Shown: positions 1-64,000 of the stretch, in pieces | Numbering within the stretch: the first letter of the stretch is position 1 | How the letters are laid out: each line of letters begins with the position of its first letter | Assembly (NCBI GenBank): GCA_038087875.1 | Contig: CM075990.1 | Span: 13,084,001 to 13,148,000 of the forward strand | Direction of reading: 5' to 3' | From: Malacoraja senta | Lineage: Eukaryota | DNA: 64,000 bases | Program-made: the position numbers and the translations under genes | The notes under the pieces: generated by a model | What the model was told of the DNA's origin: nothing | Database searches by the model: none | Seen by the model: only the letters and a program-made list of their open reading frames with translations

Positions 1-68
1 GTAGCAGGTAGCACGTGATTACATGGTACCCGTGGCAGGGGGAACCCCCCCCCCCCCCAGACCTGACC

Positions 69-310
69 TAGGTACCAAGGTACAGTGAAAAGTTTGTTTT
101 GCATGTTATCCAAACATAGTTACAATTAGTTCAAACTCAACTATAGTAGATAGAGCAATGGGGAAGACACAGAGTGCAGAATATAGTTATCAGCATTGTA
201 GCCCATGAGTTCCTAAGACAAAGTCCATTGTCCTTAATGGGGTAGATGTGAATCGAACAGTATCCTAGCTTACGGAAGGACCGTTTGAAACCTGATAACG
301 GTGGGGAAGA
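69..310 (-). mobile_element. 3' fragment of a Rex1/Babar-like LINE (3'UTR)
   Basis: Aligns by eye with 23700-23935 and 61140-61930; the latter continues into a Rex/Babar-like RT C-terminus. Confidence 0.5.
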
Positions 311-344
311 TATAAGTAGCTCAAAATACTTTCTAAAAACTGTT

Positions 345-513
345 GGTAGATGAAAAATGCTGGGGAAACTCAGCAGGTGAGGCGTTCGGGTCGAGACCCG
401 AAACGTCACCTATTCCTTCTCTCCATAGATGCTGCCTCACCCGCTGAGTTTCCCCAGCATTTTTCGTCTACCTTCAATTTTTCCAGCATCTGCAGTTCTT
501 TCTTAAGCATTTC
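345..513. mobile_element. Palindromic Penelope-like (PLE) 3'-end element
   Basis: Inverted arms AAAATGCTGG..AACTCAGC / GCTGAGTT..CCAGCATTTT, flanked by the 14-bp direct repeat TTCTAAAAACTGTT (331-344, 514-527). Confidence 0.75.
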
Positions 514-660
514 TTCTAAAAACTGTTACAAATTTGTGAATGTAACTAACACAGTGGAGCAGAATAATCCAAACATTTCACAACAATTGACTTCTGACAA
601 GTGGCCACATCTCCATATTTAAGGATTGTTTAAATTTGTGTGTTGCCCACCTTAAGGTTA

Positions 661-1000
661 GCAGCACAGTGGCTCAGCTGGTAGAGCAGCTGCCTCACAG
701 TGCCAGAGACCTGGGTTTGATCCTGACCTCGGTTGCTGTCTATGCGGAGTTTGCACGTTCTCCCTGCGACAACGTGGGTTTCCTCCGGGCGCTCCAGATT
801 CCTCCCACATCCCAAAGATATGGGAGTTTGTCGGTTAACTAGCCTCTGTAAATTGCCCCAAGTGTAAGGGGAGTGGATGAGAAAGTGGATTAACATAGAA
901 CTACTAGTGTAATCAATGGTCGGCGTGGACTCGGTAGACCTCAGGGCCTGTTTCTATGTTGTATCTTTCAAATTAAAACCAAAATTAAAAACTAAAATCA
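661..1000 (+). mobile_element. tRNA-derived V-SINE (HE1-like)
   Basis: A-box TGGCTCAGCTGG, B-box-like GGTTTGATCC, V-domain GGAGTTTGCACGTTCTCCC..GTGGGTTTCCTCCGGG, CR1-like 3' end and (CTAAA)-type tail. Confidence 0.85.
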
Positions 1001-1067
1001 AAGAAAGACACAAAATGCTGGGTTAACTCAGTGGTCCAGATAGCATATCTACAAAGGCTGCTACTTA

Positions 1068-2675
1068 CAGTGCCCTCCATAATGTTTGGGACAAAGACCC
1101 ATCATTTATTTATTTGCCTCTGTACTCCACAATTTCAGATTTGTAATAGAAAAAATCACATGTGGTTAAAGTGCACATTATCAAATTTTATTAAGGGGTA
1201 TTTTTATACATTTTGATTTCACTATGTAGACAGCTGTGTTTATACATAGTCCCCCCATTTCAGGGCACCATAATGTTTGGGACACATGGCTTCACAGGCG
1301 TTTGTAAATGCTCAGGTATGTTTAATTGCCTCCTTCATGCAGGTATAAGAGAGCTTCCACCAGTCCTTCCATCAAATTTGAAAAATTGTATTGCTGTTTA
1401 TCAACATGAGGATCAAAGTTGTGCCAATGAAAGTCAAAGAAGCCATTATGAGACTGAGAAACAAGAATAAAACTGTTAGAAACATCAGCCAAACCTTAGG
1501 CTTACCAAAATCTACTGTTTGGAATATCATTAAGAAGAAAGAGAGCACTGGTGAGCTTACTAATTGCAAAGGGACTGGCAGGCCAAGGAGGACCTCCACA
1601 GCTGATGACAGAAGAATTCTCTCTATAATAAAGTTTAAAAAAAAAAACACCTGTCTGACAGATCAGAAACACTCTTCAGGAGTCAGGTGTGGATTTGTCA
1701 ATGACCACTGTCCGCAGAAGGCTTCTTGAACAGAAATACAGAGGCCACACTGCAAGATGCAAACCACTGGTTAGCCACAAAAATAGATGGCCAGGTTACA
1801 ATTTGCCAAGAAGTACTTAAAAGAGCAACCACAGTTCTGCAAAAAGGTCTTGTGGACAGATGAGATGAAGATGAACTTATATTAGAGTGCAGGCAAGAGC
1901 AAAGTATGGAGGAGAGAAGGAACTGCCCAAGATCCAAAGCATACCACCTCATCTGTGAAACACGGTGGTGAGGGTGTTATGGCCTGGGCATGTATGGCTA
2001 CTGAAGGCACTGGCTCACTTATCTTCATTGATGATACAACTGCTGATGGTAGTATCATAATGAATTCTGAAGTGTAGAGACACATCCTATCTGCTCAAGT
2101 TCAAACAAATGCCTCAAAACTCATTGGCCGGCAGTTCATTCTACAGCAAGACAATGATCCCAAACATACTGTTACAGCAACAAAGGAGTTTTTCAAAGCT
2201 AAAAAATGGTAAATTCTTGAGTGGCCAAGTCAATCACCCGATCTGAACCCAATTGAGCATGCCTTTTATATGCTGAAGAGAAAACTGAAGGGGACTAGCC
2301 CCCAAAACAAGCATAAGCTAAAGATGGCTGCAATACAGGCCTGGCAGAGCATCACCAGAGAAGACACCCAGCAACTGGTGATGTCCATGAATCGCAGACT
2401 TCAAGCAATCATTGCATGCAAAGGATATGCAACAAAATACTAAACATGACTACTTCCATTTACATGACATTGCTGTGTCCCAAACATTATGGTGCCCTGA
2501 AATTGGGGGGGGGGGAGGGGGGACCATGTATAAACACTGCTGTAATTTCTACATGGTGCAACCAAAATGTATAAAAATGGCCTTTGTTAAAATCTGACGA
2601 TGTGCACTTTAACCACATGTGATTTTTTTTCTATTACAAATCTCAAATTGTGTACAGAGGCAAATAAATAAATGA
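1068..2675 (+). mobile_element. Tc1/mariner DD34E transposon, IR/DR type, copy 1 (degenerate transposase ~1406-2443)
   Basis: TA|CAGTGCCCTCC left end; ~220-bp TIRs with repeated CCATAATGTTTGGGACA; HTH region, GRPR, WTDE, QDNDPKH, WPSQSPDLNPIE, ending GYATKY*. Frameshifts and stops; outer ~30 bp of right TIR missing. Confidence 0.95.
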
Positions 2676-2812
2676 TTACTCAACCAATATATTACGATAG
2701 ATTAATAATAGAGTCCTTGTTACATGTACATCCAACTACCCTTTCAGATATCTTTCTTCCTCCAGGACTGACACCACTGAACTTGATTGTTCCATCTTCA
2801 GTAGCAAACAAA

Positions 2813-3105
2813 TAGACACAAAATGCTGAAGTAACTCGGCGGGTCAGGCAGCATCTCTGGAAGGAGTAGGTGAAGTTTTGGGTAGAGACCCTTCTTCAGA
2901 TTGAGAGTCAGGAAAGAGGGAAGCTAGAAGTATGAAAAGGTACAGAACAGATCACAGCCGCCACCGATGACTCAAGAAAGGTGGAGCCCACAATGGTCCA
3001 TTGTTAGCTGTGGAAGAGGAAATAATGAAGGGACACAAACACTGAAACTAGCGAGGCGACTAGGGTAGGGAAGAGATGGCCTGAGAGGGAATGCGAGGAC
3101 TACTG
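2813..3105 (-). mobile_element. PLE 3' end, long form with 3'UTR
   Basis: Same architecture as 22580-22915: AGACACAAAATGCTG.. then hammerhead-like core, then purine-rich 3'UTR. Confidence 0.7.
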
Positions 3106-4497
3106 TAAAAGAGCTACAAGCACTTTTTCCAAAAGAACTGCATCCATGCACAGGAGGAATGAACACTTTGCCTACATGAACAATTTCTGCGTGAGAGTTC
3201 GAGCAGTATTCTGAACAGCCTAGAAAGTGGAATCTAGACTGTCCTTTAAATAGCAAGACATTTGAGCGTGCATGGAGTGAACAAATCTACCCATGTCAGC
3301 GTTTGAAGAGTTGGGCTTGAGTCCAATCCCAGGGGCTACTGTAGACCAGGAACAATTAGCATCAGATCTGAATATTCACATCTAGCAACCCTCCCTTCCC
3401 ATTGAAAGGTGCAGGTGAACCACTTTAGATTCCAATGAAGTTCACACAGGTTTCTGAAAATAAAAATATTTAGGAGAAACCACCTCAGCTGTGGTTTATC
3501 TGTACACTGTGAATGGCCCGATTGTAATCATGTACTGTCTTTCCGCTGACTGGTTGGCATGCCACAAAGGATTTTCACTGTACCTCGATACACGTGACAA
3601 TAAATTAAACTAAACTAAACTAAGCTATTCATTGACTTAAGAATTTGAGGCATGCAATCTGTGTTAGGACACTGCAGAAAAAGAAAAACAACCAAGGGTT
3701 TGCGCTTAGGAATGCGTTGAGTAATGCACACAGCTACCATTTACAGTTACAAATAAACCAAAGCCTTGGCTCCAATTGCGAAAGTATATACTTTCCAAAA
3801 TAAAGACATCTATTGTTTCACATTCCCAGCATCCTGTGTGCCTTAGTGCTGATTTTGTAGACTGCACAGACCGTGTACTGAGAGCAGAGCCTTGCATTGA
3901 AGTAAATATCATTATGTCAGATGAAAGCAGCTGATGCATCTCTATTTAACCTGAAACCCTGCTATTAGTCTAGATTCTTGGTTCAGCATCCAGAGCAGAA
4001 CATTCTTAAATAAATTATTTTCTATTAAAAACATGCAACATTCAACAAAAATTAGCGATGTTTGCAATGATATGGAATTCATCTACAGTCTGCAGTTTTG
4101 GGTGTGACAATTGTGTCAGATGGGAGCGGCTGTAAGCTCCAATTCAGAGACTGATACTTCTCTACTGAAGGAATGTGATATTTTAGATAGGCCATCTTTT
4201 CAATGAACTCGTTTTACCCAGGTTCCATTTAATCTCGGGTGGTGTAAAATATCAGATGGCACTTGTTTGATGACGAACAGGTGAGCCAAAAATCATGTAA
4301 ACATCAGCACCGCAGCCAATTATCCAGAAAGTCTCACATTGCCACTATGGCAGCTTGCTGTGAGCAGACTGGCTGCTGAATTCTCTACATTACTACAGAG
4401 ATTCCACTTTCAGAAATACTTTGGGATTCCAGAGGATGGAAAAGAATGCAACTCTTTCTGTGCTTTAGCATCCATGGCTTTTATGATTAAAGGCCTA

Positions 4498-4710
4498 AGA
4501 CAGAAGGCTGTGGAGGCCAAGTCAATGGATATTTTTATGACAGAGATATGAAGTTTCTTGATTAGTGAAGGGTCTCAGAGGTTATGGGGAGAATGCAGGA
4601 GAATGGGGTTTGGAGGGAAGGATAGATCAGCCATGATTGAATGGTGGGTGGAGTACACCTACCTGATGGGCCGAATGGCCTAATTCTCCTCCTATCACAT
4701 GAACTTATGA
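4498..4710 (+). mobile_element. CR1-type LINE 3' fragment
   Basis: CR1 3'UTR motif GATCAGCCATGATTGAATGG..GGGCCGAATGGCCTAATTCT shared with the CR1 copy at 61234-61696. Confidence 0.75.
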
Positions 4711-5726
4711 GAACCATTTATAAAATCTAGTTGTGAGAAAGGATCTACAACCTAAAACATTAATTCTAGTTCTCTTTCCGCAGACACTCTTTCCGCTGAC
4801 CCATGTTTAACGAAAACATGTCTTGTATTACCCAAGGTTCAAAATTTAAGGCAAGATCTAATCCGGGTATTTAAAATAAACAACGGGCTGGATAGGGGAG
4901 GTACAGAATTAACAATTTCACCAAAAGAAAATTCCGAATACATGTTATGAACCAGTTTAAAGTTAGGGTGCCTTGGAGTGAAACCAGGGACTTATTCCAC
5001 ACAAAAGTTGTGGAAAGTAGGAACATATTTTCCGAAATGACTGCAGAATAGATGCTTTATGGACAGGTAATCAATGGACATGTAGCAAAGAAGTGATATA
5101 GATCCAAGTGAATGGTGGAGTAGTTTCAGAGGTGAATCTCATTCTGTTTTTGTGTTGATAATCTGGGAATCTGATCCAAGAGTGGATTATATATATTGTG
5201 TGAAAAGTTCCTTGATACGAAAGGTAATCTTAAGATTGGAGTGTATCTACGTATTCTTGTCACCCCCTCCATAAATTTTAACTGGAAGTAATATTCTGGA
5301 TTTACCTCTATGTATTGTACTCTTAATTATTCTGTACAATGGACTTCACCTCTCAAGTATATCTTTCCAAGGGTGAAATGAGTCCCGGGTCGAAATTTGA
5401 CCTCCGTTACATATGTTAAAATATGCACTAATAATTAATTATGTTGGTTGAGGTTGAACTTTGTTTCTGAAATTCTGTTCCTCTGAATATGTTACAATAC
5501 ATATTACTCCATGTTACATGTTACTGTTTGTGACGCACGACAAACTTATATCTCCTGGCTCTCCAGCCTTTCTTCATAATTCAGAATATTGTACATTAAA
5601 GAAAAGTTATGTGATCTTCCTAAAGTATTAATTTTTGTTTGGTCATATGGGTTAAAAGGGAATATTGTCCAGAAATGTGGGGAAGTTCATATTCTTCTTC
5701 AAATGGAACCACAGGACATATGAGTG

Positions 5727-6045
5727 GGAAAGAACTGCAGATGTTGGTTTAAAATCGAAGGTAGACACAAAATGCTGGAGTAACTCAGCGGGATAGGCAG
5801 TATCTCTGGAGAGAAGGAATGGGTGACGTTTCGGGTCGAGACCCTTCTTCAGTCTGATGGAGGATACCCAGTCTGAAGAAGGTTTTTGACCCGAAACGTT
5901 GCCTATTTCCTTCGCTCCATAGATGCTGCCTCACCCGCTGAGTTTCTCCAGCATTTTTGTCTACCTTCAATTTTCCAGCATCTGCAGTTCCTTCTTAAAC
6001 ATGCTGCCTGTCCCGCTGAGTTACTCCAGCATTTTGTGTCTACCA
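5727..6045. mobile_element. Palindromic PLE element with a second PLE subfamily copy nested inside
   Basis: Subfamily A arm 5727-5852, subfamily B piece ~5870-6001, subfamily A return arm ~6001-6045. Confidence 0.75.
5825..5852 (-). ncRNA. Minimal hammerhead-ribozyme core (PLE type), putative
   Basis: Minus strand reads CTGAAGA-A-GGGT-CTCG-ACCC-GAAA-CG-TC: CUGANGA box, stem II, GAAA box, loopless palindromic stem III, GUC site. Stem I is poor in this copy. Confidence 0.55.
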
Positions 6046-6121
6046 CAGGATCTATGATCTCCATTTGAATTGTGGACGGTTTCAGTACCTGACCAAAGTC
6101 AGCATCTCCAACAATACATGA

Positions 6122-6427
6122 GGCACAGTGGCACAACGGTAGAGTTGCTCACAGACATGCTCATCAACGATACAGCTCCATACACCCGGGTTCGATCTTG
6201 ACTATGGGCGCTGTCTGTGCGGAGTTTGTACATTCTCCCTGTAACCGCGTAGGTTTTCTCCGTGTGCTCTGGTTTCCTCCCACACTCCAAAGACGTACAG
6301 GTTTGGCGGTCAATCTGTACATTGTAAATTGTCCGTAGTGCGTAGGGTAGTGCTATTGTATGGGGTGATCGCTGGTGAGTGCTGACTCGGTGGGCCGAAG
6401 GGCTTGTTTCCACGCTGTACCTCTAAA
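6122..6427 (+). mobile_element. V-SINE (HE1-like)
   Basis: tRNA-like head, GGTTCGATC B-box, V-domain, 3' GGGCCGAAGGGCTTGTTTCC..CTCTAAA. Confidence 0.85.
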
Positions 6428-7524
6428 GATCAACAATTGATAATCCCAGCACTTTTCAAATATTGTTAGTTTTTACTAAATTATGTCAAAATTTGATATA
6501 TTATGTTACATATTGTTGTAATGTGGTTAATAATATCTGAACAGACACCAGCAGCTCAAGATAAATTGTCACAGTTTCTTGTTAATATGTTACCATACAA
6601 CATAGACTGAATATAAAGCTAACTACAATGTTGCATCACTGGGTGTAAAGAATGATACAAGTAGCAAATTCTCTGGGTTCTCCAACAATAACATTGGCAA
6701 TGTCCTTCCACAGAGAACTCTATGATCTATTTGAAGCTATTTCAGGAAACACAGAAATATCATTGAAGATTCCCTACTTAACGAAAATGACAAATTGTAC
6801 TTATGTTATATATTTGACATTAAAAGAGTCCCACACTAAGACGCCTCACAAAATCCGAAAGGGGTAAAATCAGAAGAGGATGTGTGGAGATTCCTTACAT
6901 CAGAGTTAAATTAGATTTCAATTATTAGGAACCTGTCCCTATGTCCCTGATCAAATTATTCGCAGGTATAATTGAGGATTTACTTCTCTCATATCCTTTG
7001 TTGTTATGTTAAGATCAAGTCTCAAAAGCCACCCACGGAGATGGACTTGAAAGAATGGAGTACAGGGAAACGATGAAGCCGAGTGGTTTGGGAAAGGAAT
7101 TTCAGATTAAAAGACATAAACGGGCGAAGGGAAGACTGAAAACGGGTGAATTGAAGGTTACAGGGGAAAACACAAGGATGAAGTACGTGGAGGCATAGGG
7201 AGCTGGAATAGGCCAGAGTGACAAGGAGCAGCAAAACCAGGAACATTTTAAAATAATTTTGATGTTTCCAGTGGGGAATTTATATTTTTTGACCATCCAA
7301 AGCGGCCCAAGAACGTTAAAAGACAGCCACGTAACTTAGCCCCATCGAGGCAGGTAGATTCCTGTGTGCTTCATTGGTAAATAAATTGTATTTAAAAAGA
7401 AACAATCCAGAACTTTTATGGTTTAATTTCTATCACCAAACGTAATTTAACCGTTTTCCAACTTGCTCCAAAGGGACTTCAAGCCCTGAGTTATAAGGGT
7501 CAGTATGATAACCACTAGAGTTAG

Positions 7525-7925
7525 AAAGTTAGTAAACAGCACCGAAACAGGCCCTTCAGCCCAACTCACCCATGTGATCAAGTGGCCTAATCAAGATAGT
7601 CCCACTTGCCTACGCCTGAGCCATAGCCCTCCAGACCTTTCCTGACCATGTACTTCAACAAGTGGCTTTCACATGTCAAAATTGTACCCACCTCTACCAC
7701 TCACTCTGGCAGCTTGTTGCATGCATGCACCACACTGTGTGAAAAAGTTGCCCCTCAGATCCTTTATAAATCTTTCCATTTTCACCTTAAAACTATGCCC
7801 TCTAGACTTCTCTATCCTGGGAAAAACACTGTGGCTATTCGCCTAATCGATGCCCCTCATAATATTATATACCTCCACATTCACCTATGCTCCAGGGATA
7901 AGGGAGTCAACCTATCCAGCCTCTG
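7525..7925 (-). mobile_element. Degenerate CR1-type 3' fragment
   Basis: GGAAACAGGCCCTTC-type terminus; similar to 27490-27960. Confidence 0.6.
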
Positions 7926-7927
7926 TT

Positions 7928-9915
7928 AATTATTTGCCTCTGTACTCCACAATTTAAGATTTGTAATAGAAAAAGTCACGTGTGGTTAAAGTGCACATTG
8001 TCCGATTTTAATAAAGGCCATTTTTATACATTTTGGTTTCACCATGTAGAAATTACAGCTGTGTTTATACATAGTCCCCCCATTTCTGGGCACCATAATG
8101 TTTGGGACACAGCAATGTCATGTAAATAAAAGTAGCGATTCAGGGACATCACCAGTTGCTGGGTTTCTTACCTGGTGACTATACATAGTCCCCCCATTTC
8201 AGGGCACCATAATGTTTGGGACACATGGCTTCACAGGTGTTTGTAATTGCTCAGATGTGTTTAATTGCCTTCTTAATGCATGTATAAGAGAGCTCTCAGC
8301 ACCTAGTCTTTCCTCCAGTCTTTCCATCACCTTTGGAAACTTTTATTGCTGTTTATCAACATGAGGACCAAAGTTATGCCAATGAAAGTCAAAGAAGCCA
8401 TTATGAGACTGAGAAACAAGAATAAAACTGTTGGAGACATCAGCCAAACCTTAGGCTTACCAAAATCAACTGTTTGGAACATCATTAAGAAGAAAGAGAA
8501 CACTGGTGAGCTTACTAATCGCAAAGGGACTGGCAGACCCAGGAAGACCTCCACAGCTGATGACAGAAGAATTCTCTCTATAATAAAGAAAAAAAAAAAA
8601 ACACCTGTCCGACAGATCAGAAACACTCTTCAGGAGTCAGGTGTGGATTTGTCAATGACCACTGTCGGCAGAAGACGTCATGAACAGAAATACAGAGGCT
8701 ACACTGCAAGATGCAAACCACTGGTGAGCTGCAAAAATAGGATGGCCAGGTTATAGTTTGCCAGGAAGTACTTAAAAGAGCAACCACAGTTCTGGAAAAA
8801 GTCTTGTGGACAGATGAGACGAAGATTAACTTATATCAGAGTGATGGCAAGAGCAAAGTATGGAGGAGAGAAGGAACTGCCCAAGATCCAAAGCATACCA
8901 CCTCATCTGTGAAACACGGTGGTGGGGGTGTTATGGCCTTGGCATGTATGGCTGCTGAAGGTACTGGCTCACTTATCTTCACTGATGATACAACTGCTGA
9001 TGGTAGCAGCATAATGAATTCTGAAGTGTATAGACACATCCTATCTGCTCAAGTTCAAACAAATGCCTCAAAACCCATTGGCCGGTGGTTCATTCTACAG
9101 CAAGACAATGAGCCCAAACATACTGCTAAATGGGTCCTTGTTCTGCATAGGAGACAGGACCCATTTATGTGAGCGGCTTCCTCACCGACCCCACTGATCC
9201 TCCAGCCCGCCCACCATTGGGTTCCCGAGGAAGCCACTCTCAGCTCGCTTCAGTTTCACACATGCCGCGGCACTGGGGTGGGGGGGTGGGGCGCTTTCAC
9301 TCCGGGTGGTCGGGAGGATGGAAGAGGGGTTGGGAGGGTAGGGACGGAGAGAGGGAGTGAGTCGACAGGTGTTGTGATATGGAATTGGCTCTGTGTGTGT
9401 GAGAACTACTCGCGGATAAGTGTTGTGTGTGTTTTGTGTTACGCCTGTGGGCCGGATCCGACTCGTGGGCCATAGGTTGCCGACCCCTGTGCTAAAGCAA
9501 CAAAGGAGTTTTCCAAAGCTAAAAAATGGTCAATTCTTGACTGGCCATTGAGCATGAAGGGGACTAGCCCCCAAAACAAGCATAAGCTAACGATGGCTGC
9601 AATACAGGCCTGGCAGAGCATCACCAGAGAAGACACCCAGCAACTGGTCATGTCCATGAATCGCAGACTTCAAGCAGTCATTGCATGCAAAGGATATGCA
9701 ACAAAATACTAAACATGACTACTTTTATTTACATGACATTGCTGTGTCCCAAACATTATGGTGACCTGAAATGGGGGGGGGGGCCTTTATTAAAATCTGA
9801 CAATGTGCACTTTAACCACATGTGATTTTTTTTAATTTTACAAATCTCAAATCTTGGAGTACAGAGGCAAATAAATAAATGATGAGTTTTTGTCCCAAAC
9901 ATTATGGAAGGCACT
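7928..9915 (+). mobile_element. Tc1 DD34E transposon copy 2 (rearranged left end, internal insertion, deletions)
   Basis: Transposase pieces 8361-8756 and 8804-9130, resuming ~9490-9712; right TIR ends ..GTCCCAAACATTATGGAAGGCACT. Confidence 0.93.
9131..9489 (-). mobile_element. hAT/Charlie-like non-autonomous element nested in Tc1
   Basis: Minus-strand end CAGGGGTCGGCAACCTATGGCCCACG..GGATCCGGCCC resembles Charlie/MER58-type termini; flanked by TGCTAAA (9124-9130, 9490-9496). Confidence 0.65.
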
Positions 9916-10072
9916 AACACCTATTCAAATACAAGCCAAAATATTAAAGCAGAAATTTGTCTAAAAGCCTAATTTTGCTTCTAGGCATCACTTCACCATG
10001 TAAAAAATGAAGGTCTCACTATATTTCTTTCAATGGGATCATATCAGACTGTAAAGCCTTTCAATAGAAGAT

Positions 10073-10683
10073 AAGACACAAAATGCTGGAGGAACTGACA
10101 GGCAGCATCTCTGGAGAGAAGGAAAGGGTCTCGACCTGAAACGTCACCCATTCCTTTTCTCCAGAGATGCGCCAATCAACTTTAATATTTTTGTATTTTA
10201 AAGACAGTGAATATTGATTATATACGAATCGTGAATCAGATTAGCCTTGCTGGGAATCCAAGAACTGTCTGGTTGGGACAAGTGAAGCGTTTTGTGTGAA
10301 TCACTTGTTGCTCTGTTGGTGTTAATTCATTTTATTCACTGCCCCTGAATAAAGGAGGTTTCTTTGAGAGGGAAGACACAAAATGCTGGAGGAACTGACA
10401 GGCAGCATCTCTGGAGAGAAGGAAAGGGTCTCGACCTGAAACGTCACCCATTCCTTTTCTCCAGAGATGCGCCAATCAACTTTAATATTTTTGTATTTTA
10501 AAGACAGTGAATATTGATTATATACGAATCGTGAATCAGATTAGCCTTGCTGGGAATCCAAGAACTGTCTGGTTGGGACAAGTGAAGCGTTTTGTGTGAA
10601 TCACTTGTTGCTCTGTTGGTGTTAATTCATTTTATTCACTGCCCCTGAATAAAGGAGGTTTCTTTGAGAGGGAAGACACAAAA
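10073..10683. repeat. Exact 300-bp tandem duplication bounded by PLE copies
   Basis: 10081-10380 is identical to 10381-10680 by line-by-line comparison. Confidence 0.95.
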
Positions 10684-11939
10684 AGCTGGAGTAACTCAGC
10701 AGGACAGGCAGCATCTCTGGAGAGAAGGAATGGGTGACGTTTCGGGTCGGGACCCTTCTTTGGGCGGGTGTTGAAAAGATAATTATTGTCACATATAAAT
10801 GCCACCACCAGTCTCACCTCAATCATGTTCACAATTCTAAGAGTTAGTAGTTTTTGCATTGTGCCGTGAACTTTGTATCAGAACAGCGCAGCATGGTGGT
10901 GCAGCTAGTAGACCCACTGCCTCACAGTTCTAGTGACCCAACTTACAGATGCTGTCTGAGTGGAGTTTAAACATTATATCTGTGACTACTCGGATGTCCC
11001 CAAAGCACTCTCATTTCCTTCCATTCCTCGTTGGTCGGTTAATTGACCGATGTAAGTTGTTCCTAGTGTAGATAAAGAAATGGTAGAATCTGTGGTGTTG
11101 ATGGGAATGAGTTAGGTTAGAATTAGTGTAAAAATGGGTGCTTGATGTTGGTCATTAACTCAATGAGCGGAAGAGCCTGTTTGTATCCCCCCCCCCCAAT
11201 GATTCTAGAATACTGAAAACATCTTTAATCAGCCTCATGAGACACAAGAGAATGAAGATGCTGGAATCTTGAGTAAAATATAAAACCGCTGGAGGAATTC
11301 AGCAGATCAGGCAGCATCAATGACCTGAAATGAACAAACCATGTTTCAGGTGGGGACCCTTCTTCACAGTCTGACGGATGGTCCCAACCCAAAGCACTGG
11401 CTGTCCATTTCTTTCAGCTGCTGACCCACTGAGTTCCTCCAGTACTTCCTTTTGCCCTTGAATTAACCACACAGAGGGCATTGTACTAAGGCACCTACAA
11501 TGTGTTCAGCACAAGAGCAATAAACGATGCACCCTAAACTATTTAGCTTTTTTTCTCTCTTACTGTACAGCCCAGAAAAGCATATTAGTACCCAGAATAA
11601 CATCAGGATGGCATTAAGAACCCTCTAGGTTTTATGATTAGAGTGCCTGTCTCATGTTAAAGTTAAAACCTAAACCACATAACTAATCGGCTGCAGACCT
11701 TCGACCCTCAAGGCAAGAAGGTGATGAAAGTATCAGTGAATGGGATATAAACATTTGTGTATCTGAAGATTGACATAAGTCCAGAATAAAGTGATACTTG
11801 TCAGGCATGTGATTTGGAGGGGGGTTCTTTTTCTTTTCAAGTTTAAAGTGTATTAACTCTTCAACTCCGGCCTACAATGTTCACCAGCCCTTTACCCCGT
11901 AATTACACTTGAGACACTATCTGGATGGGGGAGCTTGTT

Positions 11940-12400
11940 GTCAGGGGTGGCGAGGTGCATCTCGAGAGTTGTAGTTCTCATGGCCGCCCGACAACAAGAC
12001 GCGATACACAGCCGGACTACAACTCCCACAAACCACCTGGGCCCCGGCACATGCGCACTGGCGAGCGGCTTGCTAGACAGGCCGCATTTTATCCCAGCTC
12101 TCGCGTAGTGCCGCCACTCTCACCTTTAACTCTGTCCGTCGGGTATAACTTCTGGGCCTTCCGCAAGTATTTGAGCGCCTCCTCCCTGTTGCCGTGTTTC
12201 AGCGCGTTCAAACCGATCTCCGTGCAGCGTTCCGCCTCATCTCGGTTCCCTTCCATCCCGGGCTTTGGGCTGAACGGTCACTGCCGGCGTGCTCGGCGCA
12301 CTCGCACTCGCCGCCGGAAAGACCCGAGCGCCTTCGGCACCTGGTTCGGCTCTGTCACTGACAGCGACGGAAACAGCCGAGTCCCTTCGGGATGGGGTCA
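11940..12400 (-). promoter_or_regulatory. DNAJB12: CpG-rich promoter / exon 1 region of DNAJB12
   Basis: Sharp local GC/CpG enrichment around the first coding exon; two ACTACAnnTCYC motifs, NRF1-like CATGCGCA, TCTCGCG and CCGGAA motifs. Confidence 0.8.
12124..12256 (-). CDS. DNAJB12: DnaJ (Hsp40) subfamily B member 12, first coding exon (133 nt)
   Basis: [44 protein letters not shown] plus 1 nt, then GTGAG donor. Matches the DNAJB12/14 N-terminus; adjacency to MICU1 on the same strand favours DNAJB12. Confidence 0.88.
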
Positions 12401-12402
12401 TG

Positions 12403-12500
12403 AATCAAGAGTGTTGTATTGTCATATGTCCCAGATAGAACAATGAAACTCTTACTTGCAGCAGCACAACAGGATATGTAAACATAGTACACTGTGAACA
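12403..12500 (-). mobile_element. Rex1/Babar-like LINE 3' terminus that seeds the minisatellite
   Basis: TCAAGAGTG..TATTGTCATATGTCCCAGATAGAACAATGAAA nearly identical to 47093-47190 and related to the tail at 44972-45060. Confidence 0.65.
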
Positions 12501-12597
12501 CAATAGTGAACGAGAAAAAAAGTTCAGTGTGTGTATATATATATATATATCCACACACACACACATACACAATAGTGAACGAGAAAAAAAGTTCAGT

Positions 12598-12634
<37 letters not shown>

Positions 12635-12829
12635 CCCACACACACACACATACACAATAGTGAACGAGAAAAAAAGTTCAGTGTGTGTATATATATATAT
12701 ATCCACACACACACACACACATACACAATAGTGAACGAGAAAAAAAAAGTTCAGTGTATGTGTATATATATATATATACCCACACACACATACACAATAG
12801 TGAACGAGAAAAAAAGTTCAGTGTATGTG

Positions 12830-12873
<44 letters not shown>

Positions 12874-12917
12874 CACACACACACACATACACAATAGTGA
12901 ACGAGAAAAAAAGTTCA

Positions 12918-12961
<44 letters not shown>

Positions 12962-13075
12962 CCACACACACACATACACAATAGTGAACGAGAAAAAAAG
13001 TTCAGTGTGTGTATATATATATATATATCCACACACACACACATACACAATAGTGAACGAGAAAAAAAGTTCAGT

Positions 13076-13112
<37 letters not shown>

Positions 13113-13311
13113 CCCACACACACACACATACACAATAGTGAACGAGAAAAAAAGTTCAGTGTGTGTATATATATATATATCCACACACACACACACACAT
13201 ACACAATAGTGAACGAGAAAAAAAAAGTTCAGTGTATGTGTATATATATATATATATATACCCACACACACATACACAATAGTGAACGAGAAAAAAAGTT
13301 CAGTGTATGTG

Positions 13312-13367
<56 letters not shown>

Positions 13368-13411
13368 CACACACACACACATACACAATAGTGAACGAGA
13401 AAAAAAGTTCA

Positions 13412-13473
<62 letters not shown>

Positions 13474-13518
13474 CCACACACACACATACACAATAGTGAA
13501 CGAGAAAAAAAGTTCAGT

Positions 13519-13563
<45 letters not shown>

Positions 13564-13605
13564 CACATACACATTAGTGAACGAGAAAAAAAGTTCAGTG
13601 TATGC

Positions 13606-13682
<77 letters not shown>

Positions 13683-13700
13683 CACACACACACACATACC
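12501..13700. repeat. Compound minisatellite, 14 units of CAATAGTGAACGAG(A)7-9GTTCAGTG-(TG/TA)n-(CA)n
   Basis: Unit starts 12501, 12570, 12655, 12726, 12795, 12892, 12979, 13048, 13133, 13204, 13277, 13386, 13491, 13572. Confidence 0.95.
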
Positions 13701-13706
13701 CACTGA

Positions 13707-13884
13707 GTGTTTAAGTAGGAACTACAGATGCTGGAAAATCGAAGGTAGACAAAAATGCTGGAGAAATTCAGCGGGTGAGGCAGCTTCTATGGAGTCTAAA
13801 AAATAGTTTCGACCCGAAACGTTGCTTATTTCCTTCGCTCCATAGATGCTGCCTCACCCGCTGAGATTCTCCAGCATTTTTGTC
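13707..13884. mobile_element. Palindromic PLE element (subfamily B)
   Basis: Inverted arms, flanked by CACATAC(C/A)CACTGA (13693-13706, 13885-13898). Confidence 0.75.
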
Positions 13885-13957
13885 CACATACACACTGACA
13901 TTTTTTAATATAACTGAACTACTATCTACCTCTTTGATGACCCTCGGATAATCCTTA

Positions 13958-14250
13958 CTTCAGTTTAGAGATACAGTGTAGAGCCTTCGGCCCACCGAGT
14001 CCGCATCGACAAGCGATCCCCGCATATTAACACTATCCTACTCACACTAGGGACAAATTACATTTACACCAAGTCAATTAACCTGTACGTCTTTGGAGTG
14101 TGGGAGGAAACCGAAGATACCGGAGAAAACCCATGCGGTCACGGGGAGAAAAACTCCGTACAGACAGCACCAGTAGTCAGGATCGAACCTGGGTCCCTGG
14201 TGCTGCAAGCACTGTAAGCTAGCAACTCTACCGCTGCGCCACCATGCCAC
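13958..14250 (-). mobile_element. V-SINE (HE1-like)
   Basis: Reverse complement of the V-SINE consensus seen at 33094. Confidence 0.85.
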
Positions 14251-14734
14251 ACAACATTTACCCTGCACTAAACATTATTCCCTTATTATTTATCTAGGGC
14301 ATGATAGATGATAGGCCCTCTATCGTCTATAGAGGGTCGAAGGGCCTGTTTTTGTGCTATACTCTTTCATGTTCTATATCTCATTCAAAGGGCCAGCACT
14401 GACATGGTGAAGTGCTCCATCTCTCTCTCAGTCTCTGGGTAATGATTTACCCAGCTCCTGAAGAAGGATCCCAACCCTTTGTTGCAAATCTGTGACCTCC
14501 AAAGAAGCTGCCTGACCTGCTGAGTTACTCCAGCACCTGTGTCCTTTGCTCAAGATCCCAGCATCTACAGTTCCTTCTGCCTACCCAGTTCCCTTTTTAG
14601 GTCCATGATTTATTTCACCAATGTTCCTGGATATTGAGTTGTACGGTTTAGCTCTTTATTTAATGATTGGCGCCTTCCAATCCCGTTAAATGATTTGCCG
14701 GTTAGCTCTTTGGGTTAATGAATTTCCCCCTTCC

Positions 14735-15250
14735 AGTTCTTTTATTTTTATCAAATTTTTTTTAAATAAAAAATAAAAAGCAAGTATGAAACAGCATACA
14801 AAAAAAAATATATATATATTTATAAAGTGTCATAAACAATATTTATAAATAAATGAATCGTATGTCTGAAAAGGAGCAGGAAGAAGCCAAAGCTTATTAA
14901 TTCCCACCCCTTATTCAACTGCTTGTAATTACCTTATACAAATTTAGCAGCTATAAACACCTATTTCCATATGTACACCAAAGTATTTACATTTATACAC
15001 TAATCAAATATTTACAAAGCCGTACAAAAAAAAGAAAAAAAAGTAAAAAAAGAAAAAGAAAAAGAAAAAACCTTCATGTACTATACGGTATCCCTTAGTC
15101 ATACAACCCATCACCCTATAATCACCCTTCCCAATACAATCAGTATAACAAATATCCCACTCAAAATCACCTATCCTCATCCAAATATCCTTTAAAAAAA
15201 GTGTGTTTGTACATCTTTTTAAACTGAATTATGTTTGTGCTAAGTTTTAC
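14735..15250 (-). mobile_element. L2/Crack-like LINE 3' fragment
   Basis: Minus strand: ORF end KLSTNIIQFKKMYKHTFFKGYLDEDR*, AT-rich 3'UTR with AATAAGCTTTGGCTTCTTCCTGCTCC stem-loop, A-rich tail. Confidence 0.5.
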
Positions 15251-15261
15251 CTTCCGTCTCT

Positions 15262-15547
15262 ATCTCAAGAAGAAGACGTCAGCGGTGAAACAGTTGGAGG
15301 ATATGACTGGTCTACGGGTGAAGTAATGACTAAGAAGGTGGGAGAAGGCTGCAGTAGGAAGAGATTCCCAACATGGTGCAATCCATGCTGTTGGATCCAG
15401 GTCCGTCTCTGTCAAGGAGCGTGGGGTGACTGTCTGTGCACCAGTCTCCCCATGTGAAAATACACCATGCACAGTTTCCATCCACCTGGTGGGAAGGGCC
15501 CACTGGGAGGACATTCATACTCAACTTGAGTGATCGTCGATGATGAT
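15262..15547 (+). mobile_element. Short interspersed element with (GAT)n tail, possibly RTE-associated
   Basis: Homologous to the reverse complement of 19087-19340 (CTGTCTGTGCACCAGTCTCCCCATGT core); both end GAGTGA.CG.CGATGATGAT. Confidence 0.5.
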
Positions 15548-16204
15548 TTGTTCAGTAATTTGTCTTCCTCCCGCTCTTTGTTAAGATTTGTCCAGCTTAC
15601 TTTTTGAATAATGATTTCACAATGAAATGGGCCATTGATTATAGAACAACATAGTGGCAGAATTACTCACTGATGACCTTTTAATTGGGCTGTTTTCCTT
15701 TGAACTTCACTGGTTTCTGTGTTAATCTGCTGATTACTTTGCATTAATGCTTTTCTGTTCTTTGGCACATTTGCTGCCAAGCATTTCAATAGACGTTGAA
15801 AAGAAGGCATGAGAAAACAAGGGACGCATGGCAATTATAAACCAGTATCAGCTCCTGGGCCCTCACTTGGAAAGGATTCATTAAAATGGAGAATTAAGAG
15901 TGCCACAAACTGCAGAGAAGCAAATCACCAGGTTATCTATCGCTTGTTGGTCAGCAGATCTGTAGTCATATTTTCAAAGTAGATGTAGAGCCTGACTGAT
16001 CTCAGTAGGAAAGTGGAATCCAGGTGAACTCAGGTACATCAGCTTACACCTTTTACCTCCACAGATGCTGCTTGATCCGTTGAGTTCTTCCATTGTTCTG
16101 TTCTAATGTCTCAGGTTACAGAATCTATGTTTTCTTTGGAGGATAGATTTTGTCCATCAGGAGATATTTATGCTGGCTGCTAAAATCATCCCTTTTGTGA
16201 GCAT

Positions 16205-16357
16205 GTAGACAAAAGTGCTGGAGAAACTCAGTGGGTGCAGCAGCATCTACGGAGCGAAGGAAATAGGCAACGTTTCGGATGCTGCTGCACCCGCTGAGTT
16301 TCTCCAGCACTTTTGTCTACCTTCGATTTTCCAGCATCTGCAGTTCCTTCTTAAACA
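16205..16357. mobile_element. Palindromic PLE element (subfamily B)
   Basis: Near-perfect inverted arms; 14-bp TSD CCTTTTGTGAGCAT (16191-16204, 16358-16371). Confidence 0.8.
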
Positions 16358-17144
16358 CCTTTTGTGAGCATCCTCAGGATGAAGAAATTCTGTGCACTTC
16401 TGAGAAACATGGCATTCACTATTGGGAATTCATTATGATCCATAATGAATGGTGGACCAAAAACATTGCTCTATCGATGGGAGCCCCTGCCAATAGTTCT
16501 CCAACCTGAAAACATTATTAGTTTCTCTTTTCGCAGATGCTGCCCGACTTTCCAACATTTTCTGCTTTTACTGCACAACCAACCTTGTAATGACCTCCAT
16601 GTTTGATGCTGGAAGTCCTTGGTCCGATTTTGTGATTGGTGTGATTGCACCTGGGTAAAATTAGTCCTGGATAACATCGTACCCAAAAGACAAGCAACAC
16701 ATGATTCAATAGATTTCATGTTACCCCAGAATAATATTTTAATCAAAATAAGGTGTATTTTCTGTTTTGCAATAATAATTAAAAAAGCTCTATTGTGTAC
16801 ACATTCCCGAGAGACCGTGGCAATTCAAATAAACACTGGAAGGAAATAAATAAGACTGGAAAATTAATAGTACAACCTGGATCACCACAGAATGGTAGAT
16901 TGCCATTGACAGCAATGCTGCTCAACATTCAGTAGTTCAGTGCATGTCATCTTATAACATTCTTATTTTAACTAGGACTCGGTGCGGAATGAGGCCATGT
17001 CCCAATACTCTAATAAAACAGCATGTGAATTGGAGGATTTGCATTGTAAGGTGGTCACTGTGTCAAATAATAGAACCCTTCAGGATCTGAGATGTTCACA
17101 GCTAACGTGGGCATCGCAGTGATGGAGGAACAGCAACGGAGGTT

Positions 17145-17460
17145 TTACCCAGGGCAAGGGAATCAAGAACCAGAGGACATAGGCTTAAGGTGAGAGGGGC
17201 AAGGTGCAATTGGAAACTGTGAGGCCACTTTTTTTAATTCACAGGGTGATGTGTTTGGAACGAGCCGCTAGAGGAGATAGTTGAGGCAGATACTATAATA
17301 GCATTTAAAAGACACTGGATAGGTACATGGATAGGAAAGATTTAGTGGGATATGGACTAAATGTAGGTAAATACGACCAGCTCTAGATCAGATGGGGCAT
17401 CTTGATCGGCATGGGCAAGTTGGGCCGAAGGGCCTGTTTCCCTGCTGTGCGACTCTATAA
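17145..17460 (+). mobile_element. CR1-type LINE 3' fragment
   Basis: RT C-terminal remnant (ESRTRGHRLKVRG) and 3'UTR GGGCCGAAGGGCCTGTTTC. Confidence 0.75.
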
Positions 17461-17951
17461 TTCCTGCCCTATAATACCTCCTAACATCCACAGCATAGAA
17501 GCTTTAATTGACCAGTCAGGGTATCGCCATGCTGATACTTGCCTGTCCAAATTCCTGGATTGCAACAGTGACTGCATTTCATAAATAGAGTTGAGCCAAA
17601 TTGGTATTTTTATAATCCACCAGCAATGGTCTGATTAACTTAGGCTGCCAATCTGTGACACAGTTCACTTTGGACCTTAAATAATCTCCTCTGAAATAGC
17701 GCAGAAGTTCGTGTAAGATTGTGACCAGATTGAAACAAAGGCAGTCTATACAAATGGGCAGTAACTACATCTGTACTGGCAGAGTAAGTAAGTGCCTGCT
17801 CCTAATAATATGCTGATCGGTTGAACATCCTGGAGTAACAACGACTTATTGACTCTGAATGAAGAGACTGTTCTAACTAATGTTGTGTGCAACAATTCAT
17901 AACATTTCACTCTAGAGGGAGCTCTTGTAAATATAATCAAAAATAAAGATG

Positions 17952-18278
17952 TTTTAGTTTAGAGATACAATGTGGAAACAGGCCCTTTGACCCATCTCTT
18001 GCACAATGACCATCAATCACTCATTCACACTGGTGCTATGCTATCCCACTTATGCATCCAGTCCCTACACACTATTTACTACACAATTTACAGCAGCCAA
18101 TTAATCTACAAACCCGCACATTTTTGGGATGTGGGAGGAAACCAGATCACCCAGAGGAAACCCATGTGGTCACTGGGAGAACGTGCAAACTCCACACAGA
18201 TAGTGTCCAATGTCAGAATTGAACCCGGGTCTCTAGCACTGTGAGGCAGCAGCTCTACCAGCTGTGCCACTATGTTGC
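17952..18278 (-). mobile_element. V-SINE (HE1-like)
   Basis: Reverse complement V-domain GTGGGAGGAAACC.. and TTTAG tail. Confidence 0.8.
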
Positions 18279-18345
18279 TATATTAGATTCAAGAGAAGAG
18301 GGGGTTCTCTTGAATAAAGAGCAGTGAAAAAATTGGGAATATGTA

Positions 18346-18978
18346 AACATAGAAAATAGGTGCAGGAGTAGGCCATTCGGCCCTTCGAGCCTGCACCGCC
18401 ATTCAATATGATCATGGCTGATCATCCAACTCAGTATCCTGTACCTGCCTTCTCTCCATACCCCCTGATCCCTTTAGCCACAAGGGCCACATCTAACTCC
18501 CTCTTAAATATAGCCAATGAACTGGCCTCAACTACCTTATGTGGCTGAGAATTCCAGAAATTCACCACTCTCTGTGTGAAAAATGTTTTTCTCATCTAGG
18601 TCCTAAAAGATTTCTCCCTTATCCTTAAACTGTGACCCCTTGTTCTGGACTTCCCCAACATCAGGAACAATCTTCCTGCTTCTAGTCTGTCCAACCCCTT
18701 AAGAATTTTGTAAGTTTCTATAAGATCCCCCTCAATCTTCTAAATTCTAGCGAGTACAAGCCGAGTCTATCCAGTCTTTCTTCATATGAAAGTCCTGACA
18801 TCCCAGGAATCAGTCTGGTGAACCTTGTCTGTACTCCCTCTATGGCAAGAATGTCTTTCCTCAGATTTGGAGACCAAAACTGTACGCAATACTCCAGGTG
18901 TGGTCTCACCAAGACCCTGTACAACTGCAGTAGAACCTCCCTGCTCCTATACTCAAATCCTTTTGCTATGAATGCTAA
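18346..18978 (-). mobile_element. CR1 LINE 3' fragment
   Basis: ORF 18718-18999: [32 protein letters not shown]; (TTCTATGT)-type tail. Confidence 0.9.
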
Positions 18979-19086
18979 AGAATATGTAAAGAAAGACAAG
19001 AGTGAGACCAGTCTTTCACAGGTATATCATGTCTTGGGTGGGAAAACAGACGTGTGTTCAATATTCCAGATGTATATAATTCTGTA

Positions 19087-19340
19087 TCATCATCGGCGGT
19101 CACTCGAAACGAGTAAGACTGTCCTCCATGGAGGACGCCTGTGCGTGACTTTGTTTAACATGGGGAGACTGGTGCACAGACAGCCACCACACCGCCCTTG
19201 ACAGATCTGGGTCAGGATCCAGTGGCATGGAATCCAAGACGACCGGGGACCCTTTTCTGCTGCAGCCTTCATCCGCCTACCCAGCCGTTGTGACGCTCCA
19301 CTAAAGTCAGCCATCATCCTCCACCTGTTCCACTGTTGAG
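19087..19340 (-). mobile_element. Second copy of the (GAT)n-tailed short element
   Basis: Homologous to 15262-15547. Confidence 0.5.
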
Positions 19341-19806
19341 GTCTTGGTATAATAGCTGTAACCAATCTTTAATCTTACATTGAAATCCGGTTGTAGTTCC
19401 AGAGGCAACATACCATTTGCGATCCTTGTTGCCTGCAGTACCTATACAATAACTTTCAGTAGTTTTTATACAAAAACAACAGTCTCTGAGCATCAAATCT
19501 TACCATTTAAAATTACTCTGCTTTTCTGTTTTTCTCTATCAAACTGATTAATTTTGCACTTTTCCTAGATATGTTCCATCTGCTATGATATTACCTGTTG
19601 ACATCATAATATCTGTTATATTATGATACGTTTTGTCTACAACCTGCTGAAGCTTTCTCCATCTTCCTCACAGAATATTCTGTCTGAAGATGGGTCTCAA
19701 CCCGAAATGTCACCCATTCCTTCTCTCCAGAGATGCTGCCTGTCCAGCTGAGGTACTCCAGCTTTTTGTGTCTATCTTTGGTTTAAACCAGCATCTGCAG
19801 TTCCTT

Positions 19807-19973
19807 TCTAGGGGTCAAGGAAAGAGCGTTCACGTCGCGGCCCTGTTTCCACCAATCTTTCCACCACCACGCACAAGAAGCACAAGACAGACACCACTGT
19901 ATGCAGATGCCGAGACGTGTGTTCAGCTCTGGCTGAACAACTTCTATTCTTGTGTGTGGACTCAATAAGATGA
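19807..19973 (+). mobile_element. 167-bp insertion (probable 5'-truncated non-LTR retroelement of unknown clade) inside a PLE end
   Basis: Flanked by AGTTCCTT (19799-19806, 19974-19981); ends AATAAGATGA. Confidence 0.5.
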
Positions 19974-21085
19974 AGTTCCTTCCTACACATTCTGTCACCT
20001 TTCTTTATTTCAGCATTAAACTTGATTATGTTACACATGGTCCAGGCCATTAATTTAGATTCTGAACAGAGTCAAGTGTGTTTAATTGTCATACTCAATA
20101 GGAAAGGAACAATTAAATCCTTACTTGCTGCAATTCTACAAGCTCATATATGCAGCAGCACTATAACACCACAAATAAATATACAATATTCAACGATACA
20201 ATAAATTATAAGTCACACTGGGAAACCAGACCATAATTCTACAAAGTGAAGTAAGTAATGCAACTTACACAAAGTCCATGTAGATCACTGTGTAGGAAGG
20301 AATTGCAGATGTTGGTTTAAACTGAAGATAGACACAAAAAGCTGGAGTAACTCAGCGGGACAGGCAGCACCTCTGGAGAAAAGGAATAGGTGTCGTTTCG
20401 GGTCGAGTCCCTCCTTCTTCAAACTAATGACATCAATGGCCGACAGTTTAACCATCATTATCGTTATAAAATGAAGGCTACATGTACTTTTAGAGTTAGA
20501 CAGACTGACTCACTGCATCCGAATTAAGATCTCTTGACTATGATACTCCACATCAAAACCCAATCAAGACCTCAGGATTGAGTTAAAAACTGTTGCCTCT
20601 CCTATCCATGCTCATAATTCATCCATTAAAGTCTCTTTCTACTAAATTAATGCTGGTGTCAAACCAGAAATGTGCATTAAAATGTGAATTAGAACTGTAT
20701 CACCATAATTTTTCATCGGTAGCCTGTACTGAATTGAGTTTCCTTCCTAACTTTCTGGGTATTTATGTTACCTCTGTAAATTGCCGACAAATGTTTATTC
20801 ATATTAATGCTGGTGTATAAATAAAAAACACAGTTACACAGGAAAAGTAGGCAAGCAAACAATGAGAATACGATGATAAATACACATGCTACTTTTCTGC
20901 AGGGTATAAATTGAGTGGGATAGATGCAAGTGTATGAAGTGAAGATTGTTAACATCCTTATAAGTCCATTTGTCTCCGAGAAGATTTAATAAAGCTAGAA
21001 TGTTTCCGTTGATCAAGTGCTGATGAATTTGATGTTGTCAAACGTTTGAATACAAAGCCCTTTACTTAAGTAAACCATTAAATGA

Positions 21086-21475
21086 GCGGCGTGGTGGTGC
21101 AACGGTAGAGTTGCTGCCTTACAGCGCTTACAGCGCCATAGACCCAAGTTCGATCCCGACTACAGTATGAAGTTTGTATGTTCACCCCGTGACTGCGTGG
21201 GTTTTCTCTGAGATAGACAATAGACAATAGGTGCGGGAGTAGGCCATTCGGGCCTTCGAGCCAGCACCATTCGGCCCTTCGAGCCAGCCAGATCTTCGGT
21301 TTCCTCCCACACTCCAAAGACGCACAGGTTTATAGGCTAATTGGCTTGGTATAAATGTAAATTGTCCCTAGTGTGTGTAGGATAGTGTTAATGTGCGGGG
21401 ATTGCTGGTCGGTGCGGACTCGGTGGGCCGAAGGACCTGTTTCCGGGCTATATCTCTAAACTAAACTAAACTAAA
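21086..21475 (+). mobile_element. V-SINE with nested CR1 3' tip (21215-21289)
   Basis: SINE consensus interrupted by an inverted CR1 tail flanked by AGAT; (CTAAA)n tail. Confidence 0.85.
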
Positions 21476-22579
21476 ATTTATCATTCTTGATAAAACTTGC
21501 CCTGCACATTAAAATTCTCCTTTAAATTTGCATTTTCATCTTAACGCTGTGCCCTCTCATCTTTGACATTTTTATCCTGGGAAAAAAGGTTACGGCTGTC
21601 TATCCTATCTATACCTCTCATAATTTGATATACTTCAATCAGGTTTCCGATACTCCAGTAAAACCCTGAACTGATGCAGCCCCAGGCACAGACAAGACCT
21701 TGGAGAAATATCAGGTAGATGTTCTCACATTTGATCTGGGAATGTCCATCTTTATCAGGATCAGTAGCAGAGGCATAATGAATCGTCCAGTTTGATGAAT
21801 GTCCCATTCATGCTGCTAAATGTCAGGAAAATAACACCCTGGTGCCTATTTTGGACATTTTCTCCTGTTGAATGCAAAGGTATTTTTTGTATTTATTATC
21901 TCCAATGTTCATAAGTTCTAGGAGCAGAATTAAGCCATTCGGCCCATCGTCTACTCCGCCATTCAATCATGGCCGATCTATCTTTCCCTCTCAATCCCAT
22001 TCTCATGCCTTCTCCAATCCCCTCACACTCACCACTAATCTGCTGCTTTTCCACGTCAAGCTACTGTTTAACGAGATGGAGCCCAAGGCTTGAAATAGAG
22101 ATTTCAATGAGTGAAACGCATTTAGTGGATGACAGCTTGGGTGCAAAGGATAGATACCGCAAGGCATTAATAAGATCAGAATAATCTCATCCATCCGGTT
22201 CAATCACATAACAGGGTGACAGAGGAACTTACCCGATCTCTTGCCCCAAACCCCCATCTAATCCACAATTTGACCAGGATTTCATTTGCAACTCTGAGAC
22301 ATTGCATGGCGGGATTTTCATGGGTTGGGATGGGAGACTAGATATATTATGCTGCACAATTTATCACAATATGCACTGCAAGCTAAATGTGTTAAAACAT
22401 CTCCCTCCTGCACACAAGTAAAACAACTGGAAGCAGGGCTTGCTGTAGTGCAGCCAAAAGGTAAAGAAATACTAATGGAGACACAAGGAACTGCAGATGC
22501 TGGTTTATTTAAAAAAAAGACACAACGTGCTGGAGTAACAGCGAGTCAAGCAGCATGGAGAATGCTGTAGGATAGACCT

Positions 22580-23040
22580 ACAGATGATGGTTTACACCGA
22601 AGATAGAGACAAAATGCTGGAGTAACTCAGCGGGTCAGGCATCTCTGCAGAGAAAGAATGGGTGACGTTTCGGGTCGAGACCCTTCTTCAGACAGAGTCA
22701 GGGGAGAGGGAAACTGGAATGGAAAAGTACAAAGGGAATGTGAATTGTGAAAACAACAGATTAAAGCAGACGATGATCAAGAAAATGCAGAATGGTTCAT
22801 TGTTGGCCGAGGGGAAGGTGACGGAAGCATACAATAAGTAAAATTAATCAGGGGAACAGTGAAATTAATTGGAGAACTAGGTCGGGGAGGGACGGAAAGA
22901 GAGGCAAAGCAAGGGTTACTTGAAATTAGAGAAATCAATATTCATACTGTTTGGTTGTAAGCTGCCCAAGTGCAATATGAGGTGCTGTTCCTCCAATTGG
23001 CGTATGGCCTGACCTGTTAAGTTACTCCAGCACTTTGTCT
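22580..23040 (-). mobile_element. 5'-truncated Penelope-like element: ORF C-terminus, 3'UTR, hammerhead core and short inverted end piece
   Basis: 22916-23008 minus strand = AIRQLEEQHLILHLGSLQPNSMNIDFSNFK*, resembling the PLE GIY-YIG C-terminal R-x-x-E..W/LI..L.TL.P.GLN motif. Core at 22664-22691; inverted fragment 23010-23040. Confidence 0.75.
22664..22691 (-). ncRNA. Minimal hammerhead-ribozyme core (PLE type), putative
   Basis: GT-CTGAAGA-A-GGGTCTCGACCC-GAAA-CG-TC-AC: intact boxes and a short GU/AC stem I. Confidence 0.6.
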
Positions 23041-24008
23041 TAAAAAAAGAAAGAAATACTAAACTCGACCAGCAGGTGGCAGATTCTTACAGCCTTCAAC
23101 ACTTCGCCAGCATCAGATTGACAGCATCAGATACAGTGCTGGTACAATACAGCTTAACACTCACAATTGATTATCCCGTCAGCTAACTTTGCAGAGCATA
23201 CACATTCCACTCCAGCACCAATTTATCTTCCTTCAAATGTTGTCGTATATTTTAACTTCCTCTGTCAGGTCTCAAACTTAGCTGAAAAGATGAGGCCTCA
23301 CCCAGGAAAGGTGTCCTTCACACCAGAGTTACACTTTGTATAGAAACGGGTACAATCAGGGCTGCTGGACATATGCAGAGTTTCACCAATGGTTTCATTA
23401 GTCTCCACGTAATATTCAACAAATTCCATTAACAGTGGTAGTCATCGTTTATCCATCATCAGCACCAAACTAAGATAGACACAAAATGCTGGAGTAACTC
23501 AGCGGGACAGGCAGCATCTCTGGAGAGAAGGAATGGGTGCTGTTTCGGGTCAAGACCCTTGTTAGTATGAAGAAGCTTCGGTTCAAACCAGCATCTACAG
23601 TTCCTTCTTACACATTTCATCAACACCAACCCCTCCATCCCATTCCCAACCTCCACCCAAAACATAACACAATCTCCATCACTGGACTAAAAATATTACA
23701 TTTGGTTTGATTTATGTCTATTTTTACATGTAACGAGATACAGCGATAAGCTGCTAGTCAAATTATACCATAGGAGTACAATCAAGCCATATAGAAGTAT
23801 AACAGAATATAGTGCTGCAGCATGATAGCATTAGTTACAGAGAAAGTGCATATTACCAAAAAAAAAGTGCAAGGGCTGCAGTGAGGTAGGTTGGGAGATC
23901 GGGAATACAACCTTAGTTTATGAGAGGACTGTTTGGTAATATTAGGCAATCTAACAGGTCTAAAGAACTGAATGGATGTGGGTGCAGAACATGCGGATTT
24001 ATTGGCTT

Positions 24009-24551
24009 TGTGGCATGAATCATGACACCGGATCAGTGATGAGCTCACTCGTCACAAGGTGAACTCACCCAATAGGCTTTATTTCCAACAACAGAAGCGT
24101 CCAGAGTTCCCAGTCTGTACGAGGGCACAATCCCTTGCCGTAGGTGAGGAGGCAGGGGCAAACTTGTGTTCATCCCAGTAGCTTGCTCTCCTTCTCCCTC
24201 CTGGCTGGAACTCCTGGGTTTATATGGGGTAGGGCTGGCAAGGATCAGATTAATTCATGTGATAGGAGCATAATTAGGCCATTCGGCCCATCAAGTCTAC
24301 TCCGCCATTCAATCGTGCCTGATCTCTCTTCCACTCTCAAAACCATTCTCCTGCCTTCTCCCCATAACTTCCAACACCCGTACTAATCAACGACCATGAA
24401 TTGGACCCGGCTGTAGCTCGTTTGCCTGTGGGCCCCAGTTTACTCCAGAGTGCTGGTGTTTTCCAGCAGCCACTCCTTGTTTGTTGTGCTAATCGTCCCC
24501 TTCCTCTGTGGGGGATGGGAATCCGTGGCCCTGAAGGGGGGAGTCTCGTCA
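24009..24551 (-). mobile_element. Possible solo LTR, interrupted by a CR1 3' fragment (~24256-24390)
   Basis: Minus strand starts TGACGAG; ATATAAA near 24218-24224 followed ~135 nt later by AATAAA (24078-24083); sits inside an old CR1 remnant; no TSD found. Confidence 0.35.
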
Positions 24552-24697
24552 CTGCTGTATTCTACCAAAATTCCCTGGATTCTGGAAAAGTGCCAGTGTA
24601 GCTAAGCATCTGTCATTTGGGAAATGATGGAATGCGTTCTTCAAGGTATAAAGGATAAAAAAATCAAAAGGCAATCAAGCAGAGTGAATGTGGTTGG

Positions 24698-24993
24698 AGA
24701 TAGACTCTAAATGCTGGAGTAACTCAGCGGGGCAGGAAGCATCTCTGGAGAGAGGGCATGGGTGACGTTTCGGGTCGAGACCCTTCTTCAGACCCGTAAC
24801 ATCACCCATTCCTTCTCTCCGGAGATGCTGCCTGTCCCGCTGAGTTACTCCAGCATTGATCAGCCATGATCATATTGAATGGCGGTGCAGGCTCGAAGGG
24901 CCGAATGGCCTATTTATTCCTGCACCTATTTTCTATGTTTCTATTTTCTGTCTATCTTCGGTGTAAACCAGCATCTGCAGTTCCTTCCTACAC
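24698..24993. mobile_element. Palindromic PLE element with nested CR1 3' tip (~24858-24943)
   Basis: Intact core at 24764-24791 (minus); right arm split by a CR1 3'UTR with TTCTATGTTTCTA tail. Confidence 0.75.
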
Positions 24994-25134
24994 AAGAGTT
25001 TTATGAAAGGGAAATAGTATTTGAGAAATATGATAGAGATCTTTGAGATGTAACAAACAGTGGATAATGAAGAACAGCAATGCATTTGAATTTCCAGGAG
25101 ATGTTTGATAGAGGACCACATTATAAAGTCACTG

Positions 25135-25165
<31 letters not shown>

Positions 25166-25834
25166 GCATTGCATAGGGTAGGAGTAAGGCATAGATAAAG
25201 AATTTGCTAACTAACAAAGAGTTAGGAAAAATGAGCCACTTTTGGATTGACGAAAGTTGTGCTGAAGCAAAGCAAGAATTTCATTGTCCTATCCAGGACA
25301 CATGACATTAAACTCTCTTGAATCTTGACAATCAGTAACTACAATGGGTACCACAGGGATCAAGGGCAGGGACCTCAACATGTTTAATATATGACTGGAA
25401 TGCAGGGAGCTTGTGTAGTGCAGCCAAATAACACAAAGGTGAGAGACACAAAACGCTGGAGTAACTCAGCGGGCAGTTCCCTCCAACACGAAGGTGAGTT
25501 GGCAAATTGTGAAGTGGTGACAAAGAGCATGCAAAGGGATAAGAAGGTTTCGACCCGAAACGTTGCCTGTTTCCTTCGCTCCATAGATGCTTCCTCACCC
25601 GCTGAGTTTCTCAAACATTTTTGTCTACCTGCAAAGGGATAGACAGTTTCAGCGAGTCTCAAGAATTTGGCAGAAGTTCAGGAAGAGCCACTTTCTCACA
25701 CCACCAGGTTCTTCCACTGGCACAATCCAAATCCTACCTTGCAATTGGACACTACAATTGACACTTCTTGCAATACCACAGACTTGTAATCTAATTTTTT
25801 TTTTTGCACTAAAGACTGTCTTTTTCTTAAACTG

Positions 25835-26138
25835 TTTAAGTTAGAGATGCAGTATAGAAACAGGCCCTTCGACCACTGAACCTATACTAACCATTGATCA
25901 TCCGTTCATAAGAGCTATATATTATCCCACTTTCCCATCCACTCCCTACACACTATGGATGATTTAGAGGTCAATTAACCTACAAACCGAATGCACGTCT
26001 TTGGGACGTGGGAGGAAACACACACAGCCACAGGGAGAATATGCAAACTCCACACAGACAGCACCTGAGATCAGGATTGAACATGGGTCCCTGGTACAGT
26101 GAGGCAGAAGCCCAAGCACCTGTACCATTGTGCAGCCC
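25835..26138 (-). mobile_element. V-SINE (HE1-like)
   Basis: Reverse complement V-domain and tRNA-like head. Confidence 0.75.
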
Positions 26139-26744
26139 AAACATTCTATGGTCTAGTAGAGATTGTGTACTTTACAAGTAGTTTTTCTGTGTGTGCTGTT
26201 TGAGTCTACATGCGGGTGATGCTGCTGCTCCAAGCAAGATTTCCATTGTACATGTACGAACAACCACAAACCTTACTTGGCGACTTGACTTGACCTAGGC
26301 AAGACAAAGGAAATGTGTCCTCCACATCACAAGGGCTTAGTGGCGCATTTTGAGATTGCAGCAAACACTGCACAGTCAATGAATACCAACACATTCACAT
26401 TAGCACTGTGAGCTGCCAAGAAGAGAGATCAGCACAGATATCTGATGCAGAACTAAAGCAGGGACTACTCTATTGTTGCAAAATGTGACAGATGGGCAGG
26501 AGCATTTAAATAGTATATTTGACATCTGCACAGCAGGCAACTGCAAATGTGGTTCTATGGCAATTTATTGTACTGCTTCATGACCCTTTTAAAATTTTAA
26601 TTCCTATTAAATAAGAGATCGGCTACACAGATAAATTGGAAAAACCAGCGTGTTCTGCTCAGAGGTGCTTAAAGTTGTGTATGTTTAAACGGAGTAGAGG
26701 TGCCTGGTTTCAATAGTGATTCGACGAGCAGAGGAGCAGATTTA

Positions 26745-27190
26745 AGATTGATTGATTATACCTTTAATAATCCTTTGCAGGAAATTACAATGCCACGACA
26801 GCTTCAAGACAGACATAACACCACAAATAGCTTCCATACTTAACAAGTTAAAATACAAGTTAAAATACAATTAATTTTAAAAAAAAGTGCAGTTATTTAT
26901 GCGCATTATATAACCTTATAGCAGCTGGTAAACAGGACTTCCTATGTCTCTCAGTTTTGCACATTGGTGCAATCAGTCTCTGACTGAAGATGCTGCTCTT
27001 GATCACCTTCAGGGCATGGAGTGGGTGAGTGGGGTTGGTCATTATAGAACCCAGTTTTTTCAGAGTTCTGGCCTCTGCCACCTGCTGGACCGTTCGTTGC
27101 TCAGCCCCGACCACTGAGCCGGCCTTCCTGATCAGTTTGTCCAGTCTGTTTTTGTCCGCTATGCGAGCGCCATCTCCCCAACAGGCCACC
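26745..27190 (-). mobile_element. Rex1/Babar LINE 3' fragment
   Basis: ORF 26893-27189 ..NPTHPLH..KTERHRKSCLPAAIRLYN; (AATC)n tail. Confidence 0.85.
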
Positions 27191-27445
27191 GAGGGGGAAA
27201 AGAACCAGGGGAAAGTCTTTCAAACAAGGTGCATTCAGGATTTAGATTGTATCGGCAGCAGGAGAATTAGTTGCACCTTTCGGAAAGGAACCAAATTAAA
27301 AAAGAACGGAACAGGTGTGAGAGACAACTTAGGAGATGCAATGTTGGAAATTTTGTAACACGGCAACCAATGCTTACAGTCCATAGTCAAATAATGGAAA
27401 ACATCTGCACTTCATTGACATTTATCTCAAATGCCTAGCTCACTA

Positions 27446-28148
27446 AAATACAAAGTGCTAGAGGAACTCAGCAGGTCAGGCACCATAGTCAGTGTGGAAA
27501 CATGCCCTTCAGCCCAATATGCCCACACCAGCCAACATGTCCCAGCTACACCAGTCCCACCTACCTGCGTTTGGTCCATATCCCTCCAAACGTGTCCTAT
27601 CCATTTACCTGTCTGTTTCTAAAACGTTGGGATAGTCCCAGCCTCAACTACCTCCTCTGGCAGCTTGTTCCACGCACCCAGCACCCTTTGCGTGAAAAAG
27701 TTACCCCTCGGATTCCTTCTGAAGGGTTTCGGCCCGAAACGTTGCCTATTTCCTTCGCTCCATAGATGCTACCGCACCCGCTGAGTTTCTCCAGCACTTT
27801 TGTCTACCTTTTAAATCTTTTCCCTTTCACCTTGAACCTATATCCTCTGGTCCTCGATTCCCCTACTCTGGGCAAGGGATTCTGTGCATCTACCCGATCT
27901 ATTCCTCTCATGATTTTAAACACCTCTGTAAGATCATCCCTCATCCTCCTGCACTCCAAATGACAATATCTTTCCCATAACATGGTGCCCGGAACTGAAC
28001 GCAATACTCTAAATATCTGGGGAGGGAATGGACAGGTGATGTTTTGGGCCGGGACACATCTTTGGACAATTCCTCCCCAGATGCTGCTTGGTCTGCTGAG
28101 TTCCTCCAGCACTTTGTGTTTTGCTCAACATTCAAGCATCTGCAGTTT
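27446..28148. mobile_element. Triple nest: PLE palindrome containing a CR1 fragment (~27483-28013, minus) containing a PLE piece (~27719-27806)
   Basis: Arms GTGCTAGAGGAACTCAGCAGGTCAGGCA and ATCTGGGGAGGGAATGGACAGG rejoin into one consensus when the CR1 is removed. Confidence 0.7.
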
Positions 28149-28408
28149 ATTGAGTGCATGTAATTCACACCCAAATGGCAGTCGGAAATCTGAAAAATCA
28201 AAAGGTAGATTGTGTATATATATATATATCTGCTGATAATTTACCCACAGAGTTTCCTGTTTACAAGATGGATTTTCACAAAAGCAGAGCTGGAAGGAAA
28301 GCTTGATGAAGCAGCAACTCCTCCAGCTTCCAGACCTGGACTTCAATAGGCATCAGAATTTGAGCAGTGACTTGCTAAACTCAGTGTTCTGTGCTGAACA
28401 TGACACCA

Positions 28409-29890
28409 ATTCCTGGGCTTGCATATCTCTGAAAATCTCTCCTGGTCCCAGCACACTGATACAATTATAAAGAAAGCACATCAGCGCCTCTACTTCCTGA
28501 GAAGACTACGGAGAGTCGGTATGTCAAGGAGGACTCTCTCGAACTTCTGCAGGTGCACAGTAGAGAGCATGCTGACCGGTTGCATCGTGGCTTGGTTCGG
28601 CAACTTGAGCGCCCAGGAGCGGAAAAGACTGCAAAAAGTCGTAAACACTGCCCAGTCCATCATCGGCTCTGACCTCCCTACCATCGAGGGGATCTGTCGC
28701 AGTCGCTGCCTCAAAAAGGCTGCCAGCGTCATCAAGGACCCACACCATCCTGGCCACTCACTCATCTCCCCGCTGCCTACAGGTAGAAGGTACAGGAGCC
28801 TGAAATCTGCAACATCCAGGTTCAAAAATAGCTACTTCCCCACAGCCATCAGGCTATTAAACTCAACTCAAACAAAACTCTGAACATTAATAGCCCATTG
28901 CACTTTATGTTTATTTATGTGTGTATATACATAATAATACATCCTCTGGTCCTCGTTCCTGGGAGTGCACATCACAGATGATCAGACATGGTCCACCAAC
29001 ACCATCTCCCTAGTCAAGAAAGCACAGCAACGCCTCCACTTCCTTCGACGGATGAGGAGAGCCGACCTCCCCCCTTCTGCCCTCACCACTTTTTACAGGG
29101 GTGCCATTGAGAGCATTCTTACCAGCAGTCTCTCAGTCTGGTATGGCAGTTGCTCTGCTGCTGACCAGAAGGCCCTGCAGAGAGTGGTGAGGACAGCGGA
29201 GAAGATCACTAGATCACCCCAACCAGCAATCCAGGACTTATACCCATCTCGCTGTCGCAAGAGAGCAACCAATATCATCAAAGACACCACCCACCCAGCA
29301 CACAAACTGTTCACCCTCCTACCATCCGGCAAGCGCTACCGCAGCATGCGGAGCAAAACCACCAGATTCGAAAACAGCTTTTTCCCTCAGGCCATCAGAC
29401 TACTCAACACACTCAAGAATATTCCATGAACATTACACAAACAAAGACCAACTGACTGTCAAATTAACTTTAACTCAATGTCTGCAGTATGCTATTTGCA
29501 CTTTTCTATATTGCACCTTTTATTATTGCACCTTAATAACATACCTCAAAATTTTACTACACTCTGGCACACTGTGAATATTTTATATAATGAATATGTC
29601 CATTGTCTATCTTTATTGGTATATTGTCTGTCTGTGTTATAAATATTACTTGCACATTGGAGTATGGGGAAACGCAATTTCAATCCTCTGTGTAACTACT
29701 TGTTGCATTATTTGAATTGACAATAACGTTTACTTTGACTTTTACTTTTACTATATATTCATTGGTATGTGGTCACACTGATCTGTTCTGTATTTATTCA
29801 TGCCTACTATATTCTGTTGGGCTGAAGCAAAGCAAGAATTTCATTGTCCTATCTGGGACACATGACAATAAACTCTCTTGAATCTTGAAT
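28409..29890 (+). mobile_element. Rex1/Babar LINE A 3' part (ORF end 28419-28883; 3'UTR resumes ~29752-29890)
   Basis: KKAHQRLYFLRRL..DPHHPGH..SYFPTAIRLLN; (CTTGAAT) tail; uninterrupted relative at 44972-45330. Confidence 0.9.
28955..29751 (+). mobile_element. Rex1/Babar LINE B nested in the 3'UTR of LINE A
   Basis: ORF 28965-29429 KKAQQRLHFLRRM..DTTHPAH..SFFPQAIRLLN; own (TTTAC/TTGAC) tail ~29730-29751. Confidence 0.9.
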
Positions 29891-30299
29891 GTTGAAAGAC
29901 AAACTTTTTATCTACCTGCAACTAATTAATATCCCTCCACATCCATATGCCCATGCAAAAGTCTTTTAAATGCCTCTATTATATCTGCCTCCACCACCAT
30001 CCCCAACATTCACCACCCTCACCAAGTACAAAACTTGACCCGCATATCTCATTTAAACTTTGCCCCTCTCACCTTAAAGCTATGTCCTCTAGTATTTGAT
30101 TTTTCTGCCCTGGGAAAAAGGATCTGTCCATGCCTCATAATTTTATATACCTCTCTGTCTCCCTGGCATTCCAGAGAAAACAATCCAAGTCTGTCCAACC
30201 TTCACCTAATCCCCCCCACCCCCCCCCTAATCCATGCACCATTCTGGTAAAATTCCTCTGTAAAATAAAGAGACAGTAACAGAAAGGTGTTTAATTCAG

Positions 30300-32421
30300 A
30301 CTTTAATTTTTAGTTTTGACATTTGTATTTATTGTAGAACTGCCTGAAAAGGACTCCCTTCTAATTAACGAGTAAATAATATTGAAACCATACTGGGCCA
30401 TTCAGCATAGAAAATACATGTCTACATATTCAATAAAATAGCAGACATTGGACTGCCATATAAATGCGTTAAACATTTGCCAGCTGCCCCTGCTGATAAT
30501 TTATAGACTTCTATATTGGTAGCAGCAGCAAGAATTGCCTGAGCAGTAATGGCAAACACAAATCCATAAGCATTGAATTAAAACTGGGATGAGAAACTCT
30601 AGCCTCTGGCTCCTAGGGACTGAGGGGAGATGTTGATGAAACACTCGTCAGCAGATGTTAGTCCTGCAATTAAATAAAAGGAAAGTACAGTTTCAAATCA
30701 TTTCTGAAGATTTAAAACATTATACTTTATTTTATATCAATACCTTAAAGGTACAGCCTTAAAAATAAAAATGCTTTAGCCAATGTTGCTCTTTGGGGCA
30801 AAAAAGGATGCAGAAAATGGTTCTGTAGAAGCTACAATAATTACAGCAATATTCCTGATTATTCTTGTATTGTCATGTTTGAGACAACTATTCTAATCGG
30901 TAACATGAATAACTTATTGAAGAAAGATGCATCAATAGAGATTCACTCGGCACTGATTAGCATGGAGCAATAAAAACACACTATTTAAAAAAAAGCAAAA
31001 ACAAGCAAAAATTATTTGTTACTGGATGCAAAGATTCTACCCAGTGACTGCCTTCTGATTTCAAGACACAAGGGAATGCAGATGCTGGTTTACAAAATAG
31101 ACAAATATATTTACTCCAGCACTTTCTGTCTCTTTCCGAGTTCAAGTCCTACTTCAAGTGCTGAGTCTATAATTTTAGGCCAGGCATTCGCTGCAAGTAC
31201 TCTTATCTAAATACATTTTATCTACATGATTTCATTTTGGGAAATGGGAAAGAGTACTTTCTTTTATTTGCTGAACTTTCAAGTGTTTACTCCGATTCCA
31301 TTGTTTTACTGAAGATAGACACAAAATGCTGGAGTAACCCAGCGGAACAGGCAGCATCTCTGGAGAGAAGGAATGGGTGACGTTTCAGGTCGAGACCCTC
31401 CAGACTAGTAAAACCATTGTTTTACTCTTCACAACATTCGTGCAACGACATTGATAATCTGCCCAGTTTAATCCCCTTCTTTTGGGGCCAAGTTTCTAGT
31501 CATTCTCTCACACAATCCCTTCTGGACCTTCCATCACCCATTTGGATTTATTAACCCAAACCCTCACTGGCTGGATGGATGGCATTTTCATTTGCATTGA
31601 TGCGCATTAACCCAGCGTGCAAAATGTGGACTTGGATGAAACAGGACTTGGATGAAGAGTCCGTGAGGAGTCCATGACAACAATGTAGCTGGGGGTACGG
31701 GAGGAAAAACTGAATTTCTGATCTAAACAATTTCTACTATAATGGAGGTGGTTAATTCTAAGTTAAGAGTTTTTGAACTGTGTGAGGATCTAAAATACAT
31801 TTTGTTTAACTTTTTGATTCCCCTTGTAAGATGACCTCCAGATCTGTGGGGTGGGGGTCAGAGCGAGGTTATTGTTCTAGTCCCAGCAGACACACCCCTC
31901 AGAGAAAGGGAAAGACCAGTGCCCTGCCATTTTGGGAAGTCTGACAGTAACTGTTCTGTGAGATTGAAATACAGCAGAGTCAGGTGTGAATCTAATCCTG
32001 CACGTGTTAGCATCAGAGACCCCATGAGAACGAACACAAGCTGTGTACTGTGGTGACTTTTGCTACTTTGATGGGCTGTGAGCATCATAGTAATTGAGCT
32101 CATTTACAGTAACTGCCAACACTGGTCCACAAGCATGTTGGTTGCAGATTGCAAGAGACAAATTCACGTCTTCAGTCTGTCAATAACTTAAGAGTAAATT
32201 GCTGCTTCAAACCTATTGGGATACATGTGCAACCTGTCATACAAAATTCCCACATTTTAAAAGAAAAAGGCAAGGCAAAATTGGAAAACAAGACCCCAGT
32301 AGTTCAACGTTCCACGAGTTAAGGCATTAGCACATCCCATGTCAGTCCTTCCGATAATCTTGAGATTAGATTCTAAAGATGCTCAGGGCTGATGTGCAAC
32401 TGAGGCATTTCTATTTTCTCT
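30300..32421 (-). other. MICU1: Putative MICU1 3'UTR
   Basis: Downstream of the stop; candidate AATAAA signals on the minus strand at 30726-30731 and 30328-30333 with T-rich downstream tracts. The end used cannot be determined from sequence. Confidence 0.45.
31311..31406 (-). mobile_element. PLE 3'-end fragment within the putative MICU1 3'UTR
   Basis: 13-bp TSD CCATTGTTTTACT (31298-31310, 31414-31426). Confidence 0.75.
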
Positions 32422-32604
<183 letters not shown>

Positions 32605-33093
32605 CTATTAATAACCTGCACCATTAGCCACATGTCCTTGCACCGACTGAACACGTTCAACAAGGAAATCAAAATGCCACTTATTTGCCGTGAAAATGTT
32701 CAGAAACATCACGGTCAGGGCCAGGTTATTTTTTTGTACTTTCACAGGTTGACAGGATGCAAAAGACAATCTGATCCAAGTCGCCAGATGAATTTAATGA
32801 AAAGTTGAGTTGGTGGAGATTTTCTGAGTGTAGAGATGCAATCTATACTAATCCCAATTACCATGCACACGGCTTCTCCCAAGTGTCAGTTTGCATCATT
32901 GGCTATGTTGTAATCTGTATCGACAATTAGTGCAGTGCTGTGAGAATCCTAGGCTAGCAGACTGACACTGGGAGTTAAAGTACTGAGGGAAAACTATATT
33001 CTCTCTCTGGGTGCCTTGTATTAGTACTGAATGTTACCTTAAGCCAGCACTGCTAACAGGGCTTGATTAACCAAGCCAGGTGCAACAACACAA

Positions 33094-33397
33094 GCGGCAC
33101 AGTGGCGCAGCAGTAAAGTCGCTGTCTTACAGCGCCAGAGACCCAGGTTCGATCCTGACTACGGGTGCTGTCTGTACGGAGTTTGTACGTTCTCCTTGTG
33201 ACCTGCGTAGGTTTTCTCCGGGAGCTCCGGTTTCCTCCCACACTCCAAAGACGTACAGGTTTGTAGGTTAATTGGCTTGGTATGATTGTAAATTGTCCCT
33301 AGTGCGTGTAGGATAGTGTGAGTGTGTGGGGATCGTTGGTTGGAGCTGACTCGGTGGGCTAAAGGGCCTGTTTCCGCGCTGTATCTCTAAACTAAAC
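33094..33397 (+). mobile_element. V-SINE (HE1-like), near consensus
   Basis: TGGCGCAGCAG A-box, GGTTCGATCC B-box, V-domain, CTAAACTAAAC tail. Confidence 0.9.
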
Positions 33398-33895
33398 TAC
33401 TGAACGTTACCTTAAACCAGCACTGCTAACAGGGCTTAATTAAGTAAGTCGGAGCAACAACGCTCCCGGGAGATGAATCTACTTGTACTGTGCGATGTTT
33501 TCATATCAGCATTGTTGCAGTTAACGAGGAGTGGGACTTGCCCCTTGCTCTTCCCCAGGCATTGCAAACTTGACTGCCAGAGAATCTTTGGGCTCAGGGA
33601 ATAAGTGGCCTTTGGTTCTTCCAACTCCTGAGGCCCCCACCGTGGTATTTGTTTGCTCTTTCTGCTTCAGTGGCATTTTCAGCTAACTTCTTTCACAACA
33701 TTACATAAAATAGTTTTGTGACTTCCTAGTTTACGCTTCAATTCCTAATTCATAGCCCATATCGTCTGGCATTTAAACCCATCCTTACAGTGAATGGAGT
33801 TGCTATATCTCTCTTCCGCAGCCACCGAGTCATGTTCTGAATAGGCTGCACATTTATTTCATTTCAAATGTAGATCAGGCAACAATAACTAGGTG

Positions 33896-34073
33896 TTGTG
33901 TCGGAAGGAATTGCAGATACTGGTTCACACCAAAAATAGACACAACATAAGGGAGTAACTCAGCAGAACAGGCAGCATCTCTGGAGAGAAGGAATGGGTG
34001 ACATTTCGGGTGGAGACCCTTCATCAGACTGAAGGGTCTCGATCCGAAAACGTCACCCATTCCTTCTCTCCAG
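33896..34073. mobile_element. Palindromic PLE element with intact core on the MICU1 sense strand (34000-34027)
   Basis: Minus strand: GT-CTGATGA-A-GGGT-CTCC-ACCC-GAAA-TG-TC-AC. Confidence 0.7.
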
Positions 34074-34897
34074 AATAACCGAGTGGTGTTGCACCTGGCT
34101 TGGTTACTCAAGCCCTATTCACAGTACTGGTTTAAGGTAAGCTATTCAGTAAACGTATGAGGCAGACAGTTAAATTACCCTCCAGTAACAGCTGCCCGTT
34201 TTACTACCCAAACATTCTTACTGACATGAGCTCAGGGGATTCATGTAGAAGCTGCAGCTGAAACAGCTAAATGATGACTTGATTTCTGCAGAGGATTCCC
34301 CCTTAATCATTCCTTTCACATATCATGCTATGCTAAGCAGCAGCTCTGCACAGAATAAACACTGGTACAATCTTCCCAGACTTTCTCATATTTCAGAGTG
34401 ACATGCAAGAGCAGCATGTTTTGCCAACGCGTGCTCTCGACAGCATCCGATACATTTAAATCAAGATTTAACGGTCAATTCTTATAATATTGCAAATCTA
34501 AATGGCATTTTTACTATTCTTTACCGTTCTTGTTAATAAGAAAAGTAAACACTCACTGTAAAAGTGAGCCAAACATATTCATGCTGGAACCTGATCATAC
34601 AATGATATGAAGCAACTGGGGTGAAGACAAATTGGGAGAAAATTGCATTACTCTAGTGTTGGTACATACGGCAATAAAACACTCTCGACTCTTGGTGAGG
34701 AGCGGGGTGAAAATCATGAATATTATCTAAAAAGGGCAGATCTTGTCTAAGCTCCATGATATGAATGTGGATTGGTAACTATTTAAAAGGAAAGGAGCAA
34801 AGAATTGCTCTCAGATCAAGAGCCAAAGGATTTAGGCTGGAAAGAGCTGTGTGCATGATGCAACTTATGGCAAAGAGAAGCCCATGGTCACTCAAAG

Positions 34898-35167
34898 CAG
34901 ACACAAAAAGCTGGAGTAACTCAGCGGGACAGGCAGCCTCTCTGGAGAGAAGGAATGGGTGGCATTTCGGGTTGAGACCCTTCTTCAGACTGGTTAGGGA
35001 TAAGGGAAACGAGAGATATACACAGTGATGTGGAGATAAAGATAAGCAAAAAAATAACAATGATAAAGGAAACAGGCCGTTTTGGAGGGTGTAAATGAGA
35101 AGCTAGTGCAACTTGGGTGGGGTAGGGATAGAGAAAGAGAGAGGGATGCTACCTGAAGTGAGAGAAG
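34898..35167 (-). mobile_element. PLE 3' end, long form reaching the ORF stop (FSHFR*)
   Basis: Colinear with 22580-22935. Confidence 0.7.
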
Positions 35168-35289
35168 GGAGGCAGCAGGATTTAATCTTGGGCTGATTAA
35201 ATTTCAATATAGAGACAACACATGGTACTGAATATTAGTGGACGTTTAGCTTTGGATCAAGTAATCGGCCAATATCCCAGGACTTCGGG

Positions 35290-35495
35290 GAGACACAAGG
35301 AACTGCAGATGCTGGATTCCTGAGCAAAATAGAGTAACTTAGCGAGTCCGGCAGCATCTCTGGAGGGAATGGATAGGTGATGTTTCGGGATGGGAACCTT
35401 CTTCAGAACTCAGTGTGAAGAAGGATTCCAATCCAAAATGTCACCTGCCCAGAGATGCTGCCCGACCTGCTGAGTTATTCCAGCACCTTGTGTTT
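35290..35495. mobile_element. Palindromic PLE element (subfamily C, older)
   Basis: GACACAAGGAACTGCAGATGCTGG arm and inverted arm; relatives at 11240-11455, 47880-48075 and 53930-54110. Confidence 0.7.
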
Positions 35496-36903
35496 TATTC
35501 CTGAACCTTACCGCAAGGGGTAGTAGACACCACTGAGTTTGCACAAGTGAGAGGTGATCATTTGTTTTGCTGGGAATTAATTGGAGAAATGTGAACAGAG
35601 TGGGCCCAGGCGTTAAGAGTTACGCAGTGGCGAGAAACAAATCTGATCCCCATTATAGAAATGTCACAAACAAATTGATAAGCTGGCCTCGTCAATCTCC
35701 ACAAGAAAAGTAAAGATACAAAACATGACTGATAAAGGGACTGTGAAACAATGCATTTAGATACAACTATGGAGCAGGGTGAGAGGGCACCAGTGGATGT
35801 TGTGAAAGTCAGCTTTAGAATGAAGGGTGGTTGAGGGCTCGATCAGGCAGGAAGCCTGGCTGAAGGCTGTGGACTCGAATCAGACATTTCCCAGGTTAAA
35901 AAGGCCAGAGTTATACCGTACCACACCATCCAGACTCTAGAATTTAGAAACTAATTATTAATCACTAAAAAAAAATCATACCACCTCAGCATCTTGGATT
36001 CTGCACAACCTCAGTCTAAATTATGCATGTGGAGAATACTTCAATGCGCTAACATCTTTATATAATCTTTGCATAATTCATTGTTTAATAGTGTATAAAA
36101 AGGTACAATTTAGAATCAGGCACAAAGCATAACATTTATTGTGCAAGGATTGGATTTTTGCTAATCCTATCGTTCCAGCTGATAATTAAGCTTCTTAAGT
36201 CACAAAGGCAGGCACTGTCTGGCAACTTCACAGATATGCAAGGTGCTGCAATCTATAACAATGCACTTCTTAAGCATAGAAGATAGAACATTTTGATCTG
36301 ACGGCATCCGTGGAAAGAGAAATAGAGTAGATGTTCCACTTCTGTTGAAAGGTAATTTCCCTGAAAAATAAACTCTTTTCCTAGCTACCTGCACTGCAAA
36401 GTGTTTCCAGGATTTTCTATTTTTATTTCACAGTATTAATAACTACAACAATAAAGCCGCACAGAGAGCAGGTATTGAGGGGGATGGTGCTGGGTCGCCA
36501 GCACTAACTGTCGAGCCTTCCTGAGATGTCGTGGGCCTAACTCAATGAAACACCAGTGAAGGGAGGTGCCCACTTGATAACCCCAATGATATACTTGCAT
36601 CTACACGATCAGCTTTTTTAAAAATGTGCTTGTTAACATGTAGGTAGCTGATTATTGAATTTGGGTTAGTTATTGTCCTTGGCATAGGTTTGTAGAATCA
36701 GTTTAGATAGTATTTTGGCCTTGGTTTTCTTGGTTAAGTGTTTATCCCGGTGTTACAGCACAAGTACATTGTGTTTTAATTGTAATTTAAGATCACAGGC
36801 ACAGCTTTGTACATGTCTGATGTGACAGCTGAGGCCCTGGAGATTTAGTTACCAACAATAAACTGGAAGAGAAAGCAAGAGATGAAATATAATGATAATT
36901 ATA

Positions 36904-37205
36904 CAGGATAACTTCAGGTTACAAATGACCTGACTTATGGAAATCAGACTTTATATTTTGAAAGCAATTTTCAAGCTAATGATAATAACAACATGTTTCA
37001 TTGTATTTATCAATGATGGAACACAGTATATATATTACATTACATTAATTATGGAGTAGCTTAGTGTTTATTCAATGAAATGAAAGAATTAGAGCAGGTG
37101 TATGTAGAGCGATATGATACGGGTTATTATAGAAAACAGGTATTTTTTATATACAGAGAAATTGGCTCATGGAATGGAACGTTTGTGGAACACAAGGACT
37201 GCCTG
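36904..37205. mobile_element. pogo/Tigger-like MITE
   Basis: TA|CAGG..CCTG|TA; right end reverse complement CAGGCAGTCCTTGTGTT resembles Tigger TIRs. Confidence 0.55.
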
Positions 37206-37526
37206 TACTTAAGGGCATTTAGACAGAGTTGTGTATGATCAAGGGTCAGTTCCAGTAAAACTATCACACTAAAGGAACCAAGAATAATGGGGTTAGGTAC
37301 ACATCATGTGTCAGAATCCTATATAGCAGGAGCCTGCAGTCTTCCAAAGATTGTCAATTTAAAATGATTAAACTTCACTCACTAAGCTGGTGTCAGAGTT
37401 TCATCTAAACTCTGGTAATAGGGTCAAGGTTTAAACAGTTGGACAAAAAGCCGTGAAACTCTTAGGGATTATTGGAGATTATGGTCATGTTTACAGCTGG
37501 GCTCAGAACACCAACAGTTTTGCCAA

Positions 37527-38164
37527 GGACATGGACATCACACGCTGCCGCACTGGTGAGTAAGGCAAGGCAGCGCCTTTACCACCTCAGGCAGCTGAGG
37601 AAATTCAGAGTCTCTCTGAGGATCCTCCAGTGCTTCTACTCAGCGGATGTAGAAAGCATCTTGTCCGGAAACATCACAATCTGGTTTGGGAACTGCTCTG
37701 CCCAGGACAAGAAGGCTCTGCAGAGAGTAGTGCGTTCGGCCGAACGCACTATGGGAACTACACTCACCCCTCTGCAGGAACTATACATCAGAAGGTGCAG
37801 ATCCAGAGCCAGCAACATTATGGGGGACCCCTTTCACCCCAGCAGCAGACTGTTTCAGCTGCTACGGTCAGGCAAACGCCTCCGCTGTCATGCTGTGAAA
37901 ACAGAGAGGATGAGAAAGAGTTTCTTCCCAGAGGCCATTAGGACTGTAAGCTCTTACCTCACCAGGGACTAACTTACTGTACCAATTTACTGTTGTGTTG
38001 TGTCTTTTTAAAATTGCTGGGGGGTTTTCTCACAAATATGTAATTACTGATTCTTTCTATTCTGTTTTGTAGTTTTTTTTTTGCACAATCCGCAAGCATT
38101 GCCACTTTTCATTTCACTGCACATATCGTATGCGTATGTGACAAATAAACTTGACTTGACTTGA
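37527..38164 (+). mobile_element. Rex1/Babar LINE 3' fragment
   Basis: SKARQRLYHLRQL..DPFHPS..KSFFPEAIR; AATAAA followed by (CTTGA)3 tail. Confidence 0.9.
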
Positions 38165-38225
38165 TGCAGCACAACAGGTCCGTAAACACACTACTTACAG
38201 ATCACACAATAAACAAAAAGTTAAA

Positions 38226-41200
38226 AATATCCTGGCGGGGAGATTTGCAAAGGCTACTGGGGAGACTTTAAACTAGAATGGTTGGGGGAAGGGACTCAAA
38301 TAGAGAAAGCTAGTAGACAATGTGGGAGGCAGGAGGCAGAGAAGGGAAGCACTCGGACCCAAAATGTAGGGTAGAAAGAAGAAAAAGATAATAAACAGAG
38401 AATAAGTGGTGGTGGGTTTCTTAAATGTGTATATTTTAATGCTAGGAGCATTGTAAGAAAGGTGGATGAGCTTAGAGCCTGGATTGACACCTGGAAGTAT
38501 GATGTTGTGGCGATCAGTGAAACATGGTTGCAGGAGGGCTGTGATTGGAAACTAAATATTCCAGGATTTCATTGCTTCAGGGGTGATAGAATTAGAGGGG
38601 CAAGAGGTGGGGGTGTTGCATTGCTTGTCAAGGAAGATATTACAGCAGTGCTTTGGCAGGATAGATTAGAGGGCTCGTCTAGGGAGGCTATTTGGGTGGA
38701 ACTGAGAAATGGGAAAGGTGTAGCAACACTTATAGGGGTGTATTATAGACCGCCTAATGGGGAGCGAGAATTGGAAGAGCAAATATGTAAGGAGATAGCA
38801 GATATTAGTAGTAAGCACAAGGTAGTGATTGTGGGAGATTTCAATTTTCCACACATAGACTGGGAAACACATTCTGTAAAAGGGCTGGATGGTTTGGAGT
38901 TTGTAAAATGTGTGCAGGATAGTTTTTTGCAGCAATACATAGAGGTACCTACTAGAGAAGGGGCAGTGCTGGACCTCCTGTTAGGAAATGAGACAGGGCA
39001 GGTGGCGGAGGTATGCGTTGGGGAGCACTTCGGGTCCAGTGATCACAATACCATTAGTTTCAATATAATTATGGAGAGGGTCAGAACTGGACCTAGGGTT
39101 GAGATTTTTGATTGGAGAAAGGCTAACTTTGAAGAGATGCGAAAGGATTTAAAAGGAGTGAATTGGGACGTTGTTTTATGGGAAGGATGTAGAAGAGAAA
39201 TGGAGGACATTTAAAGGTACAGAATCTTTATGTCCCTGTTCAGTTGAAAGGAAATAGTAAAAATTGGAAAGAGCCATGGTTTTCAAGGGAAATTGGACAC
39301 TTGGTTCGAAAAAAGAGAGAGATCTACAATAAGTATAGGCAGCATGGAGTACATGAGGTGCTTGAGGAGTATAAAGAATGTAAAAAGAATATTAAGAAAT
39401 AAATTAGAAAAGCTAAAAGAAGATATGAGGTTGCTTTGGCAAGTAAGGTGAAAGTAAATCCAAAGGGTTGCTACAGCTATATTAATAGCAAAAGGATAAC
39501 AAGGAATAAAATTGGTCCATTAGAGAGTCAGAGTGGACAGCTATCTGCAGAGCCAAAAGAGATGGGGGAGATATTGAACAAGTTCTTTTCTTCGGTATTC
39601 ACCAAGGAGAAGGATATTGAATTATGTGAGGTAAGGGAAACAAGCAGAGTAGCAATGGAAACTATGAGATTCAAAGAAGAGGTGTGGACACTTTTGAAAA
39701 ATATGAAAACGGATAAGTCTCCAGGTCCTGACAGGATATTCCCTCAGACATTAAGGGAAGTTAGTGTAGAAATAGCAGGGGCTATGACAGAAATATTTCA
39801 AATGTCATTAGAAACGGGAATAGTGCCGAAGGATTGGCATACTGCGCATGTTGTTCCGTTGTTTAAAAAGGGTTCTAAGAGTAAACCTAGCAATTATAGA
39901 CCAGTTAGTTTGAGGTCAGTGGTGGGCAAATTAATGGAAAGGATACTTAGCGATAATATATATAAGCATCTGGATAAGCAGGGTCTGATTAGGAACAGTC
40001 AACATGTATTTGTGCCTGGAAGGTCATGTTTGACTAATCTTCTTGAATTTTTCGAAGAGGTTACTAGGGAAATTGATGAGGGTAAAGCAGTGGATGTTGT
40101 CTATATGGACTTCAGTAAGGCCTTTGACAAGGTTCCTCATGGAAGGTTGGTTAAGAAGATTCAATTGTTAGGTATTAATGGTGGAGTAGCAAGATGGATT
40201 CAACAGTGGCTGAATGGGAGATGCCAGAGAGTAATGGTGGATGGCTGTTTGTCAGGTTGGAGGCCGGTGACTAGTGGGTTGCCTCGGGGGTCTGTGTTGG
40301 GTCAACTGTTGTTTGTCATGTACATCAATGATCTGGATGATGGTGTGGAAATTTGGATTAGTAAGTATGCAGATGATACTAAGATAGGTGGTGTTGTGGA
40401 TAATGAAGTAGATTTTCAAAGTCTACAGAGAGATTTAGGCCATTTGGAAGAGTGGGTTGAAAGATGGCAGATGGAGTTTAATGCTGATAAATGTGAGGTG
40501 CTACATCTTGGCAGGACAAATCAAAATAGGACATACATGGTAAATGGTAGCGAATTGAGGAATGCAGTTGAACAGAGGGATCTAGGAATAACTGTGCATA
40601 GTTCCCTGAAGGTGGAATCTCATGTAGATAGGGTGGTAAAGAAAGCTTTTGGTGGGCTGGCCTTTATAAATCAGAGCATTGAATATAGAAGTTGGTATGT
40701 AATGTTAAAATTGTACAAGGCATTGGTGAGGCCAATTCTGGAGTATGGAGTACAATTTTGGTCGCATAATTATAGGAACGATGTCAACAAAATAGAGAGA
40801 GTACAGAGGAGATTTACTAGAATGTTGCCTGGGTTTCAGCAACTAAGTTACAGAGTAAGGTTGAACAAGTTAGGTCTTTATTCTTTGGAGCGCAGAAGGT
40901 TAAGGGGGGACTTGATAGAGGTCTTTAAAATGATGAGCGGGTTAGACAGAGTTGACGTGGATAAGCTTTTCCCATTGAAAGTAGGGAAGATTCAAACAAG
41001 GGGACATGACTTGAGAATTAAGGGACAGAAGTTTAGGGGTAACATTAGGGGGAACTTCTTTACTCAGAGAGTGGTAGCTGTGTGGAATGAGCTTCCAGTG
41101 GAAGTGGTGGAGGCAGGTTCGATTTTATCCTTTAAAAATAGATTGGATGGGTATATGGACGGGAAAGGAATGGAGGGTTATGGTCTGAGTGCAGGTAGAT

Positions 41201-41317
41201 GGGACTAGGGGGAAGAAAGAAGAAAGAAGGGGAAAACAAAAAGTGTTCGGCACGGACTTGAAGGGCCGAGATGGCCTGTTTCCGTGCTGTAATGGTTATA
41301 TGGTTATATGGTTATAT
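38226..41317 (+). mobile_element. CR1 LINE, 5'-truncated: ORF1 tip plus disrupted ORF2 (APE endonuclease ~38420-39214, RT 39436-41208)
   Basis: ISETW, YRPP, GDFN, SDH endonuclease motifs; DFSKAFD, KYADDTK RT motifs; (ATGGTTAT)3 tail; frameshift and stops between the domains. Confidence 0.96.
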
Positions 41318-41391
41318 TGTCTGAAGACAGGCAACTGAAAGCTGGGAGCTGGGGCAGATTGTAATATACATCTTTTTTTGGATTCACTCAC

Positions 41392-41481
41392 CATCAGAAT
41401 CAAACAAAGCAAAGACGACATCACAAACGTGGTCAGAAAGCTCCACTCGGGCCACTGTCCTGGCAACCTGCTTCATGGTTG
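41392..41481 (-). CDS. MICU1: MICU1 coding exon (90 nt), first half of EF-hand 4
   Basis: (A)[29 protein letters not shown](G); CAG acceptor, GTGAGT donor. Confidence 0.97.
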
Positions 41482-41759
41482 CTGTTGAGAAAAATGATAA
41501 GATATCTGACACAGTACTTCATACTCCAGAAGTCTGACATTAGAGCTGCCAATAGATGCTCTCAAAGAACAAGCAATTGATTCCCCAAATAAAATCTGTT
41601 CAGGATTTGCCCAAAATAGCAAAGAATACAGAAACGGGAAGGTTCCCAGATCTTTTCCCATTTCCCTTCATCTCTTCATTCTCCAACTCTTTCTTGAATA
41701 TTTACTGATTTGGTTTCAACTGCATTCTGTGGTAGAGAATTGCACAGGTTTATCACTCA

Positions 41760-42210
41760 TTACTGCAAAGAACAGTGCGGTACAGGAACAGTCTCTACGA
41801 CCAGCAATGTCTGTGTCAACCATGATGCCAAATTAAATTATTCTAGTTTTCTTGCACATGGTCTGTGTCCTTCCCTGTTCATGTACCTGTCCAAATGCCT
41901 GTTAAATGTTATGATCATAACTACTCTCACTGCTTCCCAGACAGGGCATTCCAGGCACCTACCACACTCGGTGTAAAAACTTGCCTCATATTCTCGTAAG
42001 CCTGGGTAAAAGGCTGACTGTCAACCCTATCTATGCCTTTCCTAATCGTAGACATTTCTGTCAGGTTGCCCCTCAGCCTGCGACCGTCTAAAGAAAATAC
42101 TCCAAGTCTGCCCATCCTCTCTTTATAACTAACACTCTCTAATCGAGGCAATGTCTGGCAAACCTCTTGCATCCTCTGCAAAGCCTCTGTATCCTTCTCG
42201 TAATATGGTG
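41760..42210 (-). mobile_element. Degenerate CR1 3' fragment
   Basis: ORF 41927-42181 ..LGVFSLDGRRLRGNL..VVGAWNAL. Confidence 0.75.
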
Positions 42211-42364
42211 AAATGGAGTGTCCAGAAGGAAAAGAAGAGCAAAAATTGCTATATTACTAACTAGATACAGACTCCAGCAAAGCAGTATTAAACCTCTAAC
42301 AGCTTGTGCCATAGTTGCACAAACTTAAATATTCCATCCACCATATTCAGTTAGCATGTAATAC

Positions 42365-42473
42365 CTTTATCAATGGAGGCCCCTGCCATGTGATAGAAAC
42401 TTAGTGCTGTATCCACATCATTAATGTTCTTCAGGAAAGTGAAGAAATGCTCAACTTCTTCAAATGTAATGCC
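42365..42473 (-). CDS. MICU1: MICU1 coding exon (109 nt)
   Basis: [39 protein letters not shown] acceptor, GTAT donor. Confidence 0.97.
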
Positions 42474-44371
42474 CTGCAGAGAGAGAGAAAAAATGAATTG
42501 AAAAGAGTGAGTTCCATTGTCTATCATGGGTAAAAAAACATTTGATCCATCACACCCGCAATATTTCTAGTATGATAATTTTATCAAGAGTATTCCATCT
42601 TTCTCTTCTGGTTTAAAGATAATTATTTAATTTCCAACTCTGCTGTCACCTGTAAATACCGATGCTATTCAATGGAATTCAATTTCAATTCAGCTCCCTT
42701 GAAAATAATTCAATTAACCAAATAAAAGACACAAAGTCCTGGAGTAACTCAGTGGGACAGACAAGGGAGGTCGAGGGGTGGCCTTCTAGAGGTTTATGAA
42801 ATAATGAGGGGCAAAGATAAGCTGGATGTTCACAGTCTTTTCCCCCAGGGTAGGGCAATGTAACATTTGAGGCATAGGTTTAGGATTAGCGGAGGAAGAC
42901 TTAAAGAGAGGTTGAGGAGCAAATTTCTCCACACAAAGATTGTTGGATATGTGCAACCTAACTGCTAGAGACAATGGTGGAGGGGGTAGAAATACAATTT
43001 ATAAAACACGTTTGGATAGGTTCATCAACAAGAAAGATTTATGACATATGGACCAAGCGCAGGCACACGAAGGTCGGTAACACGAAGTGCAGGTTGGTAA
43101 CTTGGTTGATATGGATGAGTTGAACCGAGGGGCCCGTTTCTGTGCTGTATGAATATAGAGCATTATTGGAATGCAGTCCAAAACTGTTATAAATTCAGAT
43201 CTACAAGATTCCCCCAACAAACAAGTAAATTCAATTGACCCTAGTCTTAAAATGACAGAATTCCATCACTGTAAAATAATATTTTGATTAATATAATGTA
43301 ATATTATTACCCTTCTCCCAACATATTACTTGATATTTACACAGGGAATTCATCGCGATGAAATTATAGAAATTTGCCGGAAATGTAATATTGGTATTTA
43401 AAATGATTTATTGCTTTTTGTCCAAATTTTTCATTTTACCTTCCTGCCTCTGGTTTAATCTAGATAATTGTTTGAAACAGGATGCTGTGAATCTCTAATG
43501 AGGCAATGGAGAGGTGGGTTCTGTGCATCAATATATTCTGAAGAAACTTCCACAGCAATTATGTAAAATGGGACGACTATAAAAACGTTCCAAATTGACA
43601 AATTACATTCTGGCAATGAAGAGTCCGTACTGAAAGCAATAATGCCCTTTTACTATTGAATAATTCTCCATTACACTACCAGAATAGGCAATCACTCTTC
43701 CCCAACTCATTTTTTTTAGATCAATAATATCAGGAGCATAATCTGAACATCCATGCAGCCCAAATTTGTCGTCTTTCTCTTTCTCCATCTTTATTGTGAA
43801 ATGGAGAAACCACACAGAACCAAGTTTCAATACACAGCAAAAAACTGCAGTCAAAATAGCACGTCACACGGTCGTCTCGAAACTAGGACAATAGGTTGTT
43901 TTATGTAATGACTCATAATCAGCTTTGCATTAAAATGTTTTAACAAAAGAGTGGAAGTCACAGGCAGAGACAAATAAATCATTTTAGAAGCACCGGATAG
44001 CAAGAAAAAGCAATGGCGATGTGCAACAGTTACTGCTGTCCCTCTGCTCCAATAACCTGTGTTTGGGTCCTAGTCTCAGATACTGTCTGCATGGAGTTTG
44101 CACATTCTCCTTGTGATCACATGGGTTTCCCTGGAGTTCTTCAGTTTCCTCCTAGGTGGGTGGCAGGAAAATCCAGGTGGAGATGAAGGGCATGGGTGAG
44201 GATGGAGATTACAGAGAAAATATTGTGAATAGGGGTGATGGTGCAGCTCTGTGAGATAGCATTGATGGGTCAAATAGCCTTTTACTTCATAGTAAAATAG
44301 TCGTTCAAATGTAGAAAAATATAATATGAAAATATAAAGGTTTCAGTTAATCTATCAAGAGTTTAAGATTG

Positions 44372-44466
44372 AAGGTAGACACAAAATGCTGGAGTAACTC
44401 AGTGGGACAGGCAGCATCTCTGGAGAGAAGGAATGGGTGACATTTTGGGTCAGGACCCTTCTTCAG
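44372..44466 (-). mobile_element. PLE 3'-end fragment
   Basis: 15-bp TSD AAGAGTTTAAGATTG (44357-44371, 44484-44498). Confidence 0.75.
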
Positions 44467-44971
44467 TTTAAGATTAATTAATTAAGAGTTTAAGATTGTA
44501 TGATTGAGAAAAGGGAGCTTTCTGTAATGTAGAATTCCACAAATTCATATCAATGAATCAATAACCTTCTTTCTTCAATGAAAATAGGCGTTCAAACTAA
44601 AGTAGGTAACAGTGAAAGTGCTTCTCAGATATTTAAGTACAGCATCAATTGGATAATGAAATGCCTTGTGTAATCACTGTTCTTCTTGCAACTTGAGACT
44701 GTTATTATTCCATATGCTGTACCGTTAATTCTCTTGACAGATCAAAATACACACACATCAATTTTAGCCCATAAAATTGAAATGGTATAAGCTGACAAAA
44801 TTTACAAAGGCCTGCATTTCATCAAGTGTAGGGAACAATGCTGGCATATAATAGATACTAAATCATGCTGTATCATTAGGTCCACTGCAGCTTTATTGTT
44901 GTTCAAAGATGGTTAAGATTACAACTGCTATTTGTCTGAGTCTGATGGAGACTACCTACTTTTATGGGCAG

Positions 44972-45330
44972 AATCAAGATTCAAGATTCAAGAGTTTATT
45001 GTCATGTGTCCCAGATAGGACAATGCAATTCTTACTTTGCTTCAGCACAACAGAATATAGTAGGCATGAATACAGAACAGATCAGTGTGTCCATATACCA
45101 TTATATAAATATATACACACACATGAATAAATAAACAGATAAGGTGCAAATAAACAGATAATGGGCTATTAATGTTCAGAGTTTTGTTTCATTTGAGTTT
45201 AATAGCCTGATGGCTGTGGGGAAGTAGCTATTCCTGAACCTGGACGTTGCAGTCTTCAGGCTCCTGTACCTTCTACCTGAAGGTAGCGGCGAGATGAGTG
45301 TGTGGCCAGGATGGTGTGGGTCCTTGATGA
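44972..45330 (-). mobile_element. Rex1/Babar LINE A 3' fragment
   Basis: Reverse complement of 28730-28930 plus 29752-29890; (TCAAGAT)n tail. Confidence 0.85.
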
Positions 45331-46686
45331 TTAGTAATTTAATATTAACTATGACATTAACTTCTTCTTTGGATAATTGCTGAATTACTACTTTGTTGCA
45401 TACATAACTCAGAAGCTTGTTAACTAAATGTTTGTCATAAAATGTTACTAGGAAGGAATTGTCCTCAATCTATATGTGATAAGCTCTTAGTTCTCTGCTC
45501 TATCCAGAATGCCGTAAAAGGAGGCTTCCCGCCTTGGAAAACTAAGTTGGCCTTTCTTTGCTGGGAGGATGAGGAGATTGGGCTCGCTCAGAATGTTACT
45601 AGAATTTAAATCTCGAGGGAAACGTTCTCTAACTGGAATGAGTAACTTGCTGTTGAAAAAAACATGCACATTTCTTCATTTATCACATATAGCGTATTTT
45701 GTTCCCTGGCAAAATGTCCCTCTTGTACAGTACATGCCAATTTTGAGCGACAAATAATTTCTCTATTTCTAAACACAATTCAGCAACGATAAATTAATAA
45801 ATGGAAGTTCAGAGGTGTACGTTTAGTCTGGCACTACAGTTCAAGAGATAACCTTTGGCTATAGCAAGGCCACAAAGGAATATAAACACATTAAGTGAAT
45901 GGACAAAGATTTGGCAGATGGAGTGTGGAAAAATGTGAAACTGGAACCCAACTAGCTAAGAGGGATAGGGCCCAAACGTAGGGTAAATGGGACTAATTTA
46001 GATCGGCATCGGGTGGGCATGGACATGTTGGGATGAATGGCCTGTTGCTGTACTGTATGGCTCTATGACTTGAATATTCTTGTAATGCTCAGGAATCAAC
46101 TTTATTTTTGCATTTTAATTAAGTCACTGTTACAAAAAAAATTTAATGTTCTTCAAAATATGGGCAGAAAGGTAAACTTAAAAAAATTCAAACCTAACCC
46201 CTTAGTAAGTCTGAATGGATCAGACCTAATTCAGGCGCAGCAGCTCTCAGAAGCTCCATCTGAGCCTCTACATTTCTTTCGCACAGTACGTCATGAATCT
46301 CACTTTATTGATACTTGAAAAAGCTGAAAATTAAATCCTCTGTCCTTGGCAGTGCCAGCATCTCAGGCAGAACTCGACTGAAAAATAGCGTGGATTTCTA
46401 AGCAACATGTTTTTATGTGGTTGATTTACCTGTCCAAGCCAGCATCTCTGACAATAATTTGGAGTACCAATTGGGTGAACAATTTCTGACGAGGAAATAA
46501 AACTGGTGCTTACCATGGCATGCTAATATTTAACCACTAGAACGAAACCCACAGTGGTTTCAGTTTTTTTTAAACCCTTTAGGAAATACAAATGTGACCG
46601 CAACATAAGAAAATAAGCAATCAACGTCATGCTGGCTGTTCTGCTGCATTGCATCAGCATGGAGACCATTTGTGCCAGGTCCTTAC

Positions 46687-46824
46687 CTCTGCATCTTTGA
46701 ATTGTTTTTTGATACTCTTCAACATTGCTTTAAGTTTCTTGGACTGGACACCACTATATGCCAAAAGCATTCGTCCAAACTGACGCTCCGTGATCCTTCC
46801 ATTTACGGGGTCCTGTCTCTCAAA
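46687..46824 (-). CDS. MICU1: MICU1 coding exon (138 nt)
   Basis: [49 protein letters not shown] acceptor, GTAAG donor. Confidence 0.96.
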
Positions 46825-49800
46825 CTGCGGAAAGATGGGAAAAGCAAAGTTACTTGAACATTTTCTGATGTTTTATCTGTCACGGTAAATGCTAAGCCGA
46901 GAAGCAAGTTTTGAAAAATGTTACAAATAAGGCACAGTTCAGGCACTCGGATAAAATGTGTGCCTACTGAAACATTGCAAAGATGTATGTGTCAGTCTTG
47001 ACGAATTGGGACTGGATAGCAACGGGCACTTGAAGATATCAAGGAAAAATCAAATGCTCATGAGAGACGATGGATTGAACACTTTGTGAACATTCAAGAG
47101 TGTTTTATTGTCATATGTCCCAGATAGAACAATGAAATTCTTACTTGCTGCAGCACAGAATATGTAAACATAGTACACTGTAAACAATACTTGAAATGTT
47201 CCAGCAGAGGTTGTAAATTTATTGGTCTGAAATAATAACTAATTCTCTCTCAGCCCTGATGCAAGGTCTCAACCCAACACATCGACCATCCCTTTGCCTC
47301 TACAAATGCTGCTCAGCCCAATGAGTTCATCGAGCAGTTTATATTTCGCTCGCTCTTGGTCATGCTGTCCTCATTGTCCACTTATAATGTTTTCTGTTTT
47401 TATTCCAGAAAAAGCTGCATTAACTTTTTATCTCAATAGCACGTCCTAAATATTAGTCTAATTAAACATAAGTTGAAGTAAGAATTTAAACAAGCTGTTG
47501 GTAACAAATCACAAAAAACAAATTCAAAATGCTCATGGTCAAGAATCTTGATGCGAGCCACAATTTATTTTCCACCTTCCTAAATCTTGTCCGCATTTCA
47601 TATTGAACTCCAAAATAACTCCAAAACCCTGCAACCCAACACATTGAGTTCTAAAAGCAAGTGATCATTATTTGTGACATCCACCCAGTACTATTTACTC
47701 CAGATTTGTTACCTTGTGTATCATGAATGGAAAGGAATCATGCCATGATTCGGCCCAACATAAGCATATCTTAATGGGTGCAGATTTTTGAAAGATATTC
47801 AAAACCAAGGAATTAGGGTGGTGGGAAGACATCAGAGTAAGTTAAGGAAAGCTGGAATATAAAATCACTTTGTTTAAATCTACTGAAACTACTGGAGGAA
47901 CTCAGCAGGTTAGACAACATCCATGGAGAGAAATAGGAAGATGACGTTTCAGGTCAGCACTCTACTGCAAAATGAGAAAAAAAAAATGCTGTTCCCCTTC
48001 ACAGATATTGCCTGACCTGCTGAGCTCCTCCAGCAGGTCATTTTGTTAACTCAAGATTCCAACAGTCTCTTGTATCTCCTCTCTAAAACTGTGTGTTGGA
48101 CTCAGAAATGCTCATTGTTGGCAAATGGTCACACAAAGGGAATCTCTCTAGAGGAAACAGTGTATTTTGCCCCAAAACATGTTATTGCTGCAAGGATGAC
48201 CAGCAAAGGATAAATCAATAATCATCAAACATAACCTGCTGATGGTGGCATGGAGATTTGAACAGATTTCAGAGAGAAACATAATTTTGAAGTCATTTTG
48301 TTCCCTAAAAACATCAAAATTACAAAAAAGAACTCGTTGCACCTCTGTGTCTTCTCTCATCAGATATTTAACTGTAGATGTGAACATGGTTTCCTTTCTT
48401 TGTTTAAGCACCACTCTGTGATTAGCTGCAGCCAAAAGGCAGCTTCTAACTAGCACAGTGTCGAGGCTGCCAAATCACCAATAACACAGTTCAAAGCCAT
48501 TATTTTAAACTTTTTGGAAAAACTGTTTACACGTTCAAAGCAAACATCAATACCAGCAATGCGAATGACGTGAGAAATGGATACACAGATACCAAATTTT
48601 AAACAAAGAAAGACAACATGTTGGATTAAACGTAAATCCAATTTTCTCACTTCATAGGCACGTGAGCGCTTTTTTCCCCCCTTCCTCATCACTAAATACT
48701 CCTTAAAATATTAAAAACTTCAATTTCCAAACAATGTCAAGAGTGGACATAACTCATTTAGTGGCCAGCAATAAATGGGAGCCCAAAACTTCAATGTTGA
48801 GACTGTGTGACACTAGAATAATAGAATGCATGTTTATTGGTGCAAAGCCAAAAGGATGCAAATCTGAATTTGTTTTCCCATATATTATGGCACGGACAAA
48901 GGGGCAGAGAGAGAGGGGAATGAATAACTAAGTGGCTTTACAGCATGGCTTCATAGTGTGCAGCTCTAGCCAAGTCTAAAATTTATGTTTACATATTTTC
49001 AGTCTCTAGCACAAAAGCATGGCCAGCAGTTATTACAAACATAAATTAAAAAGCAGTTAAAAAAAAAAAAAATTATGAAGGCTCTCATCACTTGGGGAAA
49101 GTCCCATTTCACGTACAATATGTTATTTAAATGTAGTTAGAAGCAAATCCTAACAATAAAGCCGTGATGATCCCCTTTCCGTTGAAATTCTGACTGCTTG
49201 GCACCTGTCTCACCTGCAATTCCTTCAGACACTGGGGTCCGGGGGTTCCCACACTTCCTTTGTACTCAGGGCCCCCATTTTCCAAATTGCTTATAAAATC
49301 ACTGGAGTTCCCCTACCAACCCCTCCCCCTCCCCCCCCCCCCCCCCCCCCCCCCCCCCGATAATCTGATAATCGGACCTACAATTTAGCTTGCTATTAAA
49401 ACTAATTCAATTGCAGGAAGGGAGGAACCCGGCAAACAAGCTTGGTATTCATTCAATATACACTTCCACGTTTGAAGCTGAGAGCCAAGTAAAATAAAAT
49501 GCAAGTTTAAACATTCTAGCCTCAAGCATAAATTAAGTTGCTTAAGTTTTTGAAAGATTCAAACACCCTTTCTCATCTGTCCATTAAATAGTTTGAGTTT
49601 AGTTTATTTTCATGTACACTGAGGTACAGTTTAGTTTATTGTCACGTTCCGAGGTAGCGACAAGCTTTTGTTGTGTACTTCCCAGTCAGCGGAAAGACAA
49701 TACACGATTACAATCGAGTCATTTACTGGGTATAGATACATGATAAGGGAATAACGTTTAGTGCAAGGTAAAGCCAGCAAAGTTCGATCAAGGATAGTCA

Positions 49801-50087
49801 GAGGGTGTCCAATGAGGTACAGTGAAATGGATTTAATAGATGAACATAACTTAATTGAAACAAACTTAATAATTGTATTCCCACAATTAAGGTTGGAATT
49901 ATTTCATTCTTTAAATGGAAAAACGTTGCCCATTCTTGTCCTCCAGAGATGACCCGCTGAGTTACTCCAGCACTTTGCTTTTCTACACAACTTACAAGTT
50001 TTGACCCAAGCCATAGTCTAGTGCATCTTACCACTTTCCATAGCTGTATAAGATACATATTTGTACATTAAATATTTGTCAAATTAT

Positions 50088-50381
50088 TAGTTTAGTTTAG
50101 AAGCAAAGCTTGGAAACAGGCTCTTCGGCCCATCAATCACCCGTTCATATTAGTTCTATGATATCCATTTCCTACATAGTGGGAATAATTCAGAGGAGCC
50201 AATTAACCTACAAACCTGCCCGTCTTTGCGATTTTGGGGGAGAAAGTGGAGCACCTGGAGGAAACCCACACGGTCACAGGGAGAACATGTAAATTGCTCA
50301 CAAAAAGCCCCCGAAGTCAGGATCGAACCAGTGTCTCTGGCGCTATCAGGCAGCAGCACTATCAGCTGTGACACAGTCGCC
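50088..50381 (-). mobile_element. V-SINE (HE1-like)
   Basis: (TTTAG)n tail, reverse complement V-domain, GGATCGAACC B-box. Confidence 0.75.
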
Positions 50382-50573
50382 TTAATTTTAGAACCCATTT
50401 CTATTGAATGCCTGAACTCTCTCTGAACTACCCAGTAATTAAATAATTAAAACATATCCTAGGTCTCGTTTGGAAAGGGATTTTCCACGAGTGATGTTAA
50501 ATATTCGTGCACTAAGATTTTTGAAACAGTAATGACAAGGTAAGTTGAATGTATTGGAACAACAAAGGGTTTA

Positions 50574-52208
50574 CAGTGCCCTCCAAAATGTTTGGGACAA
50601 AGACCCATCATTTATTTATTTGCCTCTGTACTCCACAATTTGAGATTTGTAATAGAAAAAAATCACATGTGGTTAAAGCACACATTGTCAAATTTTAATA
50701 AAGGCCATTTTTATACATTTTGGTTTCACCATGTAGAAATTACAGCAGTGTTTATACATAGTCCCCCCCCCCCCCATTTCAGGGCACCATAATGTTTGGG
50801 ACACAGCAATGTCATGTAAATGAAAGTAGTCATGTTTAGTATTTTGTTGCATATCCTTTACATGCAATGACTGCTTGAAGTCTGTGATTCATGGACATCA
50901 CCAGTTGCTGGGTGTCTTCTCTGGTGATGCTCTGCCAGGCCTGTATTAGCCCCCAAAACAAGCAGCCATCTTTAGCTTATGCTTGTTTTGGGGGCTAGTC
51001 CCCTTCAGTTTTCTCTTCAGCATATAAAAGGCATGCTCAATTGGGTTCAGATCGGGTGATTTACTTGGTCACTCAAGAATTGACCATTTTTTAGCTTTGA
51101 AAAACTCCTTTGTTGCGTTAGCAGTATGTTTGGGATCATTGTCTTGCTGTAGAATGAACCGCCGGCCAATGAGTTTTGAGGCATTTGTTTGAACTTGAGT
51201 AGATAGTATGTGTCTATACACTTCAGAATTCATTATGCTACTACCATCAGCAGTTGTATCATCAATGAAGATAAGTGAGCCATACATGCCCAGGCCATAA
51301 CACCCCCACCATCGTGTTTCACAGATGAGGTGGTATGCTTTGGATCTTGGGCAGTTCCTTCTCTCCTCCATACTTTGCTCTTGCCATCACTCTGAAATAA
51401 GTTCATCTTCGTCTCATCTGCCCACAAGACCTTTTTCCAGAACTGTGGTTGCTCTTTTAAGTACTTCTGACAAACTTAACCTGGCCATCCTATTTTTGCA
51501 GCTAACCAGGGGTTTGCATCTGTAGCCTCTGTATTTCTGTTCATGAAGTCTTCTGCGGGCAGTGGTCATTGACAAATCCACACCTGACTCCTGAAGAGTG
51601 TTTCTGATCTGTCGAACGGGTGTTTGGGGATTTTTATTTATTATAGAGAATTATCAGCTGTGGAGGTCTTCCTTGGCCTGCCAGTCCCTTTGCGATTGCA
51701 GTGCTCTCTTTCTTCTTAATGATGTCCCAAACAGTTGATTTTGGTAAAGATGTCTCCAACAGTTTTATTCTTATTTCTCAGTCTCATAATGGCTTCTTTG
51801 ACTTTCATTGGCATAACTGGGGCCCTCATGTTGACAAAGAGCAATAAAAGTTTCCAAATGTGATGGAAAGACTGGAGGAAAGACTAGGTGCTGAGAGCTC
51901 TCTTATACCTGCATTAAGGAGGCAATTAAACACACCTGAGCAATTACAAACACCAGTGAAGCCATGTGTCCCAAACATTATGGTGCCCTGAAATATTGGG
52001 GGGGGGGGGGGGGCGGACCTATGTATAAACACAGCTGTAATTTCTACATGGTGAAACCAAAATGTATAAAAATAAACTTGAATAAAATCTGACAATGTGC
52101 ACTTTAACCACAAGTGATTTTTTTTTATATTACAAATCTCAAATTGTGAAGTACAGAGGCAAATAAATAAATGATGGGTCTTTGTCCCAAACATTATGGA
52201 GGGCACTG
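50574..52208 (-). mobile_element. Tc1 DD34E transposon copy 3, both termini intact, in a MICU1 intron
   Basis: TA|CAGTGCCCTCC..GGAGGGCACTG|TA; 1635 bp; transposase (ATG ~51829) broken by multiple small deletions. Confidence 0.96.
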
Positions 52209-53420
52209 TACATGCTAACTTCTTTCCTCACTTCCCACTCCAAAACGAAGTAGTGGCACTAGAGAAGAACAACATTGTAAATGAGGAAGGACTTTGACAT
52301 GGTAGTTCAGATCCCGCTGATCTGGTTCCCTGCCTAAAGTTCCGTTCAGTCTTGCACTTCCCAGGTCAGAACATGGGGAGCCTATCTATCTGGTCTAAAT
52401 GGAGGAGAGGTTGCTTGCAATGCAGTAAGGTGGACCCACCCCCAAAGCATCCATAAACGCTTTGTGAGCTGGAAAAAAAGTTGCCGCTTTGTTGGCCATC
52501 TCAGTTGTGAGTGATTTTCAAACAGCTTAAAAATGCCTCTGGAAAAGACATTTAAAATCTGTTCAAACTTAAGTAATTAAAAATGTCAAGTAAAAACATT
52601 ACACTTAAGTAAAATATGTAAAAAACAATGCATCTTCTCTTTTGCCTCCTAATTCACTGGCCTATAAATGAATGTCACTAAAATCAATGGGGTCTTGGAT
52701 CCTACAGCAGATCAGGTTTGACTGGTAGATCCTGGGTAACAGTTCAATATTGACTGTTCCACTCAAAACCATTCACTTTAATTGGTGAGACCCGATCCCC
52801 TCACATGGGATATGCACAAGAGTGCCATTGCTCCAGGATTCCTGTATTTCATTCATAAAGGTACCACAGATGGAAGCTGTAAGGTTACTATGAAGGAGCG
52901 AATGAATGGAAGCCTTTCAGTGACTGTTCAGATTACATACCCTCCACTGACTGGAGCAAGGATCAGAAATATGCAGAAACATTATTATACATGTCTTGGT
53001 ACTCATTTCCCCGGGGAAAAGCATAAGCAAATATGTGCATTTCAAATGCCAAATAACTGCTGCTCCCGTCTTTAAATTTGTGTTCTTGTCAAGTGAGCAC
53101 TGCATCATATTTCCTATTAATTACCTACTTCTGGTTTCAGCAAATTGGCAGCTCAGAAACATTTATATGAAGATATGCCAGCATCGAATAAAAATCTATC
53201 TTAATTCCCAATCTTGGCACAGCCTTTCTTTGACATATTAATCAAAAATAGCCATGTTCTCTTTATGTTATGGCAAATTCTGATTTATTATAATTGCAAT
53301 GCACTCTGATCACTGATCACCTTAGTTTGCCAACTAGCTTTGTTTTAATATTTCAACTGTAGCAGATTACATTTAGATCCAATAGGAAGGCCAAGAACAA
53401 GGACAACATGTAGATCTTAC

Positions 53421-53618
53421 TTCCAGTTTAAGAACATCCTGTTGCAATTTACGCTGGAACGTCAGGAAGAGTTTAATGGTCAGTTTTCCCTTTAGATCTG
53501 CACCAAAGAAGTAAGTGGTGAGTGCGGAGCTAACTCCAGATTTCAGCGTGTTCCCTGTTGTACTGCGATCTCGATGACGCATGCCTATACTGGTCTGTGA
53601 TCGAATAATATTTTGAAC
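53421..53618 (-). CDS. MICU1: MICU1 coding exon (198 nt)
   Basis: [69 protein letters not shown] acceptor, GTAAG donor. Confidence 0.97.
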
Positions 53619-54625
53619 CTGTGAAGCGCAAGAGAAATATGATAAGCTTAAAACACATTTTTGGACAAGGAAAGACCAAAGATTGGGTCACTGATTCTTG
53701 GTCACTCTGGTCAACAGGAAAACAGTAATACAAAACCTCTCCATATCACTTTAGAATTAAACTACTTCTCCACAAGTGACAAACATGATATCTAAATCAT
53801 CTTGGCATATTCAGTTATAATTATTGTGCTAATACTGCCAGATTTCTCTTTGCTCTTCCATTGGAAAGTCTGAATTCCTGAGAGAAAAGGACCAGAATGT
53901 GTAATTAACCTACAGGTCTGTTGAATCAAGCACACATAGAACTGGAGGAATGCAGATGGTCGAGAAGCATCTGCGAATGGAATGGATAGGCAAAGTTTCA
54001 GGTCTGGACCTTTCTTCAGACCCGTGTCCCCTCGACAGATACTGCTTGAAAGTTCTAGTTCCTCCAGCACTTTGCTCAAGATTCAACCATCTGCAGTACC
54101 AGATGTCTCCATATCTTTTGTATCCTTTGTCTGTAGCTCAGTGGCTAAGCAAACGGAAGGCTTCTTCAATTAACTTGGCACACCGAGGAATAGTAATTCG
54201 AAAGAAAGATGACTAAACCCAGCAATGTAGAGTTGCCCTGTGCAACAACTTTCATTATCTTGGTCAAAATATGTCAATGTAATTACAGAGAAAAATAAGA
54301 CCGTTTCCTTTTTTCCCCCATTATAACACATTTTGCTAACAAATCGAGTATTTTGGTTGCAATCACACTAATTCCACGCTCAGCAATCTTTACATGACTG
54401 TAAGCACATATGTACCTAACTGTGAAACCAGTGTAAAATGGATAGCTATCATTAGAAATTCAAGTTATGAGTTCCAGTTTGAAGAATGTTTACTCTGGAG
54501 AGGAAGTAGAGGATATGCACTTCAAAATATTAAATTCATTCAGGGAATAAACTGCACTGCAATAATAAGGTAGAAAAACCATGTCAATGGTACCCGTCAC
54601 AACCTTCCTGCTGAACGTGATCATT

Positions 54626-55057
54626 GTTGAAAGACACAAACAATCTCCCAGATGTACTAGGGGACAAAGGACCTAGGGTGACGGAGGAACGCAAGGAAAT
54701 TCACATTAGTCAGGAAATGGTGTTGGGATGGCTGATAAATCCCCAGGGCCTGATGGTCTGCATCCCAGGGTACTCAAGGAGGTGGCTCCTCCTTCATGGA
54801 CGCATTGGTGAGCATTTTCCAATGATGTATAGATTCTGGATCAGTTCCTGTGGATTTGGGGGTAGCTAATGTCATCCCACTTTTTAAGAAAGGAGGGAGA
54901 GAGAAAGTAGGGAATTATAGACCAGTTAACGCCTGACATCGGTGGTGGGGAAGTTGCTGGAGTCGATTATCAAAGATGTAATCACGGCGCATTTTGGAAA
55001 GCAGTAACAGGATGTATTTATGAAGGGGAAATCATGCTTGACAAATCTTCTGGAATT
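54626..55057 (+). mobile_element. Internal CR1 ORF2 fragment
   Basis: Remnants of ANVIPLFKKG..NYRPV and KGKSCLTNLLEF. Confidence 0.8.
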
Positions 55058-55816
55058 TAGAAGTTTGTGAAAAACAAATATTGACCAGGATATCTTCGCT
55101 TTGAAAATTATGCTGAGATTTTTACATTCATCTGAAAGAACTGGCAGAGTCTTGCGTTAATGTCATTATCAATGCTGTACGACAAGGTTTTTGTGCTTGC
55201 AAGAATGGCGAAGGGCACAAACTCCAATCCTTGTTATCAGGAGATAAGAGTTTTCACTTTCGAGAATCAAATGATCCTTGTATTTGTCAAAAACCAAGTA
55301 GGAAGAGATGAAGGCTTCGGAGGGGGAACTGTGCTGAAAGCTTAGTTTTTAGTATATTACATAGAATATAGTGAACAGGTAGAACTGAATGCCCAATGGA
55401 CATGTAAAGTTCCCTTGTGTGTAAAAATTCAAAGGTAAATAGAAGGCATGGAACAGTGGGAGGTATAATTTTTCAATATCTACAAGATGGTCTGTATTGG
55501 CTGTTTTTCTAGTCCTGCAACTCATGGTCCCATGTTTATAACCTTATCTGTTGTAAACACATTGATTTGGACGGCACACCCACCATGAAATTAAACGTTT
55601 ATATCCAAGAGTAACCACATTCTGTAAATATGAATAATAACAGACATCTGATCTGCTTTAAGAGGTCATCTTTCCTTGGAAATTCTGCTTTAACTTGGAT
55701 AGAAATACTGGCAAATAGTATCAGCAGCTGTGTACATCTTTTCTCAGAGGTATCCAAAGCTCTTCCATCCAAGTTAACTTTGGAAACAAAGAGAATTAAA
55801 AAAATATCCTTTTTTA

Positions 55817-55969
<153 letters not shown>

Positions 55970-56911
55970 TTAACAGTAGTTTTCAGCATAGCATTTTTGT
56001 ATGAACCAGTATTCTTTGTAGTTCATACATTGTTTCGGCTTCCACTTAGAGAAGGTATACAGTATGCAACTACAGAAATAAGACATAAATCACAGTAACC
56101 CATTTATGGTTCGCTGTTGTAAAAAAAATGTTTTCAAGCATACAACTGTTACAAAATTCTTAATGTCTACTTCATGATGAAGCTTGAATAGCTTTCATTG
56201 AATAGCTTTCGGTGCAATTAAACCTAATTTATGTTTGCAGGAAGTTAGTCAAATCTTGAATTTATGACATTTTTGCCAATCTTGGAAATATATCAATTGC
56301 TAACAGAGCAAATATTTGTTTAACAAAACACAAAAGTGCTGGATAAACTCCAAAAGGTCAGGACCCTACTTCAGTCAGAACCTAAAAAATATTTTTAAGT
56401 TCAGTAAAGCATCATGTGAACCCACTTATCATGCAAATAATCAAAATTCATTGAGCAAACTATATCATTGTGATATATCAAACTATATCACTAGTTCAAA
56501 AGGGTTGACTAATCAATACTTGGTCCATTCTGAAGTGACAGATTGGGCTGCAGTTATGTATCTTATCTCAAGGATATTGCAGGTACTTTCAGTAATGCCG
56601 CATATCCTCAGTAACACAAAGGAACATCACCGGCAGTCTTGAGGCACGATAGCAACACTTAGCGAGCTCAGGCATTGCATAGTAAGCCTAGTGAGGGTCT
56701 GTGTACCTTAAAGCCAGTGCTCACCCTCGCAACAATGTTGGATTTCATAATGCCCTTTAGTGTAAGCCAAAGCATGCAAGTTAACATAACATTCTAACAT
56801 TAAAGCTTCTAACATTACATTTCTTAAACGCATTACTATTTTTTATCAGTAAGCTATATACACATATTTTCAGTCCACAGTAGAATACAGACCAGATTAT
56901 AGGACTCGGTA

Positions 56912-57077
56912 TGTGTAGGAAGGAACTGCACAGTTTTGTTTAAACCGTAGACACAAAATGCTGGAGTAACTCAGCAGGACAGGCAGCATCTCTGAAGACA
57001 GGTCTCGACCCAAAACATCACCCATTCCTTCTCTCCAGAGATGCTGCCTATCCTGCTAAGTTTTGTGTCTATCTACA
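56912..57077. mobile_element. Palindromic PLE element
   Basis: Inverted arms; GACTC(G/A)GTA flanking repeat. Confidence 0.7.
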
Positions 57078-60000
57078 TGACTCAGTAGTTCACTATGAAA
57101 AGTGGAAGTCACATATCCTGTATTATCCTGCATTTCTTGGGCAAGGTTATCTATCGCAGGGAAATTATGTTTTTTCTCGTGCGACTCAGATCATTGGGAA
57201 CAATTGCTGAGTAGTGAAATTGAATAGAATCGAAAAAAGGTTATACTTTATTGTGATGTCTTCATTTATTCCATTACATTCTCTTATGCAATTCCAATTC
57301 ACTGATTTTCTCAATTAAACCACCCATGAATTGCATTGTTCATATTTAATCTCCAAGCCTATTAAAAAATCAAATATCTGTCAGTCAGTTCTGCAGTTGA
57401 GCACATTTTAATTGAATTCTGCTCGATTCACAGTTTCCCGACCATGAACGTCAAAATATGTCAAAGACATCTACTATCTGGTGTTATCTTTTATTTTCAT
57501 TGTAGTTATTCTCAAAGACCTCTTTGTACTCTGTAAATGACCAGAGATTAGAAAGGTAATCTGCATCCCACTCTTTACAATTGATGTATAATTAATCATG
57601 TCATGAAAAATGGCTGATCTGATTTCGCTCTCCCTCTTTCCTCTCTTGTGGGGAAATACTTTGCTCGACTCTCCACAAGATTAGGTGCTCACTTCAAAGG
57701 AGATCGGGATCGATATTTTGTAAGCAAACGTTCATTTTGCAGGTGCAAAGCGGAATAGATTAGTAAAATCCTGTTATAGAAACGTAGAAAAATAGGTGCA
57801 GGAGTAGGCCATTCGGCTCTTCGAGCCAGCACCACCATTCAATATGATCATGGCTGATCATCTAAAATCAGTACCCCGTTTCTGCTTTTCCCCCCATATC
57901 CCTTAATTCCTTAGATAGGCATCAAAACAGTTGCTGGATAAAGAGCATCTGCTGCACGAGTGATACTATTAAGCCACATAGCCACTTCACACCATGTCAT
58001 TTACAGGCTGACATCTCCAACAGGCTTTGTTACAAGTACCTGCTTTATTGTAGACAGTGAGAGACTTCTACAATTTGATATGAATGGATATGACAAAGCT
58101 AAACTGGAAACAAACTGCTGGAGATAAGCTCGGGCTTTCGTAGATGTACTAGTTTATAATCCAAAATCTGATGCAACCAACATTATCTATGTTGGTGGAA
58201 TTCAAATCGGGTAGCAGCTCTCAAGTTGCCAAAATACAAATTCAATTTGATTGGTGAACCTTCAGCAAATGATTATTTTATAGATGTACTGTGACTGAAA
58301 TGTTTTGGACATGGAAGAAAATGAGGCATGAAAACCACATAATGTTTAAGGGTCTATGAACCAGGGAAAATGAGGTGTGTAGAAAATCCAAAATCTATCT
58401 CTGCCCATCTTCAAGGAGCCACGGGACACACTCAGTTCCCCCAGTGTTTAGTCTAGTAAAACAGCCAAAGTTATGGAATCACAATAACAGTACATGCTCG
58501 GTTCCAATTGTCTTACTCATGTTCTCTGCTAAAAAGCAATTGCCTTGTTACTGTGTTTGAAATGGCCAGTGGAACATTTTGATAATCTCAGATGCTAATG
58601 TAAAGAATCTCAGCCCAAAGGAAGGTGTGCCCCTCTAGGTTCCATTAGTAAACAATCTGGCTGGTCAAAGAAGAAGAGTGGAGCATTGCTGACCAGCCTT
58701 GCTATCACATTCAATGATCATTATTCAATGATCAAATGATGAAATTTCAATTACTCAGACATTGTGATCCCAGTGTCTTGGGATTTTTGGCAGACGTTTG
58801 CACAACTAACAAAGGCAAGCATGGTAGATTACAATCGATTCCAAGAACTAAAAAATAAAATACAGTACTGTGGATTTGAAATTCTGAAATTAAAACAGAA
58901 AGTGCAGTAAAAAGACAGTAAAACTTTTCTAAAAAAGTAACTTTCTTTCTTGGACGCTGAAAGCAAAGATGAGCATCACAACAGACAGCCAACCATGTAA
59001 TCTCTGGGTGCCCGCTCTACCACCCACCAAATGGAGCTCAGGGCCTGGCAGACATTGACGCAGAGACAACAACCTGGCTGCTCAACACCCGGCTTGAGAT
59101 CTAACTATTCCTTTGGTTTAGGTTTCATTCGCAAGAAGAGAAGACGAAGCATCACAACCCACAAATGTGTCTGAACACAAATCGGCACATGTTCTGCAGC
59201 TTTGCATTCATCTTGGAGTTGCGGTAAAAATCTAAAGTTTGCCCTTGCAAGCCATAGCATTGGTTTGGATATTATTCGAAAGTTCTTATGAAAATTATGA
59301 AGGACATGTTGGCTTCCCCCATTACTTCTGTTTGACTTCAAAACTTAACCCTCTGCCAAGGTGCTACCTGACCTGCTGACTGTTTCAAGCATTTCTGTTT
59401 TCTTCCGATATTCTACAGTGCTCTGTAATCTTTAATAACTTTAAATATAATTAATAAATCAATAGTAAATGCAGTAAAATAGTTGAGACATCTATAATGA
59501 GAACAACGTCTATTCTTTTCCGGATCTTCCACGAAGCTTCATTCAATACATGAGAAGACAAAAGAAAGAAAGAACCAGTGACAGCAGTGCAATGTCTGGG
59601 CAGTTCCTGGGCGCCTGCAGATATTGATTAGTCTGAAACCACGCAGCAATATAGTTAACTCCAGAAAAAAATCTGGCTATTGAAGATCTCCGATCATCTA
59701 ACTGCTATTCCCACATCCCATAGGGGCTAAGACTGGAATCTCAGATGATTTAATATTTCTGTTGATCTGTCAAATATACAATGATTTATTTTGTGTAACT
59801 TCAATGGTATACAAATAAAAAGCAGTGTTAACAGTGGGGGTGACAAAGAATCCCCAGTAAAGGATAAAAATCATAATTATTCATACTAATTAGCACAGCT
59901 AAGAGGGAGCTACACAATAAATTACATTGCCCAATTGTGAAGTAAAGAAAAATAAATGTTCATGGAGGGTTCATAAAAAAGCAGCAAAGGTAAAGAATCC

Positions 60001-61139
60001 TATAAATGCCAATTGTTTCTTGATTTATTGATTCTTTGTGAGCAAGTCTGTGAATAGCAGACACAGAATCCAGCCATCAATTAACATCCTCAATAAAAGT
60101 AGCAAACAGTGCAGAATTTGATTTATGTTAAATAAGCTGTGTCAGGAACTTGGCTTTGTCGCTGCATTAATTTCCAATTTAGTCCTATGAAATTAGCTAG
60201 AAAAGTGATTATTATGATGAACACAAAATTTGCACGACTAACAATTTTACATAAATCAAGAACCTTTTTTTTTAAAGTCCAAGACTGTGCAAGTACAAGT
60301 TGTCTATTTTTTCTATTTTTATCCTAATAATTTGGTTATTTTTCAAATGGTGTTTCAGGTGATTTCTGTCCCCAGTTCTATATTGTGGTAGAGAATGGTC
60401 AAGTCAACCTGAATTATTTGCAGCCAAAGCCTGGGCATGTGTTGAGAGCAGACATCAGTTTATGTGCAAATCTGGCGGAAGATAGTGGAGGCAAGAGCAG
60501 TGACACCACTCCAATAGTCATTTGAGCGCAAACCCTCAGTTGTGATGAAGCCTATGGAAGCACAAGCTCTTAGTCTCCCCACAGCCAGTGCCTGACAGAC
60601 AGTATTTTCAGCATTTGGTGTTTCTATTTTCGATTATCTTCATCTGCGGTAACTTGTTTTAGTTTTTGTCTTGGAGAGTTGACTAGAAAAGGGAATCAGT
60701 CCTCTCCACAGGAAACTGCAAAGGGTTGCAAGTTTTCTATCTTCCGCAACAAAACACTATTAATGCCTAGGCTCTTATTTCATACATCTGAATCATTTGC
60801 CATCTATCTTCGTGGGTAGATAAGACAGGTCTCGGATAGCTTCCTGTGTGCATTTCCACATTGCAGATATGTTAACTTGAGGAGATCTGTATTGTATATT
60901 AAGAATGCCTGAAAGGAGAGAGTTTGAAAACAAATACCTTGTCATTAACACAAGGCAATTAATTCAGGTTTTAGATATAAGTGACTTTTCTCCTGAAGGT
61001 GAGTGAATCTGTGCATCTCCTGATTTTCTCTCTCTCTCTGATTATTAATCTCAGAATAATTGGAAACCTTGAAATGAGGGTCATTGACAGGCATTAGCAG
61101 CTGGAGAGTGGCATCCTTACAAACATTAGGGGTAGGTTT

Positions 61140-61932
61140 TACATTTAGGTTTATTAATGTCACGTGTACCTAGTTAAAGTGAAAAGCTTTGTTTTGCAAG
61201 ATACGGAGTGCAGAATATAGTCAGCATTATAATGAGATGGCAGGACTTTCATAAGAGGAAAGACTGGATAGACTCGGCTTGTACACGTTGGAATTCAGAA
61301 GACTGAGGGGGGATCTTATAGAAACTTACAAAATTCTTAAGGGGTTGGACAGGCTAGATGCAGGAAGATTATTCCCGATGTTGGGGAAGTCCAGAACTAG
61401 GGGTCACAGTTTAAGGATAAGAGGGAAGACTTTTAGGACCGAGATGAGGAAATCATTTTTTACACAGAGTGGTGAATCTGTGGAATTCTCTGCCATAGAA
61501 GGTAGTTGAGGCCAGTTCATTGGCTATATTTAAGAGGGAGTTAGATGTGTCCCTTGTGGCTAAAGGGATCAGGGGGTATGGAGAGAAGGCAGGTATGGGA
61601 TACTGAGTTGGATGATCAGTCATGATCATATCAAATGGCGGTGCAGGCTCGAAGGGCCGAATGGCCTACTCCTGCACCTATTTTCTATGTTTCTATAACT
61701 CAATCTAGCGCATCAGTTCCATGGAAAAAGTGCTCAATAGTGTGGAGGTGAATCGGATAGTACCCGAGCTTATGGAAGAGCCCTTCAGAAGATGGAAAAG
61801 TGTTTGGAAGAAGATGTTCCCGAGCCTGGTGGTGGCACTTTCAAGCTTCTGCACTTTCAGCTGGACGGGAGCAGGAAGAAGGAGAAATAATCGGGGTGGG
61901 ACGTCTTTGATTATATTGGCTGCTTTTCCAAG
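61140..61932 (-). mobile_element. Rex1/Babar-like 3' fragment interrupted by CR1
   Basis: Minus strand LGKAANIIKD..TTRLGNIFF remnant; the two halves rejoin to match 69-310. Confidence 0.65.
61234..61696 (+). mobile_element. CR1 LINE 3' fragment
   Basis: [34 protein letters not shown] tail; same subfamily as 18346-18978. Confidence 0.9.
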
Positions 61933-63612
61933 CTTTATTATTATTATTAATAATAAAATAACAATAAATAAATCATTAAACATTATTATTCTTAAGAATG
62001 GATTCTCGAACAAATTAACGATGGAATGACTAGTTATATTGCTTGTGTTAGACATATTATTATAGGAATGTACATACTGAGTTATGAGGGGAGTAATGAA
62101 TCCCTACCACTTCCTCTCCATAGCCCAATAAACCAAAGTACTAGTTAATCACCGCACTAATAATTCCAGAGTTGAGCTAAAAAATAATTCCATGTATAAA
62201 GGGGATCTTTTAAAACTGCTGACCATTACTCATCATGCAATATTAATCAAAAGAAGTTTTATGAACCATGTTTTGTTCTGAAGCTTTGGAATGAAGTACA
62301 TTTTACAAATTCATTCACTCAGCTTACAGATTGATCACAAGAGAGCTGTGCATCATGCTGGATCAATACTTACTGGACAGAACAGTGGTGAGAAAAATGT
62401 AATCAGAGAATGAAATCAGTCCACACTCTCCCAGAGTGTAAAATATGCTGTCTTCATCGACAAACTTCTCCCGCCCATGGGTCAGTTTCTGACAAAGAAA
62501 AAAAAAAAAATATGACAATAATACTGAGAGATTTCTGGGCTATTAAGTATAAGGTTTCAAACTGTTCAAGATGCAAAGCAGAAGCCGAGAGACAAGAAAT
62601 GGGAATTTAGTTGATGGCAAAACTGTATGCATGTCATTATAGTTGTGCAGAAGCCACGGTTAGGGAGAATACCATGCAAGGGCCACTGTATCAGACACAC
62701 AGTAAACACAGCAATGTTTAAAATAGGAAAGACTGATGCGGACCGATTTACATAAGTAAATGCTGCAAAATGTCACAGCAAAGTTCCAATGATCACCGTG
62801 AAATGCAGATCAGTTTTCACTGACCATCAGGAAATTATAACTCAGAAACACAGCTACAAATTAGAATTCAAAGCATTTATACTTTATTCCTTGTTCCAGT
62901 TCAGTCAATCAATCACCTCATGACAAATCCATGCTTCAGTACACCGAATATTGACTTTCTTCATATCTCTTGGTACAGAATTAAAAAAAAAAAAACCGAC
63001 TAAACTTGAAAATGTCACCTAATCTTTAGCATATGTATAGATTTCTGGGCACAGGTATAAGATCTCCACAACTCGGCGAAGCAAAGGTGCTTCCTGATTT
63101 TGTTCATATATTGTTCTGTCAAGTGACCTAGTTATTCTGTCAAGTGGCATTGTTTTGGATCATCCCACCAGAAAAAATAACTTTCTGTACCTACAGCACT
63201 GAGTCATAGAGTTTAGAGATACAGCACGGAAACGGGGCCTTTGGCCCAGTGTCTGCGCTGCCCAGCAATCACCCCGTACAAAAGATTCATAGAGTTATAC
63301 AGTAAGGAAACATCAGACTATCTACCCTCTCTACGCCCCTCACAATTTGATTAATCTCGATAAGGTGACTCTTTAGCCTCCTTTGTTACTGGGAGAACAG
63401 CCACAGCTGATCTGATCTCTCCTTATAACCCAAGTCCTCCAGTCCATATTGTTAGGTTACGCGAGTGGGCAATGAGTGGGCAAATTAAGCTGAATGCTGG
63501 TTCAGAAAATCGGTCTGTTTTGGCAGAAAAAAATATATATATATTTTCTCTAAATAGTAAGAGACTGCAGCCTTCTAAGGGATCTGGGTTTCCTAATGCA
63601 CGATTTGCAGGT

Positions 63613-63888
63613 TAGTTTAGATTAGTGTAGAGATACACATCGACCATCTGTTCACACTAGTTCAGTGTTATCCCACTTTCTCATCCATTCCATACACATT
63701 CGGGGCAATCTACAGAGGCCAATTAATATACAAACACGCACGACTTTGGAATGTGGGAGGAAGACAGAGCACCCAGAGGAAACCGATGTGGTTACATGCA
63801 ACTGGTTACTGGTTCCACACCCACAGTAGCTGAGATCAGGATCGAACCTCGGTGTTTGGTATAGTGAGGCAGCTGCGCCACTATGCCA
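63613..63888 (-). mobile_element. V-SINE (HE1-like)
   Basis: Reverse complement head GGCATAGTGGCGCAGC, GGTTCGATCC B-box, partial V-domain. Confidence 0.7.
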
Positions 63889-64000
63889 TCCATAAATTGT
63901 GTGGATCCATATATGGTCCGAAGACTTCATTGTAGTTAACAGGTGAGAATAACTGTCTGACGTCAAAGCACTATGTGACAGAGTGCGGCATCAAAGCACC

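Follow-up and report, generated by a model that had tools for sequence, protein, structure and literature searches.

Palindromic stubs of a Penelope-like retrotransposon that may form by priming from both target strands

The short palindromes found in the window, meaning the whole 64-kb stretch of DNA analyzed here, consist of a unit of ~132 nt that is almost certainly the 3' end (pLTR) of a Penelope-like retrotransposon (PLE). We lean, with some reservation, toward the view that they are heavily 5'-truncated PLE insertions, in which the two ends left by a staggered cut act as primers, at two reverse transcriptase (RT) start sites, and the resulting cDNAs join. The evidence base is this one 64-kb window.

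Results

The copy at 331-527 opens with a 14-bp target-site duplication (TSD) at 331-344 on the plus strand. An inverted, tail-less arm follows at 345-399 on the minus strand, running from pLTR positions ~97 to 59 and, past a ~29-nt gap, into a remnant that ends in hammerhead helix II. That helix is quasi-palindromic and forms the turn-around point (388-399), where the arms overlap by exactly 5 nt. The sense arm (395-509, plus strand) has the long 3' end, of which 472-509 are an unpaired 38-nt tail, and 4 nt of filler (510-513) separate it from the right TSD (514-527, plus strand, 14 bp). Folding of the insert (345-513) gives a long hairpin whose 3' part stays unpaired (-84.7 kcal/mol, z = -11.8). 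The copy lacks the CUGA box and thus holds no whole ribozyme.

An arm profile built from 20 arms of the window gave 54 arm hits there and none on the reversed window. The hits fall into 36 loci, 16 two-armed and 20 single. The earlier note had put the density at roughly one copy per 2 to 3 kb; the 36 loci together give one per 1.8 kb, and the two-armed loci one per 4 kb. Fifteen two-armed loci are independent, as those at 10065 and 10368 belong to one 300-bp tandem duplication, and all 15 carry their arms head to head. That duplication (10073-10735; 2.2 copies, 97% alike) repeats a small palindrome together with its flank. At least two young subfamilies, ~80% alike, are present along with older ones. 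The region 19682-20420 has two arms with tails, oriented tail to tail and 482 nt apart, which were scored as two singles; the 19682/20289 pair is the window's longest inverted repeat within 600 nt (125 nt, 87%), and its arms are probably two independent insertions. At 27448-28148, an old palindrome has been split by a later repeat fragment, inside which lies a young single arm (27721-27810); comparison of that copy with the paralogous empty host repeat at 7687-7803 revealed no TSD.

Arm lengths had been noted to differ, and they do, but the 3' termini are constrained: of the 54 arm hits, 28 terminate within model columns 85-106 and 18 within columns 119-133 (46 together), leaving 8 that end elsewhere. 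The two 3' ends are separated by the PLE tail, whose length is 37 or 39 nt depending on the subfamily. Each of the 13 scorable palindromes pairs one tail arm with one tail-less arm (p ~1e-4 if the ends were independent); 10065 and 33897 were left out of this scoring for a truncated arm. Moreover, the short, tail-less end is joined directly to the TSD in three single-arm copies and thus behaves as a priming site. Single tail-less arms with TSDs lie at 25530-25641 (plus strand, 12 bp), 31298-31426 (minus strand, 13 bp) and 44357-44498 (minus strand, 15 bp). The last two were among five copies described earlier as palindromes, a description that holds for three of the five, while these two consist of a single arm plus 7 to 17 nt of filler. 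Both fillers derive from the copy's own TSD. The 7-nt filler at 31298 is the reverse complement of the TSD 3' end, and at 31402-31426 this inverted copy ends exactly on the TSD boundary; at 44461-44498 the filler is direct and repeats part of the TSD. Filler derived from the TSD is as in end-joining repair, and its copying from the TSD fits 3' overhangs equal in length to the TSD.

At their 5' side, 29 of the 54 arm hits start at model columns 1-9. The profile model itself begins there, so upstream sequences were compared for a shared extension. Upstream sequence is common only to 2810 and 22567 (score 37, null 99th percentile 22), and 34891 appears extended upstream by composition alone. The 5' stop is less certain for subfamily A and the older subfamilies, because there is no long reference for them. 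When the palindromes were read by hand, one arm stopped at columns 1-9, just 5' of the hammerhead core, in 12 of the 15 independent ones, the exceptions being 331 (centre in helix II), 16191 and 22567. Thus, the turn-around points do vary from copy to copy, as the earlier note held, but one arm mostly stops at the same place. Hammerhead cleavage was considered as the source of the template 5' end and was rejected, as cleavage is predicted at columns 30-35 and not one of the 54 arm hits begins there. No shared spliced exon was found upstream of the 5' stop among the 29 arms. One might guess at a 3' splice site there from the pyrimidine-rich upstream tract, but CAG is kept in one of three long copies.

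Direct repeats flank the five named copies where they had been reported: 331/514 (14 bp), 13693/13885 (14 bp, 1 mismatch), 16191/16358 (14 bp), 31298/31414 (13 bp) and 44357/44484 (15 bp). Among 2926 random interval pairs taken as the null, exact matches of at least 12 bp occurred in 0.31% and one-mismatch matches of at least 13 bp in 0.38%. Seven of the 32 element intervals tested reach these thresholds, namely, the five named copies, 23456/23617 and 25530/25630; the other 25 fall below them, such that most loci have no detectable TSD. Two weaker pairs, read by hand, adjoin both termini at 5708/6042 (15 bp, 2 mismatches) and 56898/57074 (14 bp, 3 mismatches). The nine TSD lengths are 14, 15, 14, 14, 13, 12, 13, 15 and 14 bp, a band of 12 to 15 bp in which two of the nine are weak. 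The TSDs had been called variable and 13 to 15 bp long; long they are, but the band is too narrow for free variation. No target motif around the nine TSDs is evident by eye. For the 25530 copy, comparison with a paralogue in the window gives weak protein-level support for the TSD.

The two arms of a palindrome often reach different depths. The tail arm stops at position 46 and the tail-less arm reaches position 1 in the palindrome at 13693-13898 (14-bp TSD), and the corresponding limits are 42 and 2-3 at 56898-57087 (degenerate 14-bp TSD). At 16191-16371 (14-bp TSD), the tail-less arm runs from 95 to 22 and the tail arm from 53 to 132. Overall, the tail-less arm reaches further 5' in seven of nine asymmetric junctions (p = 0.18, not significant), and the tail arm does so in two (10065 and 22567). 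Junction overlaps, read by hand at 10 loci with five degenerate centres left out, are 5, 4, 4, 3, 3, 3, 2, 2, 1 and 1 nt, with a mean of 2.8 and a null mean of 0.6. The centres at 331, 5721, 23470 and 33897 lie at self-complementary words. No asymmetric junction is common to two independent loci of one subfamily; five loci are nearly symmetric at columns 1-9, and a junction word recurs in two subfamilies (24694 and 53932). Private variants common to both arms and absent from the other arms of the 54 occur at 331 (two) and 16191 (one). For 5 of 12 pairs, one arm or both have the partner as nearest neighbour (rank 1); ranks go to 35 in old copies, and nearest-neighbour pairing is confined to young copies. 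The unshared asymmetric junctions and the private arm variants favor, but do not prove, the earlier proposal that each palindrome was built anew at insertion, and the mirror arm probably forms at that time.

Some copies have been modified. Internal arm deletions are visible at 331 and 23470, and the palindrome at 23456-23629 (13-bp TSD, 1 mismatch) has a deletion in its tail arm. At 24694-24994, the tail arm is split by a later 85-nt insertion, and no TSD was found. The right arm of the subfamily-B palindrome at 5708-6056 (degenerate 15-bp TSD) encloses a sense arm of subfamily A (5870-6001); this inner arm is not flanked by a separate TSD, as though homology with the target copy had served to complete its 5' end.

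The connection to a PLE coding region comes from the longest copy, at 22567-23008 on the minus strand, which holds a GIY-YIG remnant, a pyrimidine-rich stretch, a hammerhead core and a pLTR end with tail. Upstream in this copy lie the ~220-nt pyrimidine-rich stretch and then 30 codons (23008-22919) with their stop (22918-22916), and an inverted tail-less arm sits at its 5' end (23007-23040, plus strand). The 30-residue peptide has 10 protein matches at E <=0.001. Starting from one of these, we reached 15 longer proteins, among which those of whale shark and zebra shark ranked best. The remnant is 60% identical to residues 422-451 of P0011, the C-terminus of a shark RT/GIY-YIG protein (pairwise E 2e-12). 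P0011 itself has Pfam hits to GIY-YIG and RVT_1 and a visible Cys-rich linker. The 30-aa remnant has no Pfam hit and is the sole ORF remnant of a PLE within the window, where no full-length partial-tandem copy with an intact ORF was found. Judged from its relatives, the element is endonuclease bearing and probably Neptune-like, a label that draws on the P0011 linker and on the definition in excerpts of PMC8557442, as the window's own copy stops short of that region. The same homologues point to a cartilaginous fish as the host. The last 20 residues of P0012, a predicted PLE protein of zebra shark, resemble a translation of the hammerhead region of the window's unit, which suggests that a pLTR of this type follows the ORF in that element. 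P0001, P0005 and P0007 (GPCR, VKOR and LINE fragment) are predicted proteins with this PLE C-terminal remnant fused on, and these fusions are probably gene-prediction artefacts.

A minimal hammerhead descriptor matches five copies and nothing in 100 shuffles. The predicted cores share with those in excerpts of PMC4209133 (Cervera and de la Pena 2014) the CUGANGA core, an extra base before helix II, a G-C closing pair and palindromic positions 15.2-16.2, although the focal copy at 331 is without the CUGA box; that paper describes minimal type I hammerheads in metazoan PLEs, either single or close together on opposite strands. Rfam gave no hits at the gathering threshold. Helix II is 81% paired, with covariation not above that of shuffles, and the sense monomer has no stable fold (z = -0.8 and +1.1). 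The PLE origin put forward earlier is borne out by the linked GIY-YIG C-terminal remnant, the minimal hammerhead cores, the one-sided tail and the TSDs of 12 to 15 bp. Pattern scans for further copies found none in viral contigs, metagenomes or GTDB genomes. Shortening the pattern brought up 72 metagenome loci; their similarity to the unit never extended past the seed (best 18-27 nt), and they were dropped as chance. A search of sequencing runs gave 24 runs among the matches listed, one with half or more of the query words; runs with a small share of the words carry no weight as evidence here.

The window contains other repeats. A minisatellite of ~70-nt units occupies 12498-13680; its TA runs are variable, it includes a higher-order duplication of 478 bp, and the 13693 palindrome lies at its edge. 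A LINE at 38375-41205, which we take to be CR1-like, has long open reading frames for an endonuclease (279 aa) and an RT (601 aa). Remnants of Tc1-type transposases lie at 1382-2440, 8307-9169 and 51417-51650. No host domain was found in the 129 ORFs scanned of the 140 listed with at least 75 aa.

Discussion

The architecture of these insertions is already published, and the copies in the window add short stubs with very regular ends. Excerpts of Arkhipova et al. 2013 (PMC3846280) describe an inverted pLTR, a 31-bp tail, junction palindromes, head-to-head copies and, in rotifer, TSDs of 8 to 10 bp. Those of Craig et al. 2021 (PMC8557442) give a tail of 30 to 40 bp, often at one end only, and call the origin of tandem and inverted PLE structures unresolved. 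Endonuclease-bearing (EN+) PLE insertions in these two sources thus resemble those in the window in having a 5'-truncated inverted copy head to head, a tail at one end, junction palindromes, long TSDs and a hammerhead in the pLTR. They differ in that the rotifer TSDs are 8 to 10 bp and those here 12 to 15 bp, and in that nearly all copies here retain no more than the final ~130 nt and the 5' stop recurs. A search, with most subscription journals, Repbase and Dfam outside its scope, found no published twin-priming model for PLEs and no description of this family, which may well be catalogued already. Excerpts of a killifish Neptune paper (PMC12602865) contain no TSD or inversion terms.

How a palindrome might be assembled can be set against work in vitro. 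According to excerpts of Frangieh et al. 2024 (PMC11167929), the PLE protein of green anole Poseidon cuts and extends both strands, and RT starts at two sites flanking the tail, with no start-site difference reported between strands. The protein is predicted to be a dimer, and hammerhead cleavage is neither needed nor sets the template end. Poseidon therefore resembles what we propose here in its two RT start sites flanking the tail and in its use of both target strands; it belongs to another clade by proxy, as the Cys-rich linker of P0011 points to Neptune, and the nine TSDs here show no clear target motif. The excerpts of that paper deal neither with inverted insertions nor with TSD length.

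The pLTR end behind the GIY-YIG C-terminus, the two 3' ends, their occurrence as one each per palindrome, and the TSD band are observed, and we infer the steps that follow. The endonuclease would cut both target strands ~12-15 nt apart. One 3' end would then prime reverse transcription at the outer start site to give the tail arm, while the other would prime at the inner start site to give the tail-less arm, both probably on one RNA in a variant of twin priming. Neither cDNA would extend beyond ~130 nt, with synthesis often halting immediately 5' of the hammerhead core, and the two would be joined through 1 to 5 nt of microhomology or through self-complementary words in the template. Priming by one strand only would leave a single arm and repair filler. 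The outer RT would have to displace the inner cDNA, and we propose that the tail arm is often shorter for that reason. Strict pairing of a tail with a tail-less arm would need coupling, most simply on one RNA: excerpts of PMC11167929 report no strand difference, which alone would also permit tail/tail and short/short pairs. Shared arm variants could alternatively arise by gene conversion between arms.

Twin priming by L1 generates arms that cover mostly different parts of the RNA. Here, unlike in L1, both arms copy one part of the RNA, and thus a palindrome forms. In L1, both overhangs prime on one RNA and leave an inverted segment inside the TSD (Ostertag and Kazazian 2001, as described in excerpts of PMC9148063); the second priming site is variable there and fixed here.

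An alternative that we rate as less likely, but the most serious of those considered, starts from the same PLE stubs. Fold-back self-priming, with either an antisense template or the cDNA as substrate, would create the mirror arm, and resolution of the hairpin by the endonuclease would leave a tail on one side (excerpts of PMC3846280 and PMC8557442). Such a process would account for the head-to-head orientation at 15 of 15 loci, the variants shared between arms, the centres at self-complementary words and the single tail per insertion, and the snap-back-like filler at 31298 shows that synthesis of this kind occurs at these sites. Fold-back from a tail-primed cDNA, however, needs extra steps where the tail-less arm reaches further 5', as at seven of the nine asymmetric junctions, and results in vitro link the tail with the pair of RT start sites and not with resolution (excerpts of PMC11167929). 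The related idea in the earlier note, self-priming on the PLE 3' end, predicts arms tail to tail or a tail arm that always extends further 5'. It fits poorly because every independent locus is head to head and the tail-less arm is usually the one that extends further.

Less likely again, and in our judgment improbable, is a short nonautonomous RNA, itself palindromic and always centred immediately 5' of the hammerhead core, that would be retrotransposed whole, with the centres diversifying later through one-sided microhomology deletions. An arm end at columns 1-9 in 12 of 15 palindromes, the five nearly symmetric loci, the junction word common to 24694 and 53932, and the internal arm deletions at 331 and 23470 are what one would expect of such an RNA. 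The tail-less end, however, is joined to the target in single-arm copies with TSDs, and 22567 bears a similar inverted arm on an ORF-bearing stub. Moreover, the youngest-looking copies (331 and 16191, with perfect TSDs) already differ in their centres.

Two further explanations carry little weight. A type I minimal hammerhead in a PLE-derived unit of ~130 nt recalls a non-LTR retrozyme whose monomers spread by way of circular RNA, and such elements are reported from a chondrichthyan in excerpts of bioRxiv 10.64898/2026.07.22.740005, but the definition given there requires head-to-tail tandems with a ribozyme in every unit. None of the 26 TRF rows of the window is an array of that kind, the 300-bp repeat at 10073 includes flanks, and no arm hit of the 54 starts at the predicted cleavage site (columns 30-35); we consider this origin very improbable. 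A DNA-transposon MITE with terminal inverted repeats is the least credible of all: the copies are short, abundant and hairpin forming and share the window with Tc1 transposase remnants, but their inverted repeat is not terminal, one arm having a 37- to 39-nt overhang, their TSDs are 12 to 15 bp instead of a fixed 2 or 8 bp, 20 of the 36 loci have a single arm, and in one copy the sequence runs on into the end of a PLE ORF. The earlier note was thus right to set MITEs aside, on the strength of asymmetric termini with a one-sided tail, the TSD lengths and the link to a PLE ORF.

Returning to priming from both strands, the inverted-repeat-plus-tail structure of all EN+ PLEs might reflect obligate coupled double priming by a dimeric protein, with a stagger of 12 to 15 nt, RT sites ~37 nt apart on one RNA and a usable 5' boundary just before the hammerhead core. 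We offer this generalization tentatively and think it rather doubtful as a whole. If it is true, short copies in shark and ray genomes would be numerous enough to read the mechanism statistically. For annotation, these hairpins belong under PLE stubs and not under MITEs, a correction of modest value since the architecture is known. The mechanistic value is larger, as the one-tail rule, the 12- to 15-bp TSD band and the recurrent 5' stop are predictions that can be tested in vitro (with a system such as that of PMC11167929) or genome-wide. Finally, hairpins of 100 to 300 bp at such density could yield double-stranded RNA if they are transcribed.

What the first reader, a model, noticed from the sequence alone, without database searches (positions are those of the whole stretch)
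5825..5852. High-copy minimal hammerhead ribozyme motif scattered through introns and intergenic DNA
Seen: CTGA(A/T)GA-A-GGGT-N4-ACCC-GAAA-(C/T)G-TC is intact on the minus strand at 5825-5852, 22664-22691, 24764-24791 and 34000-34027. Variants occur at ~5874, 10737, 19684, 27719, 34961 and 44440. The stem II loop varies (CTCG, CTCA, CTCC, CCTG) while GGGT/ACCC pairing is kept. Established: this is the hammerhead core (CUGANGA, GAAA, GUC site), and PLEs carry minimal type I hammerheads with a loopless palindromic stem III thought to cleave mainly as dimers. Inference: this genome is seeded with a very abundant ribozyme-bearing PLE-derived short element. The copies at 5825 and 34000 are sense to DNAJB12 and MICU1 pre-mRNA. 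Activity is untested, stem I is only 0-4 bp, and palindromic copies may fold as long hairpins instead.
Basis: partly seen in the sequence, partly recalled or inferred. Interest (0 to 1): 0.85.

Follow-up and report, generated by a model that had tools for sequence, protein, structure and literature searches.

The report
Penelope retrotransposon ends carrying weakened hammerheads
The motif is the hammerhead-ribozyme core in the terminal repeat of a very abundant Penelope-like jumping gene that still has intact copies, a known pairing; the roughly 60,000 scattered copies are short or inverted insertion fragments that likely no longer cut RNA, and their shared start point may mark where the element's RNA begins.

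Summary
The motif is real: 60,307 exact core matches genome-wide, 0 in the reversed control. It lies 110-200 nt after the stop of an RT + GIY-YIG ORF with a Neptune-type zinc linker, i.e. in the pLTR of a Penelope-like element (PLE). A young family has intact 1,212-aa ORFs in 99%-identical partial tandems. PLE hammerheads are known (PMC4209133). The window's copies are 3' ends of about 98 or 135 nt, solo (often between target-site duplications) or head-to-head inverted. Against activity of these copies: helix I is 2 bp in every subfamily, catalytic G12 decays like any CpG, no covariation beyond shuffles, and inverted copies are predicted to fold as long hairpins. The 'variable loop' is mostly CpG decay. 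The motif is conserved between subfamilies (93% vs 61% UTR), so the master needs it, as ribozyme or otherwise. Not found in print: 41% of young copies stop within 6 nt 5' of the core, at an initiator-like TCAGTCT and not at the cleavage site, suggesting run-off from the transcript's 5' end after internal priming. A separate SINE with an HDV-like ribozyme starts at 19811.

The parts
5825..5852 (-). Hammerhead core of the finding (C3 at 5852); helix I 0 bp; one arm of a head-to-head inverted pair; sense in DNAJB12-like intron 1
5729..6001 (.). Whole inverted pair: minus arm 5729-5860 and plus arm 5869-6001 (core at 5873, stem II broken), both with the long tail; predicted long hairpin
22581..22783 (-). 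5'-truncated PLE end keeping about 92 nt of the pyrimidine-rich 3' UTR; core 22664-22691, helix I 2 bp
24694..24857 (.). Inverted pair; core 24764-24791 (minus) has a 4-bp helix I made by the inversion junction but is predicted to lie inside the hairpin
33905..34074 (.). Inverted pair folded back at the TCAGTCTGA palindrome; core 34000-34027 (minus), sense in the last MICU1 intron
19682..19809 (+). Solo short copy starting at G(-2), long tail; interrupted at the tail end by the HDV-ribozyme SINE
16205..16357 (.). Inverted pair without an intact core, flanked by a 14-bp target-site duplication (16191-16204, 16358-16371)
31303..31404 (-). Solo short copy, short 3' end, 13-bp TSD
44368..44466 (-). 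Solo short copy starting at the core, 11-bp TSD; G12 lost by CpG decay
34885..35045 (-). Truncated copy with about 56 nt of UTR; core 34965-34988, U16.1 changed
10668..10760 (-). Solo copy truncated inside the core
27721..27812 (+). Solo copy of the UUCG-loop subfamily, truncated inside the core
35297..35498 (.). Older-subfamily inverted pair; core 35383-35406 (minus)
12124..12256 (-). Host context: first coding exon of a DNAJB12-like gene (named from recalled motifs and position beside MICU1)
32425..32604 (-). Host context: reading frame holding the last MICU1 coding exon (recalled motifs)

Best explanation
The motif is the hammerhead core in the terminal repeat (pLTR) of an abundant Penelope-like retrotransposon with intact copies, likely of the Neptune clade, and the window's copies are short or inverted 3'-end insertions that likely no longer cleave RNA. 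Shown: the core follows an RT + GIY-YIG ORF and recurs before it in partial tandems; copies end 3' at two sites about +95 and +130 from C3; 5' ends pile up at -7..+3; many short copies sit between 8-16 bp target-site duplications; inserted copies decay neutrally. Inferred: the PLE protein nicks DNA and primes reverse transcription inside its RNA at one of the two tail sites, as shown in vitro for the anole element PAc. Priming at the 3' pLTR would give ordinary 5'-truncated copies with UTR. Priming at the 5'-proximal pLTR would run off the RNA 5' end, likely a Pol II start in the invariant TCAGTCT just before the core, giving the 98/135-nt unit (about 45% for this step). Priming from both nicks and joining through the core's palindromes would give the head-to-head pairs. 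In the master element the hammerhead is likely a weak, dimer- and protein-dependent ribozyme not needed for insertion (about 55%), since the copies span the cleavage site.
For: ORF linkage; 1,212-aa ORF with RVT_1 (E 6e-4) and GIY-YIG (E 1e-3) and 207 homologues at E <= 1e-50, best 54% identical and carrying PF00078. 129 of 150 scored protein hits have one identical score; six fetched loci hold 1,224-1,302-codon frames, about 99% identical, five with an arm on both sides of the ORF and one with an inverted upstream pLTR. Two 3' end peaks; 24 of 33 classifiable inverted pairs (of 48) have one long and one short end, p = 0.006. 79 of 253 arms start at -7..+1, 12 at +26..+30; 0 of 59 solo copies starting at -7..+3 have the pyrimidine UTR against 28 of 29 longer ones. 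Young family exact counts going 5': 6,504 at C3, 5,738 at -2, 4,831 at -3, 4,294 at -4, 3,845 at -6, 3,600 at -11. TSD >= 8 nt in 20 of 76 solo copies, 0.6% in mismatched controls. Contigs of two other organisms also leave the element at A(-3) (table 7). G12 changed in 21% of 118 copies, other CpG sites 19-31%. Helix I 2 bp in 21 of 30 copies with intact core and stem II.
Against: Pfam scores are below the curated cut-offs and no tree with named Neptune references was built. The 5' edge is not one base: the largest single step is at G(-2), and 10 of 22 TSDs end 6-14 nt upstream of C3. No raw RNA reads were available, so neither a start nor a cleavage end was seen. Non-CpG core positions change a little less (4.7%) than tail (7.3%) or stem II (10.4%), though the alignment filter favours intact 5' core letters. 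Folding energies ignore tertiary core contacts and protein. A 13-unit tandem array of the young family exists, which could mean circular templates and real cleavage.
Confidence: 0.75

Rival explanations
1. The scattered copies are working ribozymes that cut host pre-mRNAs (for example DNAJB12, MICU1), as dimers in cis or trans.
For: 30 of 118 spanning copies keep core and stem II; about 60,000 exact cores; PAc cleaves when its protein is added (PMC11167929).
Against: Helix I 0-2 bp in most; predicted stem II probability at most 0.16 and helix I at most 0.07 in nine window contexts; forced active dimer -6.5 kcal/mol against -28.8 free; neutral G12 decay; no covariation; sense/antisense 8/6 in each host gene (too few to test); PMC4209133 found low activity even for dimers with longer helix I.
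Confidence: 0.1
2. The 5' pile-up is a reverse-transcriptase stall or end-joining hotspot at the edge of the C-rich UTR or at the TCAGTCTGA palindrome, not the RNA's 5' end.
For: Ends spread over several bases, mode at G(-2); inversion junctions often use this palindrome; further 5' ends lie inside stem II.
Against: Loss falls from about 7% per base (0 to -6) to 1.3% per base (-6 to -11), so copies that pass the edge cross into the C-rich tract freely; the predicted hairpin over the core is no more stable than shuffles (z 0.0-0.5); CAGT is invariant across 7 subfamily references.
Confidence: 0.3
3. The short unit is its own non-autonomous SINE- or retrozyme-like element amplified from short master copies by the PLE protein.
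For: Fixed ends with TSDs; only 29 of 253 arms reach 60 nt into the UTR; non-autonomous pLTR derivatives are reported (PMC8557442; bioRxiv 2026.07.22.740005); a 384-bp tandem derivative exists here.
Against: Short and long copies share the same 38-nt core exactly in the youngest family, and each subfamily reference came from UTR-bearing copies. Diagnostic mutations private to short copies were not searched for.
Confidence: 0.15
4. Even in the master element the hammerhead is vestigial; the sequence is kept as internal promoter or protein-binding site.
For: Helix I 2 bp in all subfamilies, the oldest about 19% diverged; young family has U at position 17; the tail (48..90) is as conserved (91%) as the core region (93%); Penelope has an internal Inr/DPE promoter (PMC2377424).
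Against: Catalytic letters, the extra A and both short helices are kept, with only pair-keeping changes (U-A to U-G) between well-sampled subfamilies, while fourfold sites are 63% identical (521 of 821) and the UTR 61%. D. virilis also has a 2-bp helix I (PMC4209133).
Confidence: 0.35

Closest known systems
Minimal type I hammerheads in pLTRs of metazoan PLEs (Cervera and de la Pena 2014, PMC4209133)
   Same: Core, extra nucleotide between 9 and 10.1, G10.1-C11.1, palindromic loopless helix III; thousands of solo copies and opposite-strand pairs from truncated PLEs; reported in Xena, Poseidon and Neptune of fishes.
   Different: Helix I is 2 bp, not 4-5 bp (like their D. virilis variant); helix II 4 bp; 60,307 exact cores against about 4,000 (coelacanth) and 9,000 (Xenopus), though their descriptor required helix I; no shark or ray seen in the text parts or the 2 supplementary files searched.
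PAc, Poseidon PLE of the green anole (Frangieh et al. 2024, PMC11167929)
   Same: Two internal reverse-transcription start sites about 100 nt past the hammerhead defining an optional tail; inserted copies span the cleavage site; both DNA strands primed.
   Different: Different clade; here the long ORF begins downstream of the tail, not in stem II; the fixed 5' boundary of short copies is not described in the parts read.
Non-LTR retrozymes (PMC7229834; bioRxiv 10.64898/2026.07.22.740005)
   Same: PLE-derived tandem units of a few hundred bp with one hammerhead each; the 13 x 384-bp array L167 fits, near the 363-bp mean reported for the one chondrichthyan sampled.
   Different: The window's copies are solo or inverted, not tandem; no circular RNA shown; those papers' active cases have canonical helix I.
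Drosophila virilis Penelope and rotifer Penelope pLTRs (PMC2377424, PMC3846280)
   Same: Promoter and initiator-like sequence inside the pLTR, partial tandems, inverted pLTR, tail, 8-10 bp TSD, solo pLTRs.
   Different: There an intron lies between start and hammerhead; here the initiator-like site abuts the core. Rotifer solo pLTRs were read as recombination products, while many here are TSD-flanked insertions.

Membership tests
EN+ Penelope-like element | Single ORF with RT followed by GIY-YIG endonuclease | tested here: met
   1,212-aa ORF, RVT_1 at 696-863 and GIY-YIG at 1116-1149, both below Pfam cut-offs; strong RT-bearing homologues
EN+ Penelope-like element | Partial tandems forming pLTRs; inverted 5'-truncated copies | tested here: met
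   L161-L164, L166 tandems, L163 inverted; 48 inverted pairs among 253 arms
EN+ Penelope-like element | Optional 30-40 bp tail, usually on one end; short TSD | tested here: met
   3' ends near +95 and +130; 24 of 33 pairs mixed; TSD 8-16 bp
Neptune clade | CX2-5CxxC zinc-finger-like linker between RT and EN | tested here: met
   Present in P0001 and P0002; motif shared with Nematis per bioRxiv 2021.04.23.441226
Neptune clade | RT phylogeny groups with named Neptune elements | not tested
   No named reference sequences were in hand
Minimal type I hammerhead | Core CUGANGA, GAA, A15.1-U16.1, H17; extra base after A9; G10.1-C11.1; palindromic 15.2-16.2 | tested here: met
   Subfamily references; 31 descriptor hits against 1.0 in shuffles
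Minimal type I hammerhead | Helix I of 4-5 bp | tested here: not met
   2 contiguous bp in 21 of 31 hits, 4 bp in 3, at non-UTR junctions; a 2 + 2 bp helix around two mismatches is possible in some subfamilies
Minimal type I hammerhead | Compensatory changes in the helices | tested here: not met
   24 distinct hand-picked copies: 1 pair with change on both sides, 363 of 500 shuffles as high; 64 of 105 changed stem II cells break the pair
Minimal type I hammerhead | Match to an Rfam hammerhead model | tested here: inconclusive
   No hammerhead hit in window, L161 or L167; the models may not fit loopless forms
Minimal type I hammerhead | Self-cleavage, as dimer or with protein | not testable with these tools
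   Only contigs were available
Non-LTR retrozyme | Tandem units each with a hammerhead | tested here: not met
   Not met for the four named window copies; met elsewhere by L167, 13 x 384 bp
Non-LTR retrozyme | Expressed as circular RNA | not testable with these tools
   No raw RNA reads

The most novel reading that the evidence does not exclude
Hundreds of thousands of 98/135-nt copies are 'strong-stop'-like cDNAs: the PLE starts transcription three bases before its hammerhead, primes reverse transcription about 100-135 nt into that RNA, runs off the 5' end and integrates. The genome would then record both ends of the first step of PLE replication in vivo, the 2-bp helix I would follow from the promoter abutting the core, and internal priming alone would generate a SINE-like family.
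Probability: 0.4. Interest if true: 0.6.

Novelty: new member of a known kind. Interest (0 to 1): 0.35.

Why it matters
As filed, it extends a known link (PLE pLTR plus minimal hammerhead) to a genome with very many copies and shows that most are inert fossils, a caution for ribozyme counts. The useful part is mechanistic: PLE replication is poorly understood, and this genome offers an intact, young family with thousands of exact-end insertions, a fixed 5' boundary and a tandem derivative, which make the start site, the internal priming model and protein-assisted cleavage directly testable.

Tried and rejected
Rfam: no hammerhead match. Splice-acceptor explanation of the 5' edge (CAG|T with host exons carried along): rejected for TSD-flanked copies, since TSDs lie at or within 14 nt of the core and upstream and downstream flanks have equal GC, 42.5% vs 42.2%; no GT-AG joint to this site among the 15 of 82 joints listed. 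Ribozyme cleavage as the source of copy ends: only 12 of 253 arms start at +26..+30 and 1 ends by +34. A conserved blocking hairpin over the core: z about 0. A subfamily with full helix I: none in 604 kb. Covariation: none. Expression: no RNA holder listed; four guessed-RNA contig sets of other organisms hold the arm but cannot show ends or levels. PDB: no match. Lunse et al. (PMC5785218) is not held; known only as cited in PMC6765202. Earlier-findings look-ups returned nothing.

Full report
Observation. The four named cores and the variants are present. The relaxed pattern matches 12 times against 2.0 expected. In the 1.94-Gb genome a tighter pattern matches 60,307 times with 0 in the reversed control. 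A profile built from 13 window arms found 49 arms in the window and 207 in 54 evenly chosen 10-kb stretches, none in reversed sequence; that would scale to roughly 700,000 arms, a rough figure from large contigs only. Later scripts used 253 of these arms. I recall this repeat from rays and skates; that was not tested.

What it is. Longer copies run 5' into a pyrimidine-rich UTR and then into the end of an ORF with RT motifs, a CX4CX2C linker and a GIY-YIG domain. A protein search of the genome gave 129 of 150 scored hits with one identical score. Six such loci hold open frames of 1,224-1,302 codons, about 99% identical; five have the motif both before and after the ORF and one also has an inverted upstream copy. 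The 1,212-aa product has weak Pfam RVT_1 and GIY-YIG hits and 207 homologues at E <= 1e-50 among 8,000 scored candidates. This is a canonical endonuclease-bearing Penelope-like element; the linker points to Neptune or Nematis (passages of bioRxiv 2021.04.23.441226), with no tree built.

Shape of the copies. 3' ends cluster near +95 and +130 from C3, the optional tail that PMC11167929 traced to two internal priming sites (parts 1-2 of 4 read). Of 48 head-to-head pairs, 33 could be classed and 24 had one long and one short end (p = 0.006). 5' ends cluster at the core's edge: 79 of 253 at -7..+1, only 29 reaching 60 nt into the UTR, 12 near the cleavage site. This is not an unrepresented subfamily: 0 of 59 solo copies starting at -7..+3 have a pyrimidine-rich flank, against 28 of 29 longer copies. 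For the young family, exact counts fall from 6,504 at C3 to 5,738 (-2), 4,831 (-3), 4,294 (-4), 3,845 (-6) and 3,600 (-11): 41% are lost in six bases and then 1.3% per base. Solo copies are whole insertions: 20 of 76 have an exact TSD of 8 nt or more, against 0.6% in controls. Of 22 TSDs among 101 copies, 12 end at -4..+3 (4 exactly at -3) and 10 end at -14..-6, so the edge is sharp but not single-base. Contigs from two other coded organisms also leave the element at A(-3).

Is it a working hammerhead? Between 7 subfamily references the core region is 93% identical and CAGT before it invariant, against 61% for the UTR and 63% (521 of 821) at fourfold sites; the tail is 91%. So the master element keeps the motif, but not more than the tail. 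It has the four marks listed in PMC4209133 (parts 1-2 of 4 read; 2 supplementary files searched, 1 not searchable), but helix I is 2 bp in 21 of 31 descriptor hits and in all subfamilies. After insertion the copies decay neutrally: G12 changes in 21% of 118 copies, like other CpG sites (19-31%), and loop CpG change explains most of the 'variable loop'. Of 105 changed stem II cells, 64 break the pair; a formal count on 24 hand-picked copies did not beat shuffles. In nine window contexts predicted helix I probability was at most 0.07, inverted copies folded as long hairpins, and the forced active dimer of the young family was 22 kcal/mol above the free dimer (secondary-structure model only). Non-CpG core letters changed less than the tail (4.7% vs 7.3%), which the alignment filter may cause.

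Mechanism. Shown: structure, ends, TSDs, decay. Inferred from PAc: nicking and internal priming on uncleaved RNA, with the hammerhead dispensable for insertion and active only with protein. My addition: TCAGTCT fits the initiator consensus (recalled), PLE promoters lie in the pLTR (passages of PMC2377424, PMC3846280, PMC8557442), and priming in the 5'-proximal pLTR would run off after 98 or 135 nt. That would also leave only three bases for helix I. Priming from both nicks would give the inverted pairs; PMC3846280 instead proposes self-priming on an antisense template. A stall or joining hotspot remains a serious rival, and no RNA ends could be seen.

Host genes. Both genes run on the minus strand, so the named copies are sense, but arms are 8 sense and 6 antisense in each gene, and both named intronic copies lie in inverted pairs.

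Comparison and novelty. Hammerheads in PLE pLTRs, thousands of solo and opposite-strand copies, low activity and tandem derivatives are published (PMC4209133; passages of PMC6765202, PMC7229834 and PMC6155905; bioRxiv 2026.07.22.740005 parts 1-3 of 5, whose supplements were not read and may list this family). Searches gave no description of this family or of a start-site run-off origin for short copies; Repbase and subscription papers were not searchable. Verdict: a new member of a known kind, with a weakened helix I and one testable mechanistic clue.

Noticed in passing
window 19811-19975 (+): A different young repeat of about 165 nt inserted in the PLE tail, apparently with a 12-bp TSD. It begins exactly at G1 of a compact HDV-like ribozyme fold (P1, P2, P3 and CCAA joiner read by eye, P4 nearly absent) whose core closely matches the mammalian CPEB3 ribozyme model (RF00622, 30 bits, gathering 35). 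513 exact 33-nt copies genome-wide, control 0; most of 40 scored hits start at the same base. HDV-like ribozymes at retroelement 5' ends are known (PMC4035085 passages); the parent LINE was not found, and one search listed no report for this lineage. It is a better candidate for an active ribozyme than the hammerhead copies.
   Followed up: partly
L167 (G000:C1:28902275-28906930): 13 tandem 384-bp units, 99% identical, of an internally deleted young PLE (UTR, hammerhead, tail, ORF start), ending at the short priming site and apparently TSD-flanked: retrozyme-like, possibly copied from a circular RNA.
   Followed up: partly
arm positions +28..+48 (e.g. window 5804-5824, minus): A pyrimidine tract ending in YAG about 18-22 nt after the predicted cleavage site looks like a 3' splice acceptor in all subfamilies; no spliced joint seen.
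   Followed up: no
L161:2681-2830 and equivalents: The young ORF varies in length (1,224, 1,250, 1,302 codons) through in-frame 78-bp repeats.
   Followed up: no
window 38375-41208 (+): LINE with APE endonuclease and RT frames (279 and 601 codons) inside MICU1, antisense.
   Followed up: no
window 1195-2630, 7970-9780, 50540-52240: Three related Tc1/mariner-type transposon copies, 88-97% alike.
   Followed up: no
window 12500-13700: Minisatellite of about 70-80 bp units rich in TA and CA just upstream of the DNAJB12-like start; gives spurious miRNA matches.
   Followed up: no
window 10073-10672: Perfect 300-bp tandem duplication containing a PLE inverted pair.
   Followed up: no

Follow-up and report, generated by a model that had tools for sequence, protein, structure and literature searches.

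Among the described retroelements, those closest to the insertion analysed here appear to be the endonuclease-positive (EN+) Penelope-like elements (PLEs) of the Neptune clade; the comparisons in the following draw on parts of the cited sources. Their protein has a GIY-YIG endonuclease C-terminal to the RT, a DKG motif, a CX2-5CxxC linker and a cysteine pair inside GIY-YIG, and their DNA copies are distinguished by a hammerhead in the pLTR, 5′ truncation, partial tandem arrangement, an adjacent inverted copy and a tail of 30-40 bp at one end. All of these features recur in the present case, the protein motifs being known from relatives, whereas the copy itself retains 30 codons, and the linker being shared by Nematis. 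In the parts of Craig et al. (bioRxiv 10.1101/2021.04.23.441226) used here, DKG, the cysteine pair and CX2-5CxxC are given as marks of PLEs, with the linker marking Neptune and Nematis.

The hammerhead found here has in common with the minimal ones that Cervera and De la Pena (2014, PMC4209133) described from metazoan PLEs the extra base between positions 9 and 10.1, the G10.1-C11.1 pair and the palindromic 15.2-16.2 positions, and those, too, are mostly single dispersed motifs from truncated PLEs, with some close inverted pairs. Here, by comparison, stem II has 4-5 bp and stem I 2 bp, the latter length being described for D. virilis Penelope. No shark or skate is listed in the two supplement files of that work that were searched. 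The Penelope element of Adineta vaga (Arkhipova et al. 2013, PMC3846280) is similar in its direct and inverted pLTRs, 31-bp optional tail, target-site duplications (TSDs) of 8-10 bp, 5′ junctions with microhomology and head-to-head palindromes, but it has a low copy number, whereas here the termini occupy 7.5% of the window, i.e. of the whole stretch of 64,000 nucleotides of Malacoraja senta DNA that was analysed.

As to the reaction itself, in vitro work on Poseidon from Anolis carolinensis (Frangieh et al. 2024, PMC11167929) showed that its protein cuts both strands at AT-rich sites and extends them, and that reverse transcription begins at two internal positions, one on each side of the tail; the ribozyme required the protein, and insertion in vitro could proceed without ribozyme activity. 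The two classes of 3′ end bracketing the tail and the AT-rich target are found here as well, the copies similarly do not begin at the ribozyme cut, and extension of both strands would account for head-to-head arms. However, Poseidon belongs to another clade, without the Zn-finger linker, and its ORF start codon lies inside the hammerhead, whereas the A-type core described below has no ATG. Non-LTR retrozymes (Li et al., bioRxiv 10.64898/2026.07.22.740005, as far as consulted), which that study reports from the only chondrichthyan it sampled, are also non-coding type I hammerhead repeats related to pLTRs, but they are defined by tandem arrays of complete units; no such array (at least two units with a complete hammerhead) is present among the 35 repeat clusters of the window, where the tandem second copy has no hammerhead. 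An expansion of PLEs has been reported for the whale shark. Titles and abstracts returned by literature searches contained no description of the repeat family dealt with here, which may already be catalogued.

Read on the minus strand, the locus consists of an inverted cap, the end of an ORF, a spacer, a hammerhead core, a terminal segment, a tail and a second truncated copy, between the two copies of a direct repeat:

23050..23062, minus strand: upstream copy of the target-site duplication, with 13 bp identical and 85% identity over 20 bp
23007..23040, plus strand: inverted, tail-less short copy of the terminal segment (the cap), by complementarity to 22607-22640
22916..23008, minus strand: ORF end, comprising the 30 final codons and the stop of an RT-GIY-YIG ORF of PLE type (catalytic-type E ... 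N segment)
22692..22915, minus strand: pyrimidine-rich pLTR spacer of 224 nt, between the stop and the hammerhead core
22664..22691, minus strand: minimal type I hammerhead (CUGAAGA, extra A, 4-bp stem II, GAAA, palindromic ACGU, UC)
22607..22663, minus strand: terminal segment that the short copies have in common, ending at the short 3′ end
22567..22606, minus strand: optional tail (long 3′ end) of about 40 nt
22476..22556, minus strand: second copy, 5′-truncated and tailed, belonging to another subfamily and lying in partial tandem
22463..22475, minus strand: target-site duplication, downstream copy

The initial annotation, made from the sequence by itself, had recognized the 30-codon ORF end, a 3′UTR of about 225 nt leading to the hammerhead core and an inverted copy capping the 5′ truncation at 23010-23040, and all three hold with the limits listed above. 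Its 3′ limit has to be moved from 22580 to about 22567, and the unit extends further into the second truncated copy, from which the first copy's tail is separated by a 10-nt junction (22566-22557). The cap is 88% complementary to its counterpart over 34 nt and meets the ORF end at a 4-nt overlap, AGGC, at 23010-23007 (read by eye). The 13-bp direct repeat encloses 23049-22476, i.e. the cap, a 440-nt copy with tail and the 81-nt second copy with tail; its 13-mer occurs only twice in the whole window, and a repeat of this length was reached in none of 5000 shuffles. Six further clusters in the window have TSDs of 9-14 bp, four of the eight cluster rows with a TSD of at least 10 bp having been discarded as self-overlaps of short clusters. 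The unit thus matches the described form of PLE insertions in its inverted pLTR, partial tandem, one-sided tail and TSD. Element type, hammerhead, inverted cap and tail are all already in print, and the locus adds an unexceptional case to a familiar type of element.

The window contains no full-length copy of the element, and no DNA of a complete element of this exact subfamily was recovered. The ORF end, spacer and tail are all covered by contigs from four sequencing runs, each on a different organism; two of the contigs listed extend 330 and 533 nt past the ORF junction, and 3′ loose ends are seen at two places (22581 and 22599-22609). A search of sequencing runs listed no RNA run with the sequence; being contigs, and from RNA in three of the runs by guess only, these data have no bearing on expression or copy number.

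Very probably, the locus is a dead, 5′-truncated insertion of an EN+ PLE of the Neptune type, which may have been formed by reverse transcription primed on two strands and at two sites. The element protein would have nicked both strands of AT-rich DNA about 13 bp apart, as anole Poseidon suggests, and reverse transcription would have been primed at one or other of two internal positions in the RNA, roughly 40 nt from each other. On the first strand, synthesis may have begun from the long site and, after 80 nt, switched to another RNA, of which 440 nt were copied. On the opposite strand, a cDNA of 34 nt would have been made from the short site, the two cDNAs then being joined head to head via the 4-nt overlap. 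The abundant short and fold-back repeats could be products of the same reaction, halted earlier. The order proposed for these steps is modelled on the in vitro work on Poseidon.

A somewhat improbable, though serious, alternative is that two events involving the same element took place, a small fold-back with its 13-bp TSD having been inserted first and the 440-nt copy having entered its centre later. Excision of 23006-22567 does leave a hairpin (-28.2 kcal/mol as DNA) in which the 5 nt following the long copy continue the cap exactly, and one diagnostic base is common to the cap and the second copy; on the other hand, the cap resembles the long copy, with 30/34 positions and a score of 52, more than the second copy, for which the score is 34. 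The same puzzle of one event versus two is posed by an insertion at 5708-6050, in which three pieces, namely an inverted A-type arm with tail, a B-type copy with tail and a short A-type arm, lie within a 9-bp TSD. The arrangement of two A-type arms around a B-type piece there likewise favours two events, but in both units the inner piece is without a flanking TSD of its own.

The terminal segment recurs across the window: a profile of it detects 51 arms, which are grouped into 35 clusters and together occupy 4826 nt or 7.5% of the sequence, with 13 of the clusters being head-to-head fold-backs. At least three tail subfamilies can be distinguished by eye in the alignment of the 51 arms. The proposal that subfamilies A, B and C are all PLE 3′ ends agrees with this number, but within the window it is A-type tails only that carry a spacer and ORF end: two of them have the spacer with an ORF end or stop, and one more has a different spacer. 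The two further long copies are:

2813..3105, minus strand: related long copy that starts near the stop codon, with spacer, decayed hammerhead and short end
34898..35167, minus strand: long copy with a similar ORF end, FSHFR*, an unrelated pyrimidine-rich spacer of about 160 nt, hammerhead and short end

Both had been described as colinear with the copy at 22580-23040. This is correct for 2813-3105, which aligns through the spacer (score 88, against 27 ± 5 and at most 50 in 300 shuffles), but not for the whole of 34898-35167, where the spacer alignment is at chance level (35, against 32 ± 6) and colinearity is limited to the last 115 nt or so. Neither copy has a convincing TSD (direct repeats of 5 and 7 nt only).

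The short copies had been taken for PLE 3′ ends; that they are simple 3′ truncations is put in doubt by the clustering of their 5′ ends at the edge of the hammerhead: 30 of the 51 arms reach its 5′ edge (model position 21 or lower), only 5 stop at positions 22-47 and 15 at 48-75, as judged with a profile that was seeded on hammerhead-bearing copies and extends only 12 nt upstream. By eye, 20 of the 30 edge-reaching arms stop at this edge because a fold-back centre or a TSD lies there; of the others, 3 belong to long copies and 7 are ambiguous. Many unlike loose ends are found at 22693 in all four runs. Such clustering could reflect a transcript start, a splice acceptor or the local palindrome alone. 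From the same data, it may be argued that the short repeats are a discrete non-autonomous family, SINE- or retrozyme-like, with a fixed 5′ end, or run-off cDNAs of a transcript beginning at the hammerhead edge, the long copy being only a remnant of the parent. We regard this as rather unlikely, given that 15 of the 51 arms begin further 3′, that no tandem array of whole units is present in the window, that the palindrome TCAG-N-CTGA could fix the junctions without any transcript end, that the profile was built from hammerhead-bearing copies and has its short upstream reach, and that the loose ends may be spacers of other subfamilies.

The more specific version, in which the ubiquitous repeats of 110-150 nt are run-off cDNAs made by reverse transcription from the two internal sites to a defined 5′ terminus of the RNA, or to a splice junction, at the hammerhead edge, is offered tentatively and is, in our opinion, unlikely to be correct. 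If it were true, the start of the PLE transcript could be read from the abundant repeat, the 224-nt spacer would be a retained intron reaching from the last codon to the hammerhead, the mixed-subfamily three-piece insertions within one TSD would reflect template jumps between different PLE RNAs, and the genomes of cartilaginous fishes would offer very many natural products for probing the mechanism of PLE integration.

The spacer, 74% pyrimidine, contains a putative splice donor at the stop codon and a putative acceptor before the hammerhead. The family majority in the run contigs reads CAG before the core (place 22694); none of the 15 joints listed from these contigs, beside which there are 319 others, corresponds to the predicted one. 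What had been called a 3′UTR is better named a pLTR, described PLE pLTRs also holding the promoter and the start of the next unit. As a separate observation, the ray and skate gene models P0001, P0007 and P0019 join the PLE ORF end to host exons, and two of them (P0007 and P0019) leave the element right behind the last codon, which hints at a splice donor.

The nature of the element is established by its protein-coding remnant. The peptide AIRQLEEQHLILHLGSLQPNSMNIDFSNFK*, encoded at 23008-22916 on the minus strand with a TAA stop at 22918-22916, differs from the family majority in the run contigs at several codons. An HMMER scan of 1.84 billion proteins with it gave 10 matches at E ≤ 1e-3 (E 1e-5 to 8e-4), of which 8 are named shark or ray gene models with an absorbed fragment of the repeat and 2 are unnamed, and the named relatives among the matches listed are sharks and rays throughout. 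A second search step through P0003, by which the link between peptide and RT had to be made and which was confirmed pairwise afterwards, led to whale-shark and zebra-shark ORFs that include P0011. In this whale-shark RT-endonuclease ORF, Pfam recognizes RVT_1 (E 9e-5) and GIY-YIG (23.2 bits, against a cut-off of 22.6), and its C-terminus is identical to the peptide at 18 of 30 positions (60%), with an alignment score of 101 compared with at most 44 in 2000 shuffles. Of the 791 relatives of P0011 at E ≤ 1e-20, the best 120 were taken on, and 65 of the 124 proteins P0011-P0134 score at least 50 with the peptide, the match lying within 25 residues of the C-terminus in 61 of the 65. The best-scoring among them are models from the batoids Mobula and Hypanus, and P0115 ends at the same residue. 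These relationships by themselves point to a cartilaginous fish as the host, with a skate or ray being probable. RT and GIY-YIG occur together with a C-terminus matching the peptide in P0011, P0013, P0022 and others. Thus, the 30-codon ORF end is the C-terminus of the GIY-YIG endonuclease of a chondrichthyan RT+GIY-YIG PLE, as identified by sequence comparison; the PLE link made in the initial annotation, for which a homology search with the peptide had been suggested, is borne out, its relatives running 5′ into RT and GIY-YIG ORFs and not into an ORF of a non-PLE type.

That the peptide arose by chance, or comes from a CR1/L2-type LINE or a host gene, the repeat being a LINE-dependent SINE, is highly improbable: some top matches are indeed host gene models (GPCR, VKORC1L1) and CR1-type LINE DNA is present in the window, but in the host models the match is an appended piece outside the host domain, the ORF-end site is the only one in the window's six frames to score against the PLE C-terminus (101; best unrelated 37), and proteins of the P0011 family carry GIY-YIG behind RT and give no match to an AP endonuclease.

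Other searches were negative within their scope. The peptide alone had no Pfam match and no usable match in the ESM Atlas; a word-index search with 40 aa against longer proteins gave no candidate; P0020 had no match in a sequence search of the PDB; and of 40 pattern matches in a prokaryote genome collection none was confirmed.

As to the class of the element, the DKG motif is present in P0020, P0036 and further long relatives, the P0011 endonuclease has the cysteine pair YCIRCTRCGFLYIG within GIY-YIG and two conserved His residues, and its RT-EN linker reads CNRRKCYTC (CX4CxxC), a pattern shared by most relatives. These DKG, CCHH and CX4CxxC motifs point to the Neptune/Nematis type, probably Neptune, which is preferred because only Neptune and Poseidon have been found in vertebrates, an argument from host range and not from a tree.

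The hammerhead core on the minus strand at 22691-22664 reads CUGAAGA-A-GGGU(CUCG)ACCC-GAAA-CG-UC, and its predicted cleavage position lies between 22664 and 22663, with a stem I of just 2 bp. The strict core pattern occurs 14 times in the window, compared with 4.8 ± 2.3 in 100 shuffles, and core-like copies 19 times, compared with none in each of 20 shuffles. Rfam gave no match to a hammerhead family in the window or in the region. The hammerhead fold is not the minimum for the monomer (-3.7 versus -9.6 kcal/mol; z -0.1 to -0.6), and the window copies alone show no covariation of its stems. Distant metagenome loci, whose encoded endonuclease ends are about 44% identical, combine the ORF end and pyrimidine spacer with a minimal hammerhead, 120-175 nt past the stop, in 8 of 10 cases (9 by eye); the strict descriptor caught only 1 of the 10, their core variant CCGACGA requiring a looser pattern. 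When these loci are aligned jointly with the present copies, double changes appear in 3 of the 4 stem II pairs, a covariation that compares two families and hence represents few events, the eight distant loci being from essentially one assembly. Loci L003, L009, L014, L019, L020, L029 and L033 represent a distant PLE family with a core of the CCGAnGA rather than the CUGAnGA kind. Among gene models that read through the stop, P0013 and P0006 reach hammerhead-coded peptides 79-120 codons past the ORF end (p 0.004-0.08 in 20 comparisons, uncorrected), and the tails of P0022, P0090 and P0018 stop short of the hammerhead. The hammerhead would require a dimer or protein help, and it is probably inert here. 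Ribozyme cleavage was considered as the origin of the 5′ ends and rejected, just 2 of the 51 arms beginning near the cut, both of them duplicates of one locus.

To assign to PLEs a repeat that is very abundant in cartilaginous fish (7.5% of the window) is of use for annotation and accounts for spurious exons found in gene models of sharks and rays, and the truncated copy shows the source of the many small hairpin repeats nearby. The junctions of many such copies could be used to test the two-site, two-strand priming model in vivo.

The window has a GC content of 40.8% and is rich in repeats of the vertebrate type; several further features were noted in it. At 19811-19974, on the plus strand, a 164-nt insert lies inside a PLE tail between near-identical direct repeats of 11 bp (19800-19810 and 19975-19985). 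It begins exactly at G1 of an HDV-like ribozyme, which scores 30 bits with the Rfam CPEB3_ribozyme model (gathering threshold 35; E 5.7e-4 in the whole-window search) and in which P1 (6 bp with a G-U), P2 (7 bp) and P3 are fully paired and L3 fits the CPEB3 consensus, P4 being absent. The insert is present as a single copy in the window and has the appearance of a short retroposon whose 5′ end arose by self-cleavage; titles and abstracts in the literature search contained no shark case of a CPEB3-type ribozyme, and the insert is a possible lead on the origin of the mammalian one.

A LINE ORF2 with AP endonuclease and RT, split into two frames and presumably CR1-like, is found at 38375-41208 on the plus strand, with smaller LINE pieces at about 18337-19026, 27804-28124 and 41927-42253 and LINE 3′ fragments with an ALKBH8_N domain at 28404-29429, 37466-37972 and 26893-27219. 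Three related Tc1/mariner copies lie at 1065-2676, 8180-9172 and 50571-52210, with HTH_Tnp_Tc3_2 in the 8307 frame. A SINE-like family of about 310 nt has a head that is tRNA-like by eye, with no tRNA found by ARAGORN; its copies are:

659-979, 6119-6427, 13955-14251, 17950-18280, 25833-26136, 33093-33461, 44974-45330, 63638-63876: SINE-like family

Finally, 10059-10767 holds a local tandem duplication of about 300 nt that includes a fold-back copy, and 12397-13702 is a compound (TA)/(TG) microsatellite array with a repeated spacer, which gives rise to spurious miRNA matches in Rfam.
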